From: Syntrophus sp. (in: bacteria)
Lineage (GTDB): Bacteria; Desulfobacterota; Syntrophia; Syntrophales; UBA8958
Length of the DNA: 64,000 nucleotides
Reading direction: 5' to 3'
Assembly (NCBI GenBank): GCA_025355725.1
Contig: JANXZC010000109.1
Coordinates: 38,340 to 102,339 of the forward strand
Shown here in pieces: positions 1 through 64,000 of the stretch; position 1 is the first letter of the stretch, and every line of letters begins with the position of its first letter. Below the pieces are notes generated by a model. The model saw only the letters and a list, made by a program, of their open reading frames with translations. It did not search any database and was not told the origin of the DNA. The translations under genes were made by a program, and so were the position numbers.

Positions 1-47
1 CATATCAATATTGGACGAGAAATGCTCCCCTAATGTTGTTTCTACAT

Positions 48-1286
48 CTACAATCGCCTCAGGATATCGGCGGGTTTCATCTTGGCCATGCGCCTCCCCA
101 TAAAATAGCTTGCCAGGCCGCCTGCGAGCAGGGAAAGAGCCAGGGCGGCGGCGGTCAAGCCGGCAGAGAAGCTGACAGGCAGACGGATCGTCTGGGCGGC
201 CGCCCCGGTCTCTTTGGCAAAGGCGGGCAGAAGGTTGACCTCCCAAGGGGTTGTGACCGGAATAGAAAGGTAACCCAGAAGATAAGAGATGAGATATCCT
301 GCGGCGACACCCACGATCCCCCCCATCATGGATTGAATAAAAACCTCTCCCATGAGTTGCTTCTGCACATCGCCGCCGGTCCAGCCCACGGCCTTCAGAA
401 TGCCGATTTCACGGGAGCGTTCCACAAGGTTTCCCAGCATCGTTTTAATGATCAGAAAGACTGCTCCTGCCAGGGCGACCAGGGAGACGACCAGGGAAAA
501 TTGGTCGGAAATCCTGGAAACGCCTCCCATTACTTCGAGGATGGCGTCGGAGCTCACCACGGAAATTCCCGGCATGGCCTGCATAATCTGTGTTTTCGTC
601 TGGTTCAGACGTGACGGGTTCTGTAAGCGGAGATAAACGAGATTCACGCTTTTGGATTCATTTCCCATCAGGTCCTGGGCGTCAGCCAGAGGCAGGTAGA
701 TGTTCGCCGACGCGATCTGGGCGCCTTCCCGAATCTCCAGAAGCCCTACGACGCGAAAAGACCGGCTGCCGATGGTAAACTGGTCGCCCAGTTGCGTGTT
801 GTGAAACTTGGCGTAGTGCTTTTCCAGGACAACTTCGCCCTTTTTTTCCGGAAAACGCCCCTTGGCCAGCCATTCTTTAACATGAACCGGCCCCAGGCTC
901 GGCTGAGACATATCTATACCCATGATTGTCCGGAAACCGCCCTGATCGAAATCCCAGAGGAGGAGCGATCCGGCCATGGCGTCGATACCGGGAATGATGC
1001 GGAGCTTATCGAGATCGTCAGAGGAAAGAAGCTGATTTGAAAAAGGAAGACGTATCCCCCGCATGGAGGGACCGGCCTGCGATGAGTCCACGGCGCGCTT
1101 TTCCGCCCGCTGAACCACGAGATCCGCTCCCAGATTTTTGAAAGGGAGGCTCACTGCCTGCTGGTAGGCCGTCGAGACGGCGTTAATGGACACAAAAAGG
1201 GCAATGCCCACGGCAATGCCCAGAATGTTGACCAGCGTCCGGTGACGATGATGGCGAAGTTCCTTCAAGATATAAGCATAATACAT
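48..1286 (-). CDS. ABC transporter permease, FtsX/MacB-LolE-like
   Basis: ORF 48..1394 trimmed to the ATG at 1286 (MYYAYILKELRHHRHRT...). It has a basic N-terminus then TM1, a large periplasmic domain, and a C-terminal FtsX block with REIGILKAVGWT. Paralog of 2362..3612. Confidence 0.85.
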   Translation of the reverse strand: MYYAYILKELRHHRHRTLVNILGIAVGIALFVSINAVSTAYQQAVSLPFKNLGADLVVQRAEKRAVDSSQAGPSMRGIRLPFSNQLLSSDDLDKLRIIPGIDAMAGSLLLWDFDQGGFRTIMGIDMSQPSLGPVHVKEWLAKGRFPEKKGEVVLEKHYAKFHNTQLGDQFTIGSRSFRVVGLLEIREGAQIASANIYLPLADAQDLMGNESKSVNLVYLRLQNPSRLNQTKTQIMQAMPGISVVSSDAILEVMGGVSRISDQFSLVVSLVALAGAVFLIIKTMLGNLVERSREIGILKAVGWTGGDVQKQLMGEVFIQSMMGGIVGVAAGYLISYLLGYLSIPVTTPWEVNLLPAFAKETGAAAQTIRLPVSFSAGLTAAALALSLLAGGLASYFMGRRMAKMKPADILRRL

Positions 1287-1293
1287 AATCACC

Positions 1294-1701
1294 TCACTTC
1301 TGACCGGTAGCCAGATCCAACGCCCCGCGCAGATCGTCCATGGTCCATTTTCCCTGAAAGAAAGCGGGTCCCGATCCGGTCGGAAAACCGGCAAAGGAAA
1401 TATCTTTCCCCTTTACCTTCAGGGTAGTCTTGCCGTTGATCCAGATCATGAGGGGGACATGCTGGCGGATGCCCTTACGCGCCATGAACGCCTCCCCGTC
1501 CGTGGTTTCAAAATCATGCCAGGTGACGTTAATCTTCTTGCCGTAACGATTGCAGAGATTCTGGATCTCTTTCACCGTCGGCATCAGGGGGCCGTGGCTC
1601 ATGTAGAGGATTTCCACGGAAACGCTTGGGGCAGCCGGGATATTTGTGGGAATGCAAAAAAAGAGTGACAGGATCAAGCCGCACAAGATCATTTTTTTCA
1701 T
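1294..1701 (-). CDS. Small secreted protein, thioredoxin-fold-like but lacking CxxC; function unknown
   Basis: Signal peptide MKKMILCGLILSLFFCIPTNIPAAP. The ATG overlaps the ATPase stop (ATGA), with a GGAGAG SD. The gene is embedded between the ABC ATPase and the second permease. Confidence 0.6.
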   Translation of the reverse strand: MKKMILCGLILSLFFCIPTNIPAAPSVSVEILYMSHGPLMPTVKEIQNLCNRYGKKINVTWHDFETTDGEAFMARKGIRQHVPLMIWINGKTTLKVKGKDISFAGFPTGSGPAFFQGKWTMDDLRGALDLATGQK

Positions 1702-2369
1702 GACAACATCTCTCCGTCCTGCATGTGCAGGACGCGATCGGCCGTTTTGGCCAGTTCCGGTTCATGGGTGACCATCAGGATGGTCATGCCTTTCCGTCGA
1801 TGCAACTGGTTCAAGATCGCCATGATGGCATCGCCCGTGGCCGTGTCCAGATTGCCCGTCGGTTCGTCGGCGAAGACGATCTTGGGGTTATTAATCAGGG
1901 CGCGGGCAATAGCGACCCGCTGTTTCTCCCCCCCGGAAAGAGCTGCCGGCAGATGTTCCAGGCGGTGTGCCAGTTCCATCTGGTCGAGGAGTTCCGTTGC
2001 CCGCCGCCGGCGCTCCGCTTCGGACATTTGAATGGGAAAGAGCGGCAGGGCTACATTTTCCCAGGCCGAGAGGGTGGGGATCAGGTTGAAGGACTGGAAG
2101 ATAAAGCCGACGTTCTCCCGGCGAAAGAGGGCCAGCTCGTCCTCCGAGGCGCCGGTGATCTCCTTGCCGGTGAGGAATGCCTGACCATGGGTGGGATGCT
2201 CCAACCCTGACAAAATGGAAAGTAGCGTGGTCTTGCCGCAGCCGGATTTACCGACCAGGGAAACGAACTCGCCTGCCCGGACGGCCAGGGAAACCCCCTT
2301 GACGACCGCCAGCTCACCATATGTTTTGGTCAGATCGACGCCGACCAGAATATCCGATTTATTATTCAT
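1698..2369 (-). CDS. ABC transporter ATP-binding protein (MacB/LolD family)
   Basis: Walker A GKSGCGKTT, ABC signature LSGGEKQRVAIARAL, Walker B IVFADEPTGNLD. Confidence 0.93.
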   Translation of the reverse strand: MNNKSDILVGVDLTKTYGELAVVKGVSLAVRAGEFVSLVGKSGCGKTTLLSILSGLEHPTHGQAFLTGKEITGASEDELALFRRENVGFIFQSFNLIPTLSAWENVALPLFPIQMSEAERRRRATELLDQMELAHRLEHLPAALSGGEKQRVAIARALINNPKIVFADEPTGNLDTATGDAIMAILNQLHRRKGMTILMVTHEPELAKTADRVLHMQDGEMLS

Positions 2370-3612
2370 GCCTTAAAACCTCCGAAGGTTTGATTTTGGA
2401 GATGTGTCTGCCCAAGAGCGCCCCTGTCAGGCCCCCGATGATCACAGAGAGAAGCAGGGCAAAGGCCGCCAGAGACCAGGGAATGTGTACGGGAAGGCGC
2501 AGGGTTTTAAAGAGCGGGTCGCCACCGCCAGGGAGAAAATGGGGGGTCGGGCTCATCTCCCAGGGAATGGGGATGTTGACGGTCATGAAACCCAGGGCGA
2601 AGGCGGCCGCCTGGGCGATCAGTAGGCCCAGGACCCCGGCGGCAAACCCCTGGATGACCGATTCCGCCAGGAGCTGCATCGTGACGTTACGATGGGTCCA
2701 GCCCACAGCCTTCATAACGCCTATCTCTCTGGCCCGTTCCGCGACGTTTCCCGCCATGGTCTTGAAGGCAACTAGAATGGCAATAATCATGGCAATAATT
2801 GAGGCGGCCAGAGTAAATTTATCCGACAGGGCAAAGAGGCTGCCCAGAAGCTTCAGAAATGACTCCGGGGTGGCAATGGTGGCTTTTTCCCCGAGAATGC
2901 CCTTGATAGCTGCGGCAACGGTTGTGATGCGATCCTGATCGGCCCTGATAAAGAGGAGGTTGACATCTTCTCCGGCAAAGGGGGAAACGGACTGCAAATT
3001 TTTGGATGCCGCCGCGATAGCCTGCGCCTCCGCCAGCGGCAGGTAGAGATTGGCCACGGCGATTTTAGAGGCATGGGACGCATCGATCAGGCCGACAACA
3101 GGATAAGACCTTCCAGCCACGTTAACATGGTCTCCAAGCCGGATGCCGAATTGACGGGCGTAGGCCGCTTCAACAAGGACCTCCGGTTTCCCGGTTTCGA
3201 GATAACGCCCCTCCGTGATAAAGTTTTTAAGAATCGATGGTCCGACCGGATTATTTTGTTCGATTCCCAGCACGATCCAGGCCCGGTTCGGGTCGAAGAT
3301 CCACAGGAGAACGGCCTTACCCATCCCCCTGATGCCCGGTATCGCTTTGATATCTTCTATTTCTTCTTCACCGATCGTCACGGCGGAGCAGGGGAAGACG
3401 GCCCCCACAAGCTCCTGGGGCACGTTTCCGGGTCTCTGCACCGTAATGTCGGCCCCGACCTCTTTCAGCGGCGCGCGCGCCGCCTCGTGGTAAGCCAGGG
3501 ACAGGGCGTTAAGGATAACAAAGAGGGCGATACCGATGGATAGGCCGAGAATGGAAATGATTGTTCTTCGCTTTTGATGGGTAAGTTCCTTGAAAACGTA
3601 ACGCAGATTCAT
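2362..3612 (-). CDS. ABC transporter permease, FtsX/MacB-LolC-like
   Basis: Same architecture as 48..1286, with REIGVMKAVGWT. It overlaps the ATPase start by 8 nt and the upstream gene's stop by 4 nt. Confidence 0.85.
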   Translation of the reverse strand: MNLRYVFKELTHQKRRTIISILGLSIGIALFVILNALSLAYHEAARAPLKEVGADITVQRPGNVPQELVGAVFPCSAVTIGEEEIEDIKAIPGIRGMGKAVLLWIFDPNRAWIVLGIEQNNPVGPSILKNFITEGRYLETGKPEVLVEAAYARQFGIRLGDHVNVAGRSYPVVGLIDASHASKIAVANLYLPLAEAQAIAAASKNLQSVSPFAGEDVNLLFIRADQDRITTVAAAIKGILGEKATIATPESFLKLLGSLFALSDKFTLAASIIAMIIAILVAFKTMAGNVAERAREIGVMKAVGWTHRNVTMQLLAESVIQGFAAGVLGLLIAQAAAFALGFMTVNIPIPWEMSPTPHFLPGGGDPLFKTLRLPVHIPWSLAAFALLLSVIIGGLTGALLGRHISKIKPSEVLRHE

Positions 3613-4322
3613 TTATCGCCTCCGGTGGTGGGAATTGCGGGATTCGGTGGGAAGCCGGTCATGCCGCCCCGACCCCTAATACCTTTGCCGGAATCATAAT
3701 TGCGCCTTGCGTCATAAGCCTGCACCTTTGCCTGCTGTTCGGAGGTCAGAACATTGAGGACTTCCAGGCGGTGAGCGGCCATCCTCTCCCGTGTCTGACC
3801 GCGCAGGTTCGTCATATCCTTTTGCAAGTCTTTGATTTTGATCCGATCCAGTGTTGTTTGCAACCATGCGGATCGTAATTCGCGGCTCTTGCTGTATAGC
3901 TGATCCTTGAGCGGTTTGATCTCCCGCAGGTATTTTTCGTCCAGAGCGCGTATCTGGGCGGCCTGTTCCTTTGTAAGACCCAGTTCGGGATCGGCCAGTA
4001 CAACAGTGCCGAAGTGGGCACTCCCGTAACCCATGTCGCCTTCCGGGCCTCCCCGCCAGGCATGGAGCACGCTTGCCGTTCCCACAGTGAAAAGGAGCAG
4101 CGTCGATAAAATAACCAGTGTCCTTTTCGTGATCCTTTCTCCATCAGTCGACAATCCGCAGACGAGGCCGGTGGCAGTGGGGAACAGGTTTGACAACAGG
4201 GTGACAATAGGCCCCAGGTAGGTTCCCCCTTGAGAATAAATATGCGGTAAAAAGTAGCCGATCGTTCTTCCCACGGTGAGAACCAAAATCAGTCTGATTA
4301 TTGTTTCGGCAACCTTTTTCAT
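3609..4322 (-). CDS. Membrane-anchored Spy/CpxP/ZraP-like periplasmic protein (LTxxQ repeats)
   Basis: N-terminal hydrophobic segments followed by LTKEQAAQIRAL... and LTSEQQAKVQAY (LTxxQ motifs), with a Gly/Arg-rich tail. First gene of the five-gene operon. Confidence 0.65.
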   Translation of the reverse strand: MKKVAETIIRLILVLTVGRTIGYFLPHIYSQGGTYLGPIVTLLSNLFPTATGLVCGLSTDGERITKRTLVILSTLLLFTVGTASVLHAWRGGPEGDMGYGSAHFGTVVLADPELGLTKEQAAQIRALDEKYLREIKPLKDQLYSKSRELRSAWLQTTLDRIKIKDLQKDMTNLRGQTRERMAAHRLEVLNVLTSEQQAKVQAYDARRNYDSGKGIRGRGGMTGFPPNPAIPTTGGDK

Positions 4323-4363
4323 GGTTCCAACCTGTCTTTTCCTAATATTTTGATTTTATCTTG

Positions 4364-4379
4364 AGCAAGGGCTATGCCA
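4364..4379 (-). promoter_or_regulatory. Sigma54 (-24/-12) promoter candidate
   Basis: The minus strand reads TGGCATAGCCCTTGCT. This matches TGGCAC-N5-TTGCW with exact GG..GC spacing, about 40 nt upstream of the ATG at 4322. Confidence 0.6.
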
Positions 4380-4473
4380 GAAATGGAAGAGTGTTCTTAT
4401 GTGCTTGATTATATGTAGTTTGTTTCTTGTTTATAAACGGTATGATTGCATACGCAATTTTAGATTAGCTATA

Positions 4474-4526
4474 CGTGGATAGTATTTATCCATTTATGGT
4501 ATCCATGTGGATAATAAGCATCCACA
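4474..4526. promoter_or_regulatory. Cluster of TGGAT/ATCCA dyads (includes a perfect TGTGGATAA); candidate enhancer (UAS) for the sigma54 promoter
   Basis: cgTGGATAgtattTATCCAtttatggtATCCATGTGGATAATAAGCATCCACA contains three overlapping dyads. The cluster lies 100-160 bp upstream of the -24/-12 element. Confidence 0.4.
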
Positions 4527-4732
4527 TCTTCGTCGATGCAGGACTCAGACGGAGGTTCCGGCAATATGAGCGCATGAAGAACCAGCAAAGACTCGACAAA
4601 TCAGACGAAAAACAACCGCTTGGTCCATCGCCAATCCGCCTGTACACGCCTAAACCTACCATAAAAGAGGCTTGGGTCATCATATTTCTGAAAGAGAATT
4701 CCCGAATACTGATAAGCTAAAAAGAGTCGGTC

Positions 4733-4761
4733 TAAATTAGTTGACACCATCAACTAATTTA
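4733..4761. repeat. Perfect 12-bp inverted repeat with a 5-nt spacer
   Basis: TAAATTAGTTGA-cacca-TCAACTAATTTA, read directly from the sequence. It sits about 220 bp beyond the parB-like stop in an AT-rich spacer. Confidence 0.5.
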
Positions 4762-4980
4762 ACCATACGATATCATTAAGCGATAATGGACGTTAAGGAT
4801 ACGAAGGGCTTTAGAGACTATTGTCGTAATATCAACATCTTATGTTTAGAGTTCCCATGGCTGCCTCCTCTTCCCTGAATCCTCATTTTTACCCTCAGTT
4901 GCACCCTTCCCTATGGGCAGGGAAGACAAAAATGTCAGGCGAGACCGCCGCTGGTCCGGTCTGGTTCCTCTCCCTCCGCT

Positions 4981-5745
4981 TTACTGGGCCATGTCCGCAA
5001 GAAGCCCATCGGCCTTGTCCCGGATGCCCACCAGGGCGTTGGCAAGATCGCTTCGGTCGTCCTGCGACCACTCCCGCCAGGGTAGTCCATCTAATTCACC
5101 GGTCAAATTGCCCGTCTTCGTGATCAGGGCTCGCTGTTTGGATACCTTCGGCTTATGAATGGAAGTTTGCCCGGTCTTGGCGGCCTGGTCCATATAGCGC
5201 TGGAACTTCCGGCGCATGTTTGCCTCCGTGCTCATCTGGGCCGCATCCAGGAGCACACTTTTCGGGACGTTAGGATTCGTCCGGCAGGTGCTGCGGACAT
5301 CCTCCGGGAGCTTGTTGATCGTCAGGGTCCTGGAGACGGTAGATTTATCCTTGCCGAGGGCGTCGGCAAGCTGATTCTGGTTGAAGGTGTAATCCTTCAT
5401 CAGGGACGCCATTTGCTCCGCCTCATCCACAGGGTTTAGACCCTCCCGCTGAAGGTTGTCCACAAAACCCTGGAGGCGCGTATCGCCGTCGGTGAAGGTG
5501 CCGCTTATTTCCGTCAGTCCCGCCATTTCTGCCGCCTTGACGCGGCGGTGGCCGGAGACAATGACCGGAGCCCCCTGGTCGTTTTGACAAAACTGGATGG
5601 GCACCAGGACTCCGAGTTTCCCGACGGAAGCGGCAAGCTCACTGAGGGCAATGGGCTCCATAAAACTTCGGGCCTGATTCGGGTCCGGCTGCAGATCGGA
5701 TATTTTCAAATTGTAGAGCTTCCCTTTGACGTATTTAGTAGCCAT
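4981..5745 (-). CDS. ParB/Spo0J-like nuclease-domain protein (orphan; no parA partner)
   Basis: ParB box VIVSGHRRVKAAEMAG plus HTH NQNQLADALGKDKSTVSRTLTINKL. Start reset to the ATG at 5745, which is preceded by AAGGAGG. Confidence 0.8.
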   Translation of the reverse strand: MATKYVKGKLYNLKISDLQPDPNQARSFMEPIALSELAASVGKLGVLVPIQFCQNDQGAPVIVSGHRRVKAAEMAGLTEISGTFTDGDTRLQGFVDNLQREGLNPVDEAEQMASLMKDYTFNQNQLADALGKDKSTVSRTLTINKLPEDVRSTCRTNPNVPKSVLLDAAQMSTEANMRRKFQRYMDQAAKTGQTSIHKPKVSKQRALITKTGNLTGELDGLPWREWSQDDRSDLANALVGIRDKADGLLADMAQ

Positions 5746-5775
5746 AAGCAGATCCTCCTTGCTTGAAATAATTAT

Positions 5776-5803
5776 ATAATATGTCTTTTTTGACAAATGT
5801 CAA
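5776..5803 (-). promoter_or_regulatory. Sigma70-type promoter candidate for the parB-like gene
   Basis: The minus strand has TTGACA, a 16-nt spacer and TATTAT. The -35 lies inside the dyad TTGACAttTGTCAA. Confidence 0.5.
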
Positions 5804-5881
5804 GGGGTGGCGGGCGGGCAACATCCGAATATAATTATCCTGTTCAAGAAGAAAAGGCTATGTTCTCATATGCGATCTTGA

Positions 5882-6022
5882 GATCGCATCAAGCAAAAAA
5901 AGCAACTTCTGACCCGTCAGGGAATACGTGATCTGATTCGCGAATCACTATCCAAACAATTGACTGGACTTTTTCTGAGATATGTTGATAGCCAGGAGAA
6001 AGATGCGGTGTTAGGAGGGTGA
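5882..6022 (+). pseudogene. Possible remnant of a ribbon-helix-helix antitoxin (C-terminal helices only)
   Basis: An open frame without an ATG reads ...KQKKQLLTRQGIRDLIRESLSKQLTGLF...*. It resembles RHH helix1-loop-helix2, but the N-terminal beta-strand is missing. Confidence 0.25.
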
Positions 6023-6271
6023 TTTTTCAGGAGATTGAGGGCGTGAACAGCTTCCTGGATTCGATAAACTCCCCTTATTGTGTTTAAGCATGTCTTCCAA
6101 GTACAAAGCGTTGCTGCAAGCATCATAAACTGTTTATTGAATTGCGTGCGAAAGTAGTGAAAATATCACCCGACCAGAAGTGTATCGTGAAGAATACGGC
6201 GAAATTCGCATGCTTGAATAAAAGCCCAATGATAGCTTGATAATCAAGAATTAATCATGTAGATTGCTGGC

Positions 6272-6664
6272 ATGGAACGCGAGGATATCGTAAAATATTG
6301 GATCGAGTCATCGGATTCAGATTTCCAGGTTATGGAGAGCCTTTTTGTAAATGAACATTACGTCTGGGTCTTATTCTTGGGGCACCTGGTGGTAGAAAAG
6401 TTACTGAAGGCATATCATGTGAAAAATGTTGGCACCGATTATCCAAGAATTCATAATCTTATGGAAATTGCCCACAAGGCGTCGCTTGAATTATCCAGTG
6501 AGCAAAAGTTAGCCATGTCGGAGCTGACCACGTTTAATCTCAGGGCAAGATACCCCGATTATAAGAATCGGTTTCAAAAGAAGGCCAATCGCCAGTATAC
6601 GGAGATGCAACTCGATAAGATACGAGAAATAAGAAAATGGCTGCAGGAAAAGATAAACAGTTAA
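6272..6664 (+). CDS. HEPN domain protein
   Basis: 130-aa all-helical protein with HEPN-like motifs (PRIHNLMEIA, NLRARYPD). It overlaps the following nucleotidyltransferase gene. Confidence 0.75.
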   Translation: MEREDIVKYWIESSDSDFQVMESLFVNEHYVWVLFLGHLVVEKLLKAYHVKNVGTDYPRIHNLMEIAHKASLELSSEQKLAMSELTTFNLRARYPDYKNRFQKKANRQYTEMQLDKIREIRKWLQEKINS

Positions 6665-6960
6665 TCTACGAAAAGATCAAAGAATACGTCAAGACCCTTG
6701 AAAAGAACAAGGTGCCGGTCTGGCGCTTATATTTGTACGGGTCTTATGCCAAAAATACATTTCATCCCGACAGCGATATTGACTTGGCCGTATTCTGGGA
6801 CCGGGACGATATTGACGGACTGGACGAGGACATCCAATTAAGAATGTTGAGCTGGGATATCGACCTACGGATTGAACCCCATTCTTTTGCTCGCACCGAC
6901 TTTGACGAAACGGATCCGTTTGTCAGTGAAATCATCGCAACCGGAGAGCGTATCCTGTAA
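6637..6960 (+). CDS. Minimal nucleotidyltransferase (MNT; Pol-beta superfamily)
   Basis: Canonical GS-X10-DxD motif: LYLYGSYAKNTFHPDSDIDLAVF. About 107 aa, paired with the HEPN gene. Confidence 0.85.
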   Translation: MAAGKDKQLIYEKIKEYVKTLEKNKVPVWRLYLYGSYAKNTFHPDSDIDLAVFWDRDDIDGLDEDIQLRMLSWDIDLRIEPHSFARTDFDETDPFVSEIIATGERIL

Positions 6961-7070
6961 TACAGCATTATTCTAAGTGAGCTGACGTTATATCGCGCCG
7001 AACCTGGGGAATCGCCTTATTCCGCCATGTGAGTGGCAAATAAGGTAATGACATCATGGCGGAAAGCTAA

Positions 7071-8774
7071 ATGAACCTACTATACTATGGCGATAACCTG
7101 GACGTAATGCGTCGACATATCAAAGATGAAACTGTTGACCTCGTTTATCTTGACCCGCCGTTCAACTCCAATACAAATTATAACGTCCTCTTTGCAGAAA
7201 AAGACGGGAGCAACGCAGCAAGCCAGATTCAGGCTTTCTCGGACACCTGGACTTGGAATCAGGAAAGCGAATCCGTCTTTGCGGAGATCGTGATGACAGG
7301 AGGTAAAGTTTCCGATTGCCTGCAAGCATTTAGGACTTTCCTCGGCGAATGCGACCTGCTGGCTTATCTCGTGATGATGGCCCCGCGTTTGTTGGAACTT
7401 CGCCGCGTGATGAAGCCTACCGCGAGCATTTATCTTCATTGCGACCCAACAGCAAGCCATTACCTGAAGATGCTCATGGACGCAGTTTTCGGAGCGGAGA
7501 ATTTTGTCAATGAAATCGTCTGGAAGCGGTCGGATGCGAAGGGAGATGCCGGACAGGGAGCCAAACACTATGGTCGAGTGAACGATTCTCTTCTGATGTT
7601 TTCAAAAAGGTGTGGAGATAATTTCTTCTCTCCGCAGTTCACCCCGCTTACCTCGGATTATATCGACAAGTGGTATAGACACACCGATCCGGACGGACGT
7701 CGATACAAACTGGATAATATGCTTGGACCTGGAGGGGCGGCCAAAGGAAACCCATATTACGAAGTCATGGGGGTGTCAAGACACTGGCGATATTCCAAAG
7801 CAAAGATGGATGAACTTATCCGCGTAGGGAGGGTAGTGCAGACAAGGCCTGGAACAGTGCCGATGTTTAAGCGCTACTTAGACGAAAGCAAGGGTGTACC
7901 GCTCACAAGTAACTGGACGGACATTCGCCCTATTCATGGGTGGGCTGCTGAAAAACTCGGTTATCCCACCCAGAAACCACAAATTTTACTTGAACGTATC
8001 ATTGAAGCCAGTAGCAGCCCCGGCGGCGTTGTACTTGACCCCTTCTGCGGCTGTGGGACCACGATTGCCGCCGCGCAAGCACTGAACCGTCCGTGGATAG
8101 GGATAGACATTACACACCTTGCGATAACCCTTATCAAGCAACGCATGAAGGATTCCTTCGGCGTAGAACAGAGTGTTCGCGCCACATCGTCGGGGAAAGG
8201 CGAAACGGCAAAGGTCGCGGAAACGGCAACAGAATATGGAAACGTTACAAAGCGGTCTTTCCATGTTTTGGGAGAGCCTACAAGTGAACCGGACGCGGCA
8301 GCTCTGGCGGCATCGGACCCCTATCAATTCCAATGGTGGGCGCTGGGTCTTGTAGGGGCTCGGCCCATCGAGCAAAAAAAAGGAGCAGACAAAGGGATTG
8401 ATGGGCAGATCATCTTCCAGGGGGACAAGAAAGGCACCTTTGAAAGTGTGATCCTGTCGGTTAAGGCGGGAAAAACCGGCTCCGCGCACATCCGTGATTT
8501 GAAGGGAGTTTTGGACCGGGAAAAAGCGGCAATCGGCATTCTGATCTCGATGGAGCACCCAACCAAACCGATGCTGACCGAGGCGGTTACGGCGGGATTC
8601 TACGAGTCCGCAACCTGGGGACAGAAATATCCGAAAATACAGCTCTTAACTGTGGCCGAACTGCTGGCTGGGAAGAAAGTTGAAATGCCCCCGATTAAAC
8701 AAGTGAGTGTGACATTTAAGACGGCTCCAAAGGAGACGAAGAAGAAAAGTGAACAACATGAATTGGATGTGTGA
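7071..8774 (+). CDS. Beta-class N6A/N4C DNA methyltransferase fused to a C-terminal Mrr/PD-(D/E)xK-like domain
   Basis: Motif IV DLVYLDPPFNS precedes motif I VLDPFCGCGTT, the beta-class order. The C-terminal ~170 aa (QFQWWALGLV...GADKGIDGQI...ILSVKAGK...AAIGILIS) resembles the Mrr_cat restriction-endonuclease fold. Confidence 0.88.
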   Translation: MNLLYYGDNLDVMRRHIKDETVDLVYLDPPFNSNTNYNVLFAEKDGSNAASQIQAFSDTWTWNQESESVFAEIVMTGGKVSDCLQAFRTFLGECDLLAYLVMMAPRLLELRRVMKPTASIYLHCDPTASHYLKMLMDAVFGAENFVNEIVWKRSDAKGDAGQGAKHYGRVNDSLLMFSKRCGDNFFSPQFTPLTSDYIDKWYRHTDPDGRRYKLDNMLGPGGAAKGNPYYEVMGVSRHWRYSKAKMDELIRVGRVVQTRPGTVPMFKRYLDESKGVPLTSNWTDIRPIHGWAAEKLGYPTQKPQILLERIIEASSSPGGVVLDPFCGCGTTIAAAQALNRPWIGIDITHLAITLIKQRMKDSFGVEQSVRATSSGKGETAKVAETATEYGNVTKRSFHVLGEPTSEPDAAALAASDPYQFQWWALGLVGARPIEQKKGADKGIDGQIIFQGDKKGTFESVILSVKAGKTGSAHIRDLKGVLDREKAAIGILISMEHPTKPMLTEAVTAGFYESATWGQKYPKIQLLTVAELLAGKKVEMPPIKQVSVTFKTAPKETKKKSEQHELDV

Positions 8775-9011
8775 TTAGGCCGATAAATGTCTGCTGTCTG
8801 GTCTTGATCCTTGCACCTTACCGCATCGCCAAGCCGGGACCAGGATGAGATCGCCCCACACCACCAGGGTCAAACGGAAAAAGGGGGGGGCGATCCTACT
8901 TATGACCCTGAAAAGTTTATGATCGCAGGTATGCTCACTATAATGATTTGCAATGTGGTTTTCATAAAAGGTATGTTTCCCCTGCGAAATCTGATGAATA
9001 TTCTTACCTTA

Positions 9012-9801
9012 TTATCCCTTCAGCTTGGCGTAGAGTCCCTTCAGCTTGGTGCGGTAGATGGTCCGGATCGCTTCCTCGTCCTCACCGATGGGTTTGAGGG
9101 GCACGAGATCCATGACCTCTGCGGGGGTCCGCTGTGACGCGAAGAGAGTCTTCACGGCCCCCTTGACCATCTTGGCCAGCGCGCTCTCGACCTCTTTGGC
9201 TGAAAGACCGAAGGACAGGCCGAGGGACTTCAGTTCTTCGATTTGAAACCAGAGATAGGTGGGGCCCATCGCCGTGAGGATGGCGTAGGCTTCCAGATTC
9301 TCTTCTTTGACATCCGGGCAGTCGCCAAGAATCTTAAAGAATTTCCTGAGATTTCTTTTCTCGTCGCCGGAGAAGGCCGGAGAAGGCCGGGGAAAAAGCC
9401 ACGGGGTTGTAGCCCCTGTTGACGACCGACGGGGCGTTGGGGATCATCCTGACGATTCGGTCGAAGCCACCCAGACCGGCGGACAGTTGGGCTATGGAGA
9501 GTTTGGGGGCCAGGGACACCACAACGGCGTCCTTTTTCAAATGCCCTTTAATGCCTTCCAAGCCGGCCATGACCGCCGGGGGATGGAGAGCGATAAAAAC
9601 TATCGCCGCCCCCGCGGGGTCTTTGACATCGCCGGCGCTCGTTTTGATCTTGGGAAAGCGGTCTGCCAATTTTGAGAGAACCTCGGAATTCGTATCGCTG
9701 ACAAATACGCGCTCCGGCCGTTTGTCCTTGCGATCCAACCCCTCCAGGATGATGCCGGTGACCCTGCCGCCGCCGATAAAGCCCAACGATTTGATCTTCA
9801 T
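9012..9801 (-). pseudogene. proC: Pyrroline-5-carboxylate reductase, frameshifted
   Basis: The N-terminal NADP domain (9334..9801, LGFIGGGRV) and the C-terminal dimerisation domain (9012..9269 plus open frame up to 9370, ...AYAILTAMGPTYLWFQIEEL) lie in different frames. They are separated by a 10-bp tandem duplication. Confidence 0.8.
9371..9390. repeat. 10-bp perfect tandem duplication (AGAAGGCCGG x2)
   Basis: Read directly from the sequence. Removing one copy joins both proC halves in frame (...AFSPAFSGDEKRNLRKFFKILGD...). Confidence 0.9.
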
Positions 9802-9844
9802 GAAGAACCTCCTTATGTTTTATTGGTTTTTCGTTTTTTCCCTC

Positions 9845-10171
9845 TTATGTAATGACTAATTTACCCAAAAAGGATTCCCGATAAAATAAACCGCCAGGAG
9901 CGTTATCATGACCCCCGCTCCTTTCCGGAACCAGTCGCCGGAGCGCCGCCTTGCCGGCATAGCGCTTCTCCAATTTTTGCAGAATCGGCGCCATCATCTT
10001 GCAGGGGATGCACCGGGTCGCCCCCAGGTCCACCATCGTCACCATCCCCTTCACAGGGACGGTCTTTGCCGGTTCACCGGCTGCGCCGGCGGCTGTGGCG
10101 ATTAAAAACAAAGCTGTCAACAGCAGGTACTTTAATTTTCTCTTCATTATATTCTTTAACTCCTTAATCAT
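9845..10171 (-). CDS. Secreted thioredoxin-like CxxC protein, C-terminally atypical (possibly truncated or decayed)
   Basis: Signal peptide, then VDLGATRCIPCKMMAPILQKLEKRYAGKAA (Trx WCxxC region). The last ~30 aa do not resemble the expected beta3-alpha3-cisPro region. Confidence 0.45.
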   Translation of the reverse strand: MIKELKNIMKRKLKYLLLTALFLIATAAGAAGEPAKTVPVKGMVTMVDLGATRCIPCKMMAPILQKLEKRYAGKAALRRLVPERSGGHDNAPGGLFYRESFLGKLVIT

Positions 10172-10318
10172 TGCCGGTCATCGCTGGTGATGCGACTATC
10201 TCCAAGGCAATGCGGGGCTGATTATCATTTTTATAGATCGCTGTAAAGTAATATTGAAAAAAGATCGGACACGAAGGCCGCAAGCTCCCTGAGATTGCCA
10301 CAGGGCCGCAATTCCTGT

Positions 10319-11533
10319 TTAATAAAGAAAGCCGAATAGCCACAGGGGTATTTTATTACCAAAGCCAGTTTCTATCTCATCGGCAGCAATGAAACTGTTG
10401 GTCATTTTACTGATTTGATCATAGGATTTGGATTTCCCGCCTATTTCAAAAGAGTAGAGCGATTTGACAAAAAAGTCTCCCCGCTCGGAAAGTTCAATGG
10501 TGGCATTGATCAGCGTGGGGTGGCTGGAAAAGGCGTTACGGATCTGGTTTACGAAAAAGAGTTCGCGTAACGTCCCTGCTGCCATTCCTTCGCCGATGGC
10601 ATACATCAGGTTGCCGTTTTCCAGATAGATTTTGTCCGGCTTGGTAAGAATCGCATAGCCTCTGCCCCGCTGCCTTAGTAAATTCAGCAGTTTGGCATCC
10701 TGGAGATGCTCAAGATACTCATAAAGCTTGGGACGCGATATCTCTGTTGCCTCTGCAAGCTTGACAATGTTGGGAACAAACGGCAGGCTTATGGCAAGCA
10801 TATAGAGGAGCTTCTTGATCTTGGCAATCTGTCGGATTTCGACCCCGCTGATATAGGGTAGATCCACCTCAAGGATGTGGTTGATAATCTCCCTGAGTTT
10901 GAAGTGGTAATGGGTTTCTCCTTCAAGGAAAAAGGGGTAATAACCGCTCTTGAGGTACTGCTTGAAATGACGCAGGATCTTCAGGTCCTTGCAGATATCT
11001 GTTGCCACGGCCTGGTGGTTCTCAAGAATCTCTTCGAGCGACAAGGGCGGGAATGCCGTATGCCTGGTAAAATTCAAATATTCCCGGAACGACAGCCCAT
11101 GGAGATGATAAATGACAGCCCGACGGCTAAGATCTCCCTTCTGTTGGGTAATCTTGAGCATGCTGGAACCTGTAAATACGATCTTCAGGCCGGGAATGGC
11201 ATCGTAGATCGACTTGATGTGAATGGACCAATCTGGGTACTTGTGGACTTCATCGACAAAAAGGACTTCCCCGCCGTGCTGGTGAAAAGTCCGGGCAAAT
11301 TCGAACAAGTCATGGGCCTGAAAGTAGGGACTGTCGATGGATATATAAAGAACCTTATCACTGCCCTTGAATTGCTCTTTGATCATCTGCAACATCAGCG
11401 TCGTTTTTCCCGTTCCCCGGGCGCCAAGAATTCCGACGCAGCGCAGATCCTGATCAATGGCTTCGTAGAGATAGCGTTTTTTGTTGCCGACTGCTTTTAT
11501 GAGCCGGCCCTGTTCTGTAAAAAATGTTTCCAT
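10319..11533 (-). CDS. AAA_14 ATPase with a C-terminal DUF4143 (PD-(D/E)xK-like) domain
   Basis: Walker A GARGTGKTT and Walker B LFVDEVHKYPDW. C-terminal ...ERGDFFVKSLYSFEIGGKSKS. Start reset to METFFTEQ at 11533. Confidence 0.8.
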   Translation of the reverse strand: METFFTEQGRLIKAVGNKKRYLYEAIDQDLRCVGILGARGTGKTTLMLQMIKEQFKGSDKVLYISIDSPYFQAHDLFEFARTFHQHGGEVLFVDEVHKYPDWSIHIKSIYDAIPGLKIVFTGSSMLKITQQKGDLSRRAVIYHLHGLSFREYLNFTRHTAFPPLSLEEILENHQAVATDICKDLKILRHFKQYLKSGYYPFFLEGETHYHFKLREIINHILEVDLPYISGVEIRQIAKIKKLLYMLAISLPFVPNIVKLAEATEISRPKLYEYLEHLQDAKLLNLLRQRGRGYAILTKPDKIYLENGNLMYAIGEGMAAGTLRELFFVNQIRNAFSSHPTLINATIELSERGDFFVKSLYSFEIGGKSKSYDQISKMTNSFIAADEIETGFGNKIPLWLFGFLY

Positions 11534-11547
11534 AGTCACCCCTAATA

Positions 11548-11598
11548 TGTAAACCTGCATTTACACTTTATGGGCATTATTGTAAACCTCAATTTACA
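11548..11598. promoter_or_regulatory. Two near-identical 18-bp palindromic boxes (candidate operators)
   Basis: TGTAAACCTGCATTTACA (11548..11565) and TGTAAACCTCAATTTACA (11581..11598), 33 bp centre to centre. They begin 15 nt upstream of the ATPase start. Confidence 0.5.
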
Positions 11599-11634
11599 AC
11601 ATAGCATGAATACTCTTTGTCGTTATCGTTCGGG

Positions 11635-11868
11635 CTATTTTTTCAGCCATGAAATGATTTCGTTTTTGGTCGGGATCTTGCCGGAGCATTTGACCTGATC
11701 ATCGATAATCACGGCGGGGGTCATAAAGACGCCATAAGTTGCGAATTTCTTGATATCCGTGACCTTTTCCACGGTTGCATCGAGCTTCAGTTCTTCCAGG
11801 GCTTCTTTAACCAGTTTCTCGACGGCGACGCACCTTGCACAACCAGGGCCTAAAACTTTAATATCCAT
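11635..11868 (-). CDS. Thioredoxin_3 / redox-active disulfide protein 2 family
   Basis: 77 aa: MDIKVLGPGCARC...TPAVIIDDQVKCSGKIPT. Typical partner of ArsP/DUF318-type permeases. Confidence 0.85.
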   Translation of the reverse strand: MDIKVLGPGCARCVAVEKLVKEALEELKLDATVEKVTDIKKFATYGVFMTPAVIIDDQVKCSGKIPTKNEIISWLKK

Positions 11869-11966
11869 GTGTATTTCCTCCTCTTATCATTTATTATGCT
11901 TCCGCAGAAATAATATTTTTCAGTCCTTAAAGAATACAGGATATCTTGCTTCTTCAGCAAAAACGG

Positions 11967-12491
11967 TCAGGAAACATTATCCGCTATTGCCAGGGTGGCC
12001 TCTGCCGATCGCAACCATTCTTTGATCTGTTGCCGCTGTGGCATCGTTCCTACGGAGACAACCTTGCCGTTGATGATCAGGACCGGCACTCCCATAACCC
12101 CGTAGCGGGTAATCTCCCGGAGATCGTCCACATGGATCAATTCACCGGGAAGATGCATCTCAGCCAGGGCTTCCCGGACGTTTCTTTCCAACTGGGTGCA
12201 CCGGGCGCATCCCGGTCCCAGGACAATAATCTGCAAACGGTCAGGTGGCGGATCCTCCACCTCCTGGCCGAGAAATCTCCTAAACTCCCGGACCAAGGCA
12301 AGGCCATAGGCATCTTCGGCACGGTGGGGAATGTAATTCTGCTTAGCCGCCCGCAGCAGGATTTCCTGACCGATTTCCACATCCGAGCACTCCGAAAAAT
12401 CCTTCGCCATGACCTCCATAATCCCCTTAAGGCCGATAATACCTACAAGATTATTATTGATTCTGAGTTGAATAACATTTCCTTCCGTCAT
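11967..12491 (-). CDS. Thioredoxin_3-domain protein with an ~95-aa N-terminal extension of unknown function
   Basis: The C-terminal IIVLGPGCARC...VPVLIINGKVVSVGTMP is a paralog of 11635..11868. The N-terminal half has no motif I recognise. Confidence 0.7.
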   Translation of the reverse strand: MTEGNVIQLRINNNLVGIIGLKGIMEVMAKDFSECSDVEIGQEILLRAAKQNYIPHRAEDAYGLALVREFRRFLGQEVEDPPPDRLQIIVLGPGCARCTQLERNVREALAEMHLPGELIHVDDLREITRYGVMGVPVLIINGKVVSVGTMPQRQQIKEWLRSAEATLAIADNVS

Positions 12492-12564
12492 GAATGATCC
12501 TTTAAATAATCATATCCGTGGAGCAGATACTTTTCCAAAATAAGTTCAAACACTAAATGCATCG

Positions 12565-14037
12565 CTACTTGGTAGCCGTTTTTGTCAACAGGGCTCTATC
12601 GTTCCATCTGTTTACGAGATAGAGAACTGCGGCGAGCATGCCAAGGAATCCTGAGAGATACAGGCCGAGTCGCCACAGACTCGTGCCGTCAATCCAGGCG
12701 CCGTATATCAAACCGGCCAGGGTGCTTAAGAGGGCCACCCAAGCCACGTAGGTCCAGGTCTTGGTCCTGCCGATAATAGCGGACGTGATCAGGATGCTTT
12801 GGAGACTCAGCTCGGGATCAGCCATGAGGTAGGCCAATAGAGGCCCACGATGCATTCCCAGACTCAGGAACATATTGGCTATGGGCACTTCAACAAGGGT
12901 CGGGAAATACATGAACACCCCGAAAACTACCCCGGACAGGTTACCGGCAACGGTATTCGCGCCCGCCAGAAACCGGATCCAGTCAGGTTGAATGAGTTGG
13001 CGAAGAATGCCCACGGCAAAGACGCCGACTACGAGGAGGGGAAAGATCTGCTGAACAAACCGCCAGGATTCCCACAGCCACTCATTGAGTTCGTTGCTTT
13101 GTAAAAATCGGTACCCCATATATGACAGAACAGCCAGATTCAAGGCCACACCGAAAAACTTGCCCGTAAACAGGAGCGTCAATCCCTCTGTATGGGGGTC
13201 CATCCCGACGGCCGCTGTCAGGAGCGTCAGGATTATCATGGTCAGAGCCGGCCACGTCCAGGCGTTGAACCCCTCGATAACATCGCGAAGTCCCTTCCAG
13301 GCCGTGATACCGATGAGGATCAGCAGGCCGATCAGAATGGCACCTTGGGTGGAGACGCCTTCTTCGCCTTTTGCGGCGTCGAAGGGGATCAATTGATAGA
13401 GCCATGCCTGGAAAGTATCCATTCCACGGATGGGGACAGTAATCTGCCCATAGGCGGCGGTCAGAACATCCAGTTTCAGGGTTCCTGAAAGAAGAAGAAA
13501 CACCAGAACCAACAGAAATATCAGCACCCCTCTCCGCAGCTTCCCTTGGTCCATAAAGAGCAAGTCCGTTTCCTCATCATGGGCGGCATCGTCTTTATGA
13601 AAAATGAGGGCCATGATCATGCCGATGCCGATGCCAAAGGCAAGGGACAGAACCAAACGAGCCAGGGCCAAGTCGGCGCCAAGAATGTGCCCCGTATAGA
13701 CTAAAGCCAGGATGTTTGCCGCCGGGGCAAAGAACAGAAAAGTAATTGCCGGTCCGATGCCGGCACCTTTTTTATAAATACCGGCAAAGAGAGGCACAAT
13801 GGTACAGGAACAGACGGCGAGGACTGATCCCGCAAGGGCTGCCGCCGGGTACGACATGGTTTTGGGTGTATTGCGCCCGAGAAATCTGGTAATGGTCTCT
13901 TTTGGGATCAGGGCCGTCATTGCCCCGGCAATGAAGAACGCCGGCACCAGACACAGCAACACATGGGCAGCCAGATAAGAAGCCAGATTTCCCACGCCGC
14001 CCTGAAACAGCTTAATGATGTATGTCAAAGCATCCAT
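12565..14037 (-). CDS. Polytopic permease (ArsP/DUF318-like 'predicted permease' family)
   Basis: 490 aa with more than 10 TM segments and the motif CSCTIVPLFAGIYKKGAGIGPAITFLFFAPAAN. Confidence 0.8.
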   Translation of the reverse strand: MDALTYIIKLFQGGVGNLASYLAAHVLLCLVPAFFIAGAMTALIPKETITRFLGRNTPKTMSYPAAALAGSVLAVCSCTIVPLFAGIYKKGAGIGPAITFLFFAPAANILALVYTGHILGADLALARLVLSLAFGIGIGMIMALIFHKDDAAHDEETDLLFMDQGKLRRGVLIFLLVLVFLLLSGTLKLDVLTAAYGQITVPIRGMDTFQAWLYQLIPFDAAKGEEGVSTQGAILIGLLILIGITAWKGLRDVIEGFNAWTWPALTMIILTLLTAAVGMDPHTEGLTLLFTGKFFGVALNLAVLSYMGYRFLQSNELNEWLWESWRFVQQIFPLLVVGVFAVGILRQLIQPDWIRFLAGANTVAGNLSGVVFGVFMYFPTLVEVPIANMFLSLGMHRGPLLAYLMADPELSLQSILITSAIIGRTKTWTYVAWVALLSTLAGLIYGAWIDGTSLWRLGLYLSGFLGMLAAVLYLVNRWNDRALLTKTATK

Positions 14038-14342
14038 CTTTTTTATCTCCGCAAAATATTGTCCGAGTAATCTCGGGATTTCTGACCAGGGGGTTCCGCC
14101 CTCGAGCTCTTACATAGTACATGCTCATTCAGCAATATAACTTACACTTCATGTTTCATGGCATATATCCTTACCGCTGGATGGAAGATAAACGGTCCCT
14201 GATGATCTTCACATCTCGAATATCGAATAGCCACCATCTCAATTGGCTAAGAATTCATTCTCCCACAACAAGGCCCCCACTATATAGCCGTTTGTGAATA
14301 TATTAATGGAAACCATTATGTCAAGGAAAATTTCGGGGCTTT

Positions 14343-15155
14343 TTACAGGGGCAGCTTTACTACTTCGACATGGCCGATGCTCCGGCCCAGGAACCGCTCG
14401 GCAATAGTTTGAAAACGGAAGGGGACGTCGGATACACAGAAATGGTACTCCGGGGGAATCCGCAAGGGATTGGCAAGTCCTCTTTTTTGCAGAAGCTTAG
14501 CCGTAATCTCCGCCATCGCCTCGGCGGAATCGACGAGATGGATGGATTTCCCGACAATATCCTGAATGAGGGGCTTAAGAAGGGGGTAATGGGTGCAGCC
14601 CAGCACCAGGGTGTCCACATGTTCCGCCAGGATGGGCTTGAGATATTCCTGGGCCGTCAGACGGGTGACGGGATGGTCCAGCCAGCCCTCTTCCACCAAG
14701 GGCACAAAGAGAGGGCAGGCCTGGGAAAAGACGCGGATGGACGGATCATTTTGGTGGATTGTCCTCGCATAGGCGTTGCTGTTGATGGTCGTGGGGGTGC
14801 CAATAACGGCGACCTGCTTCGTTTTTGTCGCTTCCACGGCACATAGCGCACCAGCCTCGATGACACCTAGAACGGGGACGGGAGATCGCTCCTGGATTGG
14901 TTCATAGGCAACGGAGGCAATAGTGTTGCAGGCAATGATGAGCAGCTTGACCCTCTGTTTAAGGAGGTAATCCGTAATTTCGGTGGCATACTGGGTAATC
15001 GTCTCTACAGACTTGACGCCGTAGGGAACCCGGGCCGTATCCCCGAAATAGATTATGTTTTCGAAGGGCAGGCGCTCCATGAGGGACCGGACCACGGTCA
15101 GGCCGCCGATCCCGGAATCAAAGACACCAATGGAATGGATTAATTTCAGGTCCAT
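14343..15155 (-). CDS. murI: Glutamate racemase
   Basis: GVFDSGIGGLTV, catalytic IACNTIAS and LGCTHYPLL. Confidence 0.93.
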   Translation of the reverse strand: MDLKLIHSIGVFDSGIGGLTVVRSLMERLPFENIIYFGDTARVPYGVKSVETITQYATEITDYLLKQRVKLLIIACNTIASVAYEPIQERSPVPVLGVIEAGALCAVEATKTKQVAVIGTPTTINSNAYARTIHQNDPSIRVFSQACPLFVPLVEEGWLDHPVTRLTAQEYLKPILAEHVDTLVLGCTHYPLLKPLIQDIVGKSIHLVDSAEAMAEITAKLLQKRGLANPLRIPPEYHFCVSDVPFRFQTIAERFLGRSIGHVEVVKLPL

Positions 15156-15162
15156 AGATAGC

Positions 15163-16731
15163 TCATTTCTTGGGGATGACCCGCCGTCGCACCGGGGCGC
15201 GGCGCTCCGGGACAGCTACACTGTAGGGAATCGCATCGGCGTCGATAATGTCTTCCACCCGGGCCGGCATCTCGTCGGGGATGGATATTAATCCGGGGGA
15301 AGCTTCTTCCGGGTTAAAAATCCTCCGGGATAGAATCCTTCCGGGTTCACGATTCCGTTCCCGGCTCGTTGTTCCGAAACGCTGCTTATTGATGTTTTCA
15401 GGGCTTTTTATGATTTTGTTGTTTCTCGTCTTAATGGGTGCGGTGGGGACAGATTCAACTCTCTCCCCCGTCACGCCGGCTATCTTCGCATACCCCGTTC
15501 CAATCGCCTGATCGGCACCGGGACCGTAATCGCTTGCCGCCGGGTGTTCGCCGTCTCCGCTCCGACGCTTTTCTTCCTTAGGAGGCTGTTTTCTGCTGCC
15601 TTCGTAGATCTCGTATTCCAGCAGGCGGCTTTCCAACTCGCCGTTGTATAGAATCACCCGCCGGGAAGTGCGGAGCCCCACCTTTTTGGCTAAATCCAGA
15701 TTGGCCGTGAAGACATAGCCCCGATATCCCTCGCACCTCTCCTTAAAAAAATCCCCGATCCCGGCATAGAGACCGGCAAGGTCGGCTTCTTCCCCCAGCC
15801 GCTGGCCGTAGGGGGGGTTCATAACCACAACTCCCTTTCCCCCTGGCATAGAGGTTTCTTCGAAAGGACATTGGCGAAATTGGATATAACGGCCCATTTT
15901 TGCCCTCCCGGCGTTGACACCGGCGGCCCGGACCGCATCCAGAGAAATGTCCGTGGCAATTATCCGTCCGGGAATATCCTTCCTTTCTCCTTTTCTGACC
16001 TTCAGACGCACTTGTTGCCACAGGTCGTCGTCAAATCCTTTCAGGTGAAGAAAACCGAAATTGTCCCTTAGTAAACCCGGGGCCCGCCGCCGGGCAATCA
16101 GCGCCGCCTCGATAGCCAGGGTGCCGCTGCCGCACATGGGATTGATTAACGGCCCGTCGCCCGTCCAGCCCGTGGCCATGATCACCGCCGCCGCCAGGGT
16201 TTCCTGCATGGGGGCAATGAGGGGAATCTTGCGGTAACCACGGCGGGAGAGGGGCTCCCCGGAGGTATCGGCAAAAATCCGGTAGAGATCATCCTTCCAG
16301 TACACATGAATAACGGCACCGGTCCGGTCGGAACCGGAATCAGGACGGCACCGGAACAGGTTCCGGAGGCGATCCACAATGGCGTCTTTGACCTTGAGGC
16401 TGGCGTAACGGGGGTCGCGAATCTCCTGGGTATCTACCGAAGAGGTTATACAGACATAGCCGTCCTCATGGAGGATATCCTCCCAGGGCAGGTTAATCAC
16501 TCCATCATAGAGGTCGCCCGGCGTCTTGGCCTGACCTTCGTGAAGGAGGAGAAGAACCCGCTGACCCGTACGCAGGGAAAGGTTGAGGAGCATGGCCTCC
16601 TCCATAGCCCCCTCCGTCTCTACGGCCGCTTCCGACTCTTCATGGATCGGCAGCCCCAGGGCAAGGATCTCCTGCTGTAAATAAGGGGCCGTCCCCTTGG
16701 CGCAGGTGATGAGAATACGGCGTTTTTCCAT
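15163..16731 (-). CDS. THUMP-domain class I SAM-dependent RNA methyltransferase (RlmL/COG0116-like) with a disordered basic C-terminal tail
   Basis: LINPMCGSGTLAIEA (motif I) and VVMNPPYGQRLG (NPPY). The start is ambiguous (16731 / 16761 / 16773). The last ~150 aa are low-complexity. Confidence 0.8.
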   Translation of the reverse strand: MEKRRILITCAKGTAPYLQQEILALGLPIHEESEAAVETEGAMEEAMLLNLSLRTGQRVLLLLHEGQAKTPGDLYDGVINLPWEDILHEDGYVCITSSVDTQEIRDPRYASLKVKDAIVDRLRNLFRCRPDSGSDRTGAVIHVYWKDDLYRIFADTSGEPLSRRGYRKIPLIAPMQETLAAAVIMATGWTGDGPLINPMCGSGTLAIEAALIARRRAPGLLRDNFGFLHLKGFDDDLWQQVRLKVRKGERKDIPGRIIATDISLDAVRAAGVNAGRAKMGRYIQFRQCPFEETSMPGGKGVVVMNPPYGQRLGEEADLAGLYAGIGDFFKERCEGYRGYVFTANLDLAKKVGLRTSRRVILYNGELESRLLEYEIYEGSRKQPPKEEKRRSGDGEHPAASDYGPGADQAIGTGYAKIAGVTGERVESVPTAPIKTRNNKIIKSPENINKQRFGTTSRERNREPGRILSRRIFNPEEASPGLISIPDEMPARVEDIIDADAIPYSVAVPERRAPVRRRVIPKK

Positions 16732-16883
16732 CCACATTGATGTGGTCGTTTCAGGTTCCATATTTTTTAACATTTTTCCTTCTATCAAAATTTCCATCAA
16801 AATATAAGAATTATATTGGATATGAGGATGAAAACATAAAGAGATGGTTGCGAAACTATCTAGATTTGTGTAGATGAGTACCC

Positions 16884-17930
16884 ATGAGTTCTGAAAAGTC
16901 TCGACATATTGCTTTTTACATCCTCCTCGGGCTGGCCACTCTCCTGTTTATCTATCTCATGAAGCCTTTTTTCTTCCCCATTTTCTGGGCGGCGGTGATC
17001 GCCACGATCTTCACACCTGCTCATCAATACTGCTGCAGGAAGGTCAAATCTCGCAGCCTTTCGGCAACGATCGTCCTCTTCATGATTATGCTGATCATCA
17101 TTCTGCCGGCCGGGGTTATTGGCAGCCTCTTGTTGAATGAATCCCTGGCATTGTATAACGCCCTCGATGTAAACAGCGCCGCCATCGAACAACAGATCCA
17201 GAATATCTCGGGAAAAATTACAGCCAATCCCTATCTGAGCCGCATGCATATCGACACGGCCTTTCTCACGGCAAATCTCGCTGAGGGAGCGAAAAACATA
17301 GCTAACTACATCATCTACAACCTCAGGGACCTGACGCAGAACACCATTGTGTTTGCCGTTAATTTCGCAATCATGCTCTACACCTTGTTCTTTTTTATCC
17401 GGGATGGAGATAAATTCGTCCGTATGATCATGAAACTCATGCCCCTCGAAGAGGCACGGGAAGTCCTGATTCTGGAAAGATTCTCCTCCACCGCCCGGGC
17501 CACCCTCAAGGTGACCCTGATTATCGGCGGCATCCAGGGCATCCTGGGTGGTCTGATCTTTTTTCTCACCGGAGTCAAGGGCGCCTTGACTTGGGGGACG
17601 ATGATGGTTTTCACGTCCATTGTTCCCGCCATCGGCTGTTCCCTTGTCTGGGCCCCGGCGGGGATCGTTATGGCCATGATGGGGCATTTCTGGGAAGGCA
17701 TGATCATCCTGGCCTTCGGCATTATCGTAATCAGCCATGTGGACGCGGTGCTGCGTCCGCTGCTGTTAGGGCATGACGTCCAGATGCACACCCTGCTGAT
17801 CTTTCTTTCCACCCTGGGAGGCCTTGCCCTGTTCGGGATTTCGGGTTTCGTCATCGGACCCGTTATCACCTCCCTGATGCAGGCCTTCTGGCAGATGCAT
17901 GATGAACTATCCAAAAGCAAAAAATCGTGA
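16884..17930 (+). CDS. AI-2E family transporter (PerM/UPF0118)
   Basis: 348 aa with about 8 TM segments and the characteristic layout, including ...PAIGCSLVWAPAGI.... Confidence 0.8.
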   Translation: MSSEKSRHIAFYILLGLATLLFIYLMKPFFFPIFWAAVIATIFTPAHQYCCRKVKSRSLSATIVLFMIMLIIILPAGVIGSLLLNESLALYNALDVNSAAIEQQIQNISGKITANPYLSRMHIDTAFLTANLAEGAKNIANYIIYNLRDLTQNTIVFAVNFAIMLYTLFFFIRDGDKFVRMIMKLMPLEEAREVLILERFSSTARATLKVTLIIGGIQGILGGLIFFLTGVKGALTWGTMMVFTSIVPAIGCSLVWAPAGIVMAMMGHFWEGMIILAFGIIVISHVDAVLRPLLLGHDVQMHTLLIFLSTLGGLALFGISGFVIGPVITSLMQAFWQMHDELSKSKKS

Positions 17931-18376
17931 AAACAACCTATACTTTCATCCGTCAACCGGCGGATTTGCAAATAGACAAAATCATCCGCCTCTATCAGAC
18001 GGCGGGATGGTGGACCGGGCTGGCTCACGAAAACCACGAACTCATTCGCCGGATTGTCGCCGGGAGCCATTGTTTCGTCCTTGCCTGTGAGGGAGACGAG
18101 ATCATCGGCATGGGCCGGGCGATAAGCGACGGCGTCAGCGACGCCTATATTCAGGACATAACCGTTCTTCCCGAATTCCGGGGACAGGGCGTCGGAACGG
18201 TTGTCGTGAAGGAGATTCTTAAGCAGTTGCGGGCCGACGGTTTGCAATGGATCGGCCTCATCGCCGGCAGACATTCCCATCCTTTTTACAGGAAACTGGG
18301 GTTTGAAGAGATGCCGGCGGCCACGGCCATGCTCCTGATGATGAATTTTGACGGGGCCATGAGAGAGTCATCATGA
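17927..18376 (+). CDS. GNAT family N-acetyltransferase
   Basis: Acetyl-CoA motif A: VLPEFRGQGVGTVVVKEIL...GFEE. Overlaps its neighbours by 4 nt. Confidence 0.85.
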   Translation: MKTTYTFIRQPADLQIDKIIRLYQTAGWWTGLAHENHELIRRIVAGSHCFVLACEGDEIIGMGRAISDGVSDAYIQDITVLPEFRGQGVGTVVVKEILKQLRADGLQWIGLIAGRHSHPFYRKLGFEEMPAATAMLLMMNFDGAMRESS

Positions 18377-19278
18377 AAAAGCTTGCCCTTGAAGACTACC
18401 AGCTTCTCAAGCCCTACTTTGCCATTCAGCCCTATGGCCTGTGCACCTATTCCCTGCCTTCCCTGATCGTCTGGAGCAATCATGTCTTCCAGACGTTCTA
18501 TGTCATCGAAAATGATTCCGTAATTATCGCCAATGAATCGGGATGCCGGCCGGAAGAAAACCATCTGCTCCTGCCGGTCGGGCCGAGCGGCCTGCCCGCG
18601 CCGGAGAAGCTTGCCGCCCTCGCCTTGCAGACCGGCTACCGAAAATTTGGATCGGTCCCCGAGGATTATCTGGAACAAACGGGGAAGGAAAAGATCGGGC
18701 CGTACTTTATCATCTCCGAACAGCCGGAATATGACGACTATGTCTATCTGACCACAGATCTGAGTCAGCTAAAGGGCAATCGGTACGCCAAAAAACGCAA
18801 TCTGCTTCACCAGTTTTCCCGTGATTATCTCCAGCGAAACCGGGTGGTTACCGGACCGATATCACCAGATGAAGTTGAGGAATGCCTGGACTGTCTTGAA
18901 AAATGGTGTGAAATCAGGAACTGTGACGCCGATCAGGACTTGAGTCTGGCCTGTGAAAAGGAGGCCGTTATCAACGCTCTTAATCATTATGAAAAGCTTG
19001 ATATGAAAGGACTTTACGTACGCATTGATGGAGAGATCTGCGCCTTCTGCCTTTCGTCCCATCTGCGTCCGGATATGGGGGTCATGAATTTCGAAAAGGC
19101 CCTGCCCCACATCCGCGGCCTCTACCAGTACCTCGACAACGAATGCGCGAAACACCTTTTTAAAGACTACCTGTATATCAACAAGGAAAGCGACATGGGT
19201 CTTCCCGCCTTAGCCGAATCAAAACATTCCTATCATCCGGTCTTAAAAATCAAATCCTACCGCCTGACCCTCCGCTGA
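18373..19278 (+). CDS. Conserved hypothetical protein, DUF2156-like (weak recollection)
   Basis: 301 aa, translationally coupled to the GNAT gene. GNRYAKKRNLLHQF resembles the DUF2156/LysX C-terminal family. Assignment is tentative. Confidence 0.55.
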   Translation: MKKLALEDYQLLKPYFAIQPYGLCTYSLPSLIVWSNHVFQTFYVIENDSVIIANESGCRPEENHLLLPVGPSGLPAPEKLAALALQTGYRKFGSVPEDYLEQTGKEKIGPYFIISEQPEYDDYVYLTTDLSQLKGNRYAKKRNLLHQFSRDYLQRNRVVTGPISPDEVEECLDCLEKWCEIRNCDADQDLSLACEKEAVINALNHYEKLDMKGLYVRIDGEICAFCLSSHLRPDMGVMNFEKALPHIRGLYQYLDNECAKHLFKDYLYINKESDMGLPALAESKHSYHPVLKIKSYRLTLR

Positions 19279-19287
19279 GACCTCGTC

Positions 19288-19412
19288 ATTCCGATTCTAA
19301 ATCAGAGATGATATCAAGGCGGCAAGGAAGAGGCGACGCAGGCGTATTGTAAATACGTCGAGGAGCCGATGACGAAGCTAACGAAGATAGCGCTATAATT
19401 TAGAATCGGAAT
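19288..19412. repeat. 125-bp element bounded by 15-bp perfect terminal inverted repeats (MITE-like element or long hairpin)
   Basis: ATTCCGATTCTAAAT (19288..19302) and its exact reverse complement (19398..19412). The element fills the gap between convergent genes. Confidence 0.5.
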
Positions 19413-20152
19413 CACTCGATGGACATTAAGGAGAGCCACCGCTCTTCCTCGGTGGCGCGGGGGAGGTCATGTTCCTTGAGGAGATCGATAATCGCCGGTT
19501 CATTGAAACGGAGATAGGGATTGATCTGCAATTCCTCGGCGAGGGTTGAGTAAACATGGCCGGGGTCGTATGTCTGCCGGAACCGGTCAACCTCCGGATT
19601 GTCCGGTTCTAATTGTTTCGCCAGGGCCACGGAATCCCGGACATAATCATGACCTGCATAAATAAGGGTGTCTCCCGGCAGGGCCAACAAGCGATTGATG
19701 GACCGGAAGAAGGCCCTTTGATCGCCGGAAAAGCAGTTGCCCACCGTGCCGTTGAACAGGGTGTCCCCGGTGATCAGGGCGCCGCCAGTGAGCAGAGTGT
19801 CGTCGGTGCTCGGAGTGCCGCCGACATGGAAACATACAGAGTCCGCCGTATGCCCCGGCGTCCGGTAAACCCTAATTGATTCTCCCTCGATCTCGATTAT
19901 CCCGCCGTCAGGAAACTCGTCATGATCCAGATACTGTGCCTGGCTATGGCGGAGGAGCGGTTCGTTGCCCGCCGTGTGATCGAAGTGGCCGTGCGTATTG
20001 GTGACATAGGTCAGAGAAAGTCCTCGCTTGTCGAGGAAGCTGAGCATCTCCTCCCAGGCCACGCCGTCAATGGCCACGGCTTCCTTCTTCCCGTAGAGCA
20101 AATAAGCAAGATTATCGCCGCAACGGAACTGCTCTATAGATAGATGGGGCAT
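19412..20152 (-). CDS. MBL-fold metallo-hydrolase (glyoxalase II-like)
   Basis: THGHFDHTAGN metal motif; 246 aa. Confidence 0.85.
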   Translation of the reverse strand: MPHLSIEQFRCGDNLAYLLYGKKEAVAIDGVAWEEMLSFLDKRGLSLTYVTNTHGHFDHTAGNEPLLRHSQAQYLDHDEFPDGGIIEIEGESIRVYRTPGHTADSVCFHVGGTPSTDDTLLTGGALITGDTLFNGTVGNCFSGDQRAFFRSINRLLALPGDTLIYAGHDYVRDSVALAKQLEPDNPEVDRFRQTYDPGHVYSTLAEELQINPYLRFNEPAIIDLLKEHDLPRATEEERWLSLMSIE

Positions 20153-20412
20153 CGTTCCTCCCTTGGAAAATTTACTTCAGCTTCACATTGTCCTTTATTA
20201 TCAGCAACGTTATTCTCCATTTCATTGGCATACCACCTCCAACGGCTCACCTGTGTGGGTCGAATAATCGTTTAACCAATTCCGTTTTGCCTCTCAACAT
20301 GGAGAATAAAAGTAGATTTTCTCTCGAAAGATTGTTAGAATACCGCCATCTATACGAGATCTGCGCAAATATTTCCATCACTTGGCCATGATAAAATTGG
20401 GAGGAACGACCT

Positions 20413-20634
20413 ATGGAACTTGGCGATATTGTCGTTGTTGACCACCCCCGGCACCCGTTTTACGGACGCACGGGAAAGATTATTGGCAGGCGAGGAGAAT
20501 ATGAGGCAGGCGATCCCTGGTTCCTCATTTATGTGCCTACTCATATGCGCAGCTTTCTCGTTCCCCAATCAATGCTGTGCCTCGAAAAAGAGGTCGCCGT
20601 GGTCGTCGACGTCTTCAGCGATCGCCTCCAGTGA
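20413..20634 (+). CDS. Hypothetical small protein
   Basis: GGGAGG SD 8 nt upstream of the ATG. The N-terminus GDIVVVDHPRHPFYGRTGKIIG looks KOW/SH3-like. No firm homology. Confidence 0.4.
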   Translation: MELGDIVVVDHPRHPFYGRTGKIIGRRGEYEAGDPWFLIYVPTHMRSFLVPQSMLCLEKEVAVVVDVFSDRLQ

Positions 20635-20688
20635 GGCATTACCCCGATAACGGTTTTTGCATCCCCATAGCTTATCTTTAACCACCGT

Positions 20689-21684
20689 TCACGCAGAAGC
20701 TATTTTCAGTGGTTTATGCACGCCGGATACCGTGACGATGCCGGTGATCAGTTCCGGCGGGGTGATGTCGAAGGCAGGGTAATATGCCTTCACCCGCTCG
20801 CCGGTGATCGGCGTTCCCTGGAATTCGATAACCTCCCGGGGATCCCGCTCCTCGATGGGGATGTCGTTTCCCCGCAGGGTGCGACGGTCGGGACCACCGT
20901 AGCCGAGAATATAAAAGGGAATGTCCAGGTGCCGGGCGCAGATGGCTAATTGCAATGTCCCCACCTTGTTGGCCACAGCGCCGTCCATGGCGATCCGGTC
21001 CGCCGCGGTAAAGACCTTCTGAATCATTCCTTTGGACATGCAATAGGCCGCCATGTTGTCGGTGATGAGGGTGGTGTCGATTCCCATTTCGCTCAGGGAC
21101 CAGGCCGTCAGTCTGGCCCCCTGGAGATAGGGCCGCGTCTCCGTGCATATCGCTTTTATTTGCTTGCCGTTTTCTTTTGCATACTTGAACATGTAAAGCA
21201 GGCCGGCTCCGGCAAAACAATGGGTGAGAACCGTATCTCCGGAGGCAAGCAGGGTTTCCGCCTGTCTGCCCGTAGCCTGAGAGATCTCCCGCTGGCGAGC
21301 GAGGCTCTTGTTCAAGACGGCAAGGATAATTTCCGAGGCCTTGCCGCCGGCGTGTTTTCTGACCCTCTCCAAGAGCTTCCCCATAAGGACAGCGAGATGA
21401 AACCCCGTCGGCCGAGTGGCGCAAAGGCGGTCGGCGGCCTGCTTGAGTACCGCCATATCCAAACCGTCGTCTTGCCTTTCCATTTCCCTGGCCGCAAGAT
21501 AAAGACCATATCCCGCCGTGAGGGCAATATCTCCCGCTCCCTGAACCATCATCTGCTCAATGGCCCGAGCCACTTCAACATGGTCGGTGCAATACACCTC
21601 TGCTTCGGACCGGGGCAACTTGCGCCGATCAATGATGATCAGGGCATCTTCCCCCTCTAGATAGACATTGTTCTCCAGATGCAT
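20689..21684 (-). CDS. mtnA: eIF-2B alpha/beta/delta-family isomerase (methylthioribose-1-phosphate isomerase-like)
   Basis: TETRPYLQGARLTAWSL...VFTAADRIAMDGAVANKVGT...IPFYILG. Start reset to MHLENNVYLE. Confidence 0.8.
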   Translation of the reverse strand: MHLENNVYLEGEDALIIIDRRKLPRSEAEVYCTDHVEVARAIEQMMVQGAGDIALTAGYGLYLAAREMERQDDGLDMAVLKQAADRLCATRPTGFHLAVLMGKLLERVRKHAGGKASEIILAVLNKSLARQREISQATGRQAETLLASGDTVLTHCFAGAGLLYMFKYAKENGKQIKAICTETRPYLQGARLTAWSLSEMGIDTTLITDNMAAYCMSKGMIQKVFTAADRIAMDGAVANKVGTLQLAICARHLDIPFYILGYGGPDRRTLRGNDIPIEERDPREVIEFQGTPITGERVKAYYPAFDITPPELITGIVTVSGVHKPLKIASA

Positions 21685-21942
21685 CAATAAAGGCTCGGTC
21701 AAGATTCTAGTTTCCCTTCTTTTTATGAATAGAAGGAACATAAGCTATCATAGTCCTTTCAGTCATGCAAACAGGGATTCAACCATAAAGACAAAAACAT
21801 CTTGACTTTGTTTAATTTATTTGGCTTTTAGTGATCGAGACAAACGGTTTTATTTTCTGTCCAGGCAGTCTCAGAGCACAATTTTTTGTACGGTCGCCTC
21901 CCTGAGATGGGAAAAGGAATACCTGAACGGAGACTGACAAAG

Positions 21943-23196
21943 ATGGCTTCGGAAATCCGGCAAGTCGAAAAAAAGCAGCTCCGATTGTTTGAAAAGCTTA
22001 TCAGATCGGAACAGGAAAAATCCGTCATCCTCGATTCGATGACCGAACTTGTTTTATATCTGGACACGGATTTACGCGTTATCTGGGCAAACAAGGCCAT
22101 GCATGACGCCTTCCAGCTAACGACCGGTCAACTGAACAAAAAACACTGCTATCAAGCCCTCCACAACAGAAGCAAGGTATGCCGCGTCTGCCCGGCCGAA
22201 AAAACCCTCAAAACCGGGAAACCCCATGAAGTAGTGGATTTTTTGTCGTATAAGAAGAATTGGGTCCTCCGCAGTTACCCCGTCCGCAATGAAAAGGGAT
22301 CTCTAACCGGGATTGTAGAAATCGTCACCGACATAACGGAGCGCCGAAGGGCCGAAGAGGCATTGAGACAGTCGGAGCAGCAGTATCGCGAGCTCTTCGA
22401 AAATGCCAACGACATCATCTTTATTCTCGATTTCGACGGCAATATCCAGTCCGGCAACGCCGCCGCCGCAAAAACCTACGGCTACGAACCGGAGCAACTC
22501 CAAGGCCTGAACATGGCCGACCTCCTTCATCATGATGATCTTGACCTGGTCCGGGACCTTCTTCAGCAGAAGAGCGACGATGCCGAAATAAAGTCTCCTC
22601 AGGAATTCCGGACCCTTACAAAAGATGGCGAGACGGTATGGCTGGAAGTCAACACCAGGATCATGAAGGAAAACGGCAGAAACATATCCATTCACGGTAT
22701 TGCCCGGAACATCACGGAACGGAAAAGGATGGAAGAAGACCTGAAAAAAAGAGAAAGGGAACTATCTGAAAAATCAAGGAATCTTGAAGACGCAAACACC
22801 GCCCTTAAAGTTCTCCTCAAGCGTAGAGAAGAGGATAAGACGGAGCTGGAAGAAAAGGTGCTCTGCAACATGAGAGAGCTGATCCTGCCTCATGTTGATA
22901 ATCTGAAACTGTCATCCGTCGACAGCCGCCAATTGAATCAATTGACGATCCTCGAGGGTCACATCAATGAGATCATTTCGCCGTTCTTGCGCACCCTGTT
23001 CTCTAAATACCCCAACCTTACACCAATGGAAATCAAGATCGTAAATTTTATAAAAGAAGGACGAACAACAAAGGAAATCGCTGAACTGCTTCATATATCG
23101 GCCAGAACTATAGATGTGCACCGGGACAACATCAGGAAAAAAATTGGTTTGAGGAGCAGGAAAATCAATCTCCGTTCCTACCTGCTCTCCATATAG
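21943..23196 (+). CDS. PAS-PAS-coiled-coil LuxR/GerE-type transcriptional regulator
   Basis: Two PAS blocks (the first with a CRVCP Cys pair) and a C-terminal HTH TPMEIKIVNFIKEGRTTKEIAELLHISARTIDVHRDNIRKKIG. The start is ambiguous (21886 / 21907 / 21943). Confidence 0.82.
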   Translation: MASEIRQVEKKQLRLFEKLIRSEQEKSVILDSMTELVLYLDTDLRVIWANKAMHDAFQLTTGQLNKKHCYQALHNRSKVCRVCPAEKTLKTGKPHEVVDFLSYKKNWVLRSYPVRNEKGSLTGIVEIVTDITERRRAEEALRQSEQQYRELFENANDIIFILDFDGNIQSGNAAAAKTYGYEPEQLQGLNMADLLHHDDLDLVRDLLQQKSDDAEIKSPQEFRTLTKDGETVWLEVNTRIMKENGRNISIHGIARNITERKRMEEDLKKRERELSEKSRNLEDANTALKVLLKRREEDKTELEEKVLCNMRELILPHVDNLKLSSVDSRQLNQLTILEGHINEIISPFLRTLFSKYPNLTPMEIKIVNFIKEGRTTKEIAELLHISARTIDVHRDNIRKKIGLRSRKINLRSYLLSI

Positions 23197-23233
23197 TAAT
23201 TCCGCCCCATCCCAATTATGGGAATACATAGTC

Positions 23234-23258
23234 AATTTACGTATACCATACGTAAATT
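23234..23258. promoter_or_regulatory. Perfect 11-bp inverted repeat (candidate operator)
   Basis: AATTTACGTAT-acc-ATACGTAAATT. It lies 38 bp after the LuxR-type gene and 120 bp before the next operon. Confidence 0.45.
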
Positions 23259-23376
23259 TTCAGTATTGCATTTTAGTGAAATCAGTGGTTGCATCCTTTG
23301 AAAATATAGAATGTGTGTAGTGTTTTCAGGGGGGCCAATATCGTTTTTAACCAATCATAACTAAGGAGGGGAAATT

Positions 23377-23916
23377 ATGACGCGTGAGGAAAAAATCGAG
23401 GAAATCCGCCAACGTGCCCGGAAGAATTTTTCTTTGGGTTATAATTGCGCGGAATGTGTCACCGAGGCAGTCTTGAGTCTGGTGGATACGGGGTTGCCTC
23501 CCGAAGTAAAGAAAGTGGCGACGGGATTCGGCGGCGGCATCGGGCTTTTCGGGGATACATGCGGCGCCCTTGCCGGTGCGGTTTTAGCTGTTGGCGCCGT
23601 ACACGGCAGAAGCAGTCTTCCCGAAGGCGAAGGGAAGGAAGCAGCCATGAAATCAAAGGAACAGCTGTACGGGAAACCTGGTCTTTACCGGCTGTTCAAC
23701 ATCATCCCCAATCGGATTAACGAGAAGTACGGCAAGACGCTATGTCGTGATTTCACTGCCCAGTGGCAGTCCAGTTGGCTTTGCCGCGATCATGCTATCT
23801 TCTGTCGCGAACTCATCACCGATGCCGCCGGCATAGCGGCCGAACTTGTTCTATCCGATAAGGAAGAAATTGCTTCGAGGCCTTTTGCAAAGAATGTCGA
23901 AAATCTGAAAGACTGA
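23377..23916 (+). CDS. C_GCAxxG_C_C family redox protein
   Basis: GYNCAECV and GGGIGLFGDTCGALAGAVLAVG motifs, with a GGAGGGG SD. Confidence 0.85.
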   Translation: MTREEKIEEIRQRARKNFSLGYNCAECVTEAVLSLVDTGLPPEVKKVATGFGGGIGLFGDTCGALAGAVLAVGAVHGRSSLPEGEGKEAAMKSKEQLYGKPGLYRLFNIIPNRINEKYGKTLCRDFTAQWQSSWLCRDHAIFCRELITDAAGIAAELVLSDKEEIASRPFAKNVENLKD

Positions 23917-23933
23917 TAAAGGGAGGCATTAAC

Positions 23934-25268
23934 ATGAGTCAAAAGATGGTCGTCATCGGCGGCGGGGCGGCGGGCCCTTCCACGGCGGCGGAAGCCAAGC
24001 GGAGAAATAAATCTCTCGATGTCACCATGATCGAGGGAGGAGATTTTGTGTCCTATGCCGCCTGACCGATGCCCTATTACATCGGCGATGTAATCAAAGA
24101 CTACAAAAAACTGGTAATCCGCACACCCGAAGATTTCCAGAAAAACGGCATCAATGTAAAGATCAAAACACGCGTGGAAGGTATCGATTCCAAAAAAGGT
24201 CTTGTCCGCCTGTCCGATGATTCCAGTCTCCCCTTCGATATCCTCGTTATGGCTACCGGCGCCGACGCTGTCCGTCTGGACATCCCGGGGGCAGATTTGG
24301 ACGGGGTCTTCGTACTCAGAAACCTGATGGACGCCCTCCGCCTCAAATCCTACCTGAACGAGAAAGAATGTGGCAAAGCGGTTATTATCGGCGGCGGCTA
24401 CATCGGGATGGAGATGTGCGAGGCCATGAAAAATATTGGAATCCAGACAAAGGTCCTCGATATGCTGCCCCGTCCTGTTATCCGCTGGGACTCCGAATTT
24501 ACCAAGATGATCGTGGATGAGTTGGGGAAAAATGATGTGCCGTTTCTGCCGGAAACAAGGCCCCTCGCAATTGAAAAGGGAACAAAAAGCCGCCTCACCC
24601 TGAAGACGGACAAGGGTGATCTGGATGCCGACGTGATTTTAATGGGAGTGGGCACCCGTCGTAGTGTGGCCCTGGCTAAGGCTGCAGGGTTAGAAATGGG
24701 AGAAAGCGGGGCCATCAAGGTTGATTTCCGGCAGCAGACATCCCGCGAGGGGATCTATGCCGTCGGCGACTGCTGTGAGGTCTTTCATCGGGTGACCAAG
24801 CGCTGGGTCTATTTTCCCCTGGGAGACGTCGCCAACAAACAGGGCCGCGTCGCCGGTCAGAATATCGGCGGATACCCAACGGAATTTCCCGGCATTGTCG
24901 GCGCCCAATCCTTCAAAGTCTTCAATCTCGAGGTAGGTGCCACGGGGCTTACGGAGGAAGAGGCGATAACATACGGCTTTCAACCTGTTAGCGCCATGAT
25001 TTGGGGACTTCCCATCGGTCGGCCCATGGCAAAGGGGGAAAAGCTGGGGGTGAAACTGGTTGCCGACAAGGTTACGGGGAAGCTTCTTGGCGGCCAGTGC
25101 ATCGGGGAAAAAGGGGCTATCCAGCGGATCTTCGCTCTGTCAGTCGCCCTATGGTCGGGACTGGGCATCGACGAAGTGGGTTACCTGGACCTTCCCTACG
25201 CCCCGCCCTTCGGCGGCGCTTGGGATGCCATCCACGTGGCGGCTCAGGAACTTATGAAAAAAATGTAG
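23934..25268 (+). CDS. CoA-disulfide reductase/NADH oxidase-family flavoprotein; predicted selenoprotein (UGA at 24063..24065)
   Basis: The ATG at 23934 follows GGGAGG. The N-terminus MVVIGGGAAGPS (FAD GxGxxG) continues in frame through TGA into ORF 24069..25268. The TGA falls at the catalytic Cys position (VSYAA-U-PMPYYIG). Confidence 0.72.
24076..24094 (+). promoter_or_regulatory. Candidate bacterial SECIS hairpin
   Basis: ATTACATC-GGC-GATGTAAT starts 10 nt after the UGA. An alternative pairing is CCGATG (24066..24071) with CATCGG (24080..24085). Confidence 0.5.
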
Positions 25269-25286
25269 TTTAATGGAGGAACAAAC

Positions 25287-25613
25287 TTGTCGTTAACAGC
25301 TAATGAACGGGGTGTGGAGATCATTGCCGTCAGTATCGACGGTAAGGCATGGGGAACCTATGAGGGCCTTGCCGGGACATTTGCCGGCTTTGCCGATTCC
25401 TGTCTCCGCCATAAAACACTTCCGGGATTTTATAGAACGGACCTTACCGTGGAAGCAGAATTGAAGGGACGACGTCTGCATCTGGTTCTGCCGGGAAAGC
25501 GAACGTCGGCGGAACTGATGGAGATCCTGGATACGGCCTTACTTAACATAGTTGCCTTTCCCTGCAAAGAGGGGGAGGCGGAGTGTTTTATAGAAGTCAA
25601 ATCTGGAAATTGA
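25287..25613 (+). CDS. Hypothetical protein (TTG start)
   Basis: GGAGG 7 nt before the TTG. Tightly packed between the flavoprotein and abfD-like genes. No recognisable motif. Confidence 0.45.
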   Translation: MSLTANERGVEIIAVSIDGKAWGTYEGLAGTFAGFADSCLRHKTLPGFYRTDLTVEAELKGRRLHLVLPGKRTSAELMEILDTALLNIVAFPCKEGEAECFIEVKSGN

Positions 25614-25634
25614 ACATTTAAAAAGGAGGAGATT

Positions 25635-27086
25635 ATGGCTTTAAAAACGGCAAAGGAGTATCTGGACAGCATCAAGAAGATGAAACCCCGCGTTTATATC
25701 GGCGGGAAATGGGTAACGAACCTGCTGGGAAATCCCGTGACCAAATCCATGGTCATGGCCAACTCCGCCATTTACGGCCTGGCGGAAGATCCGGCCCATA
25801 AAGAAGTCATGGTGGCAACATCCCATCTGACGGGGGAACCGGTTAACCGCAACCTCAATGTCGCCCGGAACATCCACGACCTGGATATGCGCCAGGAGAT
25901 GGCCCTCCTGACCAGCCAGACCGTGGGTACCTGCAACTATCGCTGTGTCGGCTGCGACGCCCTCAACAGTCTGGCCTCCACGACCTGGGAGATGGACCAG
26001 ACCCTGGGGACGAAATACAATGAGAGATTCAACAAGTGGCTCGCTTACGCCCAGGCGAACGACCTGGCCGTCTCCGGCGCCATCACCGACGCCAAAGGGG
26101 ACCGGAAGAAGAGACCGTCTCAGCAAGATGAAATCGACACCTTCGTCCACTTAGTCGAGAAGCGCGACGACGGGATTGTGGTCCGGGGGATCAAGGTCAG
26201 CCAGAGCGGCGCCATCGGCTCCCATGAAACCCTGGTCCTTCCCGGCGGGTCGCTAAAAGAGGGAGAAGAAAAGTTCGCTCTCGCCTTTGCCGTCCAGAAC
26301 AGCGTGCCGGGTCTGTCCTACATCTGCCAGTACAACGCCTTATCGGCGGAGCGGGACTCTTGCGACAATGAAGACGAACTTGGGAACCCACTCTACGGTC
26401 AGCGGGAGACCTCGACGATGTATTTTGATAATGTCTTCATTCCCTGGGAGCGGGTTTTCCTTTGCGGTGAAACCAAATTTTGCGGAAAAATGGTAACCCG
26501 GTTTGCCAAGGCCCACCGGATGAACTGCGGCGGGGCCTGCAAGGTGGGATTCGCCGACCTGATCATCGGCGGCACCATGATGGCGGCGGAATATATCGGC
26601 GTGGAGAAGATCCCCCATATCCAGGAGAAGATCATCGACATGGTCCGTTACAGTGAGACATCCCATGCCTGCGCGATTGCCGCGGCCATGCGGGGCCGGG
26701 AGGAACCCAAGGGATCGGGAGTCTTCCTGCCCGATGATCTTTTCGGCAATGCGGCCAAGCTCAATATCGCCCACGGCTTCTGGGAGATCATCAAGAACGC
26801 CGGCGATATCGGCGGCGGACTGGTGGTAACCGCCCCGAGGCTGAAGGACCTGGAGGACCCGGAGGTAGGTCCCGTGCTGAAGAAGGCCTTCGGGGCAGCG
26901 GCGCCGGCGGACAAGCGCATGAAGGTAGCCAAGTTCCTCCAGCACTGGACGGCGGGACTCCATGGAGTGGGGACGTGGCACGGCGCCGGGGCGCCCCAGG
27001 GCCAGCGGTTTATGTTTACCGTCCTGACAGATTTCGAGGCCAAGAAGAAGATGGCCAAAAAACTTATGGGCATGAAAGAAGAATAA
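25635..27086 (+). CDS. abfD: 4-hydroxybutyryl-CoA dehydratase/vinylacetyl-CoA isomerase-like (HpaB superfamily)
   Basis: Alignable by eye to C. aminobutyricum AbfD, including [4Fe-4S] ligand positions CNYRC (CxxxC) and HRMNCGGAC. Confidence 0.8.
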   Translation: MALKTAKEYLDSIKKMKPRVYIGGKWVTNLLGNPVTKSMVMANSAIYGLAEDPAHKEVMVATSHLTGEPVNRNLNVARNIHDLDMRQEMALLTSQTVGTCNYRCVGCDALNSLASTTWEMDQTLGTKYNERFNKWLAYAQANDLAVSGAITDAKGDRKKRPSQQDEIDTFVHLVEKRDDGIVVRGIKVSQSGAIGSHETLVLPGGSLKEGEEKFALAFAVQNSVPGLSYICQYNALSAERDSCDNEDELGNPLYGQRETSTMYFDNVFIPWERVFLCGETKFCGKMVTRFAKAHRMNCGGACKVGFADLIIGGTMMAAEYIGVEKIPHIQEKIIDMVRYSETSHACAIAAAMRGREEPKGSGVFLPDDLFGNAAKLNIAHGFWEIIKNAGDIGGGLVVTAPRLKDLEDPEVGPVLKKAFGAAAPADKRMKVAKFLQHWTAGLHGVGTWHGAGAPQGQRFMFTVLTDFEAKKKMAKKLMGMKEE

Positions 27087-27119
27087 ATAAAATCCTGTCC
27101 GAATAGCGCTTTTTTCATT

Positions 27120-27147
27120 ATTCCCCTCCAAGGTATCGGAGGGGAAT
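27120..27147 (+). terminator. 10-bp GC-rich hairpin after the abfD-like gene (no U-tract)
   Basis: ATTCCCCTCC-aaggtatc-GGAGGGGAAT. There is no T-run on either side, so terminator function is uncertain. Confidence 0.3.
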
Positions 27148-27480
27148 AGTTGATTCCTGATCTGCAATCATCACCCTTCCCGTCCTTTTTTCCTTGACAA
27201 GCTGTCTGTTTCGTAATACCAAGAAGTACGGTGTGGAAGAGCGCCTTATGGATTTAATCATAGACGATTGTCTGGATAATTCGGCGTTTTCTGTTAAACA
27301 CGCTCTTTTTTTGATTCATTTACTCACCTGCAACTTGCTCATGGCAACGGGATACTTCTCGGGTACAACGCTCATGGACGGGTATCATAAAGTATTATGA
27401 TCTTCAGGATGTTGGTAAGGTTTTATGATCAGTTATTTTAAAGGTTTCATGAAACATTTTTAAAAAGGAGGGTGTAGCGT

Positions 27481-29169
27481 ATGTACTTTGCAGCGGAAGT
27501 GCTGGCAAGCTCCAGCACGCTCAAACAGAAGTGGGAGGACGAGGTTCGCAAGAGCGTCGCCAAGGTCGCCGATCAGAAACCGGAAAAGCTCTGGTCAACT
27601 GTATCCGACCTCCAGATTAAACGTCTTTATGGTCCCGATGACATCAAAGACATGGATTTTGAAAGGGACATCAGCTATCCTGGCCAGTTCCCCTACCTGC
27701 GGGGCAATCAGCCCACTGGTTACCGGGGTAAATACTGGACCTACCGGATGTTCTCCGGCATGGGAGACGCCAAGACGACCAACGAACGTTGGCACATGCT
27801 CCTCAAGGAGGGGCAGACGGGTCTCAGCACGGCCTTCGATTTTCCAACATTGATGGGTTATGACTCCGACTGTCCCAAAGCAAGGGGGGAGTGCGGAAAG
27901 TGCGGTGTCGCCATCGATACCCTGGAAGACTTCATGCAGTTGGTGGAAGGCATCCCCATGGACAAGGTTACCACGTCCATGACCATCAACCCGCCGGCAA
28001 CGGCCCTCTGGGCCATGTACTGCGCCGCCGCAGAGATCAGGGGCATCCCCCTGACCAAGATCGGCGGGACAATCCAGAATGACATGCTCAAGGAATTCAT
28101 CGCCCAGAAGACCCTGATGTGTCCCCCCGATCCTTCGGTCAAGCTGATCAGCGACACCGTGGAATTCGGAACCAAGTACGTTCCCCGCTGGAACACCATC
28201 AGCATCAGCGGTTATCATATCCGGGAAGCCGGAGCGACGGCCGTTCAGGAACTGGCCTTTACCCTGCGGGACGGCATGGAATACGTCGAAGACGTCATCC
28301 GCCGCAAGGGACTGGAAGTTGATGAATTCGCTCCCCGGCTCTCCTTCTTCTTCAACTCCCATATCGACTTCTTCGAAGAGATCGCCAAGCTGCGGGCCGC
28401 CCGCCGGATCTGGGCAAAAGCGATGCGGGATCGTTACAAGGCCAAAGATCAGCGGTCCTGGTGGATGAGGTTCCATACCCAGACAGCCGGGTGTTCCCTC
28501 ACAGCGCAGCAGCCCTACAACAACGTTGTCCGGACGGCCACGGAGGCCCTGGCGGCGGTGCTCGGCGGGACCCAGTCCCTCCATACGAATTCCCTTGATG
28601 AAGTCCTCTGTCTGCCCTCGGATCATGCGGTGCAGATCGCACTCCGGACCCAGCAAATTATCGCTGAGGAAACAGGGGCCGCCAACACCATCGATCCCCT
28701 GGCGGGTTCCTATTTCGTCGAGGCCCTGACCAATGAGATGGAAGAGAAGGCCTGGGAATATATCCACAAGATCGACGAAATGGGCGGCATGGTCGCAGCC
28801 ATTGAAAAGGGATTCCCCCAGCTCGAAATCTCCGACGCCGCTTATCTGTATCAGCGACAGGTCGATGCCAGTGAAAAGATCATGATCGGCGTCAACAAGT
28901 ACGTTACCGAGGAAAAGATCCCCATTCCCCTGATCGAGATCGACGATGCAGTGGAAACCGCGCAGGTCGCACGTTTGCAGGCCGTCAAAAGGAAACGCGA
29001 CGGCAAGGCCGTCAAGAAAGCCCTCGACGATATCAAGAGTGCCTGCAAGAAGGGCGATAATGTCATGCCCTACTGCATCGAAGCCGTAAAGAGCCTGGCA
29101 TCCGTCCAGGAAATCTGTGATGTCTATCGCGAAGTTTACGGCGAATACCGGGATCCGGGATTGTACTAA
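27481..29169 (+). CDS. B12-dependent acyl-CoA mutase large (substrate-binding) subunit, isobutyryl-CoA-mutase-like
   Basis: 562 aa with ...WTYRMFSGMG...GLSTAFDFPTLMGYDSD...LKEFIAQK.... Phe91 and Gln209 occupy the positions that are Tyr/Arg in methylmalonyl-CoA mutase. Confidence 0.85.
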   Translation: MYFAAEVLASSSTLKQKWEDEVRKSVAKVADQKPEKLWSTVSDLQIKRLYGPDDIKDMDFERDISYPGQFPYLRGNQPTGYRGKYWTYRMFSGMGDAKTTNERWHMLLKEGQTGLSTAFDFPTLMGYDSDCPKARGECGKCGVAIDTLEDFMQLVEGIPMDKVTTSMTINPPATALWAMYCAAAEIRGIPLTKIGGTIQNDMLKEFIAQKTLMCPPDPSVKLISDTVEFGTKYVPRWNTISISGYHIREAGATAVQELAFTLRDGMEYVEDVIRRKGLEVDEFAPRLSFFFNSHIDFFEEIAKLRAARRIWAKAMRDRYKAKDQRSWWMRFHTQTAGCSLTAQQPYNNVVRTATEALAAVLGGTQSLHTNSLDEVLCLPSDHAVQIALRTQQIIAEETGAANTIDPLAGSYFVEALTNEMEEKAWEYIHKIDEMGGMVAAIEKGFPQLEISDAAYLYQRQVDASEKIMIGVNKYVTEEKIPIPLIEIDDAVETAQVARLQAVKRKRDGKAVKKALDDIKSACKKGDNVMPYCIEAVKSLASVQEICDVYREVYGEYRDPGLY

Positions 29170-29197
29170 GATAACGACTTGAGGAGGGAATTTCGAT

Positions 29198-29602
29198 ATG
29201 TCAGATAAAAAGATTCGTGTAATGGTTGCGAAACCGGGCCTCGATGGTCATGATCGTGGCGCCAGGGTTCTGGCCCGCTGTTTCCGTGACGCAGGATTTG
29301 AAGTTATTTACACCGGTTGTCACCAGACGCCGGAGCAGATCGCCTCTGCGGCGATTCAGGAAGACGTGGACGTAGTGGGATTGAGCTGCCTTTCCGGAGC
29401 CCATCGGTATCTGTTCCCCGCCGTCGCCAAACTGCTGAAGGAGCAGGGGGCCGATGATATTACCGTCGTCGGCGGCGGCATTATTCCTGAGCAGGATTTC
29501 CAGTTGCTTTATGACGCTGGTCTCAAGGCCATCTTTATACCCGGCGCCAAACTGGACAGTATTGTTGACTGGTTCAAAACAAACGTGCACCCAAGGGCTT
29601 GA
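29198..29602 (+). CDS. Acyl-CoA mutase small subunit (B12-binding domain)
   Basis: DxHxxG motif in [23 protein letters not shown]; 134 aa. Confidence 0.88.
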
Positions 29603-29606
29603 TATC

Positions 29607-30581
29607 ATGGAACGTGTAAAAAGAATCCAGGCGGGAGACGTAAGAACGGCTTCCCGTCTTATCAGAAATCTCGAAGATGGGATGGTTGAAGCAAGATCTA
29701 CCATCAAGCATATTTTCCCTCTGACCGGCAAGGCTAATGTCCTTGGAATTACCGGCTCTCCGGGGGCGGGAAAAAGCACCCTCGTGGACGGCCTGGTGGA
29801 ATCCTTCCGCAAGAAGGATAAAACCGTGGGCGTCCTGGCCGTGGATCCTACCAGCCCCTTCACCGGCGGGGCCATCCTGGGAGACCGGATCCGCATGCAG
29901 CGCCATGCCGAAGATCCGGGCGTCTTTGTCCGGAGCTTGGCAACGCGGGGGGCTCTGGGCGGTCTATCCAGGGCGGTCGGCGACGCCATTCATATCATGG
30001 ATGTTATGGGGAAGGATATGATCATCGTCGAGACCGTCGGCACGGGCCAGCAGGAGGTGGATATCATCAACCACTCCCATACGGTCATCGTGGTCCTGAT
30101 TCCGGGAATGGGCGACGAGATCCAGGCCATCAAGGCCGGGATTATGGAAATCGCCGACATTTTCGTGATCAACAAGGCGGATCGGGAAGGGTCATCCAAG
30201 CTGCGGCGGGAGATCATGGCCATGCTCGACATGGCGCCGCCGACGGCCTTCGCGGCGGGCTGGCGTCCACCCATCATCAGGGTGGAAAACGCCTTCGAGC
30301 CGGAAGGATTTAATAAGAGTCTCGAAGAGTTGACAACCACCATTGAAAGCCATTACCAGCATCTGGTAAAGCACGACCTCATCGGTTCCCGAATCCGCCG
30401 GAAGGCCGTCATGGAGCTTAATGAGGCGATCCGGACATGTATTCTGGAACCAGTGCTGAATCGGCTCATATCCGATGGTGAAACCGAGGCGATGATCGAG
30501 AAGCTGATCAACAAGCAGAGCGATCCCTACACCCTCGCCGAGGACGTAGCGAGACGGTATCTCAAGGACCTCAACTTATAA
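29607..30581 (+). CDS. meaB: MeaB/ArgK-type G-protein chaperone for B12 mutases
   Basis: GSPGAGKST P-loop, VETVGTGQ and NKADR. Start set at MERVKRIQAGD. Confidence 0.88.
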   Translation: MERVKRIQAGDVRTASRLIRNLEDGMVEARSTIKHIFPLTGKANVLGITGSPGAGKSTLVDGLVESFRKKDKTVGVLAVDPTSPFTGGAILGDRIRMQRHAEDPGVFVRSLATRGALGGLSRAVGDAIHIMDVMGKDMIIVETVGTGQQEVDIINHSHTVIVVLIPGMGDEIQAIKAGIMEIADIFVINKADREGSSKLRREIMAMLDMAPPTAFAAGWRPPIIRVENAFEPEGFNKSLEELTTTIESHYQHLVKHDLIGSRIRRKAVMELNEAIRTCILEPVLNRLISDGETEAMIEKLINKQSDPYTLAEDVARRYLKDLNL

Positions 30582-30600
30582 CCTTTAACGTGTTGATAGA

Positions 30601-30631
30601 GAAGCCCGGGATGGCAAACATCCCGGGCTTC
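30601..30631 (+). terminator. 11-bp stem hairpin after meaB (weak U-tract)
   Basis: GAAGCCCGGGA-tggcaaaca-TCCCGGGCTTC followed by tgatctt. Confidence 0.45.
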
Positions 30632-30653
30632 TGATCTTGGCGACTCGTTCTCG

Positions 30654-31268
30654 ATGATTTTCGAATTTGTTGGCAATATTGTCAATATCTCACAGGAGGA
30701 TAAGACGGCGTTGACAGACAATCTTATTGAAGAGACCCTGGCCAAGTTCAATCGCGGCGTTGTCATGGTTGTCACGGGCAACGGCAAGGGAAAGACGACC
30801 GCCGCTATCGGCCAGGCCCTCCGGGCGCTCGGTCATGGAAAGAAGGTCTTCATGATCCAGTTCATGAAGGGCAAGAAATACGGCGAGGTGCTTGCCGCCG
30901 AGAAATATCTTCCCGATTTCACGATCCGTCAGAGTGGCCTGGACAGTTTCGTCATGCGGGACAATCCCGCTCCCATCGATATCGAACTGGCTAAAGAGGG
31001 ATTCAAGATGGCCGGGCAGGCCATTTCTTCCGGGGAATATGATCTCGTCATCCTCGAGGAGATAAATGTGGCCCTGGATTTCAAACTGCTGCTCCTCCCG
31101 GAAGTCATCGATATGATCAACAACAAACCGGCGACGGTAGATTTGATCCTCACAGGGCGATACGCCCCCCAGGAGATTATCGATCTTGCCGATACGGTCA
31201 GCGACATTCAGGAGATCAGGCATCACTATACCAAGGGGATCAAGGAACGCGCCGGCATGGAGTACTGA
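30654..31268 (+). CDS. cobO: Cob(I)yrinic acid a,c-diamide adenosyltransferase (CobO/BtuR type)
   Basis: VVTGNGKGKTTAAIGQALRALGHGKKVFMIQFMKG. The start may lie further downstream. Confidence 0.82.
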   Translation: MIFEFVGNIVNISQEDKTALTDNLIEETLAKFNRGVVMVVTGNGKGKTTAAIGQALRALGHGKKVFMIQFMKGKKYGEVLAAEKYLPDFTIRQSGLDSFVMRDNPAPIDIELAKEGFKMAGQAISSGEYDLVILEEINVALDFKLLLLPEVIDMINNKPATVDLILTGRYAPQEIIDLADTVSDIQEIRHHYTKGIKERAGMEY

Positions 31269-31269
31269 T

Positions 31270-31872
31270 TTGACCCAGGTCAAAAGCAAAAAGTCCCTCC
31301 GGGGCAAGTTGCTCGTCCCCATCGATCCCATTATCGCTTTGCTCAAGGCGGAGGGGGCTTCAACGGCCCTTTCCATTCCCGTTTCTCATGTCATCGTCGA
31401 CGAGCGGGTCCGTCTGAAATGTCAGGTTCCCCTCTGCGACAGTTTTCACAAAAACCTCATGTGCCCCCCTTTTGTCATGCCTGTTGAGGAATTCCGCAAG
31501 GTCCTTGGTTGTTATGAGGAGGCGATCCTCCTTCAGACGGAGGGGGCCATTGACGTTCTGACCGAAGGGAAACCCGGCCGAGACGTTTTCGCCCCGGCGG
31601 GAAGGCTGCACGACCTTGTAAATAGGGGAGAACGGGAGGCCTTCCGCTCCGGTTTCCGTTTCGCCGCCGGTCTGATCGGGGGCTGCTGCCGTCTCTGCGA
31701 GGTCTGTGTGGCAATTGACAACAACAGAATCTGTCGTTTCCCCTTCCGCGCCCGTCCTTCCATGGAGGCGATGGGCATCGATGTTGTCGCCACCTTGGAA
31801 AATGCGGAACTATTCATTGCCTTTCCCATTAGCGACCGGGTTACATGGACGGGGCTGATCCTGCTGCAATGA
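31270..31872 (+). CDS. DUF2284-like Cys-rich metal-binding protein
   Basis: RLKCQVPLCDSFHKNLMCPPF and GGCCRLCEVC. The TTG start at 31270, right after the cobO stop, is a guess. Confidence 0.6.
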   Translation: MTQVKSKKSLRGKLLVPIDPIIALLKAEGASTALSIPVSHVIVDERVRLKCQVPLCDSFHKNLMCPPFVMPVEEFRKVLGCYEEAILLQTEGAIDVLTEGKPGRDVFAPAGRLHDLVNRGEREAFRSGFRFAAGLIGGCCRLCEVCVAIDNNRICRFPFRARPSMEAMGIDVVATLENAELFIAFPISDRVTWTGLILLQ

Positions 31873-31931
31873 GAAGGAAATAAGATTCAGAAACATCAAC
31901 GAAAAAAGATCCGTTTCAAAGGAGGTTATCT

Positions 31932-32129
31932 ATGGCAATTCTAAAAGAAGGTGGCATCCCCATCGGACGCATGCTGTTTATTCCCAAGGACGGGACGCTG
32001 TCGAAAAATGATCTGGAGATTGAATCTAACGGTCAGTACCAGCTTATGGAAAGACCTGATTGTTTCGTTGTCAAGAATGCCGAGTGCTGCCGAAGTATCA
32101 TGGTGACGGTCAAGACAAAAGAAGCATAG
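31932..32129 (+). CDS. Hypothetical small protein
   Basis: AAAGGAGG SD 7 nt upstream; 65 aa; no recognisable motif. Confidence 0.4.
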   Translation: MAILKEGGIPIGRMLFIPKDGTLSKNDLEIESNGQYQLMERPDCFVVKNAECCRSIMVTVKTKEA

Positions 32130-32254
32130 AGATCAGTAACTGCAATTATACTGATTACTTATTTGTCACCGATCACAGGGGGCCCATCTCGGTGTTGCTG
32201 TTGTTGGCTCAAGTCTGCAACTTGAACCAACAACGAGACGTTCGGCTGAAAATG

Positions 32255-32989
32255 TCAGGATGTTTTGTTTCTGACGGCCCACAGCACCTGGCGGCAGATC
32301 CCCCGAATAATCTTCACGTCCCTTGAGAAAAGACCTGTCCGGGAGAGCAACCGGCGGATATGCATCAACCAGTAATCGGGATTCTGGGGATTGAGAAAAC
32401 CGACTTCCGTCAGCGCCTCTTTGACCTGACCGAACATGCCCTCGATTTCCATCGATGAGGCCATTTTTGACGTAAATGCCTTTTTCTTCTCCCCCCCGGC
32501 GGCAAAGATTTCATAGCAAACAATCATCACGGCATGGGAAAGATTGATGGATTTCAATTGTTCCGAAACAGGGATGGTAGTGACGGCATGGCAATACCGG
32601 AGGTCACTGTTACTTAGTCCCTTGTCTTCGGATCCGAAAAGGAGGGCTATCTCATTGTTCTGAGATATGTCGACCAGACTTTCCGCCCTCTCCCTGGGTG
32701 AGAGGGCCGGCCCCCGAGCCGAACCGAGGCGGGAAGTCGTGCCGACGATGTACTGAAAGGGGGCGAGGGCACCCCCAAGATGATCAAAGTATTTAATATT
32801 ATCAATAATGTCCGCAGCAAAATGGGTGGACATGATCTTCATCTCTTCCGGGTCAAAGGGCCCCGCCTCAGAAACAATGAGCTTTCCCATGCCCATGTTC
32901 TTTATACAGCGGGCTACGGAACCGATGTTGCCCGGGAACTTGGGCTTTTGCAGGACAATGGTAAATTTTTCAAAACGCGCCGCAGTCAT
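32255..32989 (-). CDS. SpoU/TrmH-family tRNA/rRNA 2'-O-methyltransferase (TrmJ-like)
   Basis: PKFPGNIGSVARCIKNMG, LLFGSEDKGLSN and IPV...SINLSHAV motifs. Confidence 0.85.
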   Translation of the reverse strand: MTAARFEKFTIVLQKPKFPGNIGSVARCIKNMGMGKLIVSEAGPFDPEEMKIMSTHFAADIIDNIKYFDHLGGALAPFQYIVGTTSRLGSARGPALSPRERAESLVDISQNNEIALLFGSEDKGLSNSDLRYCHAVTTIPVSEQLKSINLSHAVMIVCYEIFAAGGEKKKAFTSKMASSMEIEGMFGQVKEALTEVGFLNPQNPDYWLMHIRRLLSRTGLFSRDVKIIRGICRQVLWAVRNKTS

Positions 32990-33124
32990 ACCGTCTCCGA
33001 CCTATGTTGATTTACCGACCCTTGTCAACCCGCTTACAGAAAGAAAATTACAATGCCCTGAGCGCCGGAACAGATAAATACGATCCGGCGTCCAGGGCAT
33101 TTATTCATGGGGTACTGTATCCCC

Positions 33125-34786
33125 TTAGTCTTTGAAGATTGCCCCCGTACTGGCCGATGTCACCAGTTTGGCGTAGCGGGCCAGATAACCGGTGGTGATG
33201 GAGGGCGCTTTGGGTTTCAGCGCCTTCTTTCGTTTTTTCAGCTCCTCCGGCGACACTTTGAGGGTGATCTTTTTCTTCGGGATATCGATGGCTATGATGT
33301 CGCCTTCCCGAACCAATGCGATAGGTCCCCCTTCCGCCGCTTCCGGTGAGATGTGGCCGATCGCGGCGCCGCGGGTGCCGCCGCTGAAGCGGCCGTCCGT
33401 GAGCAGTGCCACGGTGGTATCCAGACCCATTCCGGCGATGGCCGAGGTCGGGGCCAGCATTTCCCGCATCCCCGGGCCGCCTTTGGGACCTTCGTAACGG
33501 ATCACCACGATGTCCCCGGCCTTGATCTTGCCGCCGAGGATCGCCTTAATGGCGTCGTCTTCAGAATCAAAGACCCGGGCGATAGACTCGTTGACCAGCA
33601 TATTTACCGCTACGGCGGATTGTTTGACAACGCAGCCGTCAGGGGCCAGATTCCCCTTGAGGATGGCGATGCCCCCTTCCTTGGTGTAGGGATTCTTGAG
33701 GGTCCGGATAACGTCATCATCGAGGACGATGGCGGATTTGATATTTTCCCCCACTGTTTTTCCCGTAACCGTTTTGGCCTTTTCATCAATGACACCCAGG
33801 GAGCTGATACGCTTCATAACCGCCTGGATCCCTCCCGCCGCGTCCAGGTCTTCGAGGTGATGCGCCCCCGCCGGGCTGAGTTTGCAGAGATTCGGGGTCT
33901 TTTTGCTGATCTCGTTGAAGATGTCCAGCTCCAGCTTGATGCCTGCCTCGTGGGCAATGGCCGGAATATGCAGGACTGTATTGGTCGAGCAACCCAGGGC
34001 CATATCCACGGCAATAGCGTTTTTAAAGGCCGCGAGGGTGGCGATATCCCTTGGTTTTGTTCCCTTTTTGAGGAGATCCATGATCTTCATGCCCGCCTCT
34101 TTGGCCATGCGCCTGCGGGCCGCGTTGACGGCGAGAACCGTCCCGTTTCCCGGCAGGCCGAGACCAAGGGCCTCGGTGACGCAGTTCATGGAATTGGCCG
34201 TGTACATGCCGGAACAGGACCCACAACCGGGGCAGGCGCAATCCTCGACGGCGTCAAGTTCCCGCTGGGACATACTGCCGGCTTTTACCTTGCCCACCCC
34301 CTCGAAGACGCTGATGAGGTCGATGGTCTTTCCCTTGAGCTTTCCTGCCAGCATGGGACCGCCGCTAATAACTATAGTGGGAATATTGAGCCGCAGGGCC
34401 GCCATGAGCATCCCCGGAATGATCTTGTCACAGTTGGTAACCATCACCAGGGCGTCGAAGGGATGTGCCATAGCCATCGATTCGATGGAATCGGCGATAA
34501 GTTCCCTGCTGGCCAGGGAGTATTTCATCCCTGTGTGCCCCATGGCAATCCCATCACAGATACCGATAACGGGAAATTCTACGGGTGTCCCGCCGGCAAT
34601 GCGAATACCAGCCTTGACGTCATCGGTGATGATCCCCAGATGGATATGTCCGGGAACAATTTCGTTGGCCGAGTTGACAACGCCGATAAGTGGGCGATTA
34701 ATTTCTTCGTCCGTATAACCCATGGCCTTGAACAAGGAGCGGTGGGGCGCCCTCTCCAGGCCTTTCTTCATCAAATCGCTGCGCAT
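33125..34786 (-). CDS. ilvD: Dihydroxy-acid dehydratase
   Basis: 553 aa with [16 protein letters not shown] and [11 protein letters not shown]. Confidence 0.95.
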
Positions 34787-34905
34787 GTGTCCCTCCTCCT
34801 AAAACTTCTCGAATAATTAGAAATTTATCGCGATCGTTGCTAACCCCATCCCTACCCCAACCCTCCCCTTGAAGGGGAGGTAGGTGCAGAGGATTTTCCT
34901 GCGGT

Positions 34906-35952
34906 TTATTTTTTTCTGCGTTCAGGACGAAGGGCCCTCAGGGTGGCGCCGGCCTGCCACATCTCGCTGTTCTTGATGACGTCCAGTTCGGCCTGCAGCT
35001 TTTCCCGGTAATCGGGGGCGCTGTTGACCCTGAGAACGATCTCCGTCTCCTTCCCGGCGGCGACACGATCATAGAGTTCCGTAAAGACGGGAACGACGGC
35101 GTCGCGGAAACGGTTCTTCCAATCCAGGGCTCCCCGCTGGGCCGTGGTGCTGCAGTTGGCATACATCCAGTCCATGCCGTTCTGGGCCACCAGGGGCATG
35201 AGGCTCTGGGTAAGCTCCTCGACGGTTTCGTTGAAGGCCTCGCTGGGGCTGTGCCCCCGCTTGCGCAGCTCATTATACTGTGCTTCGAGAACCCCGGCCA
35301 GGCAGCCCATAAGGACGCCTCGTTCCCCGGTCAGATCACTGTAAACCTCTTTTTCAAAGGTCGTAGGGAAGAGATAGCCCGAACCGATGGCCACACCCGT
35401 CGCCAGGGCCCGCTCCATAGCCCTCCCAGTGGCGTCCTGGAAGACGGCGTAACTGGAATTGATACCGCTGCCGGCCAGGAAGTTGTCCCGGACGGTCCGT
35501 CCCGCGCCTTTGGGGGCCACGAGGATTACGTCGATATCCTTAGGGGGAATGACACCGGTCTGCTCTTTATAGACGATGGAAAAACCGTGAGAAAAATAAA
35601 GGGCCTTGCCCGCCGTCAGGTTCGGTTTCAGTTCCTCCCACATGGCCTTCTGGCCCGCATCGGACTGGAGATACTGGATAATGGTGCCCCGTTTGGCCGC
35701 CTCCATGGGCGAAAAAAGGGTCTTCCCGGGGACAAATCCCTCTTCGATGGCCTTGTTCCAGTTGAAATCCCCCTCGCCGACGATGACGTTGATCCCGTTG
35801 TCTTTCATGTTCAGGGCCTGTCCCCGTCCCTGAACACCGTAACCGATTACGGCCACGATCTCGTCCTTGAGGACTGCCCGGGCCTTGTCCAGAGTAAATT
35901 CTTCCGAGGTGATGACATCTTCGACGACGCCACCGATATTGAGTTGCGACAT
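34906..35952 (-). CDS. ilvC: Ketol-acid reductoisomerase (class I)
   Basis: VIGYGVQGRGQALNMKDNG NADP motif; 348 aa. Confidence 0.95.
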   Translation of the reverse strand: MSQLNIGGVVEDVITSEEFTLDKARAVLKDEIVAVIGYGVQGRGQALNMKDNGINVIVGEGDFNWNKAIEEGFVPGKTLFSPMEAAKRGTIIQYLQSDAGQKAMWEELKPNLTAGKALYFSHGFSIVYKEQTGVIPPKDIDVILVAPKGAGRTVRDNFLAGSGINSSYAVFQDATGRAMERALATGVAIGSGYLFPTTFEKEVYSDLTGERGVLMGCLAGVLEAQYNELRKRGHSPSEAFNETVEELTQSLMPLVAQNGMDWMYANCSTTAQRGALDWKNRFRDAVVPVFTELYDRVAAGKETEIVLRVNSAPDYREKLQAELDVIKNSEMWQAGATLRALRPERRKK

Positions 35953-35985
35953 AATTCCCCCTTCTTGTTTGCCTAGTTTATTTGC

Positions 35986-36474
35986 TTAGTCTATTTGTCT
36001 TTCCAGAGATACAATCCCGGTTCTGGCCATATCATCAATACCCAAAGGTTTCAAGCTCGCCACGGCCTTCTCGATAATTGCCCGGTCACCGGTAATCTCC
36101 ATGACGCAGTGGTCGCCGTTCATCGTAATTACCCGCCCATTGAACGTATCGATGATCAAGGCAAGGTGCCCCTTGTTCGTATCCGAAAGCTTCATGCGGA
36201 CAAGCATCATCTCCCGGGATACGGCTTCCACTTTTGTCAGATCCGTCACTTTGTGGACGTCAATAAGTCTGATGAGCTGTTTTTCAATCTTCCCTATCGT
36301 TGCCTTATCCTGGATCGTCGTCAGGATGATCTTGGAATAGGCGGGGTCCAGGGTGGCGTCCACACAAAGGGTTTCAATATTGTAGCCCCGACCGCCGAGG
36401 ACGCCGGAAACCCTTGCCAGGACGTCGGGTTTGTTGCTGACGAGTAACGCCAGGGTATATTCTTTTTTCTCCAT
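35986..36474 (-). CDS. ilvN: Acetolactate synthase small (regulatory) subunit
   Basis: ACT domain LALLVSNKPDVLARVSGVLGGRGYNIETL; 162 aa. Confidence 0.92.
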   Translation of the reverse strand: MEKKEYTLALLVSNKPDVLARVSGVLGGRGYNIETLCVDATLDPAYSKIILTTIQDKATIGKIEKQLIRLIDVHKVTDLTKVEAVSREMMLVRMKLSDTNKGHLALIIDTFNGRVITMNGDHCVMEITGDRAIIEKAVASLKPLGIDDMARTGIVSLERQID

Positions 36475-36501
36475 AATTTTCTGATTGCCTCCTGTATAAT
36501 A

Positions 36502-38199
36502 TTAGTTTGCCATCTCCCTGCCCAGGGCCATTTCATGGATGGGGCCGCCGGGCCGCACCATGGGATAGACGCACTCCTCCCGGGATACGCGGAAGTCCAT
36601 GAGGACCGGTCCGGGCGCGGCAAGTCCTTTTTGCAGCACCGCCTCCACCTCACCGGGCTTCGTGGCCCGCAGGCCCATCCACCCGTATGCGTCCGCAAGC
36701 TTCAGAAAGTCGGGCTGGTAAGTCATGTCCGTACTGGAATAACGTTTGCCGTAGAAAAGCTGCTGCCACTGCCGAACCATGCCCAGGTAGCCGTTGTTGA
36801 GAAGGACGATCTTTACGGGGATATTGTCCTGGATGGCCGTGGCCATCTCCTGGATGTTCATCTGGATGCTCCCGTCGCCGGCGATATCTATCACCAGTTT
36901 GTCCGGAAAGGCAATCTTCGCTCCGAGGGCCGCGGGTAATCCGTATCCCATGGTCCCCAGGCCACCTGAAGACAAAAATGTGTTGGGCTCGTCGTATCCG
37001 TAGAACTGGGCTGCCCACATCTGGTTCTGGCCGACTTCGGTGGTAATGATAGCGTCGCCCTTCGTCAACTTAAAGAGGGTCTCGATGACGAACTGGGGCT
37101 TGATCTCCGTGTCGCTATGGCAGTAGCTCAGGGGATTCTCTTTTTTCCAGGCGTCTATCTGGTCTAACCACTCCTTTCGCTGGTCATCGGTGACACTGAA
37201 GTCCTTCTGCTCCAGGAGGGCGTTGAAGCTCTGGAGGGCGCTCTTGCAATCGCTGACGATAGGCACGTCCACCATGACGTTTTTGTTGATGGAGGAGGCA
37301 TCGATGTCCACATGGACGATCTTGGCATTGGGAGCGAAATGATCGATCTTGCCGGTAACCCGGTCGTCAAACCGCATGCCGATGGCGATCAGGAGATCAC
37401 AGGTGCTGATGGCCATGTTGGCATAATAAGTACCGTGCATTCCCGGCATGCCCAGCCAGAGAGGATCCGAGGCTGGAAACGCCCCGAGGCCCATAAGGGT
37501 AGAGGTGACGGGCATCCTGGTCCGTCGGGCCAACTGCCGTAGTTCCTCCGAAGCGCCACCGAGGATTACTCCGCCGCCGGAGAGAATCAGCGGCTTTTTA
37601 GCTTCAGCAATAAGATCCATGACATAGAATGCCTTTTTCGAGGCGGGACGGGTGATTTCCTCCTCGATATTTTTCGGCGGCCGAGGTGTATATTCAGTCA
37701 TGGCGGCCATGACATCCTTCGGCAAATCTATCAGCACCGGACCGGGTCGTCCCGACCGGGCGATATGGAAGGCCTCGTGGATCGTCTTGGCGACCTCCTC
37801 CACCCGTTTGACCAGGAAATTGTGCTTTGTACAGGGGCGGGTGATACCGATGATATCTACCTCCTGGAAGGCGTCCGTCCCGATTAGATGGGTGGGGACC
37901 TGCCCGGTCAGAACGACGATGGGGATGGAATCCAAATAGGCATTGGCAATCCCCGTTACCGTGTTGGAAGCCCCGGGTCCGGAAGTGACCAGGGCCACCC
38001 CGACCTTGCCGGAGGCACGGGCGAATCCGTCCGCCGCATGGACGGCCCCCTGTTCATGACGGACCAGGATATGGCGAATCTCGGCCTTGTACAGTTCATC
38101 ATAGATATCCAGAAGCACGCCTCCCGGATAGCCAAAGATTGTGTGGATCCCCTCCTCCTTTAACACCTTGATAAGTATTTCTGCTCCTTTTAGTTGCAC
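36502..38199 (-). CDS. ilvB: Acetolactate synthase large subunit
   Basis: TPP enzyme motifs (GYPGG, GDGSIQMNIQE...NNGYLGMV). Start is the GTG at 38199 (GGGAGG 8 nt upstream). The ORF-track start at 38208 abuts the SD. Confidence 0.93.
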   Translation of the reverse strand: MQLKGAEILIKVLKEEGIHTIFGYPGGVLLDIYDELYKAEIRHILVRHEQGAVHAADGFARASGKVGVALVTSGPGASNTVTGIANAYLDSIPIVVLTGQVPTHLIGTDAFQEVDIIGITRPCTKHNFLVKRVEEVAKTIHEAFHIARSGRPGPVLIDLPKDVMAAMTEYTPRPPKNIEEEITRPASKKAFYVMDLIAEAKKPLILSGGGVILGGASEELRQLARRTRMPVTSTLMGLGAFPASDPLWLGMPGMHGTYYANMAISTCDLLIAIGMRFDDRVTGKIDHFAPNAKIVHVDIDASSINKNVMVDVPIVSDCKSALQSFNALLEQKDFSVTDDQRKEWLDQIDAWKKENPLSYCHSDTEIKPQFVIETLFKLTKGDAIITTEVGQNQMWAAQFYGYDEPNTFLSSGGLGTMGYGLPAALGAKIAFPDKLVIDIAGDGSIQMNIQEMATAIQDNIPVKIVLLNNGYLGMVRQWQQLFYGKRYSSTDMTYQPDFLKLADAYGWMGLRATKPGEVEAVLQKGLAAPGPVLMDFRVSREECVYPMVRPGGPIHEMALGREMAN

Positions 38200-38240
38200 T
38201 GTAAGCACCTCCCTTATGGATGTTTATAATTTTTTAAACA

Positions 38241-38273
38241 ATAAAAAAGCCGCTATCTTTGGAGATGCGGCTT
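38241..38273 (-). terminator. Intrinsic terminator 2 of the ilv leader
   Basis: The minus-strand RNA reads AAGCCGC-aucuccaaagaua-GCGGCUU followed by UUUUAU. Confidence 0.6.
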
Positions 38274-38280
38274 CTTGAAA

Positions 38281-38313
38281 TTAAAAAAGCCGCGGGTTTT
38301 GGGGCCCGCGGCT
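38281..38313 (-). terminator. Intrinsic terminator 1 of the ilv leader (attenuator)
   Basis: The minus-strand RNA reads AGCCGCGGG-ccccaaaa-CCCGCGGCU followed by UUUUUAA. It begins 19 nt after the leader-peptide stop. Confidence 0.7.
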
Positions 38314-38331
38314 CTTGTTTTTAAAGGTTGT

Positions 38332-38409
38332 TTAAAAACACCGAGCAGCAGTCCCCCTCGGTACGATGACTACAACGACGCTGCCCAGTACAATGACCTT
38401 GTTTTTCAT
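38332..38409 (-). CDS. ilv operon leader peptide (25 aa, Val/Ile/Leu-rich)
   Basis: Hand translation gives MKNKVIVLGSVVVVIVPRGTAARCF*. Ten of 12 consecutive residues are branched-chain. It is followed by two terminators and then ilvB. Confidence 0.65.
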   Translation of the reverse strand: MKNKVIVLGSVVVVIVPRGTAARCF

Positions 38410-38449
38410 TTGGCTGTCTTCCATGTCCTTCAAGTTGAAAAGTGGCCGC

Positions 38450-38478
38450 ACCGTACGAAAATAATTGACCCTTGTCAA
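38450..38478 (-). promoter_or_regulatory. Sigma70-type promoter candidate for the ilv leader
   Basis: The minus strand has TTGACA, a 17-nt spacer and TACGGT, about 35 nt upstream of the leader ATG. Confidence 0.45.
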
Positions 38479-38534
38479 GCAGTTTTTTCGGGATAAAATG
38501 ATTTATTTACTTTCATTCGCAGCAACGGAGCTGC

Positions 38535-39950
38535 TCAACATGCAAGCCGGTCATCGCCATTGCCTTCTCCTTTGTCCCGGGAAAGACTTTCTCCCATAAC
38601 CTCCCGCCAGTAAGGGTCGTTTCTCATCTGGGCAAGTTTTCTCTGTAACTGCCGCACCGTAATGCCCAGGATATCGGCGATTTGCCGCCGGTCGCCGCCG
38701 GTGTTCATGAGGACATAGGCGACCTGGGTCTCGTCGTTTTCCTTGAGGCTGCACAGGTGTCGGGCAAAAAGAGACTGCCTGGTGGGCTGTTTCCCCAAAT
38801 TGTGGGGCAGGATCACCCCTCCCTCGCCGAGGAGCACGGCATTCTCGACGACTTGGGCCAGTTCCCGGACATTACCCCGATATTCCCGACGTATAAGGAC
38901 GTCCATAGCCTCGGGACTGAAGCCGCTTATCTCTTTGCCATGCCGGGAATTTGCCTCCCGGAGAAAATGGGCAGACAGCAGGGCGATGTCTCCCTCCCTT
39001 TCCTGCAGCGGCGGGATATGGACATGGGCGGATTTCAGGCGATAGAGGAGATCCAGGCGAAAGCGGCCCTCCTGACAGGCCTTGTCCAGATCCATATTGG
39101 TCGCTGAAATAACGCGTACATCGACCTTCAAAGTCTTAGAACCGCCCAGGGGGGTAAAGGATTTTTCCTCGAGTGCCCGGAGGAGCTTTGCCTGAAGACC
39201 AAAAGGCAGCTCTCCGATCTCATCAAGGAACAATGTTCCGCCATTAGCCTGCTCAAAGAAACCACGATAACTTCCTTCGGCACCGGTGAAGGCGCCCCGG
39301 ACATGGCCGAAGAACTGGGTCTCGAACATGGTGGTCGGAATGGCGCAGACGTTGACGGCAATAAAGGGCCCTGCGGGAGCAGGACCGGTCTGATGAATCC
39401 CCCGGGCCATGAGTTCCTTCCCCGTCCCCGATTCACCGGTAATCAGGACGGGATTGCCGCTCCGGGCCATGACCTGGGCGTAAGCAAGGAGGGATTTCAT
39501 CAGCGGGCATTGAGTAATAATTCCGGCAAAGGCAGCGGGAATATCTCCACCCCCCTCACGACGGGCGGCGGATAATCCCTTGAGAAGACCTTTACGTTCG
39601 TAGGCCCGCTCAATGGTCAGGAACAGCAGTTCGTTGTCCACCGGTTTTACGAGATAATCGTAGGCCCCCAAGCGGATGGCCCGCACCGTTGCCGGGATAT
39701 CGTCCACGGCCGTCAGGATGATGAATTCCGTGTAGGGCTTGAAAGGTTTCGCCGCTTCCAGGACCTGCATGCCGTCCATTTCCGGCATCAGCAGATCGAG
39801 GAGCACGATATCATAATCCCGCTCCCGGATTTTCCGGATGGCCTCCTGACCGTTATCGCAGATATCCACATCACGAATGCCCCGCCATTTCAAAAGGCGT
39901 TGGACCGATGTGAGAGATATTTCCTCGTCATCCACGATCAGGATCTTCAT
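38535..39950 (-). CDS. Sigma54-dependent response regulator (NtrC family: REC-AAA+-Fis HTH)
   Basis: REC domain MKILIVDDEE...LLDLLMPEMDG. AAA+ domain with GESGTGKE and GAFTGA. C-terminal HTH DRRQIADILGITVRQLQRKL. Confidence 0.93.
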   Translation of the reverse strand: MKILIVDDEEISLTSVQRLLKWRGIRDVDICDNGQEAIRKIRERDYDIVLLDLLMPEMDGMQVLEAAKPFKPYTEFIILTAVDDIPATVRAIRLGAYDYLVKPVDNELLFLTIERAYERKGLLKGLSAARREGGGDIPAAFAGIITQCPLMKSLLAYAQVMARSGNPVLITGESGTGKELMARGIHQTGPAPAGPFIAVNVCAIPTTMFETQFFGHVRGAFTGAEGSYRGFFEQANGGTLFLDEIGELPFGLQAKLLRALEEKSFTPLGGSKTLKVDVRVISATNMDLDKACQEGRFRLDLLYRLKSAHVHIPPLQEREGDIALLSAHFLREANSRHGKEISGFSPEAMDVLIRREYRGNVRELAQVVENAVLLGEGGVILPHNLGKQPTRQSLFARHLCSLKENDETQVAYVLMNTGGDRRQIADILGITVRQLQRKLAQMRNDPYWREVMGESLSRDKGEGNGDDRLAC

Positions 39951-42085
39951 AGACGCTGTCTCCCCACTTCCTGAATCATCTTTTGCAATTTATCCATATC
40001 AAAAGGTTTTTGAATCGTAAAGGAAGGAATGAAGTTAGGGTCCGGATTTCCTTGCAGGCCATCCCCATCTCGTCCATACAAAACAGTATAAATCAGGGGG
40101 TAACGTTTTTTTATGCTACTCATGAGCTGGCAGCCGGTCAAACCTTTAAGATCCATAGCGCAGATCACCCAATCTACTTCCGGGTAATCTGTTAAATATT
40201 GGAGGATTCTTTCCCCATCCTCCGGTGACTCGGTCTGACAGGTCGCTGCTTCAAGAAAATACGCCTGAATGTCCTTGAGGAAGGTATCATCGGAATCGAC
40301 AAAGAGCAGGCGTGGATTCATCCGCGGCAAGCTACGTCCATCTATGGGCAGATAGATGGTAAAGCGGCTCCCCACCTTTGGCTGGGAGAGGACGCTGATC
40401 GTACCCCCATGTTCCTTGATAAGACCATAAGAAATGGACAGCCCCAGCCCCGTTCCTCCGGAATCCCGGCGGGTCGTGAAGAAAGGATCAAAAATATGGT
40501 CCATAGTCTCCCTGTCCATGCCCTTTCCGTTATCTTCTATTGCCACGACAACGGCGTCGAGACGGGAGAGATACCGGGCGGTAATGGTGATCTTCCCCTT
40601 TCGTCCCGGTGATATGGCCTGGTGGGCATTGATGAGGAGGTTCGTCAGCACTTGCTCCAATTTTTGAAAATGTCCCCGCACCGCGGGAAGACCGGGCTCG
40701 ATCTTCTGCTCGATAACGGATATGGTTTTGCGTATCTGGCCGCCGACAATAACCAGAACTCCCTGGATGATATCGGCCACCTGGATTGCTTTCTTCTCAG
40801 CCAGCTCGTCGCTGCGGGAAAACTCCTTCAGCCCCGTAATGACCCTGTTGATCCTGTGGGAGGCTATCTTGAATGCATGAATGATCTCCCGCATATTCTG
40901 AACGACCTCTGTCCGGGTAACCCCTCTTTGCTCACAGACTTTCGCAAAGGCATCGTGATCAACGAAAACTGGCTCCAGGGTATCCCAGATCTCCTCCAGG
41001 AGAGGGATGTTGTAGGATATAAAGCTGACGGGATTGTTGATCTCATGGGCAACGCCCGCTACCACTTCCCCGAGGGCTGTCAGTTTGTGGGTTTGAATGA
41101 TCTGCTGAAGACGCAACTCATTTTCCTGGCGAAGCCGCTTTTCATCCGTCACATCCTGCCAGATGCCGACGAAATAGGGGGCCGGGGCATCCGGCATCCG
41201 GACCAGGCGCCAGAAATCGGAGAACCATCTGTAGGTTTGATCGGAGGCGCGGAAACGATACTCGCAATGGTGTGTACCTTCGCCGCGGGATTCCTTCAGG
41301 GCCTTAATCACCCGGTGACGATCGTCGGGATGGATCTGGTTCTGCCAGAAAGAGGTACGGTCTGTAAAGTCCAAGGGACTATAGCCGGTGATTTCCTCCA
41401 CGGAGTGGCTCACAAAGGTCATTTCATATTTCCCTGCGGTGTTCCGGGTATAAGAAACGATGGGCAGAGACTCCAAGAGCAAAGACAATTGATCCGTCGT
41501 ACGCTGAAGGATTTCATTGGTTCTGGCTAACTCCGCGGTCCTTTCCCGGACCCGCATCTCAAGTTCTTCATGGGCCTTCAACAGGGCCGCTTCCGCTTCT
41601 TTTTTCTCGGTGATGTCCTCCAGGGTCTCTACAGCCCCCAGGACCGGCCCCTGGGGATCCCTGAGAAGAGCGGCGGTAAAACGTAACCAGCGACCAGTCT
41701 CGCCTAACTCGGGGAAGAAATCCGTTGCTTCATAGGCGTCCTCGATGAGGGGGGATTTAAGGTATTTTCTTCCATACCACTGGGGGATGTCCGCGACAGC
41801 GCCCTCCACCAGCAGATCGGCCAGGCATGGCCGTTGTCTGCTATAGAAGGCCCGCCACTGCTGGCTGGTGCCGATCACCTCTTCAGCACTGATCTTGCTG
41901 AGTTCTTCAAGGGCCCGGTTCCAGTAGATAAGCCGGTGGTCCCGGTCGATGACAAAGGCAGGGATTGGGGAGCCGCCGATGCATCCCATGAGCAGGTCGA
42001 GTTCTTCTCTGTCCAGGGGACCGGCAAAACGACGATGATTCGATGGGCTTCTTTTCATGGACAATATAAGCGGATCCTCTCTCAA
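39947..42085 (-). CDS. Hybrid sensor histidine kinase (Cys-PAS module, PAS, HisKA, HATPase_c, C-terminal receiver-like domain)
   Basis: H-box GVAHEINNPV plus N and G boxes (GTGLGLSISYG). The first PAS is the same module as in 43018..44406. The stop overlaps the regulator's start. An ATG at 42058 is an alternative start. Confidence 0.9.
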   Translation of the reverse strand: MREDPLILSMKRSPSNHRRFAGPLDREELDLLMGCIGGSPIPAFVIDRDHRLIYWNRALEELSKISAEEVIGTSQQWRAFYSRQRPCLADLLVEGAVADIPQWYGRKYLKSPLIEDAYEATDFFPELGETGRWLRFTAALLRDPQGPVLGAVETLEDITEKKEAEAALLKAHEELEMRVRERTAELARTNEILQRTTDQLSLLLESLPIVSYTRNTAGKYEMTFVSHSVEEITGYSPLDFTDRTSFWQNQIHPDDRHRVIKALKESRGEGTHHCEYRFRASDQTYRWFSDFWRLVRMPDAPAPYFVGIWQDVTDEKRLRQENELRLQQIIQTHKLTALGEVVAGVAHEINNPVSFISYNIPLLEEIWDTLEPVFVDHDAFAKVCEQRGVTRTEVVQNMREIIHAFKIASHRINRVITGLKEFSRSDELAEKKAIQVADIIQGVLVIVGGQIRKTISVIEQKIEPGLPAVRGHFQKLEQVLTNLLINAHQAISPGRKGKITITARYLSRLDAVVVAIEDNGKGMDRETMDHIFDPFFTTRRDSGGTGLGLSISYGLIKEHGGTISVLSQPKVGSRFTIYLPIDGRSLPRMNPRLLFVDSDDTFLKDIQAYFLEAATCQTESPEDGERILQYLTDYPEVDWVICAMDLKGLTGCQLMSSIKKRYPLIYTVLYGRDGDGLQGNPDPNFIPSFTIQKPFDMDKLQKMIQEVGRQRL

Positions 42086-42113
42086 CTCATTGTTAAAAGT
42101 CTACGCTTGAAAT

Positions 42114-42146
42114 TAACAAAAAGGAAGGGATCTTTCTGTCCCTTCC
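42114..42146 (-). terminator. Intrinsic terminator
   Basis: The minus-strand RNA reads GGAAGGGA-cagaaaga-UCCCUUCC followed by UUUUUG. It ends only about 28 nt before the kinase ORF. Confidence 0.6.
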
Positions 42147-42328
42147 CTTTATGGAGGTACGTAAATGGTTTGGAAAAATGGCCGTTTGTTCTTCTGCCTT
42201 TACCTCTCCCCCAAGGTATTGTTCATGATCTTTGAATTGTTTCGCAGCTACCACACAAAGGGGAAATAATCAATCGCAATTAAATCTGTGATTACAAAAT
42301 GTTAATGCAATCTTCTTTGTGCGAAATG

Positions 42329-42352
42329 GCCCACGGGCGCTTGCCCGTGGGC
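42329..42352 (-). terminator. 10-bp GC hairpin 45 nt after the 42397 gene's stop (weak U-tract)
   Basis: GCCCACGGGC-gctt-GCCCGTGGGC, a perfect stem. Confidence 0.4.
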
Positions 42353-42396
42353 TCCTACTTGAGGTAATTCAAATACGCCTTGCATTATCTTGGCAT

Positions 42397-42912
42397 TTAT
42401 TTCGGGGCACTTGCCCACAAAGATATTGCCAGGGGGCTTTTGATCTTTAATGCCTTGAATTTTTCCTCGATTTCTTTTCTGAGTAATTCATCATATTGCA
42501 GCACTATTACGTAGGTCGCATAATCGAACATCAGAATCGTCCGGTTGAGGCTTTCTGCGGCATGATGGTGTTCGACGGCGGTTGTAAATGTGCTCTGATA
42601 CTCGGCATACAACCACATGTGGCGTCTCATGAGGGTGATGGCGTAGATAGCCTGGGGCAGCGGTATGTGTGCCATGTAGCTTTCTTCTGCATATTTGGCA
42701 AAAAGCGTATGCGCCTCCTCGAAGGGTGAATCCGAGAGGAAGAGTTTTCCGAATTTGTTGTAAAAATTCAGGGCCTGCTGTTTTGCCTTGCTTTCCGGCA
42801 TCGTATGATAAAATGGTGTTTTGGGATTATTCTTTATATTGTTATACCACTGCTGGGCGATGGCTTCCGCATGTTTCTCCGTTAAGTCTATCAACTTTGT
42901 GGATGACTTCAT
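42397..42912 (-). CDS. Stand-alone sensor-globin/RsbR_N-like helical protein, paralog 1
   Basis: 171 aa sharing LIDL..HAE.IA.QW...NP.TP.Y, YAEE....IPL..AIYA...MRR..WLYAE.Q and RT.LMFDYA with 45590..46054 and 46115..46951. Confidence 0.6.
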   Translation of the reverse strand: MKSSTKLIDLTEKHAEAIAQQWYNNIKNNPKTPFYHTMPESKAKQQALNFYNKFGKLFLSDSPFEEAHTLFAKYAEESYMAHIPLPQAIYAITLMRRHMWLYAEYQSTFTTAVEHHHAAESLNRTILMFDYATYVIVLQYDELLRKEIEEKFKALKIKSPLAISLWASAPK

Positions 42913-43017
42913 GGTCTGACCTCCTGAATATCCGCTAAATAATTTGGCTTCTGGTCAACAGATCCTCTTCATTGCTGCACACGTAGTTTTCTTGAACCTA
43001 ATCTTTCTTCGGTGCAC

Positions 43018-44406
43018 TTATTTTTTAAGGGCAGCCTCCGCCAGCTTTTGCTCCGTAATATCTTCCAGGGTCTCAACGGCGCCAACGAGTTCTCCCTGGT
43101 TATCCCGGATTACGGCAGCGGTGAACCGAAGCCAGCGTCCCTTTTTCCCCAGCTCGGGGAAGAAATCCGTTGCTTCGAATGCCTCTTCATCGACATCGAA
43201 TTTTCGATATTTCCCCGTGTACCACTTGGAGATATTTTTAACCGCGCTGTCCACAAGCAGATCGGCCATACAGGGCCTCTCTTCTCCATAGAAGGCTTTC
43301 CAGTGATGATCGGTCCCGATCATATTTTCGGCCGGTATTTTGGTCAAATTTTCCAACGCCCGGTTCCAAAGAATGACCTTGTGGTCCTTCCCGATCACAA
43401 AAGCGGGGATGGAGAAGCCCTGGAAAATGCTGTTCAGTGTTTTTTCACTCTTGACCAGTCTTTGCTCTGCAATTTCGCGTTCCCTTTTGGTCTCCGTAAA
43501 ATCACCTAAGGTCTCGATAGCGCCAACTAAAACTCCCTGGGAGTTACGGATTGCCGCTGCGGTGAACCAGAGCCAGCGCCCGTTTACACCCAAGTCGGGG
43601 AAAAACCCCTCTGCTTTAAAAGTTTCATCGAGAAGTTTCGATTTAGATACGCCTCTGTACCATTCCGGTATTGTCTCAAGTGATTGATTTACGATCAGAT
43701 CAGCCATGCAAGGTCTTTCTTTAGCATAGAAGGCACGCCAGTGCTGACTTGTTCCGATCACCTCTTCCGATGGGATCTTGCTTAATTCTTCGAGAGCCCG
43801 ATTCCAGTGAATCACTTTGTGATCAATTCCGATTACGAATGTCGGAAACGGTGAACCCTCGATAATACTGAATAGCTCTTGGTCGCTTTCTCTTTTCGAC
43901 AGTTCAGCCGACTTGCGTTCCGAAATATCTTCCAGGGTCTCAACTGCTCCCACGAGTCGGCCTTTGGAATCCTTGATAGCTGCAGCCGTAAACCGAAGCC
44001 ATCGGCCACTTTCGCCGAGATCAGGGAAGAAATCGGTCGCTTCATAGGCTTCTTCCAACAGATCGGATTTGGAGTATTTTCCTTCATACCACTTTGGAAT
44101 CCGGTCCGAGATCCCATCAACGAGCAAATCCGCCATGCAGGGTCTTACCTCGGCATAAAAAGCCCTCCATTGCTCATTAGTGCCAACAACCTCACTCATC
44201 GGTATTTTACTCAGTTGTTCAAGGGCCTTATTCCAATGAAGAACCTTGTGGTCTTTCCCAATCACGAAAGCGGGAATGGAGAAACCATGGATTATGCTTT
44301 GCAGCAGATGTTCTGATTCCTGAGGACTGTCAGACGACTCCTTTTTTTTCTTCAGGTCTTTGCCCATCGTAGCCGGATCATTTTTTTTACTTACTTTTGC
44401 CTTCAT
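43018..44406 (-). CDS. Stand-alone protein of three tandem Cys-containing PAS-like modules (no output domain)
   Basis: Three ~130-aa repeats (approximately 44310..43912, 43881..43492 and 43434..43042). Each has IPAFVIGKDHKV..WN.ALE.L.KIP...V.GT...W.AFY...RPCMADL...GRWL.FTAA.I....G.LVGA.ETL.D. AGGGAGG SD. Confidence 0.8.
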   Translation of the reverse strand: MKAKVSKKNDPATMGKDLKKKKESSDSPQESEHLLQSIIHGFSIPAFVIGKDHKVLHWNKALEQLSKIPMSEVVGTNEQWRAFYAEVRPCMADLLVDGISDRIPKWYEGKYSKSDLLEEAYEATDFFPDLGESGRWLRFTAAAIKDSKGRLVGAVETLEDISERKSAELSKRESDQELFSIIEGSPFPTFVIGIDHKVIHWNRALEELSKIPSEEVIGTSQHWRAFYAKERPCMADLIVNQSLETIPEWYRGVSKSKLLDETFKAEGFFPDLGVNGRWLWFTAAAIRNSQGVLVGAIETLGDFTETKREREIAEQRLVKSEKTLNSIFQGFSIPAFVIGKDHKVILWNRALENLTKIPAENMIGTDHHWKAFYGEERPCMADLLVDSAVKNISKWYTGKYRKFDVDEEAFEATDFFPELGKKGRWLRFTAAVIRDNQGELVGAVETLEDITEQKLAEAALKK

Positions 44407-44428
44407 AAGTCACTCCTCCCTTTAGAGC

Positions 44429-44461
44429 CATGGCATATAATTTATCCTTAAATATGCCATG
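44429..44461. promoter_or_regulatory. Perfect 10-bp inverted repeat just upstream of the triple-PAS gene
   Basis: CATGGCATAT-N13-ATATGCCATG, 23-55 nt upstream of the ATG at 44406. Confidence 0.4.
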
Positions 44462-44609
44462 ATTTCGACGATCTTTGCCTCAACTGAATAATTGATTCTT
44501 AAACAATTCCAAACAGGAGCTCTTTTCACGTTTGTGTGGATCCTAATCTTTCTCATGTCCCGTTGGGCTTTAATCATCACCTCCCATGCATCGAGAAAAA
44601 GAAATTTAT

Positions 44610-45035
44610 TATGAAGATCCGATATCTGACGGCTTACGAACGCCGGATACTGTGACGATGAGTGCTATCAGTTCCGGCGGGGTGATATCGAAGGCCGGAC
44701 AGTATGCCTGCACCCGGTCGCCGGTGATTGCGTCCTCTGGAATTCGAGGACCTCCCTGGGATACCACTCATCTGTGGGGGATAGCGTGTCCCCGCAAGGT
44801 GCGACAAACCCGGTCGCCGTATTGCCTTTCGTAACTCTTTAATTTAGCAAGATACAGGCCATACCGAGCTGTGATAGCAATATCTCCTGCCCCCTGGGCC
44901 AGCATCTGCTCAATAGCCTTGATTACTTCCATGCGATAGGGGTATTTTCAAATCAACCACCCTTCAGCAAGCTTCGGGGAATATGACGCGGAGAGATTGC
45001 AATCTGGTCATGTCCCTCGATTTTGTTAAGATTTC
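44610..45035 (-). pseudogene. Internally deleted remnant of an mtnA-like paralog
   Basis: 44641..44830 aligns by eye at about 80% with the 3' end of 20689..21684 (20721..20920). 44848..45030 aligns with its 5' region (about 21490..21680). The central ~560 bp is missing and the frame is broken. Confidence 0.6.
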
Positions 45036-45517
45036 TGGTTACGCCCCTTCCGGGATGCTGAAACGCCAGGCGCAGAACCATTCTCGGGGATGGGCGTCGG
45101 GGGGTATCCTCTGCATTCGTAGCGGAAGCGAGAGTCAATGGCCTTCCCAACGCTTATAATGCAGCATAGTCTTTCCTGCCTTGCAAACGGGGATTCATGC
45201 CCATATCCTGCTTTGCAAGAAACGCGACTTCCAGGTCACATGGGGGCGACATTTTGGTCGCAGCATGCAAGTACACAACTTTTAAGTTGTTTTTTCTTTT
45301 TATTGACGCCTGTTTTGTTCTTGGCCCCACAAATGACGACCTTTTGTTCATCAGCCCGATGAACTGTATCGCTAACTCGTAAAAAAAATCGTTGTTTAAT
45401 CTCTCCGGGCTATATTTCCTGAAGCTTGCTTCGTTCCTTACGGTCTTGGCTGCCTCGCAGCCTGCTGCGTCGTGGTTCATTCAGGCATGAAACTATTGTC
45501 TCTGAGGAAATCTTTTT

Positions 45518-45533
45518 TGGTACAACCCTTGCT
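45518..45533 (+). promoter_or_regulatory. Sigma54 (-24/-12) promoter candidate
   Basis: TGGTACAACCCTTGCT has exact GG-N10-GC geometry, about 57 nt upstream of the ATG at 45590. Confidence 0.6.
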
Positions 45534-45589
45534 GATATAAAAATCAAAAGCAGGGGAAAGCCAATCCAAGAGAAAGGAGGAATCGGCGT

Positions 45590-46054
45590 ATGATCGCATC
45601 GATGAAACTGATTGATCTGGTAGATAATCACGCGGAAAGAATCGCCGAACAGTGGGCTAAAAACGTGGTCAAAAACCCCATGACGCCTTATTATAAGAAA
45701 CTGGAGGCGGACAGACTCATACCCCAGGCGACAAGGTTGTATCACAAGTTCCGAAGCTTGTTTATGGAACCGAAACGTGCGGAAGCCTCCGACGGATATT
45801 TCTCCAAGTACGCTGAGGAACGATACAGAGAAGGCGTCCCTCTGCACGAGGCGATCTATGCTCTCATCCTGATGAGGCGTCAGATCTGGCTGTATGCAGA
45901 GTTTCAGGCCACTTTCTCAACAGCCGTAGAAAAACAGCAGGCCATTGATAGCGTCACCAGGACCATGCTCATGTTCGATTATGCCATGTACTTCATTACA
46001 AAAAAATATCGCGAACTGATGAAGCTGGAATGGTTTGAGGCGCCCAACACCTGA
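45590..46054 (+). CDS. Stand-alone sensor-globin/RsbR_N-like helical protein, paralog 2
   Basis: 154 aa with an AGGAGG SD. Same conserved blocks as paralogs 1 and 3. Confidence 0.6.
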   Translation: MIASMKLIDLVDNHAERIAEQWAKNVVKNPMTPYYKKLEADRLIPQATRLYHKFRSLFMEPKRAEASDGYFSKYAEERYREGVPLHEAIYALILMRRQIWLYAEFQATFSTAVEKQQAIDSVTRTMLMFDYAMYFITKKYRELMKLEWFEAPNT

Positions 46055-46114
46055 TAAAAACCGTAGAACAAGCCTTCCCTTAAGGGGGCAGCGAAGATAA
46101 GGAGGGCAAAGAGC

Positions 46115-48369
<2,255 letters not shown>

Positions 48370-48440
48370 ACTTTTGAGAACGAAATCTGTTTCCTGAAGA
48401 AAAAGGTAATTTTTGAACATCAGGATGAGGACATAAACAC

Positions 48441-48827
48441 ATGAACATGAAAGTCCTGCTCCCCGCTGAGATATTTTTGACCGCAGAGGTAACCAAAGTG
48501 GTGGCCGAAGCGGAAAACGGGTTTTTCTGCCTGATGCCCCAGCACGTTGATTTCACGGCGGCCCTCGTCCCCGGGGTATTTTCCTATACCACCCAGGCAG
48601 GGGAGGATAACTACCTGGCCGTTGATGTCGGCACCATTATCAAGAGGGGGGCCGATATCCTGGTATCGACCCGTAACGCCTTCCGTGGATCCGAACTCGG
48701 TCATTTGAAAGAGGTCGTCGTCCAGCAGTTCCGGGAGATAGACGAGCGCGAAAAGAAGGCCCGTACTGCCGCATCCAGACTGGAAGTGGACCTCCTGCGC
48801 CGCTTCATGGAGTTGAGACATGAGTGA
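48441..48827 (+). CDS. atpC: N-type F-ATPase epsilon subunit
   Basis: 128 aa in the position after atpD. Has an epsilon-like N-terminal beta-sandwich pattern. Confidence 0.8.
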   Translation: MNMKVLLPAEIFLTAEVTKVVAEAENGFFCLMPQHVDFTAALVPGVFSYTTQAGEDNYLAVDVGTIIKRGADILVSTRNAFRGSELGHLKEVVVQQFREIDEREKKARTAASRLEVDLLRRFMELRHE

Positions 48828-49149
48828 AGAACATCTGACCCCGAAAGAAAGGCTCCGCAAGCAGGCCGAAGATTTCACGAAAAAGGTCGGCGTCAAGGAG
48901 GCAAGGAAAATCAAGGGAAAATCCCAGAAAGACGAGGGCATCTGGTTCGGCCTGGGCGTCTTCGGCATCGTGGGGTGGTCGGTCGTCATCCCCACCCTGA
49001 TCGGAACGGCCATCGGGGTCTGGATCGACGGCGCCTGGCCAAGCCGGTTTTCCTGGGCGCTGATGATGATGATCCTGGGGGTAACTTTGGGATGCATCAA
49101 CGCCTGGTACTGGGTAAAAAAGGCCCGGGAAAACATCATCAAGGACTGA
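48820..49149 (+). CDS. atpQ: N-ATPase accessory membrane protein AtpQ (AtpI/AtpZ-like)
   Basis: 109 aa with two TM segments (GLGVFGIVGWSVVIPTLIGTAIGVWIDG). Its position in the operon fits AtpQ. Confidence 0.7.
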   Translation: MSEEHLTPKERLRKQAEDFTKKVGVKEARKIKGKSQKDEGIWFGLGVFGIVGWSVVIPTLIGTAIGVWIDGAWPSRFSWALMMMILGVTLGCINAWYWVKKARENIIKD

Positions 49150-49221
49150 GAGAACGATTACAGCAGCGTCACTCGTCGGTAAATTTTCATCGACGGAACG
49201 ACTGAATGAAAGGATTAATCC

Positions 49222-49530
49222 ATGGTTTCCGCCACAACACTGCTCGTCCCATTTATCCTCGGGAGCCTGATCGGCCTGCTCTACTTCTCGGGACTCTGGC
49301 AGACTGTGCAGCGGCTTCCCGACGCACAGAGCCCCATTCGGATCCTTTTGTACAGTTATATCGGGCGGATAACCCTGACGCTGGGAGGGTTTTACGTCAT
49401 CATGGACGGCGCCTGGGAACGCCTGGCGGCAGCCATGATGGGATTTTTGATCCTCCGGGCCTTACTGGTCCGGCGTTTCGGGCGGATTCCCGGCCCTTCT
49501 CCTAAAGGAGCGGTATTATGGAAGTCGTAG
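49222..49530 (+). CDS. atpR: N-ATPase accessory membrane protein AtpR
   Basis: 102 aa with GLLYFSGLWQTVQRL and Arg-containing TM helices. It is positioned between atpQ and atpB. Confidence 0.65.
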   Translation: MVSATTLLVPFILGSLIGLLYFSGLWQTVQRLPDAQSPIRILLYSYIGRITLTLGGFYVIMDGAWERLAAAMMGFLILRALLVRRFGRIPGPSPKGAVLWKS

Positions 49531-50246
49531 CCATTAACCAGATCAGTCCCGACCAGGTCATCCTCTTCTCGTGGTGGTTCGTCACTATCAGCGCCACCCT
49601 GCTTTACACTTGGTTGGTCATGGGGGTCCTGGTCATCGGATCCATACTTATTACGGGAAATCTGTCATCAGACCCGATCATGACCCGGTGGCAGAGTGTG
49701 CTGGAAGTCCTCGTCGAAACGATCCGCTCGGAGATCGGGGATGTTGTCAAGGATGGTGTGGACACCTATTTTCCCTTTATCGGCACCCTTTTTCTGTTCA
49801 TCCTGTTCTCCAACCTTTTCACCTTCATTCCGGGATACGTCGCCCCGACATCATCCCTCACGACCACGTCAGCCCTCGCAATCATGGTCTTTTTTGCCGT
49901 CCCGATTTATGGAATCTCCAAACAGGGAATCCTTGAATACCTGAAGGAATATTTTCGCCCGACCTTTATCTTCTTCCCCTTTCACGTCATGGGCGAATTT
50001 TCCCGGACCCTGGCCCTTGCCGTCCGGCTTTTCGGTAATCTCATGAGCCACGAGAAGGTTATTGCCATCCTGCTTGCCGTCACGCCCCTGCTCTTCCCGG
50101 TAGTCATGCAGGTCCTCGGCCTCCTCATCGGCATCATCCAGGCCTATATTTTTGCGGTACTGACCATAGTTTACATTGCGTCTGCCACGCAGTCGCATGA
50201 AGAAGCGGAACATAAAACCAAGGAACCTAATTCAACAAACCGTTAA
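49518..50246 (+). CDS. atpB: F-ATPase a subunit
   Basis: Polytopic, with LALAVRLFGNLMSHE (the conserved stator Arg region). Confidence 0.88.
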   Translation: MEVVAINQISPDQVILFSWWFVTISATLLYTWLVMGVLVIGSILITGNLSSDPIMTRWQSVLEVLVETIRSEIGDVVKDGVDTYFPFIGTLFLFILFSNLFTFIPGYVAPTSSLTTTSALAIMVFFAVPIYGISKQGILEYLKEYFRPTFIFFPFHVMGEFSRTLALAVRLFGNLMSHEKVIAILLAVTPLLFPVVMQVLGLLIGIIQAYIFAVLTIVYIASATQSHEEAEHKTKEPNSTNR

Positions 50247-50276
50247 AAACATAAAAAGAAAAGGAGGACACATCAA

Positions 50277-50555
50277 ATGGACAGCGTGAGCATTGTAGCG
50301 ATGGCATCTATTATTACGGCGGGTATCTGTATGGGGATCGGCGCCATCGGACCCGGCCTTGGACAGGGCCGGGCGGTACAGGGGGCGTTGACTTCGATCG
50401 CCCAGCAGCCTGATGAGCGGAACTCTCTGACGAGGACCCTTTTTGTGGGTCTCGCCATGATTGAATCCATCGCCATCTACTGCTTCGTTATCTCCATGAT
50501 CCTGGTGTTCGCCAATCCATTCTGGGCTTACGTCATCAAGAAAGCGGGGGGATAA
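50277..50555 (+). CDS. atpE: F-ATPase c subunit with a Na+-type ligand set
   Basis: Helical hairpin with GxGxGxG (GAIGPGLGQG) and Q30, E63, S64, Y68. These correspond to Q32/E65/S66/Y70 of the I. tartaricus Na+ c-ring. Confidence 0.9.
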   Translation: MDSVSIVAMASIITAGICMGIGAIGPGLGQGRAVQGALTSIAQQPDERNSLTRTLFVGLAMIESIAIYCFVISMILVFANPFWAYVIKKAGG

Positions 50556-50558
50556 TCC

Positions 50559-51332
50559 ATGCATATCGACTGGTTTGTCTTTTTCTCCCAGATCGTCAAT
50601 TTCCTGATCCTCCTGTTTCTCCTGAAGAAATTCCTCTACGGGCGGATCATCGGGGCCATAGACGCCCGGAAAGCGAAGATCGGCGCCCTCTTTGCGGAGG
50701 CCGAGCAATCCCGCCAGGATGCCCGGACGGCGGCAGAAGACTGCGAGAGGAAGCGCCAGGACCTGGAGGAACGCTATGAGCAATCGCTCAATGAGGCCCG
50801 CCGGGAGGCCGAGACCTACCGGGAACGCCTGATGGAGAAGGCCCGCGAGGAGGTAGATTACCTCAAGGTGCGATGGACGGAGGCCCTGAGGGCAGAACGG
50901 AATAACTTCCTCCACGAGCTCCGGCAGCTTGCGGGACGTCAGATCTACGCGGCGACGCGGCGAGTCCTCAAGGATCTGGCCGATCTAAATCTCGAGGAGC
51001 GAATCGTAGAGGTACTCTTGGCCCGCATCGCTTCCATGGATGAAAACGAGCGGAACAAATTCCGGGGACCCGCCCGTGAGGGAGGGACGATAACCGTCAC
51101 CTGCGCCTTTGATATTCCCACGGCGGCGCAGGCGAGACTTAATGACACCCTGCACCGCTACCTGTCAGGGGACATGGACGTGACCTATGTGCGATCGGAT
51201 GACATCCTTTCCGGTTGCGAATTACGGTCGGACGGACACAAGATATCATGGAGCATGAAGGATTACCTCGACACCATCGAGGAGCGATTCTACTCCGCCC
51301 TTTATGAGGAAGCGCAGGAACAGCGGACATAA
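50559..51332 (+). CDS. atpF: F-ATPase b subunit, long form with a delta-like C-terminus
   Basis: N-terminal TM helix plus a long charged helix. 257 aa, with a C-terminal ...[29 protein letters not shown] resembling the OSCP/delta end. There is no separate atpH. Confidence 0.75.
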
Positions 51333-51345
51333 GGAGATAATAACC

Positions 51346-52905
51346 ATGAAGGATATTGTATCGGAGAAGGAGGAGTTGAAGGTGTTTCTGGACGGCGCCT
51401 TCCGAACCATGGATAACGTCCTTTCCCAGCATGAAGCGGAACTGCGGGATCGTGAGGTAGGCACCGTCAATTACGTCGGTTACGGGATCGTCCGGGTCAG
51501 CGGCCTGCCGAACATCCGGGCCGACGAAGTCGTCCTCTTTCCCGGTAATCTTCAGGGACTGGTCTTCAATATCGATCCGGAGGAAATCGGGGTTATTCTC
51601 CTGGGGCCCAGCGCACATCTGGGGGCCGGGGATGAGGTGAGGCGCACCGACAGAATCCTCGATGTTCCCGTCGGGGAAGCGCTGATCGGCCGGGTGGTTG
51701 ACGCCTTGGGGCGCCCCTTGGACGACCAGGGGGAAATCCGGTCGGTGAAGCGGTTTGCAGTGGAACGGGAGGCCCCGCCGGTAATGGCCCGGGATCCCGT
51801 CACGGTTCCCCTCCAGACGGGCATCAAGGTAATCGACGCCCTTTTTCCCATCGGGCAGGGACAGCGGGAACTTATCGTCGGCGACCGCCAGACGGGGAAA
51901 ACGGCCATCGCCCTCGACACCATTATCAACCAGGCCGACAAGAACGTCCTCTGTATCTATTGCACCGTCGGGAAAAAGGCTTCCGATGTAGCCAAACTCA
52001 TCGCCGACCTGAAACAGTACAAAACCATGAGTTATGTAACCGTCGTGGTCGCCACCGGCGACGAGCCCCCGGGGCTCCAGTTCATTGCCCCCTACGCCGC
52101 CACCTCCATGGCTGAATATTTCATGTCCACCGGGCGTGACGTCCTTATCATCTATGATGATCTCACTTATCATGCCCGGGCCTACCGGGAGCTTTCCCTG
52201 CTGCTCCGGCGCCCGCCGGGCCGTGAGGCATTTCCCGGGGATATTTTCTATATCCATTCCCGGCTCCTGGAACGGTCGACCCATCTCCGGAAGGAACACG
52301 GCGGCGGCTCCCTGACATCCCTGCCCATCGTGGAAACGGAGGCTCAGGATATTTCCGGTTACATCCCGACCAATCTGATCTCCATCACCGACGGGCAGCT
52401 CTATCTATCACCAAGACTTTTCCAGAAGGGCATCCTACCCGCTGTGGATGTCGGCAAATCCGTTTCCCGCGTGGGCGGCAAGGCCCAGCTTCCGGCCTAC
52501 CGGGCCGTGGCGGGGGATGTCCGGATCTCATATTCCCAGTTTGAAGAACTGGAAACCTTTTCCCGCTTCGGCACCCGTCTGGACGACGCGACCCGGAAGG
52601 TCCTCGATCGGGGCTGGCGGGTCCGGGAGATCCTGAAGCAGCCCCAGTATCAGCCCATCCCCGTAGCTGAGCAGGTCGCGGCGCTGCTGGCCGTCACCTC
52701 GGGAAGTTATGACAGCGTCGCCGTTGATAAAATCCGGGACGCTGAAGCAGCCCTTCGTAAGACCATGGTTGAAAAACACGGCGATTTGAACGCCCGGATC
52801 AGTGCGGGTGAAAAACTCGGGTCTGCAGACCGGGACATTCTCGCCCGCGCGGCTACGGAAACGGCGTTATCTTATGGAAAGGAGCCGGAAAGTGCTGACC
52901 GCTGA
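51346..52905 (+). CDS. atpA: N-type F-ATPase alpha subunit
   Basis: P-loop GDRQTGKTA. Start is the ATG at 51346, after AAGGAG. Confidence 0.93.
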
Positions 52906-53773
52906 AGCCCTGAAGCGACAAATCCAGAGCGCCCAGGATCTCCTCGGCGTCGTGAAGACGATGAAGGCCCTGGCCGCCGTGAGTATCCGACAGTATCAGC
53001 GGGCCGTCGAGTCCTTGAGCGAGTACAACCGGACCGTCGAAATGGGCCTGCAGATCGTTCTGAAAAAGAGCCAGGGAACCTTTGCACCCTCGGGCGGGCG
53101 GATGACCCGTCTCGGGGCCATTATTTTCGGAACGGATCAGGGTCTCTGCGGCCAGTTCAACAACATCGTCGTCCATCACGCCCTTGAAGAAATGGACAAG
53201 ACAGGTGTAAAGAAAGAAGACCGGGTCGTGATTGCCATTGGGCTCAGGACCGCCGATATCCTCGAGGACTCGGGACAGAAGATTTTTGAAACCCTCGCCA
53301 CGCCTGGGTCCACGTCGGGAATCACTCCCATGGTGCAGGATATCACCCTGCTCCTTGAGAACTGGCGGTTCAAGAGTCAGGTGGAGCATATGCATCTTTA
53401 TTACAATGAATACATCTCCGGGGCCACTTACCGGCCCCGCCTGCTGAAACTGCTTCCCGTGGACAGGGCCTGGCTGCTGAATCTCCAGAGACAGAAATGG
53501 GAGTCCCGGACTCTCCCCCTGTTCACCATGGAATGGGAACATATCTTCCGGTCCATGATCCGGGAATACCTATTCGTTTCCATCTACAAAGCCTTCGCCA
53601 ATTCGCTGGCCAGCGAAAACGCCAGCCGGCGGGCGGCCATGCAAAATGCGGAGAAGAATATCGAAGAACGTCTTGAGGAGCTCCATGTCCATTTTCACCG
53701 CCAGCGACAGATGACGATCACGGAAGAGCTCCTGGATATTGTCGCTGGTTTTGAAGCCATGGGGAAAAACTGA
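52892..53773 (+). CDS. atpG: N-type F-ATPase gamma subunit
   Basis: ...[16 protein letters not shown]... and C-terminal [14 protein letters not shown] start after AAGGAG. The ATG at 52874 is an alternative. Confidence 0.85.
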
Positions 53774-53792
53774 TGAAAGGGGGTCACTGATT

Positions 53793-54578
53793 ATGGGAAT
53801 GGAAAAGACACTTTGCATTATCTGCGCCTGGCGGGAGCACTGTCAGAAAAGGTTCTCCATCACACAGCACGGAGGAGTTAACATTCATTGCCCCGATTTT
53901 ACAAGGGATTACGCCATCAAGGACTCGGATGTTGATTACAGTCTTGTTGATAAACAGTTGGAGAAATGGCGCAAAGAAGGGGCGATCAAGCCACGGCCGA
54001 CAATTACCGTTTCCCGTGACCCGGGGGCCGGGGGCAGCGAGGTTTCCCGAAAACTTGCCAAGGATCTCAAAATGGATCTAATGGGAGGGCAGATCATCTC
54101 CCGGGTGGCGGAAAGCGCCAACATGAGTGAAAAGGTCGTCAAGACCCTTGACGAAAAACACGTCAGCACCCTGGATAGTTGGATCAATTCGCTCTTTACC
54201 TCCCGCCATCTCTGGCCCGACGTTTATCTGCAACATCTGACCAAGGTGATTGGCGCCATCGGTGAGCACGGCAACGCTATCATCGTCGGGCGGGGGGCGC
54301 AGTTTATCCTGCCGCCGGAGCGGACTTTCCGTCTTCGCTTTGTCGCCCCCCTGGAACAGCGGATACAAAAGATCGCAAAAGATCGGAGCTGTTCTGCGGA
54401 AGAGGCGGAAAGCTACATCATCAAGACCGAAAATGACCGGGCTGCCTTTATCAAAAAGGCCTTTCATGAGGATATTGCGAGCCCCCTACATTACGATCTG
54501 GTGCTTAACACGGCGGGCATGACCATCGATGAAGCAGTGGAAACAATCAAAAACGCCTTCAAGGCGAGAAAATACTGA
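53793..54578 (+). CDS. Cytidylate-kinase-like family protein with an N-terminal Cys/His-rich extension
   Basis: ITVSRDPGAGGSEVSRKLA P-loop-like motif (Cytidylate_kin2 type). N-terminal CIICAWREHCQKRFSITQHGGVNIHC. Starts 20 nt after atpG. Confidence 0.7.
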   Translation: MGMEKTLCIICAWREHCQKRFSITQHGGVNIHCPDFTRDYAIKDSDVDYSLVDKQLEKWRKEGAIKPRPTITVSRDPGAGGSEVSRKLAKDLKMDLMGGQIISRVAESANMSEKVVKTLDEKHVSTLDSWINSLFTSRHLWPDVYLQHLTKVIGAIGEHGNAIIVGRGAQFILPPERTFRLRFVAPLEQRIQKIAKDRSCSAEEAESYIIKTENDRAAFIKKAFHEDIASPLHYDLVLNTAGMTIDEAVETIKNAFKARKY

Positions 54579-54634
54579 TCTTTCGAGCCTGTTTCCTGCA
54601 CCCCTTCTCCCCCCCGGTCAGGCGCCTGGTTATC

Positions 54635-54678
54635 GGCCCCTGGGCGGGGGACCTTCCCTGCCCAGGGGCCGGCTTTTT
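54635..54678 (+). terminator. Intrinsic terminator closing the ATPase operon
   Basis: GGCCCCTGGGC-N14-GCCCAGGGGCC followed by GGCTTTTT. Confidence 0.65.
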
Positions 54679-54744
54679 CCTTAACACCTGTAAGCTATTA
54701 TACTTTATTGGTCGAAAGCTCTTGCGCTCTGTACATCCTGTTCT

Positions 54745-55704
54745 TTAGGCGACGAAAGTCATCTTTGTTCCTGACATGTTCAGGATGAACTTGCCGGGCA
54801 TGGCCTTTTCAAATTCCATGATCGCCTTGCGTCCCGTGCAGTGGCAGGGGATGATATAGTCGGGATTGATCTTTTTCATTTCTTCGACCGTCCGGTCGAT
54901 GATTCCTTCGAAGAGGACGCCGGAAAGATGAAATCCCCCCATGACAGCATGGATCTTGTCTATTCCCGTGATCTCACGGGCGTAATTTACCGTGTTCACG
55001 ATTCCCGCGTGGGCGCACCCCGAGAGAACCACCAGCCCCTTGTCTTTCAGATGCATGACTACCGAGGTATCGTCTTCGATGGGATCCCATTTCTCCTGGC
55101 CGTCCTCCTGATAGTGGGCGATGGGAAAGCCCTTTTCAAAATCCGTCTTATGGGGGATCTCGCCGAGAAAAAGCACCGTATTGTCAAGCAGAAGTAAGGG
55201 GTCCGACGATTCTATAAGCTTCAGACCTGCGGCGGCAATCTGCTCTCTCTCCAAGGGCGAAAATAAGATCTTCAGGTCCCTTACCGGCAGTTTCAGGTAA
55301 CGGGGATGACGAAAGACAGTCGGGTGGACGACAAAGGGGATGTTTCTCTCCCCGATCATCTCCGTCAGCTTCTCAAAGCCGCCGATATGGTCATTGTGAC
55401 CATGAGAAAGGACGACGGCTTCCACCGAGGATAATTCGGCCCCCAATATCCCGGCGTTGTAGGCTGCACCTCCTTCGGAAAAACCGAAATCGAAGAGGAA
55501 CGTCTTCGTTCTGCCGTTACCACCGGTCTTCACGACAGCGGAAAAGCCATGCTCTGCGAGCACAGACTGGCGGAAATATCCCTCCTTCAAAGGAATGGCC
55601 CTGGTCACGACGGCGCTGTTGTCCGTGGCCGTCATCTCAATGTAGTTGTCCTGTAAGGAAAGGATTTCAATTTTGTCAACAGGTTTCAACTTGTCATTTG
55701 CCAT
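54745..55704 (-). CDS. MBL-fold metallo-hydrolase (COG1237 type)
   Basis: VVLSHGHNDHIGG, plus the LSLQDNYIEM... N-terminus typical of COG1237. Start reset to MANDKLKP, after AAAGGAG. Confidence 0.8.
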   Translation of the reverse strand: MANDKLKPVDKIEILSLQDNYIEMTATDNSAVVTRAIPLKEGYFRQSVLAEHGFSAVVKTGGNGRTKTFLFDFGFSEGGAAYNAGILGAELSSVEAVVLSHGHNDHIGGFEKLTEMIGERNIPFVVHPTVFRHPRYLKLPVRDLKILFSPLEREQIAAAGLKLIESSDPLLLLDNTVLFLGEIPHKTDFEKGFPIAHYQEDGQEKWDPIEDDTSVVMHLKDKGLVVLSGCAHAGIVNTVNYAREITGIDKIHAVMGGFHLSGVLFEGIIDRTVEEMKKINPDYIIPCHCTGRKAIMEFEKAMPGKFILNMSGTKMTFVA

Positions 55705-55802
55705 TTCTTGTTCTCCTTTCAAGCGGCTTTGAGGGTATTGGCTGCCAAAAGGGCGCCGTGTTTCGCCTCCGGGGGCATTTCCCCCCCCATATTTCTTCTC
55801 TC

Positions 55803-56831
55803 TCAGGCCGGCTTGTCCTCCGGCAGGGTTTCGCCGATGGCAAGGCGGCAGATGTCGCTGATCATGTAGTTGGCCATCCCCGCCCCCTTTACCTTCTTGC
55901 CCAGGGTCCGGTAGCACATGGGGCAGAGATAGACCATCGCCTCGGCACCGTTGTCTTTGGCGTCCTGAATATTTTTGTCCCGGAAGGGTTCGAAGTTCTT
56001 GCCCCGGGGAAAGAGTTTCAGGTTCGGTCCGGCCAATTCCACGCCGCAGCAGATGGCGTTGATCCCATCGTGCTGGCGGGCGACGCGCTCCACACCGATG
56101 AGGGCGAAGATTTCATTTAAGTAATGATCCTTCTCCGGCGTGTAGCGGGAGGCGCAGGGGCGCTGATAGGCGACCTTCATGCCCAGCTTTTGTATCCGCT
56201 CCGGATGTTCCTTCAGGTAGTCCGCCAGGTATTCGAGAATGGAGACGGGGCGGAAGGGCAGGGTAATGCCTAGTTCCGGGGCCATGCCCTTGAGGAGGGC
56301 ATAGCAGTCGTCATGGACGAAGACGATCTCCTTGGCCCCCGATTTGGCCAGGTTGTCAACCAATCCCTGGAGACGGTCCCGCATGATGGATTCATCACCC
56401 ATGTGGGCGAACAGGACATTGCAGAAATAATGGCGCCCCTTGAGCACCGGCAGTCCCTGGAAGAGACTCCCCTGGATCGCCCAGGGCATGCTGCCATCCA
56501 TGACGCATATGGACATGACCCGGTCCTTGGGTGGTTCTATGGTTTTCGGTTCCCCCTCTGCCTTGAAGCGATCCGCCATCTGGGAGCGCAAGGCCGGATC
56601 GGTGAAATCGCCGGCATCTTCCATCTTATTCAGGATCAGGTCAAAGGGCCGGGCGTCCTTGGGACAGTATTCATTACAGGCGATACAGGTTACACAATCG
56701 TAAATCCAGTCCACCTTTTCCCCCTGGACCAGCTTCCGGAAGGCCTCCCCTCCCGTTTCTTCATTAAAATCGAGATAATGGCACTTCGCTAAACACTTGC
56801 CGCAAAAATCGCACTTCTCCTCGTGAAACAT
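55803..56831 (-). CDS. HdrD/GlpC-like (Fe-S)-binding protein with CCG domains
   Basis: CDFCGKCLAKC and CVTCIACNEYCP ferredoxin motifs. CCG-type motifs AICCGVE and LCPMC. Confidence 0.8.
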   Translation of the reverse strand: MFHEEKCDFCGKCLAKCHYLDFNEETGGEAFRKLVQGEKVDWIYDCVTCIACNEYCPKDARPFDLILNKMEDAGDFTDPALRSQMADRFKAEGEPKTIEPPKDRVMSICVMDGSMPWAIQGSLFQGLPVLKGRHYFCNVLFAHMGDESIMRDRLQGLVDNLAKSGAKEIVFVHDDCYALLKGMAPELGITLPFRPVSILEYLADYLKEHPERIQKLGMKVAYQRPCASRYTPEKDHYLNEIFALIGVERVARQHDGINAICCGVELAGPNLKLFPRGKNFEPFRDKNIQDAKDNGAEAMVYLCPMCYRTLGKKVKGAGMANYMISDICRLAIGETLPEDKPA

Positions 56832-56873
56832 AATCGCCTCCAGTATTTTTTCGTAGAATAAATTGAATCCCCA

Positions 56874-57101
56874 TTACGAACAGCAACTTCCCGGTCTCCC
56901 GCAGGAGTGGGGAGTGCCGCAGCATCCACCGGGAAGAGGCGCCTCACGGCCAGGGGAAGTCGTCAGCGAACTGTGGGCAGACATCAGCTTTTCCAGGTGG
57001 TCCCCCCCACAGTTTTTGCAGGTTATGGGATCACCGTCCCCCAGTACGAGTAATTCACTCACTTCTCCGCAGGTCTTACACCGGTATTCGTAAATCGGCA
57101 T
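56874..57101 (-). CDS. FmdB-family zinc-ribbon protein
   Basis: MPIYEYRCKTCG...CKNCGG, with a Cys-rich tail. Confidence 0.8.
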   Translation of the reverse strand: MPIYEYRCKTCGEVSELLVLGDGDPITCKNCGGDHLEKLMSAHSSLTTSPGREAPLPGGCCGTPHSCGRPGSCCS

Positions 57102-57157
57102 TTTTCTCTATCCTTACGTATTGTATGTATTTTCGTTTTTGTGGTACCCTGTCGCTC

Positions 57158-57532
57158 CTAATGACCGCATCCTCCTTGATGCCCGGCACAGGTATTCTCC
57201 ATGGAAAGCTCGGATAAGCTGTTGGTCATCAATAAATCGAGATTCCCCTTTATTGTACCGGCCATAGGCCCGTAGACCTTGATTCCGGCGGCATTCAGCT
57301 TCATAAGTGCGCCGCCCCCGATACCACCCACAACAACAGCGCCCACATTCTGGCCACCCAAAGCCATAATAGGATTACATGCTCCGTGGGCATGGATCAT
57401 GTCCTTGTTGCTAACAAGTTCTATGCTTTGGTGCTCCGTGTCCACGACCATAAAAGCGGGGGCCGATCCGAAATGGCCGAACACGGCGCTGTCCATACCT
57501 TCATCCTTTTGAACTGCAAAACAAACCTTCAT
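57158..57532 (-). CDS. NifB/NifX-like (dinitrogenase FeMo-cofactor-binding fold) protein
   Basis: MKVCFAV...GHFGSAPAFMVVD...GVGAVVVGGIG pattern, with a GGAGGA SD. Confidence 0.8.
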   Translation of the reverse strand: MKVCFAVQKDEGMDSAVFGHFGSAPAFMVVDTEHQSIELVSNKDMIHAHGACNPIMALGGQNVGAVVVGGIGGGALMKLNAAGIKVYGPMAGTIKGNLDLLMTNSLSELSMENTCAGHQGGCGH

Positions 57533-57830
57533 GCTGCTCCTCCTCTTTTACAGATGCCTGTTCTATCTTGAGAGCCTTGCCATTGACGATGGCGTCAGCC
57601 ACTTTACGCCGAGCATATTTCAGAATCCTGCCAAATGTTGCCCTGGAAATGTTCATCCTCTTCGCGGCATCTTCGTGATACATGCCTTCATAGTCGGCAA
57701 GGCGAATCGCCTCCAACTCGTCTATGTCGAGACCGGTTTCCTCCAGTTGGAAAAGGGGTATCCCCCGGGGTTTAAAATACAATGCGCGAGGGTTGCAATC
57801 GACGAATCTGCCCTTCTTTGGTCTGCTCAT
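57501..57830 (-). CDS. DUF134 (UPF0251) putative DNA-binding protein
   Basis: RPKKGRFV...YFKPRGIP...ELEAIRLADYEGMYHEDAAKRMNISRATFGRIL. Confidence 0.8.
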   Translation of the reverse strand: MSRPKKGRFVDCNPRALYFKPRGIPLFQLEETGLDIDELEAIRLADYEGMYHEDAAKRMNISRATFGRILKYARRKVADAIVNGKALKIEQASVKEEEQHEGLFCSSKG

Positions 57831-57996
57831 AGGCGGTTTATAAGCATATGCTCATAACCATGTCAAGCGGGATTATCCGGAATAGCCAGATATGGTCTCC
57901 TAATGGATGCTATTTGAAAGGAAGCATGTGTGCCAAAATTGCCGAATGCTAAATTTCTAGCAGTCAAGCCAACAAAACGGTACTGAATCTATTTAA

Positions 57997-58314
57997 TCAC
58001 AAGGCATGACAGGCCGCGCATTCCAGTGTCGTCTTTCCCCCCTCCTTATGGGCTTTGTGGATTGCCGTAGAAAATTTACTGGCCTCGGCCCGGGCCGGAT
58101 CGGGGGCGTGACAGGACAGACAGGAATTAGCAGCTGCGGCGCCCACGTCAGGATGAGTTTTCGGCATAATGACCTTATAGTCCTTATGACAAAAACCGCA
58201 GGGTTTTTCCTTCAGCGGTGGTCCTCCCGCGAAAACAGTCATCGAGAAAACCACGGTTAGAATAATAACGCCACTAACAGCAGCAATCAATTTTTGCCAT
58301 GTTTTCATCGTCAT
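57997..58314 (-). CDS. Membrane-anchored tri-haem c-type cytochrome
   Basis: Signal anchor plus three CxxCH motifs: CGFCH, CLSCH and CAACH. Confidence 0.78.
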   Translation of the reverse strand: MTMKTWQKLIAAVSGVIILTVVFSMTVFAGGPPLKEKPCGFCHKDYKVIMPKTHPDVGAAAANSCLSCHAPDPARAEASKFSTAIHKAHKEGGKTTLECAACHAL

Positions 58315-58416
58315 TTATCCTCCTTCGGTATTGTTGTATTAAGTTCTTTCCCCTGTTCCCATTTCTTCATTGTAATGAGTATGGCATCCTCGCCTGATGA
58401 CGGTCTTGCGTCCGGT

Positions 58417-60447
58417 TTATTCCGTCTCTTCTTTCGGGATCATTTCTTCCGGTTTAACCTGTTCGGCGTCAACGGGGACAGCGCCGGGAGGCGTGGTTCC
58501 CTCCAGGAAGCTCTCATAGATAGTCCCGCGGCCGGAAGAGGGGGCCCCCGTTTTCGGATCTACCTTGACAAAGACGATGCCTTCCGGCACGGGGAAGGTC
58601 TCGATCGGCGTCCCGGATAGGGCCTGGGACATAAAATACAACCAGATCGGGGCTGCCGCCCGACCCCCGACTTCCTGATGGCCGAGGGATCTTTCCTGGT
58701 CGAAGCCTACCCATACCCCCGTGATCATGGACGGGGTAAAACCGAGGAACCAGGCGTCCCTTACATCGTTCGTCGTTCCCGTCTTTCCCGCCACCGGCCG
58801 GCCAATGCTTTTGACCCGCCTCCCCGTCCCGCTTTCTACAACGTCCTGCATGATATAGGAAGAGATAAAGGCAATCCGGGAATCGATGACCTGTTCCACT
58901 TTGGGTTGATTCTCTTCGAAGACATGGCCAGTACGATCAACAATCTTAGTGATAAAATAGGGCGTTACCCGCTTACCCTGATTGGCCAGGACGCCGAAGC
59001 CCCGTACCATCTCCAGCAGGGTCACGCCGGAACTGCCCAGGGCCAGGGACAGATTCCGCCCCAGCGGGGAGGTGATCCCCATCACGTTGGCATAGGAGGC
59101 GGCGTAATCGATACCGATATCCTGGAGAACCTTGATAGTTATTATATTCCGGGATTGAACGATGGCGTTTCTCAGGGTCGTAGGGCCGTTGAATTTCCCG
59201 TCGAAGTTCTTCGGCTGCCAGAAGCCGCCGGGTTTGGAGGGATCGGGAAATTGAATCGGGTCGTCGATAAATCGGGTCGAAGGGGTCAGGCCCTTGTCGA
59301 AAGCGGCTGTGTATATAAAGGGTTTGAAAGCTGATCCCGGCTGGCGGCGAGACTGGGTTGCCCGGTTGAACTCGCTTTTGGAAAACTCCCGGCCCCCAAC
59401 CAGGGACTTGACGGCGCCGGTCTTCACATCCATGGCAATAAGAGCACCCTGGACGAGGCCCCGATCGTACCCCTGACGCTCTTCCAGCTCGCTCAATCCC
59501 CGCTCCACGGCGTCACGGGCCGCTTTCTGGGCCTCGATATTCAAGGTCGTGTAGACCTCCAGACCTTCCTTGTACAGGACGTCACTGCCGTATTTCTCGA
59601 CGATATAACGCCGGATGTGCTCAATAAAATAGGGGGCAACCTTTTCCTTGGGTTTGACGGAGCGCAGGGCCAACGAGGTATTCAGGGCCCGTTCCCGGTC
59701 CTGTTTCGTGATATAGCCGTCTTCCTCCATACGCTCGAGAACGTAGGCCTGCCGCTGACGGGCCTTATCGAAATGGGTGAAGGGGGAGTAGGCGCTGGGC
59801 GCTTTGGGAAGCCCCGCCAGGATGGCCGCTTCCGGCAGGCTCAGATACCGGGCGCTTTTCCCAAAATAACCCTGGGCGGCCGCCTCGACACCATAGGTGC
59901 CGTGGCCGAGATAGATATGATTCAGATAGAGATTGAGGATTTCCTCTTTGGTCAGATAATGGTCTATCTTATAAGCCAGGATCGCTTCTTTGACTTTACG
60001 GATATATCTCTTTTCAGGGGACAGGTAGAGGGCCTTCGCCACCTGCTGGGTGATGGTGCTGCCCCCCTGAACGATCCGGCCTGCCTGGATATTCTTGAAA
60101 AAGGCCCGGGAAATGCCCTGGAAATCGAGCCCTTTGTGTTCGAAAAAACGGGAGTCTTCCGCAGCTACAAAGGCCTGGATAACGTATTTGGGAAGATCGG
60201 TGATCTTGATGATCTTCCGGTCTTCCAGGAAAAATTCATCGATCAGCTCATTGTTATCTGCATAAACACGGGTAGCAATGCTCGGCCGGTAGTCCTTGAG
60301 GGTATCGACGCTGGGTAACTCTCCTAAGAAGAAATAGAAGAGATATCCCGTCACGGCCAGGACCAGGGCAACAACCAGCCCGATCAGGACGGCAAGGATG
60401 CTGGCAAATCCCCATTTGCCCAAGAGGCGTTTTCTGCTGCGGGTCAT
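58417..60447 (-). CDS. Class A penicillin-binding protein (PBP1A, glycosyltransferase + transpeptidase)
   Basis: GT51 motifs EDSRFFEHKGLD and GGSTITQQ. Transpeptidase motif SAFKP. Confidence 0.92.
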   Translation of the reverse strand: MTRSRKRLLGKWGFASILAVLIGLVVALVLAVTGYLFYFFLGELPSVDTLKDYRPSIATRVYADNNELIDEFFLEDRKIIKITDLPKYVIQAFVAAEDSRFFEHKGLDFQGISRAFFKNIQAGRIVQGGSTITQQVAKALYLSPEKRYIRKVKEAILAYKIDHYLTKEEILNLYLNHIYLGHGTYGVEAAAQGYFGKSARYLSLPEAAILAGLPKAPSAYSPFTHFDKARQRQAYVLERMEEDGYITKQDRERALNTSLALRSVKPKEKVAPYFIEHIRRYIVEKYGSDVLYKEGLEVYTTLNIEAQKAARDAVERGLSELEERQGYDRGLVQGALIAMDVKTGAVKSLVGGREFSKSEFNRATQSRRQPGSAFKPFIYTAAFDKGLTPSTRFIDDPIQFPDPSKPGGFWQPKNFDGKFNGPTTLRNAIVQSRNIITIKVLQDIGIDYAASYANVMGITSPLGRNLSLALGSSGVTLLEMVRGFGVLANQGKRVTPYFITKIVDRTGHVFEENQPKVEQVIDSRIAFISSYIMQDVVESGTGRRVKSIGRPVAGKTGTTNDVRDAWFLGFTPSMITGVWVGFDQERSLGHQEVGGRAAAPIWLYFMSQALSGTPIETFPVPEGIVFVKVDPKTGAPSSGRGTIYESFLEGTTPPGAVPVDAEQVKPEEMIPKEETE

Positions 60448-60451
60448 AAAG

Positions 60452-61222
60452 CTACGATTCCTCCCCTTCCGCAGCGGCTTCCTTTTTTTTCCTGGCTGTT
60501 TTCTCGACGCGCCTGGCCATGATAATGCTGATCTCGTAGAGAATCATCAGGGGAATCGCCATGAGAATCTGGCTGAAGGCATCCGGGGAAGGGGTAAGTA
60601 CAGCGGCAACAATGAATATAATCAAAATGGCATAGCGTCGATAGCTGGTAAGGATTCGAACGTTAAGTATCCCTGCTTTTGTCAAAAAGAATATAAAGAC
60701 GGGTAGTTCAAATGATAAACCGAAGGCCAGGAGAAACTTCATGGTAAAGGAAAGGTACTCCCGGAAGGAGACCATGGGCTTCAAAAATTCCGATGAAAAG
60801 GAGATAAAAAATTCAAAGGCCGCCGGAAGGACGAAGAAATATCCGAAGGTGACGCCGCCGATGAACAGACTGCTGGAGGCCAGGACAAAGGGAACGACAT
60901 GTTTCTTTTCCGATTTGTAGAGCCCCGGGGAAACGAATTTCCAGATCTGGTAGAGGGTGTAGGGGCTCGTAATCAGCAGGGAGGCGAAGAAGGCGATCTT
61001 CATGTAAATAAAGAACGCCTCAGGCAGGCCGGTAAAGATCATGTGACTTCCCTTCGGAAGAACGGCCACCAGAGGTCTCGCAATGATCTTAAATAACAGG
61101 TCCTTGAAATAATAGCAGGCAAAAAACCCGATGCCGATGCCAGAAATGATGTGGACAAGGCGGGTCCGCAATTCTCGGAGATGGGTAGTTAAAGGTAGTT
61201 TATCGTCTTCTGCTCGGTCCAT
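60452..61222 (-). CDS. tatC: Twin-arginine translocase subunit TatC
   Basis: LTTHLRELRTRL N-terminus and six TM segments. Confidence 0.92.
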   Translation of the reverse strand: MDRAEDDKLPLTTHLRELRTRLVHIISGIGIGFFACYYFKDLLFKIIARPLVAVLPKGSHMIFTGLPEAFFIYMKIAFFASLLITSPYTLYQIWKFVSPGLYKSEKKHVVPFVLASSSLFIGGVTFGYFFVLPAAFEFFISFSSEFLKPMVSFREYLSFTMKFLLAFGLSFELPVFIFFLTKAGILNVRILTSYRRYAILIIFIVAAVLTPSPDAFSQILMAIPLMILYEISIIMARRVEKTARKKKEAAAEGEES

Positions 61223-61247
61223 GAAATAAGTATATTATGATGGATCT

Positions 61248-61520
61248 TCAGGCTTGGGTTTTGGGGGTTGTTTCTTTGTCTTTGTCTTTCTCGTCATCCT
61301 TGCCGTAAAGGAGGGAGTCCTTGAAGTCATTGACCTCTTTCTTGATGTCGTCGGGCTTCAGGGTCTCCTTGATGGACTCCGTAACATCATCCGTTGCCCG
61401 GCGGAATTCCTGGAATCCTTTCCCCAGGGATTTGGCTAAACCAGGGAGTTTATCCGGACCCACGACCAGCAGGGCCACGACGGCAATCACAAGAAGTTCA
61501 GGCAGACCGATACCAAACAT
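61248..61520 (-). CDS. tatA: Twin-arginine translocase TatA/TatB-family protein
   Basis: [26 protein letters not shown]. Confidence 0.88.
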
Positions 61521-61530
61521 AGTGGCGGTA

Positions 61531-61558
61531 TATATAGCGCCTGTGAAGTACTTGTCAA
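61531..61558 (-). promoter_or_regulatory. Sigma70-type promoter candidate abutting the tatA ATG
   Basis: The minus strand has TTGACA, a 16-nt spacer and TATATA. The -10 ends about 10 nt before the ATG, and no SD is visible. Confidence 0.4.
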
Positions 61559-61674
61559 TGGTAAATATTTTTGCACTTCCGGGGGTTTTATGATAGAAGC
61601 GGGACGCTCCCCACAGGTGCAGGGACCGCTTGTACAGGGAGAGAAAACTTACAATACGAACCAGGACTCACCTT

Positions 61675-62730
61675 ATGCCCCTTAGAACGGGAATTGTCCG
61701 CGACGACAGATATTTAAGACATGGCGAAGGGTTTTATCACCCCGAATCCCCCCGGCGCCTGGAAGCCGTTTATGCCATGCTGGATCAGCCGGACATGGAT
61801 GGAAAATATGTTTCCCTCCCCCCCCGCTATGCCACCCCCGAGGAAATCGGTCTCGTCCACAGCCAATCATATATCAGCCTCATCGCCAGTACGGCGGGGA
61901 AGGGCAACTTCTCCCTGGACCCCGACACCCAGACGACGCCTGAGTCTTATGATACGGCAAAGCTCGCTGTAGGCGGCGTGCTAAATGCCATTGACGGCGT
62001 TATGAACGGCGAGGTGGATAACGCCTTTGCCCTGGTCCGCCCTCCGGGGCACCACGCCGGCAAGGATCAGGCGGCGGGCTTCTGTCTGTTCAACAATGTA
62101 GCCATCGGCGCCCGTTACGCCCTATCTAAATATGGCCTCAAGCGCATCCTGATCGTCGACTGGGATCTCCATCACGGCGACGGCACTCAGGGTATTTTTT
62201 ATGGAGACAAAAAGGTCCTTTATTTTTCCACCCACCAGTATCCCGCCTATCCCGGTTCCGGGGTCCTGTCCGAAACCGGTCAGGGCGAGGGGTCGGGATA
62301 CACGATCAATGTCCCCCTGAAGGCCCGCTCCGATGATTCCCTCCACATCAAGGCCTTCCGCAGCATCTTGCAGCCGGTGGCCATGAAGTTCAAACCGGAA
62401 CTGATTCTCCTTTCCGCAGGGTTTGACTCCTATTTTCAGGACCCCCTGGGAGATATGCGGGTCACCGCCAAGGGTTATGTTGGCATGACCAGAGTCCTCA
62501 TGGATATCGCCGCCGCCTGCTGCCAGGGGCGTCTGGTCGCCGTCCTCGAGGGAGGCTATCATGTTGAAGGCCTGACGGAATCGATCAAGGCAATGCTTGG
62601 AGAAATGCGGGGAGATACCCATACCCCGGAAGACTACCTGGACCGAATGGAATACGAGGCTGACCAGGGAAAGGATGTCATAATCAGACGGGTGATGGAT
62701 CAGATAAATCCCTTCTGGCATGTATTTTAG
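61675..62730 (+). CDS. Histone deacetylase-family amidohydrolase (HDAC/AcuC-like)
   Basis: RPPGHHA, DWDLHHGDGTQ and GGY motifs. Start set at MPLRTGIV. Confidence 0.88.
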   Translation: MPLRTGIVRDDRYLRHGEGFYHPESPRRLEAVYAMLDQPDMDGKYVSLPPRYATPEEIGLVHSQSYISLIASTAGKGNFSLDPDTQTTPESYDTAKLAVGGVLNAIDGVMNGEVDNAFALVRPPGHHAGKDQAAGFCLFNNVAIGARYALSKYGLKRILIVDWDLHHGDGTQGIFYGDKKVLYFSTHQYPAYPGSGVLSETGQGEGSGYTINVPLKARSDDSLHIKAFRSILQPVAMKFKPELILLSAGFDSYFQDPLGDMRVTAKGYVGMTRVLMDIAAACCQGRLVAVLEGGYHVEGLTESIKAMLGEMRGDTHTPEDYLDRMEYEADQGKDVIIRRVMDQINPFWHVF

Positions 62731-62749
62731 ATAAAAGGAGAATGCCGCT

Positions 62750-63037
62750 TTGAAGATAACAAGAACGGAAGTAGCCCATGTCGCCCATCTGGCGCGTTTG
62801 ACTTTCCGGGAGGAGGAGATGGACAAATTTACCTCCCAGTTGAACGACATCCTCCTCTATATGGAAAAACTTAATTCCGTGGATACAACGGGAATCGAAC
62901 CCATGACCCATGCGACGGTTCTCCATAACGCCTTCCGGGAGGACATCGTCAAACCGTCTCTGGCCAATGAGCAATCCCTGGCCAACGCCCCGGACCCCAG
63001 GGGGGAATTCTTCCGGGTCCCCAAAGTGATCGAATAA
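62750..63037 (+). CDS. gatC: Asp/Glu-tRNA amidotransferase subunit C
   Basis: VAHVAHLARLTFREEE...FTSQLNDILLYMEKL. TTG start after AAGGAG. Confidence 0.88.
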   Translation: MKITRTEVAHVAHLARLTFREEEMDKFTSQLNDILLYMEKLNSVDTTGIEPMTHATVLHNAFREDIVKPSLANEQSLANAPDPRGEFFRVPKVIE

Positions 63038-63050
63038 TTAAAGAGGTACT

Positions 63051-64000
63051 ATGGAGCTCTATTCGTTAACCATTCATGAACTGCAAGACAAGCTGCGGGC
63101 GGGGGAAGTCACGGCTGCGGACATTCTTACTTCCGTCTATCAAAGAATCGACCAGGTGGAGGGCAAGGTCCACGCCTACATCACCCTGATGAAAGAAGCA
63201 GCCCAGGCCCAGGCCGCCGCCGCCGACGCGGCTATCCGCAACGGTGACATCAGGGCTTTGACGGGCATTCCCCTCGCTCTGAAAGACATCTATTGCGTCC
63301 AGGGATTCACCACAACCTGCGGCTCCCGAATCCTCCATAATTTCGTCCCCCCTTATGACGCCACGGTGGTGGAAAAACTCCGGGCCGCCGGGGCCGTCTT
63401 TACGGGCAAGGCAAACATGGATGAATTCGCCATGGGCTCTTCCACGGAAACGTCCTATTTCGGTGTTACCCGCAACCCCTGGGATCTAACCCGGATCCCC
63501 GGCGGTTCCAGCGGTGGGTCCGCCGCCGCCGTTGCCGCCGACGAGTGCATCGCCGCCCTCGGTTCCGACACGGGCGGCTCCATCCGTCAGCCCGCCGCGT
63601 TGTGCGGCATTGTGGGCCTGAAGCCCACCTACGGCCTCGTTTCGCGCTACGGCCTGGCCGCCTACGCCTCGTCGCTCGACCAGATCGGCACGATGGCCCG
63701 CACGGTGGAGGACGCCGCGCTCCTGCTCGGCGCGATTGCCGGGCACGACGAGCGTGACTCGACCTCGTTCAAGGCCGATGTGCCCGACTACCGGGCCGAG
63801 CTGGCCCGAAGCAAGGGCCGCTGGCGGCTGGGCGTACCCAAGGAATTTTTCGGCGCCGGACTCGACCCTGAGGTGGGCGCCGCGGTGAAGGCTGCCATTG
63901 AGCACTACCGGGCGACCGGCTGCGAAATCCGCGAGGTCTCGCTGCCGCTCGCGGCCGAGTACGCCATCGCGGTCTACTACTTAATCGCCACTGCCGAGGC
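63051..64000 (+). CDS. gatA: Asp/Glu-tRNA amidotransferase subunit A (3' end outside the window)
   Basis: Hand translation gives MELYSLTIHELQDKLRAGEV...ANMDEFAMGSS...GGSSGGSAAAVA...GSDTGGSIRQPA, the amidase signature. The frame is open to the window edge. Confidence 0.92.
   Translation, partial: MELYSLTIHELQDKLRAGEVTAADILTSVYQRIDQVEGKVHAYITLMKEAAQAQAAAADAAIRNGDIRALTGIPLALKDIYCVQGFTTTCGSRILHNFVPPYDATVVEKLRAAGAVFTGKANMDEFAMGSSTETSYFGVTRNPWDLTRIPGGSSGGSAAAVAADECIAALGSDTGGSIRQPAALCGIVGLKPTYGLVSRYGLAAYASSLDQIGTMARTVEDAALLLGAIAGHDERDSTSFKADVPDYRAELARSKGRWRLGVPKEFFGAGLDPEVGAAVKAAIEHYRATGCEIREVSLPLAAEYAIAVYYLIATAE

Follow-up and report, generated by a model that had tools for sequence, protein, structure and literature searches.

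A predicted selenocysteine codon followed by a conserved hairpin in a mis-annotated clade of CoADR/NADH-oxidase-type flavoproteins

Does an in-frame TGA on a Syntrophus sp. contig end a very short gene, or does it encode the catalytic residue of a longer one? The codon lies in a stretch of 64,000 nucleotides (contig JANXZC010000109.1), which we analysed as a whole and refer to as the window. The initial annotation, made from the letters alone, had proposed a CoADR/Nox-like flavoprotein with selenocysteine (Sec) at the catalytic position, truncated by ORF calling. The elements that it named (Shine–Dalgarno (SD) sequence, ATG, TGA, downstream ORF and hairpin) are all present in the sequence at the positions that it gave. 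The features of the gene itself are as follows.

23921..23926, + strand: Shine–Dalgarno sequence GGGAGG, 7 nt 5′ of ATG 23934, read from the sequence
23934..25268, + strand: predicted complete selenoprotein CDS of 444 codons, one of them UGA (Sec44), then TAG 25266-25268
23958..23975, + strand: FAD-binding GxGxxG (GGGAAG, residues 9-14); Pfam FAD/Rossmann models match residues 4-41
24063..24065, + strand: in-frame UGA in the catalytic Cys column, predicted Sec44, placed by alignment with PDB entries and 444-aa homologues
24390..24407, + strand: NAD(P)H-binding GxGxxG (GGGYIG, residues 153-158); PF00070 matches residues 148-222

Translation from ATG 23934 to TAG 25266-25268 gives a frame that is broken once only, by TGA 24063-24065, and the ORF at 24069..25268 shares this frame. 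The 43 codons before the UGA encode MSQKMVVIGGGAAGPSTAAEAKRRNKSLDVTMIEGGDFVSYAA, and the product of reading through has the 444 aa that had been predicted for it. Three metagenome assemblies made independently from this organism all carry the TGA, which excludes an assembly error. The sequence occurs in DNA metagenome runs only, and no RNA-seq run was found to contain it.

The read-through product matches CoADR/Nox profiles and solved structures from end to end. Pfam places the FAD, NAD and dimerisation domains in order (PF07992 at residues 4-285, PF00070 at 148-222 and PF02852 at 326-429), and residues 4-437 are collinear with positions 2-440 of the 444 positions of NCBIfam NF007123. The best structural matches were PDB 6ruz (E=4e-85, residues 1-439) and 4fx9 (E=4e-71, collinear with the read-through product), and the PDB alignments overall reach residues 1-440. 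The closest solved relatives are thus the Thermus thermophilus NADH oxidase (6ruz), for which a literature search found no accompanying paper, and the Pyrococcus horikoshii CoA-disulfide reductase (4fx9 and 3kd9). They share with the window protein both GxGxxG motifs, the dimerisation domain and the catalytic column, but they use Cys at that column, where the window protein is predicted to use Sec. The redox motif S-(F/Y)-x-x-C-x-x-P-Y is satisfied by VSYAA-U-PMPYY with the predicted Sec in the Cys column. That the UGA falls exactly on the catalytic Cys had been claimed from known motifs; it aligns with the catalytic Cys of 6ruz (VSYGAC-GLPY), 4fx9 (VSHAPC-GIPY) and 3kd9, and with that of the 444-aa homologues (VSYAAC-PMPYY). 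Scores fell below the CoADR equivalog cutoffs of NF007123 (368.5 vs 458), TIGR03385 (358.5 vs 578.8) and NF010037 (192.3 vs 394), and far below that of the H2O-forming NADH oxidase model NF046103 (231.3 vs 600); we therefore do not file the protein as a CoADR sensu stricto, and no substrate is assignable from these models. Judged from its sequence, 23934-25268 is very probably a single gene for an FAD- and NAD(P)H-dependent oxidoreductase of the CoADR/NADH-oxidase/peroxidase group with Sec at residue 44.

To see how the catalytic column behaves among relatives, we collected homologous genes from species-level genomes. Alignment with the Cys-containing homologues confirmed the Cys/Sec column that had been foreseen, with Cys in 11 relatives against TGA in 146 distinct genes, mostly from Syntrophales, although these loci are phylogenetically related and the counts overstate their independence. 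The gene is also present in complete genomes, among them OY764159.1, OY970063.1, OY821638.1 and CP070735.1. Eight of the homologues are 444 aa long, are 71-79% identical to the window protein and have Cys at column 44. When related loci were found by peptide patterns elsewhere in the protein, 54 of 57 had TGA at the column; these 54 Sec loci, chosen away from the UGA, formed our unbiased set. The TGA is shared over an identity range of ~35-95% among the 146 genes, and Cys forms sit singly, dispersed within the Sec clade, in a neighbour-joining (NJ) tree. At 50% identity the clade clusters by itself, and it is at most 48% identical to anything else. Two N-terminally short neighbours at 45-48% identity (P0122 and P0124) might be further Sec forms. 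The residue that follows Sec is P, E, D, S or L across the 146 genes and never Gly: it is Pro in the clade, and Glu, Asp, Ser or Leu in distant members.

These alignments bear directly on the possibility that the UGA is a true stop, which would leave either a pseudogene or a 43-aa peptide followed by a 399-aa protein with ATG 24069 as its start. Public gene callers make this very split, as the initial annotation had suspected, ATG 24069 lies one codon past the stop, and among the stops of the window TGA is the most frequent. The 399-aa product would, however, have neither the FAD GxGxxG, since GGGAAG lies only in the 43-aa piece, nor the catalytic residue, and inspection of the sequence before ATG 24069 found no purine-rich SD or GGGAGG-like motif; the lack of an FAD motif and an SD in this ORF had been pointed out at the outset. 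Thr, Ile or Leu takes the place of the Met encoded by ATG 24069 in 5 of the 54 loci, which consequently have no start codon there. On both sides of the UGA, amino acids are conserved and synonymous sites are free across the 54 loci, and an identical TGA column in 146 genes with purifying selection to either side is incompatible with a pseudogene. Copies that are damaged look different, with a deletion in locus L050 and a frameshift in locus L036. The collinear profiles and the two-sided selection likewise speak against the N-terminal 43 aa being a separate gene. We consider termination at this codon exceedingly unlikely.

Downstream of the UGA lies the second element of the prediction.

24076..24094, + strand: SECIS-like hairpin A, stem 24076-24083 / 24087-24094 (perfect 8 bp), loop GGC 24084-24086

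Hairpin A, AUUACAUC-GGC-GAUGUAAU, starts 10 nt after the UGA, with 18 nt from UGA to loop, and selection acts on it at the RNA level. The stem codons TAT, TAC, ATC, GAT and GTA have zero synonymous entropy among the 54 Sec loci, compared with H=1.12 for the GGN of the loop and H of 0.5-2.3 for flanking degenerate codons. The stem is invariant across loci apart from G-U-compatible changes in Sec forms (TAC>TGC in L027, L030 and L031; GAT>GGT in L014), and shows no compensatory double changes; GGA is rare in the loop (0/54 loci, 4/146 genes). In Cys forms the stem decays, and four of the seven compared carry synonymous changes at stem codons; none of the 53 Sec forms does (Fisher p=7e-5). This is a natural example of an RNA element that freezes synonymous sites, fixes the peptide YYIGDV and decays after Sec-to-Cys replacement. 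The association also holds in the opposite direction: of the 118 readable occurrences of the exact 19-nt hairpin in species-level genomes, 114 lie 12 nt downstream of an in-frame TGA.

We also asked how often such a hairpin arises by chance. The window contains 27 perfect 8-bp hairpins with loops of 3-8 nt, against ~7 in Markov-1 simulations, and the probability that one falls within a 6-nt range of placements behind a given codon is ~0.003, which alone is suggestive but not decisive. It is the absence of synonymous variation in the stem and the 114/118 linkage to TGA, across genomes, that make the hairpin more than chance. Many of the 27 hairpins in the window resemble terminators.

The initial annotation had called this hairpin SECIS-like, and the element that it picked is the conserved one. 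The bacterial SECIS (bSECIS) criteria, as summarised in PMC13188914, are a loop of 3-9 nt, an upper stem of 4-16 bp, 16-37 nt from UGA to loop and a G within the first two loop positions. With its 3-nt GGN loop, 8-bp stem and 18-nt spacing, hairpin A agrees with all four as they appear in that summary. Its energy alone is −5.7 kcal/mol (−5.1 to −6.0 across the 54 loci), weaker than the heuristic threshold of −7.5 given there. That value was obtained with other software and on another region, so it serves to filter searches and is not something that the biology demands; enforced together with its flanks, hairpin A reaches −6.6 to −7.6 kcal/mol. Like bacterial SECIS elements of the E. coli fdhF/fdnG type (the Zhang & Gladyshev 2005 model, as relayed in PMC13188914), it lies within the coding region just 3′ of the UGA. 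It differs from them in being very short and AU-rich at −5.7 kcal/mol, with no lower stem or bulged U, in having an unusually invariant sequence across distant genomes, and in competing with a more stable hairpin.

24066..24085, + strand: hairpin B, CCGAUG 24066-24071 / CAUCGG 24080-24085, 8-nt loop, the minimum-free-energy structure (MFE) in free RNA

ViennaRNA gave −8.0 kcal/mol for hairpin B against −5.7 for A, and A was the weaker in 43 of 54 loci. We considered B as the functional element and rejected it. Its 5′ arm varies (the Pro wobble position in 11/54 loci, the Met codon in 5/54), it accounts for only two of the five frozen synonymous sites, and it fails on loop G and on spacing. With the 12 nt directly 3′ of the UGA occluded, hairpin A forms with a pair probability of 0.77-0.99. 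Rfam, which has no curated model for this element, returned no match, either in a gathering-threshold scan of the whole window or in a scan of 23900-24250 at E<=10.

In some systems, downstream hairpins stimulate stop-codon read-through, so the UGA might be read without dedicated machinery, by near-cognate suppression with tRNA-Trp or tRNA-Cys helped by the hairpin, or because UGA has been reassigned. Reassignment is opposed by the window itself, in which UGA ends 18 of the 36 well-supported genes, as it does in the standard code. Trp at the catalytic Cys position would inactivate the enzyme, and position, loop G and spacing agree with the SelB-type bSECIS model in the form summarised in PMC13188914. 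We give read-through of this kind next to no probability. Insertion of Sec under the direction of hairpin A is the reading that we carry forward.

Could the organism insert Sec? We found no selA, selB, selC or selD in the 64-kb window and no tRNA of any kind there. In 187 records covering 1.34 Mb of carrier-genome flanks, ARAGORN found no tRNA-Sec, and tblastn with the E. coli proteins found no SelA, SelB or SelD; for the machinery of this organism we therefore go by order-level relatives only. Among these, Syntrophus aciditrophicus has 19 selenoproteins including SelD according to a published survey, and a composite Smithella genome has selA, selB, selC and selD (PMC5389517). A Sec/Cys-pair screen of the fetched DNA for other selenoprotein genes returned only off-frame artefacts and ordinary stops. 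Two further TGA splits in the window (25287-25613/25635 and 45917-46816/45410) were set aside, as they seem coincidental or belong to no family.

The same relatives raise the question of whether the UGA is recoded as Cys, by a selC* tRNA-Cys(UCA) with a selB* factor that recognises the hairpin, constitutively or as a low-selenium back-up. selC* and then selB* were found in Syntrophobacterales, Desulfobacterales and the composite Smithella (Mukai et al. 2017, PMC5389517), taxa that overlap the carriers of our gene; selC* tRNA-Cys(UCA) put Cys at a Sec UGA in E. coli (PMC5389517); and the system has been posited to make Cys versions of selenoproteins when selenium is scarce (PMC9437257). Cys is also functionally acceptable at position 44, given at least six natural Cys replacements. 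The selC*/selB*(/cysS*) system of delta-proteobacteria thus resembles our case in its taxa, its UGA codons and its SelB-like factor that needs an mRNA element, but it inserts Cys where the window gene is predicted to take Sec. The selC* genomes, however, all had complete Sec machinery, so that Sec insertion stays the default (PMC5389517), and many selC* tRNAs carry a GCA rather than a UCA anticodon. A TGY codon would give Cys with no machinery at all, yet TGA has been kept in 146 genes, and Sec forms of the UGxP type carry the same hairpin in Firmicutes metagenome-assembled genomes (MAGs), where selB* has not been reported. Neither selC* nor selB* appeared in the fetched flanks of carrier genomes. 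Recoding as Cys is, on balance, unlikely.

Hairpin A hardly varies over at least 146 genes, which fall into three paralogous or contextual subclades and into several phyla. One bolder reading, to which we attach very little probability, is that this 19-nt sequence is an element dedicated to selB* and that the flavoprotein is the first natural selC* target, with Cys or a switchable Sec/Cys at the column. In a milder version, the peptide YYIGDVI could be intrinsically hairpin-encoding, predisposing the family to repeated Cys-to-Sec conversions. Our preferred reading remains Sec at residue 44.

How does this gene relate to known selenoproteins? The statement in the initial annotation that Nox-like proteins feature in selenoproteome surveys was correct: CoADR/NADH oxidase flavoproteins are listed there as a selenoprotein family (PMC9312934, PMC13188914, PMC1794560). 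Catalogues have included the family since 2004, with WP_011365774.1 of Geobacter metallireducens as prototype, under COG0446 / TIGR03385 / PRK09564 and with the motif UGxP; earlier surveys recorded it in one genome (Geobacter) and did not list it for Syntrophus. The window gene is therefore another member of a known family. It has in common with the Geobacter prototype the fold family, the best-scoring profiles, Sec (predicted in the window gene) at the catalytic Cys position and the Pro at +3, but its motif is U-P-M-P, with Pro instead of Gly at +1, the UGxP motif being a descriptor drawn from few sequences. The UGxP-type Sec forms in Firmicutes MAGs (L190, L192 and L193) have the same hairpin in the same place and the same downstream peptide, which links the UPxP and UGxP types.

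What is new is the extent of the clade and the state of its annotation. A family once recorded in a single Geobacter genome is now a large radiation in at least 146 species-level genomes, and nearly every public gene copy is mis-annotated. The family had been described at the outset as known but rarely annotated, and this description was borne out: public copies are mostly truncated, and the 399-aa form makes up 112 of the 120 best database hits, under the names ‘FAD-dependent oxidoreductase’ or ‘sulfur reductase-like enzyme’. Since these entries have neither the FAD site nor the catalytic residue, a complete redox enzyme is absent from metabolic reconstructions of organisms that degrade fatty acids and benzoate syntrophically.

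We know of no biochemically characterised Sec-containing CoADR/Nox enzyme, and the following model is a proposal. Translation would begin at ATG 23934 behind the strong SD. While the UGA occupies the A site, the ~12 nt directly 3′ of it would lie inside the mRNA channel; occlusion of these 12 nt would keep hairpin B from forming, and hairpin A with its GGN loop could fold where the message enters the channel. SelB loaded with Sec-tRNA(Sec) would then bind the hairpin at 24076-24094 and deliver Sec. In the finished enzyme, a selenolate beside the FAD may cycle through Se-OH or a Se-S mixed selenosulfide, and NAD(P)H would drive the reduction of a disulfide, persulfide or peroxide substrate.

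The neighbourhood of the gene offers a candidate for the other side of this reaction.

21886..23196, + strand: PAS-PAS-LuxR(GerE) regulator (Pfam), upstream of the gene pair
23377..23916, + strand: C-GCAxxG-C-C family redox protein, all Cys (PF09719), candidate partner of the flavoprotein
25287..25613, + strand: 108-aa ORF directly downstream, no Pfam or NCBIfam match
25635..27086, + strand: HpaB/4-hydroxybutyryl-CoA dehydratase-like gene (PF11794, PF03241), downstream

The product of 23377..23916 scores 57.4 against a cutoff of 47.4 for TIGR01909, ‘C-GCAxxG-C-C family (seleno)protein’. Neither the window copy nor any of 67 orthologues has a Sec codon. The gene lies directly upstream of the flavoprotein in 65 of 67 close orthologous loci, and in this Syntrophales-rich clade its product might serve as partner or substrate. 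The PAS-PAS-LuxR(GerE) regulator is upstream in 43 of 116 loci, all of them within the close-orthologue group. Downstream, the 108-aa ORF is kept in 41 of 64 close orthologous loci and the HpaB-like gene in 36 of 55. Across the radiation as a whole, the flavoprotein gene is found in two conserved contexts, beside the C-GCAxxG-C-C redox protein and behind trxB-lgt.

The initial annotation had proposed an in-frame UGA at the catalytic position of a CoADR/Nox-like flavoprotein. On re-reading the sequence, we found its Shine–Dalgarno (SD) sequence, start codon, TGA, frame, 444-amino-acid product and hairpin coordinates all as claimed:

23921-23926, + strand: SD sequence GGGAGG, 7 nt 5′ of ATG 23934, read from the sequence
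23934-25268, + strand: read-through CDS, in one frame via ATG 24069 to TAG 25266-25268; 444 aa
23958-23975, + strand: FAD-binding motif GGGAAG, within the 43-codon N-terminal segment
24063-24065, + strand: in-frame TGA, after 43 codons from ATG 23934
24076-24094, + strand: hairpin A, a perfect 8-bp inverted repeat AUUACAUC-GGC-GAUGUAAU, 10 nt 3′ of the UGA

Sequence inspection revealed no purine-rich SD ahead of ATG 24069, as had been stated for the downstream ORF, and public gene callers do truncate the product, giving pieces of 43 and 399 aa. TGA is the stop of 18 of the 36 well-supported genes in the window, and the genetic code is thus standard. Judged from sequence comparison, 23934-25268 is almost certainly a selenoprotein gene of a catalogued family.

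We queried profiles and structures with the 444-aa product, substituting Cys or X at the UGA. Pfam domains Pyr_redox_2, Pyr_redox and Pyr_redox_dim were found in that order, and residues 4-437 matched positions 2-440 of 444 in NF007123 (NCBIfam CoA-disulfide reductase). Alignments to solved structures were collinear and spanned residues 1 to about 440, led by Thermus NADH oxidase 6ruz (E=4e-85) and Pyrococcus CoADR 4fx9/3kd9. The 6ruz and 4fx9 alignments place the catalytic Cys in the UGA column (VSYGAC-GLPY, VSHAPC-GIPY), bearing out the claim that the UGA falls on this residue. Scores remained under the curated cutoffs for the CoADR equivalogs (368.5 versus 458; 358.5 versus 578.8) and for H2O-forming Nox (231 versus 600), and we therefore place the predicted protein in the CoADR/Nox/Npx group without giving a substrate. 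Truncated 399-aa entries made up 112 of the 120 best protein-search matches; a few others had 444 aa, and all of these align with Cys at column 44.

A DNA search of one genome per species, using peptide patterns distant from the UGA, returned 58 loci, nearly all from Syntrophales MAGs, with TGA exactly at column 44 in 54 and TGC in three. Codon comparison showed that amino acids are kept both 5′ and 3′ of the UGA while synonymous positions change freely, which indicates that both parts are translated in one frame. In 5 of the 54 loci a codon for Thr, Ile or Leu replaces the Met codon that follows the UGA, which leaves a separate 399-aa gene no start codon at this point. Together with the collinear profiles, these observations speak against the N-terminal 43 aa being a separate gene; a pseudogene or split gene is effectively excluded, as is UGA read-through without dedicated machinery, both being contradicted by the conservation pattern across loci. 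Two loci are damaged, and each may be either a true pseudogene or an artefact of long-read assembly: a deletion directly after the TGA, with loss of frame and hairpin (L050, 3130-3200), and a frameshift within the N-terminal segment (L036, ~3060-3130).

Our full collection comprises at least 146 distinct genes of the Sec form and 11 of the Cys form. Sec-form carriers include Syntrophales, Smithellaceae, Syntrophobacteraceae, Desulfarculaceae, Desulfobacteraceae and some Acidobacteriota MAGs; in the Acidobacteriota bins (L068, L076, L080) the hairpin is identical, which suggests horizontal transfer of gene and SECIS, or mis-binning. Two MAGs each hold two Sec paralogues, both with identical hairpin (L017 and L137 in binchicken_co20_342; L032 and L039 in POMEDNA-B44). 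Among 1.84 billion cluster representatives searched, the window's clade forms one 50%-identity cluster, itself represented by a truncated 399-aa entry, and nothing outside it exceeds 48% identity. The nearest out-cluster relatives (P0122 and P0124, 45-48% identity) open with Met or Val near query residue 75 and may be additional Sec forms cut back to a later start codon.

The published bSECIS model (PMC13188914) calls for a loop of 3-9 nt with the pattern G[G|U]N, a stem of 4-16 bp, 16-37 nt from UGA to loop and an MFE of -7.5 or lower. Hairpin A has a 3-nt loop, an 8-bp stem and a UGA-to-loop distance of 18 nt, all within range. [quoted passage not shown] Alone, hairpin A stays at -5.7, short of the threshold of -7.5, which was set with a different program and region. 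The MFE fold of 24063-24110 (ViennaRNA) is a competing hairpin B, CCGAUG/CAUCGG, that starts right at the UGA and is the more stable (-8.0 versus -5.7 kcal/mol for A; 43 of 54 loci). When we mimicked a ribosome with the UGA in its A site by folding without the 12 nt that directly follow the UGA, pair probabilities of A rose from ~0 in free RNA to 0.77-0.99. In this model, the 5′ arm of B would lie inside the ribosome, and A could then fold at the mRNA entrance.

Perfect 8-bp hairpins number 27 in the window, against ~7 expected from composition; a single one is therefore not rare, and the weight of evidence rests on the comparative results. Across 54 distinct loci, the five degenerate codons of stem A (TAT, TAC, ATC, GAT and GTA) have zero synonymous entropy, marking 24076-24094 as the conserved hairpin, while the loop codon GGN and every neighbouring degenerate codon vary. 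We rejected hairpin B as the functional element: it accounts for two of the five frozen sites, its own 5′ arm is variable, and it fails on loop G and spacing. Stem A changes in Sec forms are only non-synonymous, with pairing kept through G-U (L014, L027, L030, L031). Synonymous changes at the frozen codons occur in four of seven Cys forms (L055, L062, L063, L066) versus none of 53 Sec forms (Fisher p=7e-5), and stem A pairs are broken in two of the Cys-form relatives. The Cys forms sit singly inside a Sec-dominated clade (NJ tree), which suggests that Sec is ancestral and was replaced by Cys at least six times, leaving decaying SECIS remnants. Such decay after Sec-to-Cys replacement has been described for other families (Zhang et al. 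2006).

We looked for exact copies of the 19-nt hairpin in every species genome and obtained at least 120, 118 of them readable; among the matches listed, 114 of the 118 have an in-frame TGA 12 nt 5′ of the hairpin, within this flavoprotein gene. The other four are Cys forms, unrelated and without UGA, with the peptide CGLPYYIGDVI, from Flavisolibacter, Eubacteriaceae and Oscillospiraceae MAGs (L071, L093, L108, L175). The peptide YYIGDVI is intrinsically hairpin-encoding, and the hairpin in these Cys types could be chance codon choice or a remnant of former Sec forms.

The statement in the initial annotation that surveys had listed Nox-like selenoproteins proved correct. A published catalogue gives COG0446/TIGR03385, motif UGxP and prototype WP_011365774.1, crediting Kryukov & Gladyshev 2004; in Zhang et al. 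2006 the family occurs in a single genome, Geobacter metallireducens, and Syntrophus aciditrophicus is listed with 19 selenoproteins including SelD, without a Sec CoADR/Nox-like flavoprotein; the GOS survey has one sequence. Sec is followed by P, E, D, S or L, and by G in none of our 146 collected genes. Four genuine UGxP-type Sec forms came from a last genome scan for U-G-x-P-Y-Y-I-G-D-V, all in Firmicutes MAGs. In L190, L192 and L193 essentially the window hairpin recurs at the same place, which connects the predicted UPxP clade with the published family; in L189 a different hairpin, of 9 bp, lies further downstream (segment energy -16.4 kcal/mol). New here are a large clade that public databases do not annotate and the scale of mis-annotation; we add strong natural SECIS evidence controlled by Cys forms, the finding of a competing hairpin, two conserved genomic contexts and a candidate link to selC*/selB*.

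That link concerns what is inserted. Mukai et al. 2017 (PMC5389517) described selC*, a tRNA-Sec-like tRNA-Cys, followed by selB*, a second SelB paralogue, in Syntrophobacterales and Desulfobacterales; some selC* have a UCA anticodon, and the pair may insert Cys at UGA. Its taxonomic range overlaps the carriers of our gene, and among the rivals to Sec it alone is a serious one. Exclusive recoding as Cys is nevertheless unlikely, since retaining a TGA with a hairpin just to obtain Cys has no evident benefit compared with using TGY, and the Sec machinery is present alongside: Mukai et al. state that all selC*-containing genomes, including a composite Smithella genome, have complete selA, selB, selC and selD. 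These genomes and S. aciditrophicus lend indirect support to a putative Sec machinery in the window's organism. The 64-kb window holds no tRNA or sel genes, and 1.34 Mb of carrier-genome flanks gave no tRNA-Sec, SelA, SelB or SelD homologues and, in a Sec/Cys screen, no other selenoproteins.

Selenocysteine remains our reading of the UGA, and the gene's neighbours are:

23377-23916, + strand: TIGR01909 'C-GCAxxG-C-C family (seleno)protein', a family with Sec members
25287-25613, + strand: 108-aa ORF directly downstream, without Pfam/NCBIfam match, kept in 41/64 close loci

In 65 of 67 close orthologous loci (≥65% identity) the gene immediately upstream encodes a C-GCAxxG-C-C protein, and this adjacency suggests that it and the flavoprotein form a functional pair; the window copy and its 67 orthologues are all-Cys. 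Close orthologues are often also near a PAS-LuxR regulator, the 108-aa ORF and an HpaB/AbfD-like gene. A second Sec subclade (50-65% identity) has a context unlike that of the window's clade, behind trxB-lgt in 46-48 of 59 loci (immediately 3′ in, for example, L142 1449-3291, L047 and L041); there, thioredoxin reductase is TIGR01292 (369.8 versus cutoff 343) and lgt is TIGR00544. Just after the window's PAS-LuxR gene, a nested perfect inverted repeat (23235-23260; ≥8-bp stems from 23235-23237) is probably its terminator. The TGA stop of the 108-aa ORF (25611) is in frame with the next gene, 25635-27086, and looks coincidental because the Pfam match of that gene begins at residue 5. It opens a run of acyl-CoA metabolism genes (25635-31268, +) 3′ of the flavoprotein gene:

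25635-27086, + strand: HpaB/4-hydroxybutyryl-CoA dehydratase-like gene
27481-29169, + strand: methylmalonyl-CoA-mutase-family large subunit
29198-29602, + strand: B12-binding subunit
29454-30581, + strand: MeaB GTPase ORF as listed
30654-31268, + strand: corrinoid adenosyltransferase CobO

The true MeaB start is probably further downstream than 29454, given the 149-nt overlap with the B12-binding ORF. Elsewhere in the window lie an ATP synthase cluster of unusual gene order (46951-53773, +), its beta-first arrangement being typical of N-type (Na+) ATPase operons and not of standard F-type ones, and a region (4981-11560) that looks like a mobile or defence island:

46951-48369, + strand: ATP synthase beta-type subunit, first in the cluster, followed by several small ORFs
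51304-52905, + strand: ATP synthase alpha subunit
52802-53773, + strand: ATP synthase gamma subunit
4981-5796: ParB-like protein, in the putative island
7071-8774: DNA methylase fused to an Mrr/NA-iREase-like endonuclease domain, in the putative island
10319-11560: AAA_14/STAND-like ATPase, in the putative island

Follow-up and report, generated by a model that had tools for sequence, protein, structure and literature searches.

Is transcription of the branched-chain amino-acid operon ilvBNCD in this Syntrophus genome decided before ilvB is reached, by a ribosome translating a short, valine-rich peptide? The question comes from the window, a stretch of 64,000 nucleotides, where a small open reading frame (ORF) and two hairpins stand on the minus strand between a candidate promoter and ilvB. 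An earlier reading of this DNA from its letters alone (the sequence-only reading) had listed the promoter, the ORF, both hairpins and a Shine-Dalgarno sequence of ilvB, and had proposed that attenuation coupled to translation controls the operon. All of these elements are present on the minus strand (Table 1), and what follows considers how they may work together, whether they are conserved, and which other explanations they would allow.

The leader and its operon

The predicted sigma-70 promoter would place the start of transcription near 38443. Its -10 hexamer, TACGGT, is poor, and the promoter is absent from the output of the promoter scan because the -10 matches at fewer than 4 of 6 bases; a TTGACA was nevertheless found at a similar distance 5' of the leader in all relatives that were read, of class A and class B alike. 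The leader ORF is preceded by a possible Shine-Dalgarno sequence (GGAAGA, 7-9 nt 5' of it) and has a second in-frame ATG at 38424. Its 25 codons include 7 for Val, 3 for Ile and 1 for Leu, and these three amino acids account for 10 of the 12 residues in VIVLGSVVVVIV.

The first hairpin, T1, reads AGCCGCGGG-ccccaaaa-CCCGCGGCU followed by U6, and this sequence is found once in the genome. It was correctly described by the sequence-only reading, apart from its distance past the leader stop codon, which is 18 nt and not 19; a terminator scan places it at 38316..38285, with 12 pairs. The second hairpin, T2, has the outline AAGCCGC-N13-GCGGCUU, again followed by U6. Further downstream, the GTG at 38208, which the ORF lister gave as the start of ilvB, falls within the Shine-Dalgarno sequence. 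The GTG at 38199 (MQLKG...), 8 nt past GGGAGG, is probably the true start, and relatives have ATG, TTG or GTG at the equivalent position.

For the leader as a whole (251 nt) the folding energy is -82 kcal/mol, compared with -62.7 +/- 4.4 kcal/mol for dinucleotide shuffles (z = -4.4, with 0 of 200 shuffles as good). With this folding score, and with the same arrangement recurring 5' of ilvB in about 100 other species, the features of the leader exceed chance.

Table 1. Features of the ilvBNCD leader and operon, in coordinates of the window (energies in kcal/mol)
Feature	Position	Strand	Details
Sigma-70 promoter (predicted)	38450..38478	-	TTGACA 38478..38473, 17-nt spacer, TACGGT 38455..38450
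Leader peptide ORF	38332..38409	-	ATG 38409, TAA 38334..38332; 25 codons + TAA; MKNKVIVLGSVVVVIVPRGTAARCF
Segment 1	38368..38388	-	CUGGGCAGCGUCGUUGUAGUC; predicted to pair with segment 2 in the absence of a ribosome (1:2 'protector'), -20.7
Regulatory codon run	38362..38379	-	GUC GUU GUA GUC AUC GUA = Val Val Val Val Ile Val
Segment 2, antiterminator 5' arm	38343..38356	-	GGGGACUGCUGCUC; overlaps leader codons 18-23 (R G T A A R)
A/U-rich hairpin capping the antiterminator	38315..38340	-	UGUUUUUAAA-caacc-UUUAAAAACA; includes the leader stop codon
Segment 3, antiterminator 3' arm	38301..38314	-	GAGCCGCGGGCCCC; T1 left arm + first four loop bases
Terminator T1	38283..38316	-	12-bp stem AAGAGCCGCGGG/CCCGCGGCUUUU, 8-nt loop, U6 at 38288..38283; -21.5
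Alternative 4:5 hairpin	38267..38296	-	T1 right arm + U-tract GCGGCUUUUU with T2 left arm AAGAAGCCGC; 10 bp, -12.7
Terminator T2	38243..38276	-	AAGAAGCCGCAUCU-ccaa-AGAUaGCGGCUUUUU, U6 at 38248..38243; -16.3
ilvB Shine-Dalgarno	38213..38208	-	GGGAGG
ilvB, acetolactate synthase large subunit	36502..38213	-	NCBIfam TIGR00118, 818 bits
ilvN	35986..36474	-	NCBIfam TIGR00119
ilvC	34906..35952	-	NCBIfam TIGR00465
ilvD	33125..34786	-	NCBIfam TIGR00110

Distribution and conservation

The sequence-only reading had made its proposal depend on the small ORF being conserved upstream of ilvB in relatives, and conserved it is: the equivalent ORF begins with ATG in 98 of 104 distinct Syntrophales leaders and with GTG in 3 more. 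Among 41 relatives, each of the 29 ilvB upstream regions that could be read carries a Val- or Ile-rich upstream ORF (uORF) together with a terminator, Ile-type (class B) ilvB leaders occurring in other Syntrophales families. A pattern scan over 185,579 species returned 103 matches of the Val type, essentially only from Syntrophales, and an ilvB-like ORF lies 3' of the leader in 101 of the 104 class A leaders, the other three being cut by contig ends. Insofar as sequence can define one, the Val leader is an RNA family of about 100 species that is not catalogued in Rfam, and it can be used for annotating Syntrophales genomes.

T1 and T2 were both recovered as consensus structure (RNAalifold), and the distance from the stop codon to AGCCGC is 7-22 nt in all leaders. 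The tandem terminator, which had been called unusual, is a real feature, T2 being kept in 103 of 104 leaders and wholly missing in one same-genus relative (L009). The invariance of segments 2, 3 and 4 is in part ascertainment, because 99 of the 104 aligned leaders were gathered by a pattern that fixed most of these three segments.

A predicted antiterminator and a possible protector

The sequence-only reading drew no antiterminator and suggested folding the RNA in search of mutually exclusive structures. Such folding finds a hairpin of segments 2 and 3 which excludes T1. Its predicted energy in the window is -27.3 kcal/mol versus -21.5 for T1; it closes along its full length in all 102 leaders tested (mean -29.0 kcal/mol versus -21.0 for T1) and also in all 5 class A leaders that lie outside the search pattern and were found by ilvB synteny (-20.6 to -31.0 kcal/mol). 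By these calculations the antiterminator is mutually exclusive with T1 and at least as stable in every sequence tested. The interval between its two arms also folds into a hairpin, which most lineages build from different sequences; over 87 distinct ones the mean z is -2.5, and z lies below -2 in 50 of them.

Segments 2 and 3 also vary in a way that keeps them paired, one pair being U-G in 44 leaders, C-G in 36, U-A in 23 and C-A in none (Fisher p = 1e-5, uncorrected for phylogeny), and the same base of segment 3 is mismatched (A-C) within T1 in 9 sequences. The tree of leaders holds just 2-3 well-supported independent contrasts per informative pair, and sign tests on covariation cannot reach significance because there are too few such events. 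On its other side, segment 2 is paired upstream in the minimum free energy (MFE) fold of 78-89 of the 104 leaders, weakly better than in shuffles (mean z -0.9).

The position of the ribosome decides between these helices in simulation. When a ribosome is masked at codon 13 (Val) and the polymerase stands on the T1 U-tract, stepwise folding gives the antiterminator as the MFE structure, and masked-footprint folding, for which the size of the footprint was assumed, likewise gives the antiterminator for a stall at codons 13-14; a mask at the stop codon (UAA) lets T1 form immediately. Once fully exposed, T1 beats the antiterminator by about 2.6 kcal/mol at equilibrium. Sequence and computation together show the ORF and the pair of terminators, both alternative helices, the conservation of these elements and their linkage to ilvB.

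Proposed mechanism

From these elements the following cycle may be suggested. Transcription would start about 35 nt 5' of the 25-codon leader ORF. With valine plentiful, the ribosome would reach the UAA and cover both segment 2 (GGGGACUGCUGCUC) and the A/U hairpin; T1 (segments 3:4) would form as it emerges and RNA polymerase would terminate at the U-tract, while polymerases escaping T1 would encounter T2 (segments 5:6). If the leader were not translated at all, segment 1 would sequester segment 2 and T1 would form again. With valine scarce, the ribosome would stall in the GUC-GUU-GUA-GUC-AUC-GUA run, leaving segment 1 occupied and segment 2 free, and segments 2 and 3, stacked under the A/U hairpin, would pair into a long antiterminator while the polymerase has yet to reach segment 4. 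The freed segment 4 (T1 right arm and U-tract) could then pair with the A-rich segment 5 (T2 left arm), T2 would be delayed or prevented too, and the polymerase would read into ilvB.

The core of this scheme, a ribosome-mediated leader-peptide attenuator that would set the transcription of ilvBNCD by charged tRNA-Val and, to a lesser degree, by tRNA-Ile and tRNA-Leu, we regard as quite likely on the grounds of sequence and folding. Attenuation coupled to translation, as proposed from the outset, is the best-supported reading of the operon, with a conserved uORF, an exclusive antiterminator and, in a relative, RNA that starts 5' of the leader. The geometry of the ribosome, the kinetic order of events and, above all, the 4:5 relay are what we infer within the model.

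A possible relay between two terminators

Since the right arm of T1 can pair with the left arm of T2, termination at both hairpins may be lifted by one stalled ribosome. That a single stall does relieve two serial terminators through a relay of helices, in which 2:3 frees the right arm of T1 for 4:5, is a tentative proposal from the folding models, to which we would give slightly less than an even chance. If it is true, the OFF state would be very tight, with two chances of termination and without a lowering of the ON state; the wiring would have been kept in more than 100 Syntrophales species through sequence-identical T1 and T2 stems; and the leader would show how attenuators can lower leakiness with their dynamic range retained, which would be of interest to engineers of RNA switches.

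The attenuator may, however, be real while T2 is an independent fail-safe that catches leakage from T1 and is never relieved. Segments 3 and 5 are near-identical, as are segments 4 and 6; with GCCGC/GCGGC common to the arms of both terminators, for example through an old local duplication, the ability to form 4:5 comes for free, may be nothing more than a by-product, and needs no selection of its own. Thermodynamically 5:6 stands above 4:5 both in the window (-16.3 versus -12.7 kcal/mol) and on average (-15.7 versus -13.7), the phylogenetically independent covariation of 4:5 is too thin for testing, and L009 functions without T2. We hold this explanation to be a serious one, if somewhat unlikely, for a second terminator that always acts would set a ceiling on induced expression, and several features of T2 speak against it. 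Its lower stem (GCCGC/GCGGC), although outside the search pattern, is almost invariant and sequence-identical to that of T1 over about 100 species, while the upper stem is variable and drifts; the spacing from T1 to T2 is held at 14-24 nt; and the segment 5 base in column 188 finds a partner in segment 4 in 92 of 104 leaders (columns 165-188: U-A 50, G-C 26, U-G 11, G-U 5) but with its partner inside T2 in 62 of 104 only. Stepwise folding with a stall at codon 13 also passes through the relay state, 2:3 plus 4:5 being the MFE structure until the right arm of T2 emerges. As T1 overtakes 2:3 at equilibrium and T2 is more stable than 4:5, read-through under the relay would depend on kinetics.

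Leader codons and the sensor

It may also be asked whether the ribosome is the sensor at all, or whether the hairpins are attenuator terminators governed by a protein, a tRNA or a small-molecule-binding RNA, the ORF being incidental. In segment 2 and T1 conservation reaches the nucleotides themselves, third codon positions included, which shows constraint at the RNA level, and in the tail of the peptide the third codon positions are as fixed as the others. This explanation is nonetheless very improbable in our estimate, given how the reading frame behaves: the ORF stays open, and segment 2 keeps a constant codon phase in 98 of the 104 leaders although the N-terminus varies. Conservation of the Val run has a period of three, with G and U fixed and the third base free to vary, and there is a strong bias to the rare codon GUA, which encodes 71% of the valines at the ten positions ahead of segment 2 over the 104 leaders, versus 10% of those in 7 neighbouring genes. 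Of the ten codons that precede the conserved RNA element in the Syntrophales leaders, 5 to 10 encode Val, Ile or Leu.

An RNA sensor of a known kind was not found either. A search against all Rfam families with permissive filters, release 15 models included, gave chance-level matches only at E <= 10, and no T-box, riboswitch or leader family reached E = 0.1 in the region. The Leu, His, Thr and Trp leaders, ilvB-OMG, ilvH, the T-box and the ppGpp riboswitch were nowhere near their gathering scores, and the best matches on the correct strand were Trp_leader with 16.1 bits (gathering 41) and Thr_leader with 15.7 bits (gathering 55), at E 3.6-5.5.

The amino-acid specificity fits the operon as well, and a second leader in the same genome, an Ile run followed by a terminator, precedes the gene of an isoleucine-pathway enzyme, citramalate synthase (cimA). 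A genome-wide scan for leader peptides yielded 39 candidates; apart from the leaders of ilvB and cimA, which are convincing, they look like noise. A Val leader for ilvBNCD next to an Ile leader for cimA points, by sequence, to amino-acid-specific control of the two branches.

The peptide tail GTAAR(C/F)(F/L) was considered separately as being conserved for its own sake, for instance as an arrest peptide, and this was ruled out: leaders of the Smithella type encode TGSAALYL there from nearly the same nucleotides.

Transcripts across the leader

A transcription start mapped 3' of the hairpins would speak against attenuation. Metatranscriptome contigs of Syntrophus buswellii from three runs begin 5' of both the leader ORF and the hairpins; their ends lie at 3458-3464, between the predicted -10, about 20 nt away, and the leader ATG, which follows after 15-20 nt, and 2 of these RNA contigs run on through the leader into ilvB. 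As a control, DNA-like S. buswellii contigs (runs X66-X68 and X49) cross the site unbroken. The leader of the window's own genome was found at full length only in DNA runs; the metatranscriptome contigs that touch it belong to relatives (1-9 differences) and continue into unlike sequence, so the leader region is transcribed somewhere.

A uORF on such a transcript might act mainly on the translation of ilvB or on mRNA stability, by re-initiation or by masking of the Shine-Dalgarno sequence, and not by premature termination, as uORFs can in other systems. Here this is scarcely to be expected. Two canonical G+C-rich hairpins, each with a U6 tract, stand between the uORF and ilvB; the ilvB Shine-Dalgarno sequence lies about 30 nt past T2, in no conserved helix of the folds; and coupling between the uORF and ilvB is unlikely because the 120 nt from the uORF stop codon to the ilvB start are too far. 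Least probable of all is that T1 and T2 simply terminate the sigma-54 response-regulator gene upstream (38535..39950), co-directional with ilvB and ending 220 nt ahead of T1, with ilvB served by its own promoter and the small ORF meaningless: the region 5' of the -35 differs among same-genus relatives while promoter, leader and terminators travel with ilvB, the 30-45 nt or so from T2 to the ilvB Shine-Dalgarno sequence and start hold no promoter-like site, and the S. buswellii RNA contigs begin between promoter and leader and continue into ilvB. Premature termination under the control of the translated leader remains the preferred reading of the locus.

Comparison with known systems

The sequence-only reading knew of no such mechanism documented for ilv in this lineage, and a literature search likewise found no paper on it. 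To our knowledge, the Syntrophales are slow-growing, energy-limited syntrophs for which there are almost no data on gene regulation, and the leader would extend leader-peptide attenuation of branched-chain amino-acid (BCAA) synthesis to this order of Desulfobacterota. Judged by sequence comparison and folding, it appears to be a known mechanism at work in an RNA family not yet catalogued, in a variant whose two terminators seem to interlock.

The closest well-known counterpart is the ivbL-ilvBN leader of Escherichia coli (AHAS I), where a short ORF with a Val run (ivbL ...AAVVVVRVVVVVGNAP) is likewise followed by an intrinsic terminator directly 5' of ilvB, and where the same logic of ribosome stalling versus terminator formation applies. 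E. coli has one terminator, whereas the Syntrophales leader has two with shared arms, and the operon in the window is ilvBNCD. In a comparison by eye with the ivbL region (NC_000913.3), nothing was common beyond the Val run: neither the peptide tail nor the antiterminator nor the terminator (AAACCCCGCCGG..CCGGGCGGGGUUUUU in E. coli) showed detectable similarity.

Attenuators with a uORF before ilvB have already been described in several other phyla and are argued to be widespread across phyla (PMC10272879). The ilvBNC attenuator of Corynebacterium (ilvB-II), ilvB-OMG and the Leptospira ilvB motifs are conserved RNA motifs that share with our leader a BCAA-rich uORF and a terminator/antiterminator pair 5' of ilvB; they belong to other lineages and have other sequences, and what was read of the two sources describes no double terminator (PMC10272879; PMC11857589).

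Within the Syntrophales themselves, the class B ilvB leaders and the cimA leader also have a TTGACA promoter, a uORF with a BCAA run, a conserved antiterminator element that overlaps the uORF at its end, and an intrinsic terminator 5' of a BCAA-pathway gene. Class B differs in its Ile codons, in another conserved RNA (GGNUGAUGGUUUG ... AACCGUUACC-loop-GGUAACGGUUUU) and in having a single terminator.

For the chain of helices itself, a comparison is offered by the his leader of Salmonella and E. coli, in which the helices A:B, C:D and E:F alternate with B:C and D:E. There, too, more than four segments are linked, and the effect of one ribosome position is handed on by each alternative helix to the next, up to the terminator. 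The his chain ends in a single terminator, whereas the chain proposed here (1:2, 3:4, 5:6 versus 2:3, 4:5) would join two complete ones.

A valine leader upstream of ilvBNCD

In the studied Syntrophus genome, a Syntrophales MAG of 98% completeness, the ilvBNCD operon is preceded by what is very probably a genuine leader-peptide attenuator, Val-sensing and strongly conserved. The promoter, the small Val/Ile-rich ORF, the two hairpins and the ilvB Shine-Dalgarno described in the sequence-only reading were all found on the minus strand, and its naming of the operon agrees with NCBIfam matches of the four downstream genes to ilvB, ilvN, ilvC and ilvD; the two upstream genes are a sigma-54 response regulator and a PAS histidine kinase (NCBIfam). 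The gap that it saw between the ORF stop and the first terminator, T1, exists as well, but measures 18 nt instead of 19. The fold of the 251-nt leader is far more stable than those of its shuffled versions (z = -4.4), comparison of the leader with Rfam families gave no match, and the T1 sequence occurs only once in the genome. We number the pairing segments 1 to 6, where 1:2 is a protector, 2:3 the antiterminator, 3:4 T1, 5:6 the second terminator T2, and 4:5 an alternative relay hairpin.

Features of the ilvBNCD leader and of the citramalate synthase leader of the same genome
Feature	Position	Strand	Basis
Predicted promoter, TTGACA-17 nt-TACGGT	38478..38473 and 38455..38450	minus	sequence reading
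Leader ORF, 25 codons, encoding MKNKVIVLGSVVVVIVPRGTAARCF	ATG 38409 to TAA 38334..38332	minus	
Segment 1	38388..38368	minus	
Segment 2, GGGGACUGCUGCUC	38356..38343	minus	
A/U-rich hairpin	between segments 2 and 3	minus	
T1, 12 bp then U6	38316..38285	minus	terminator scan
Segment 3, GAGCCGCGGGCCCC	38314..38301	minus	
T1 palindrome on the other strand, tail CTTGTTTTTA	38288..38313	plus	
T2, then U6	38276..38243	minus	
GGGAGG Shine-Dalgarno, then ilvB	3' of T2	minus	
Second leader (contig C12), promoter TTGACA-17-TATGGG	within about 12090-12320	minus	
Second leader, ORF MYYRNLNTISGIIIIGIIRPENTGA, 7 Ile in 9 codons	within about 12090-12320	minus	
Second leader, element GGAGCCUGAUCGUGGUUUAG and terminator AAAUCCGUUAUCAGG..CCUGGUAGCGGAUUUUUUUU	within about 12090-12320	minus	

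The T1 palindrome is also scored as a plus-strand terminator, but no plus-strand gene ends at it. The mechanically assigned ilvB start, GTG 38208, falls within the Shine-Dalgarno GGGAGG (38197..38213 read); the start is likely GTG 38199 (MQLKG...), a conserved position occupied by ATG, TTG or GTG in relatives.

Conservation and classes of leaders

The best ilvB locus was taken from each of 41 relatives, and all 29 loci with upstream sequence possess a TTGACA promoter, a short Val- or Ile-rich ORF and an intrinsic terminator. Their leaders split into two classes. Class A, the window's type, occurs in at least five families besides that of the window, and contains in order a Val run, the element GGGGACYGCUGCUC, T1 (GAGCCGCGGGCCCC...CCCGCGGCUUUU) and T2 (AAGCCGC...GCGGCUUUU). 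Class B contains an Ile run, a conserved element GGNUGAUGGUUUG that includes the UGA stop of the ORF (L016 and L022-L030, from other Syntrophales families) and one terminator, AACCGUUACC...GGUAACGGUUUU; 33 of 339 Syntrophales genomes fit its pattern, and it, too, seems to be an uncatalogued family. A second AHAS-like paralogue, with 41-45% identity to the window's IlvB, is present in five relatives (genome:contig G023:C8, G024:C1, G033:C1, G037:C51 and G038:C22). It lies upstream of the ilvB orthologue, 1-2.5 kb away and in the same orientation, and a class B leader was confirmed in four of these genomes (G023, G024, G033, G038).

Scanning 185,579 species, one genome each, for the class A pattern gave 103 loci, which belong, with one exception, to Syntrophales or 'delta proteobacterium' MAGs and Syntrophus buswellii DM-2. 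The exception, L057 (JBFZAV010000109.1, with the label Candidatus Omnitrophota), is a very short contig of 3567 nt whose leader (MFLKVFKSGIIQTLNYVLVVVVLKGSAALYL) is typical of the Smithella type, so that it probably results from mis-binning of Smithella DNA and not from a transfer. Pattern hits and the synteny set together gave an alignment of 104 distinct class A leaders, 101 of them followed by an ilvB-like ORF on the same strand and three ending at contig ends.

This comparison, suggested as a check in the sequence-only reading, finds the small ORF retained: an ATG ORF runs through the conserved element in 98 of the 104 leaders, with its stop 7-22 nt 5' of AGCCGC, and three more start with GTG. 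The N-terminal portions vary freely among clades, and the ten codons preceding segment 2 always hold 5-10 (mode 8) Val, Ile or Leu. Conservation in the Val run has a period of three, with G and U fixed and the third base free, and GUA makes up 71% of Val codons there versus 10% in seven neighbouring window genes. These traits speak for translation of the small ORF. Favouring a rare codon in this way is typical of attenuator leaders, although RNA pairing may also constrain these bases. Conservation of the tail as peptide was considered and rejected; GTAARCF in the window and GSAALYL in Smithella reflect conserved nucleotides.

Antiterminator and proposed switch

The mutually exclusive folds that had been sought are provided by T1 and by 2:3, which uses its left arm. 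Segment 2 is complementary to segment 3, that is, to this arm and the first four loop bases, through 4 + 4 + 4 bp with two single mismatches between, and the A/U hairpin is stacked on top. Each of the 102 leaders tested closes its 2:3 hairpin from end to end, and so do five class A leaders outside the search pattern (-20.6 to -31.0 kcal/mol), which shows that the hairpin is not an ascertainment artefact. In most clades the sequence between segments 2 and 3 makes a hairpin from quite different sequences (87 distinct, mean z -2.5). Pairing is found in 90% of 2:3 cells versus 42-58% with the partner slid by 1-3 columns; the variable pair is U-G in 44 leaders, C-G in 36, U-A in 23 and never C-A (Fisher p = 1e-5, uncorrected), and where segment 3 has A, U is always opposite in the antiterminator, whereas 9 of these 23 leaders have an A-C mismatch in T1. 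The search pattern fixed most columns of segments 2-4, and a tree built without the tested columns leaves only 2-3 well-supported independent contrasts per pair, so that no phylogenetically corrected test can reach significance.

Folding energies of the competing helices (kcal/mol)
Helix	Window	Mean	Leaders
1:2	-20.7 (-22.5 over the slightly different span used for the mean)	-18.9	104
Antiterminator 2:3	-27.3	-29.0	102
T1 (3:4)	-21.5	-21.0	102
4:5 hairpin	-12.7	-13.7	102
T2 (5:6)	-16.3	-15.7	102

The nascent transcript was folded stepwise with a 30-nt ribosome footprint masked. When the mask lies on Val codon 13, the antiterminator has fully formed before segment 4 exits the polymerase and is still the MFE structure with the polymerase 3' end on the T1 U-tract, T1 being slightly favoured (2.6 kcal/mol) only once the polymerase has moved on. 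A mask at the UAA hides the A/U hairpin together with one half of segment 2, and T1 forms on emerging; with no ribosome, segment 1 pairs with segment 2, a putative helix that comparison across leaders only weakly supports, and T1 forms.

We propose that scarcity of valine would stall the ribosome in the Val run and leave segment 2 free to build the antiterminator ahead of segment 4, that a ribosome reaching the UAA would cover segment 2, allowing T1 to form and terminate transcription, and that without translation 1:2 would sequester segment 2, with T1 forming again. This is the classical trp/his/leu/ilv logic. The general model is described in PMC1183508. Translation-coupled attenuation, as originally claimed for the operon, gains from the conserved Val-rich ORF, the competition of 2:3 with T1 and the stall-dependent folds.

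None of the RNA runs contains the MAG itself, and the metatranscriptome contigs that match the leader derive from relatives. In the case of S. buswellii DM-2 (L101), contigs of three runs end at 3464, 3458 and 3458, about 20 nt 3' of the predicted -10 and 15-20 nt 5' of the leader ATG (3443). Two of the three run more than 800 nt on, through both terminators, into ilvB, and DNA-like contigs from other runs span the end point. These ends and continuations show that in S. buswellii transcription starts upstream of the leader, not downstream of the hairpins, and that read-through transcripts exist.

The second terminator

The tandem terminator noticed in the single sequence is real, with T2 present in 103 of the 104 leaders. 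Its lower stem GCCGC/GCGGC, preceding A-tract and U-tract are nearly invariant, though outside the search pattern; the upper stem and loop vary, and the T1-T2 distance is kept at 14-24 nt. Segments 5 and 6 resemble segments 3 and 4, respectively, and the T1 right arm with its U-tract (GCGGCUUUUU) can therefore pair with the T2 left arm (AAGAAGCCGC) over 10 bp. In the stepwise folds, 2:3 plus 4:5 is the MFE state from emergence of segment 5 until the T2 right arm is exposed, and the discriminating column 188 of segment 5 is paired to column 165, in the T1 tail, in 92 of the 104 leaders (50 U-A and 26 G-C among them) and to its T2 partner in only 62. From this complementarity, fold state and pair counts, and from the conserved T2 stem and spacing, we suggest a relay, in which antitermination at T1 would free segment 4 to hold segment 5 and thereby weaken T2. 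The main rival is that T2 is a plain fail-safe terminator, and since 4:5 could be a by-product of arms shared by both terminators, T2 is the more stable at equilibrium and the 4:5 covariation probably comes from very few events, we consider the case for the relay evenly balanced.

The only class A leader without T2, L009 (G010:C106, Syntrophus aciditrophicus MAG SulCav), is from the same genus; it has a compensated G-C to A-U change in T1 and the ilvB Shine-Dalgarno 35 nt after T1, and, with its single terminator, can serve as a natural control when the relay idea is judged.

A second leader and comparison with known systems

Outside the window, contig C12 of the same genome (G000) carries a second leader-peptide attenuator, which ends 20 nt 5' of a 528-aa citramalate synthase (TIGR00977, 754 bits). 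Its Ile run ahead of this gene indicates an Ile-specific leader on the Ile-specific branch, alongside the Val leader on ilvBNCD.

For E. coli ivbL-ilvBN, attenuation of ilvB by a leader peptide is textbook knowledge; the Syntrophales leader has the logic in common with ivbL and shares no sequence with it. Such attenuation was also shown for Corynebacterium ilvBNC (PMC11857589, PMC10272879), and the ilvB-OMG and Leptospira ilvB motifs were argued to be uORF attenuators (PMC10272879). In line with the early remark that ilv attenuation is undocumented in this lineage, full-text searches of the literature gave nothing on leader peptides or attenuators of ilv genes in Syntrophus, Syntrophales or Deltaproteobacteria; older surveys of the Russian school (Lopatovskaya et al. 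2010, cited in PMC4833913) may list delta-proteobacterial cases. The mechanism is a known one, but it is used here by an uncatalogued family, confined to Syntrophales, whose distinctive feature is the conserved interlocked double terminator. A relay through several helices has its closest precedent in the his leader, where the chain leads to one terminator, whereas the relay proposed here would link two.

What the first reader, a model, noticed from the sequence alone, without database searches (positions are those of the whole stretch)
41576..44406. Four copies of one Cys-containing PAS-like module: three in a stand-alone protein, one at the N-terminus of the adjacent hybrid kinase
The 462-aa product of 43018..44406 consists of three tandem ~130-aa repeats and nothing else. 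The same module opens the histidine kinase (approximately 41576..41971).

All four copies keep these blocks:
- (I/F)P.FVI..DH..I.WN.ALE.LSKI
- W.AFY...RPC(M/L)ADL
- DFFP(D/E)LG..GRWL.FTAA
- LVGA.ETL.D

The invariant Cys in RPCxADL is a candidate cofactor-attachment or redox-sensing residue.

A sensor-only protein that mimics the input domain of its neighbouring kinase could act as a decoy, a co-sensor or a hetero-oligomerisation partner. That is inference.

The repeats are diverged at the DNA level, so this is not an assembly duplication.
Basis: partly seen in the sequence, partly recalled or inferred. Interest (0 to 1): 0.6.

Follow-up and report, generated by a model that had tools for sequence, protein, structure and literature searches.

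The report
Output-less triple-PAS sensor beside N-ATPase genes
A syntrophic bacterium encodes a protein made only of three copies of the sensor domain that also heads the neighbouring kinase, always paired with a small globin-like sensor protein and usually next to a second, probably sodium-pumping ATPase, so it is most likely an accessory sensor for that pump's control switch.

Summary
The gene at 43018-44406 (-) encodes 462 aa: three tandem ~140-aa PAS domains and no output domain. A fourth copy opens the hybrid histidine kinase. Copies are 56-68% identical in protein and 60-67% in DNA.

- The Cys of RPCxADL is invariant in close relatives (370 of 371 modules). Within the same PAS clade, with the same signature residues, about half the modules carry V/T/I/L/S instead (108 Cys vs 102 non-Cys, at least 15 switches on the tree). 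More distant family members carry I/L/M. An obligatory cofactor anchor is therefore unlikely.
- The conserved neighbour is not the kinase (7 of 31 loci). It is a 171-aa globin-like HisK_N-type gene about 110 nt downstream (27 of 28 evaluable loci).
- The pair is linked to an N-ATPase operon. That operon's regulators carry the same Cys-PAS module: kinase plus NtrC-type activator here, 2-3xPAS-LuxR proteins in other genomes.

Best reading: a trans-acting co-sensor or modulator in the N-ATPase control circuit. No binding test was possible.

The scan had already noted the N-ATPase/sigma-54/globin-like link here and on other DNA (e1-5079424, e1-2155098). The triple-PAS cassette and the LuxR wiring are additions.

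The parts
43018..44406 (-). P0001, 462 aa. Lys-rich N-terminal tail followed by three tandem PAS modules; no output domain.
43903..44316 (-). Module R1 (aa 31-168). Its Cys90 codon is at 44137-44139.
   Evidence: AF2 model pLDDT 89.9.
43483..43896 (-). Module R2 (aa 171-308). Its Cys233 codon is at 43708-43710.
43021..43452 (-). Module R3 (aa 319-462). Its Cys379 codon is at 43270-43272.
42397..42912 (-). P0003, 171 aa, all-helical globin-like (HisK_N-type) sensor-domain protein. It is the conserved partner gene, starting 105 nt after the P0001 stop.
   Evidence: Synteny.
42329..42352 (-). 10-bp G+C hairpin after the P0003 stop.
   Evidence: sequence.: -31.3 kcal/mol for the 91-nt stretch, z -3.9.
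42119..42150 (-). Intrinsic-terminator-like hairpin with a T tract, lying between P0003 and the kinase start.
39947..42085 (-). Hybrid histidine kinase: Cys-PAS module, PAS_3, HisKA, HATPase_c and a weak receiver domain. The likely start is the ATG at 42057.
41576..42013 (-). The fourth copy of the module, at the kinase N-terminus. Its Cys codon is at 41825-41827.
38535..39950 (-). NtrC-type response regulator (receiver, sigma-54 AAA+ and HTH_8 domains). It overlaps the kinase stop codon.
45518..45532 (+). Sigma-54-promoter-like TGGTAC-N5-TTGC, 58 nt upstream of the first gene of the N-ATPase operon.
Evidence: one mismatch to the pattern, but the window-wide count of such matches is at chance level.
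45590..46054 (+). Globin-like paralogue of P0003 (50% identity). First gene of the N-ATPase operon.
46115..46951 (+). 278-aa protein whose N-terminal part is a further paralogue of P0003 (45-56% identity in relatives' loci).
46951..54578 (+). N-ATPase genes in the order beta, epsilon, AtpQ, AtpR, a, (c), b, alpha, gamma, followed by a cytidylate-kinase-like gene.

Best explanation
P0001 is a cytoplasmic sensor protein with no output domain, built from three anciently diverged copies of one PAS subtype.

In Syntrophales this subtype is the input module of the regulators that sit on the N-ATPase gene cluster:
- in this window, a hybrid kinase plus an NtrC-type sigma-54 activator;
- in other genomes, one-component regulators with 2-3 such modules fused to a LuxR-type HTH.

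P0001 is transcribed with P0003. P0003 is a small globin-like (HisK_N-type) sensor domain and a paralogue of the two globin-like genes that head the N-ATPase operon.

I infer that the pair acts in trans on that control circuit. It would perceive the same signal as the regulators' PAS modules and modulate them, either by PAS-PAS association or by competing for the signal. This would tune expression of the probable Na+-extruding ATPase.

The motif Cys is most likely a buried residue at the N-cap of helix F-alpha, lining the core or pocket. It is probably not a covalent cofactor anchor.

**Shown:** domain anatomy, module relationships, gene linkage, fold predictions.

**Inferred:** action in trans, the partner proteins, the nature of the signal, and the role of the Cys.
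For: **Anatomy**
- Three PAS domains and no output domain.
- The single-module model has pLDDT 89.9 and a PAS topology.
- Fold searches return PAS domains only: Foldseek TM 0.5-0.65, VIA best Z 11.2 with 102 of 138 residues aligned.

**Positional orthology**
- R1, R2, R3 and the kinase modules each form their own clade across genomes (support 97*, 99*, 93 and 85).
- The array is therefore old and each position is maintained.

**Gene pair**
- A P0003 orthologue (60-97% identity) starts 107-167 nt downstream in 27 of 28 loci that have at least 600 nt of downstream flank.
- Contigs from RNA libraries of one study (4 runs, 95-99% identity) cover 42363-44767. Four listed contigs, one per run, bridge the P0001/P0003 junction.
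- A hairpin and a terminator-like site separate the pair from the kinase.

**Link to the N-ATPase**
- N-ATPase genes lie in 13 of 31 orthologue loci. They are directly upstream on the same strand in 11 and divergent in 2 (L006, L032), as in this window.
- L073 is collinear: kinase, regulator, globin-like gene, N-ATPase, triple-PAS, globin-like gene. L074 has the kinase and regulator divergent from the same string.
- In 5 of 5 genomes whose cassette lies elsewhere, an orthologue of the 278-aa head gene is present.
- In three genomes a 3x, 3x or 2x Cys-PAS + GerE regulator sits directly upstream of the N-ATPase head genes.
- The window operon has the N-ATPase gene order, with AtpQ and AtpR.

**P0003**
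- Its predicted fold (pLDDT 87.5) best matches stand-alone non-haem globin sensor domains, then globin-coupled sensor domains and the RsbR N-domain: 3pmd TM 0.63/0.69, E 3e-3, and 3pmc.
- It gives a weak Pfam HisK_N hit.

**Precedent**
- Such stand-alone sensor domains act on a kinase that carries the same sensor domain (passages of PMC5862856).

**Cys**
Against: - No interaction was tested; the complex predictor was unavailable.
- The N-ATPase is within 6 kb in only 13 of 31 loci.
- In 8 loci (L013-17, L020, L022, L024) the cassette lies near a different sigma-54 regulator. In L014, the one locus of these that was scanned, a single-domain receiver and a Cache-domain protein lie there too. The pair may therefore serve more than one circuit.
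- The RNA evidence is contigs from RNA libraries of one study and at most two samples. DNA carry-over is not excluded, and relatives at 95-99% identity are not this strain.
- The Foldseek E-values for P0003 are weak (best 3e-3), and its Pfam score (19.8) is below the cut-off (24.4).
- The strict conservation of Cys across orthologues and across the LuxR and GGDEF fusions at 55-63% identity could still reflect a real chemical role.
Confidence: 0.55

Rival explanations
1. Pure decoy for the adjacent kinase. P0001 sequesters the ligand or forms dead-end heterodimers with the kinase's PAS module, damping its activity.
For: - The modules are 56-62% identical to the kinase's module.
- There is no output domain.
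- Precedent exists for signal titration by stand-alone sensor domains (passages of PMC5862856).
- Where the cassette is the tail of the N-ATPase operon, induction would raise decoy levels, giving negative feedback.
Against: - A kinase orthologue lies in only 7 of 31 loci.
- Several genomes use LuxR-type regulators at the operon instead.
- Each of R1-R3 has been kept as a distinct lineage, which a simple ligand sponge would not need.
- The invariant partner is P0003, not the kinase.
Confidence: 0.2
2. P0001 and P0003 regulate the N-ATPase enzyme itself after translation, for example by gating ATP hydrolysis or assembly according to redox or energy state. In this reading they do not act on transcriptional regulators.
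For: - The cassette lies directly after the last operon gene on the same strand in 11 loci. In L026, L028 and L030 the stop of that gene lies about 50-70 nt before the triple-PAS start.
- P0003 paralogues, one of them in a 278-aa protein, head the operon.
Against: - The same PAS module is fused to kinase, GGDEF, LuxR and HD-GYP outputs. Of 60 proteins scanned: 35 kinase, 8 GGDEF, 2 GerE, 1 HD_5 and 14 with no recognised output. This marks it as a generic signalling input.
- 18 of 31 loci have no N-ATPase gene within the flank.
Confidence: 0.12
3. The Cys is the functional centre. Each module would carry a thiol-linked or thiolate-ligated cofactor, or sense redox or thiol stress. P0001 would then be a three-site redox sensor.
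For: - Cys in 370 of 371 modules of close relatives.
- 56 of 90 orthologues contain no Cys other than the three motif Cys.
- The Cys sits at the N-cap of F-alpha, just after the E-alpha/F-alpha connector. From recall, the photoactive yellow protein chromophore Cys lies in that connector.
- Cys-type modules occur in diverse, mostly anaerobic lineages, including a Methanomicrobiales archaeon.
Against: - 102 of 210 close-clade modules with the same signature residues have V, T, I, L or S, with at least 15 switches on the tree.
- More distant family members have I, L or M.
- There is no LOV-type Cys motif and no His on F-alpha (both motifs recalled).
- Fold searches point to no cofactor-specific PAS class.
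Confidence: 0.15

Closest known systems
Stand-alone non-haem globin sensor domains pXO1-118 and pXO2-61 (SkiA), which act on the sporulation kinase BA2291
   Same: - These are proteins with no output domain that copy the sensor domain of a kinase in the same cell. They are proposed to titrate its signal (passages of PMC5862856).
- P0003's predicted fold matches these structures best: 3pmd and 3pmc.
- P0001 has the same logic with a PAS domain.
   Different: - In this window the copied kinase domain is PAS, not globin-like, and it is present three times.
- The globin-like P0003 copies small proteins at the head of an ATPase operon, not a kinase domain.
- No phenotype or binding is known.
- The Foldseek E-value is weak (3e-3) and sequence identity is 14%.
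MopJ, the single-domain PAS protein of Caulobacter
   Same: It is a PAS protein without an output domain that acts in trans on a two-component pathway. Only the search listing and the start of the abstract of PMC4432633 were seen.
   Different: - MopJ has one PAS domain and belongs to a different PAS subtype.
- Its context is the cell cycle.
- It is not a copy of the input domain of a neighbouring kinase.
N-ATPase operon atpDCQRBEFAG (Dibrova et al. 2010, PMC2881411; abstract read)
   Same: The neighbouring operon has this gene order, including AtpQ (PF09527) and AtpR (PF12966).
   Different: The abstract names no regulators. In this window the operon carries globin-like head genes and a sigma-54-like site, and PAS-based regulators and the triple-PAS cassette lie next to it.
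Generic cytoplasmic PAS sensor domains (Pfam PAS_4, PAS_9, PAS)
   Same: Same fold and HMM matches.
   Different: - The module is about 140 aa. Between F-alpha and G-beta it has an extra helix (70-76) and a short strand (81-83).
- It has its own signature: DH..WN, W.AFY...RP.(L/M)ADL, FFP..G..G.WL.FTA.
- No solved structure is close by sequence. The best profile hit is a C-terminal PAS domain of plant phytochrome B, at E 1e-13.

Membership tests
PAS domain (Pfam PAS clan) | Match to PAS profile HMMs above the curated cut-off | tested here: met
   PAS_4 85.1 bits (cut-off 23.1), PAS_9 72.8 and PAS 69.6, each with three stretches.
PAS domain (Pfam PAS clan) | Five-stranded antiparallel sheet flanked by helices | tested here: met
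   The AF2 model (pLDDT 89.9) has strands 16-20, 25-28, 90-97, 105-115 and 121-130, plus helices. All top fold-search hits are PAS domains.
LOV (flavin-Cys adduct PAS) | Reactive Cys within the conserved E-alpha motif (GXNCRFLQ; motif recalled, not from a call) | tested here: not met
   The module sequences contain no such motif. The Cys follows E-alpha and lies at the N-cap of F-alpha.
Haem PAS of the FixL/DosP type | Proximal His on helix F-alpha (recalled) | tested here: not met
   Both helices between E-alpha and G-beta, 61-66 (MADLLV) and 70-76 (SDRIPKW), lack His in R1. DosP and FixL appear only as generic fold hits at Z 8.7-9.4.
Photoactive yellow protein type | Cys thioester to a chromophore in the connector before F-alpha (recalled) | tested here: inconclusive
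   The Cys is in a similar topological position. A PYP domain is only a mid-list fold hit: 1mzu, Z 8.7. No residue-level alignment or coordinates were available.
HisK_N / non-haem globin sensor domain (applies to P0003) | Match to PF09385 above the cut-off | tested here: inconclusive
   - P0003 scores 19.8 bits against a cut-off of 24.4.
- The paralogue at 45590-46054 scores 23.8 bits.
- 7 of the 120 listed homologues carry a precomputed PF09385 hit.
HisK_N / non-haem globin sensor domain (applies to P0003) | Globin-like helical fold | tested here: met
   The model (pLDDT 87.5) is all-helical. Top Foldseek rows are 3pmd, 3pmc, globin-coupled sensor domains and the RsbR N-domain, at TM 0.55-0.76 with E-values of 3e-3 or weaker.
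Stand-alone sensor-domain modulators of kinases (SkiA/pXO1-118 type) | [quoted passage not shown] | tested here: met
   R1-R3 are 56-62% identical to the kinase's N-terminal module.
Stand-alone sensor-domain modulators of kinases (SkiA/pXO1-118 type) | A kinase-dependent effect or physical interaction | not testable with these tools
There are no genetics for this uncultured organism.
N-ATPase operon (the neighbour) | Gene order atpDCQRBEFAG with AtpQ and AtpR | tested here: met
   In order, the ORFs match ATP-synt_ab, ATP-synt_DE_N, ATPase_gene1, AtpR, ATP-synt_A, ATP-synt_B, ATP-synt_ab and ATP-synt. The small c-subunit ORF was not scanned.

The most novel reading that the evidence does not exclude
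The two-gene cassette is a dedicated 'sensor-domain sponge'. In many genomes it is transcribed as the tail of the N-ATPase operon.

- Its three Cys-PAS modules would buffer the signal seen by the operon's PAS regulators, or heterodimerise with them.
- Its globin-like protein would do the same for the globin-like proteins heading the operon.

Together they would give built-in negative feedback or adaptation for a sodium pump. The Cys would provide thiol- or redox-dependent tuning in this subclade.
Probability: 0.15. Interest if true: 0.7.

Novelty: new variant of a known kind. Interest (0 to 1): 0.45.

Why it matters
The abstract of the paper that defined N-ATPases names no regulators (PMC2881411). 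My one literature search combining 'N-ATPase', 'sigma-54' and 'PAS domain' listed nothing relevant among the 15 of 45 papers shown.

This locus, with its relatives, identifies one PAS subtype as the common input of two different regulator types on that operon. It also identifies a conserved pair of sensor proteins with no output domain. These are concrete proteins to purify for ligand identification.

It is also a natural case for testing how trans-encoded copies of a sensor domain shape a two-component response.

On its own, a multi-PAS protein without an output domain is not unusual.

Tried and rejected
- **Sigma-54-like site upstream of P0001 (44847-44861, -).** Rejected. It lies inside a remnant of an MtnA/eIF-2B-like gene that is intact in L006, and it is missing in L032. 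Matches with up to 2 mismatches are at chance level in the window: 54 found against 52.7 expected.
- **51-codon ORF in the conserved leader (44422-44577, -).** It is not kept as an ORF in L001, L006 or L032.
- **P0001 as a recent truncation of the 3xPAS-LuxR regulator.** The LuxR modules form their own clades and are not nested with R1, R2 or R3.
- **Sequence searches of solved structures.** P0001 alone gave 0 hits and the P0003 profile gave 0 hits at E up to 10.
- **RNA over the kinase.** None of the four RNA runs gave cover on 41500-42318, the kinase 5' end. Contig data cannot show absence, so nothing is concluded from this.
- **Whether the Cys faces the PAS pocket.** Not done. The structure tool returns no coordinates, and the fold searches give no residue-level alignment.
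- **Word look-up of earlier findings.** Rejected for a malformed word and not repeated.

Full report
**1. The observation**

The minus-strand ORF 43018-44406 encodes 462 aa. Pfam finds three PAS stretches well above the gathering scores and nothing else of significance. NCBIfam gives only the generic 'PAS domain S-box'.

The next large ORF downstream on the same strand (39947-42085) is a hybrid kinase: PAS, PAS_3, HisKA, HATPase_c and a weak receiver domain. It is followed, with overlapping stop and start, by an NtrC-type regulator carrying receiver, sigma-54 AAA+ and HTH_8 domains.

I cut out the three modules of P0001 and the N-terminal module of the kinase and aligned them.
- Protein identity is 56-68% and codon-aligned DNA identity 60-67%.
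- 56 columns are invariant.
- RPC[ML]ADL is present in all four copies.

An HMM built from the four copies was run over all six-frame ORFs of the window's genome (3.15 Mb, 183 contigs).
- The four copies score 253-274 bits.
- Two modules in a 690-aa ORF on another contig score about 150 bits.
- Ten further full-length modules score 54-82 bits.
- None of these twelve paralogues has Cys at the motif. They read RRP[ILVQT]L[IA]DL.

**2. The module**

A profile search of 1.84 billion cluster representatives gave 30,053 proteins at E up to 1e-3 and 1,916 at E up to 1e-30. Many have several modules per protein. This is a large PAS subfamily that tends to occur in arrays.

An AlphaFold2 model of R1, built on a 44-module alignment, has pLDDT 89.9 and a PAS topology. 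Between F-alpha and G-beta it has an extra helix (70-76) and a short strand (81-83). The Cys (module position 60) sits at the N-cap of helix 61-66, just after an eight-residue connector.

Fold and sequence comparisons return only generic PAS domains.
- Foldseek against the PDB: TM 0.5-0.65.
- The Foldseek-independent search: best Z 11.2, with 93-117 of 138 residues aligned among the rows at Z 8 or more.
- By sequence, the nearest solved relative is a C-terminal PAS domain of plant phytochrome B, at E 1e-13.

No cofactor-specific PAS class stands out. There is no LOV-type Cys motif and no His on either helix between E-alpha and G-beta; both of those motifs are recalled, not taken from a call.

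**3. The cysteine**

In the 120 best relatives of P0001, the column is Cys in 370 of 371 modules. These relatives comprise:
- 93 stand-alone proteins of about 464 aa;
- 21 proteins of about 632 aa, listed with a GerE/LuxR domain;
- proteins of 700-805 aa with four modules, listed with a GGDEF domain.

In genome loci L001-L034 it is Cys in 100 of 100 modules. It is also Cys in 8 of 18 modules from more distant loci, including MAGs labelled Acidimicrobiales, Acidobacteria, Nitrospirota, Desulfatiglandales, Desulfobacteraceae and Methanomicrobiales.

Among the modules of the 150 best cluster representatives the picture changes.

| Module score | Cys | Other residues |
|---|---|---|
| 200 bits or more | 68 of 74 | |
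| 150-200 bits | 38 of 113 | V, T, I, S, L, A |
| 50-100 bits | 0 of 105 | mostly I, L, M |

I then restricted to the 210 modules at least 40% identical to R1.
- 108 have Cys and 102 do not (V 50, T 20, I 14, L 8, S 7, other 3).
- Both groups keep the clade's signature residues at the same frequencies. For example, H22 is 0.97 vs 0.98, W105 0.96 vs 0.93 and F96 0.91 vs 0.91.
- On a FastTree built without that column, the Cys state needs at least 15 changes.

This is the behaviour of a buried hydrophobic position, not of the invariant centre of a chemistry. It lowers the covalent-cofactor idea but does not remove it. 56 of 90 orthologues have no Cys other than the three motif Cys. I could not check whether the Cys faces the cavity, because no coordinates are returned.

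**4. Evolution of the array**

In a maximum-likelihood tree of 80 modules, R1, R2, R3 and the kinase modules each form one clade across genomes (support 97*, 99*, 93 and 85). R1 and R3 are sisters (94) (a larger tree agrees).
- The triplication therefore predates the divergence of these Syntrophales genomes, and each position has been kept.
- The modules of the LuxR-fused proteins form three clades of their own. P0001 is thus not a recent truncation of that regulator.

**5. The neighbourhood changes the story**

*The partner gene.* Between P0001 and the kinase lies P0003 (42397-42912, 171 aa).
- A P0003 orthologue (60-97% identity) starts 107-167 nt after the triple-PAS gene in 27 of 28 orthologue loci that have at least 600 nt of downstream flank.
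- The exception, L032, has a two-module protein abutting the kinase.
- An orthologue of the kinase is in only 7 of 31 loci: convergent in five and on the same strand in two.
- In the window, a 10-bp G+C hairpin and a terminator-like hairpin with a T tract lie between P0003 and the kinase. These look like two transcription units.

*RNA evidence.* Contigs from four metatranscriptome runs of one study (95-99% identity) cover 42363-44767. Four listed contigs, one per run, bridge the P0001/P0003 junction. This is consistent with expression of the pair in close relatives, with the caveats the tool states.

*What P0003 is.*
- Its family is narrow: 270 hits, nearly all unnamed or 'hypothetical'.
- It gives a sub-threshold Pfam HisK_N hit.
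- It folds with pLDDT 87.5 into an all-helical domain.
- The best Foldseek matches are the stand-alone non-haem globin sensor domains 3pmd and 3pmc, then globin-coupled sensor domains and the RsbR N-domain. TM is 0.55-0.76, but E-values are 3e-3 or weaker.
- It is 50% identical to the first gene of the divergent operon at 45590-46054.
- It is related to the N-terminal part of the second gene, 46115-46951.
- The family occurs in 42 of 61 sampled genomes of the order, usually in several copies, and more distantly inside ORFs of 330-640 aa.

*The divergent operon is an N-ATPase.* Its genes run beta, epsilon, AtpQ (PF09527), AtpR (PF12966), a, b, alpha, gamma, then a cytidylate-kinase-like gene. 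This matches the atpDCQRBEFAG operon defined by Dibrova et al. (PMC2881411, abstract read). A sigma-54-like TGGTAC-N5-TTGC lies 58 nt upstream of its first gene. Two earlier notes of this scan describe the same operon type with a sigma-54 promoter and globin-like head genes, one on this window and one on another genome.

*How the cassette is linked to that operon.*
- N-ATPase genes are in 13 of 31 orthologue loci: directly upstream on the same strand in 11, and divergent in 2 (L006, L032) as in the window.
- In L026, L028 and L030 the stop of the last operon gene lies about 50-70 nt before the triple-PAS start.
- In L073 everything is collinear: kinase with one module, regulator, globin-like gene, N-ATPase, triple-PAS, globin-like gene.
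- In L074 the kinase and regulator are divergent from the same string.
- In L036 the kinase and regulator head the operon.
- In three genomes whose operon lacks this kinase, a protein with three, three or two Cys-PAS modules plus a GerE (LuxR) HTH lies directly upstream of the operon's head genes.
- In 5 of 5 genomes whose cassette is elsewhere, the operon's 278-aa head gene has a full-length orthologue.
- In eight loci the cassette lies instead 4-5 kb from another sigma-54 regulator. In L014, the one locus of these that was scanned, a single-domain receiver and a Cache-domain protein lie between them.

**6. Reading**

The Cys-PAS module is the sensory input used by two differently wired regulators of the N-ATPase cluster in this order. 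P0001/P0003 is a conserved two-gene set of sensor domains with no output, each a paralogue of a sensor domain used elsewhere in the cluster.

With no output domain, both proteins must act through other proteins. The most economical mechanism is association with, or competition with, the module-bearing regulators. This is the logic proposed for stand-alone globin-type sensor domains and the kinase that shares their domain (passages of PMC5862856). It is also the logic of single-domain PAS proteins acting in trans, such as MopJ (PMC4432633, listing only).

That step is inference. The one tool that could have tested binding was unavailable.

More widely, the module feeds many outputs. Of 60 Cys-module proteins scanned, 35 are kinases, 8 have GGDEF, 2 have GerE, 1 has HD_5 and 14 have no recognised output, some of which may be fragments.

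**7. Verdict**

The PAS assignment and the relation to the kinase are right. The Cys-cofactor idea is weakened. The decoy idea remains an untested possibility that now has a better-defined target, the N-ATPase control circuit.

As a protein class this is a new variant of known kinds: multi-PAS sensors, and trans-acting stand-alone sensor domains. The linkage to N-ATPase regulation is the useful part, and the scan had partly noted it before.

Noticed in passing
window 44600-45100 (-): A remnant of an MtnA/eIF-2B-like gene lies between the triple-PAS gene and the N-ATPase operon. The family name comes from reading the sequence and from recall; no family search was run. The corresponding stretch is about 560 bases longer in L006, shorter in L001 and absent in L032.
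   Followed up: partly
window 44407-44600 (-): A leader of about 190 nt upstream of P0001 is conserved in L001, L006 and L032. It includes a 10-bp hairpin (about 44432-44461) just before the ribosome-binding site (fold z -2.45). Other orthologue loci show different sequences that also form hairpins at the same place. A 51-codon ORF in the leader is not conserved.
   Followed up: partly
window 44317-44406 (-) and the C-terminus of P0001: P0001 has a Lys-rich N-terminal tail of about 30 aa. The orthologue consensus also shows Lys-rich N- and C-termini. The function is unknown; possibilities are binding to membranes or to acidic surfaces.
   Followed up: no
L032:5998-9108: In one relative, a two-module stand-alone protein (322-aa frame) is followed within about 15 nt by the kinase, with no globin-like gene between them. 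This looks like a deletion or rearrangement of the cassette.
   Followed up: no
G000 contig C180:28509-30578 (own genome, outside the window): A 690-aa ORF carries two modules of the same PAS clade (about 45% identity). They have Leu and Val in place of the motif Cys.
   Followed up: partly
L018:1422-4626: In a very close relative (kinase 98% identical), about 3.2 kb separate the globin-like gene from the kinase, against about 340 nt in this window. The inserted stretch was not examined.
   Followed up: no
L070:7244-8761 and L071:494-2074: A Peptidase_C92 (YaeF/YiiX-like) gene lies directly upstream of the 3xPAS-LuxR regulator in two genomes.
   Followed up: no
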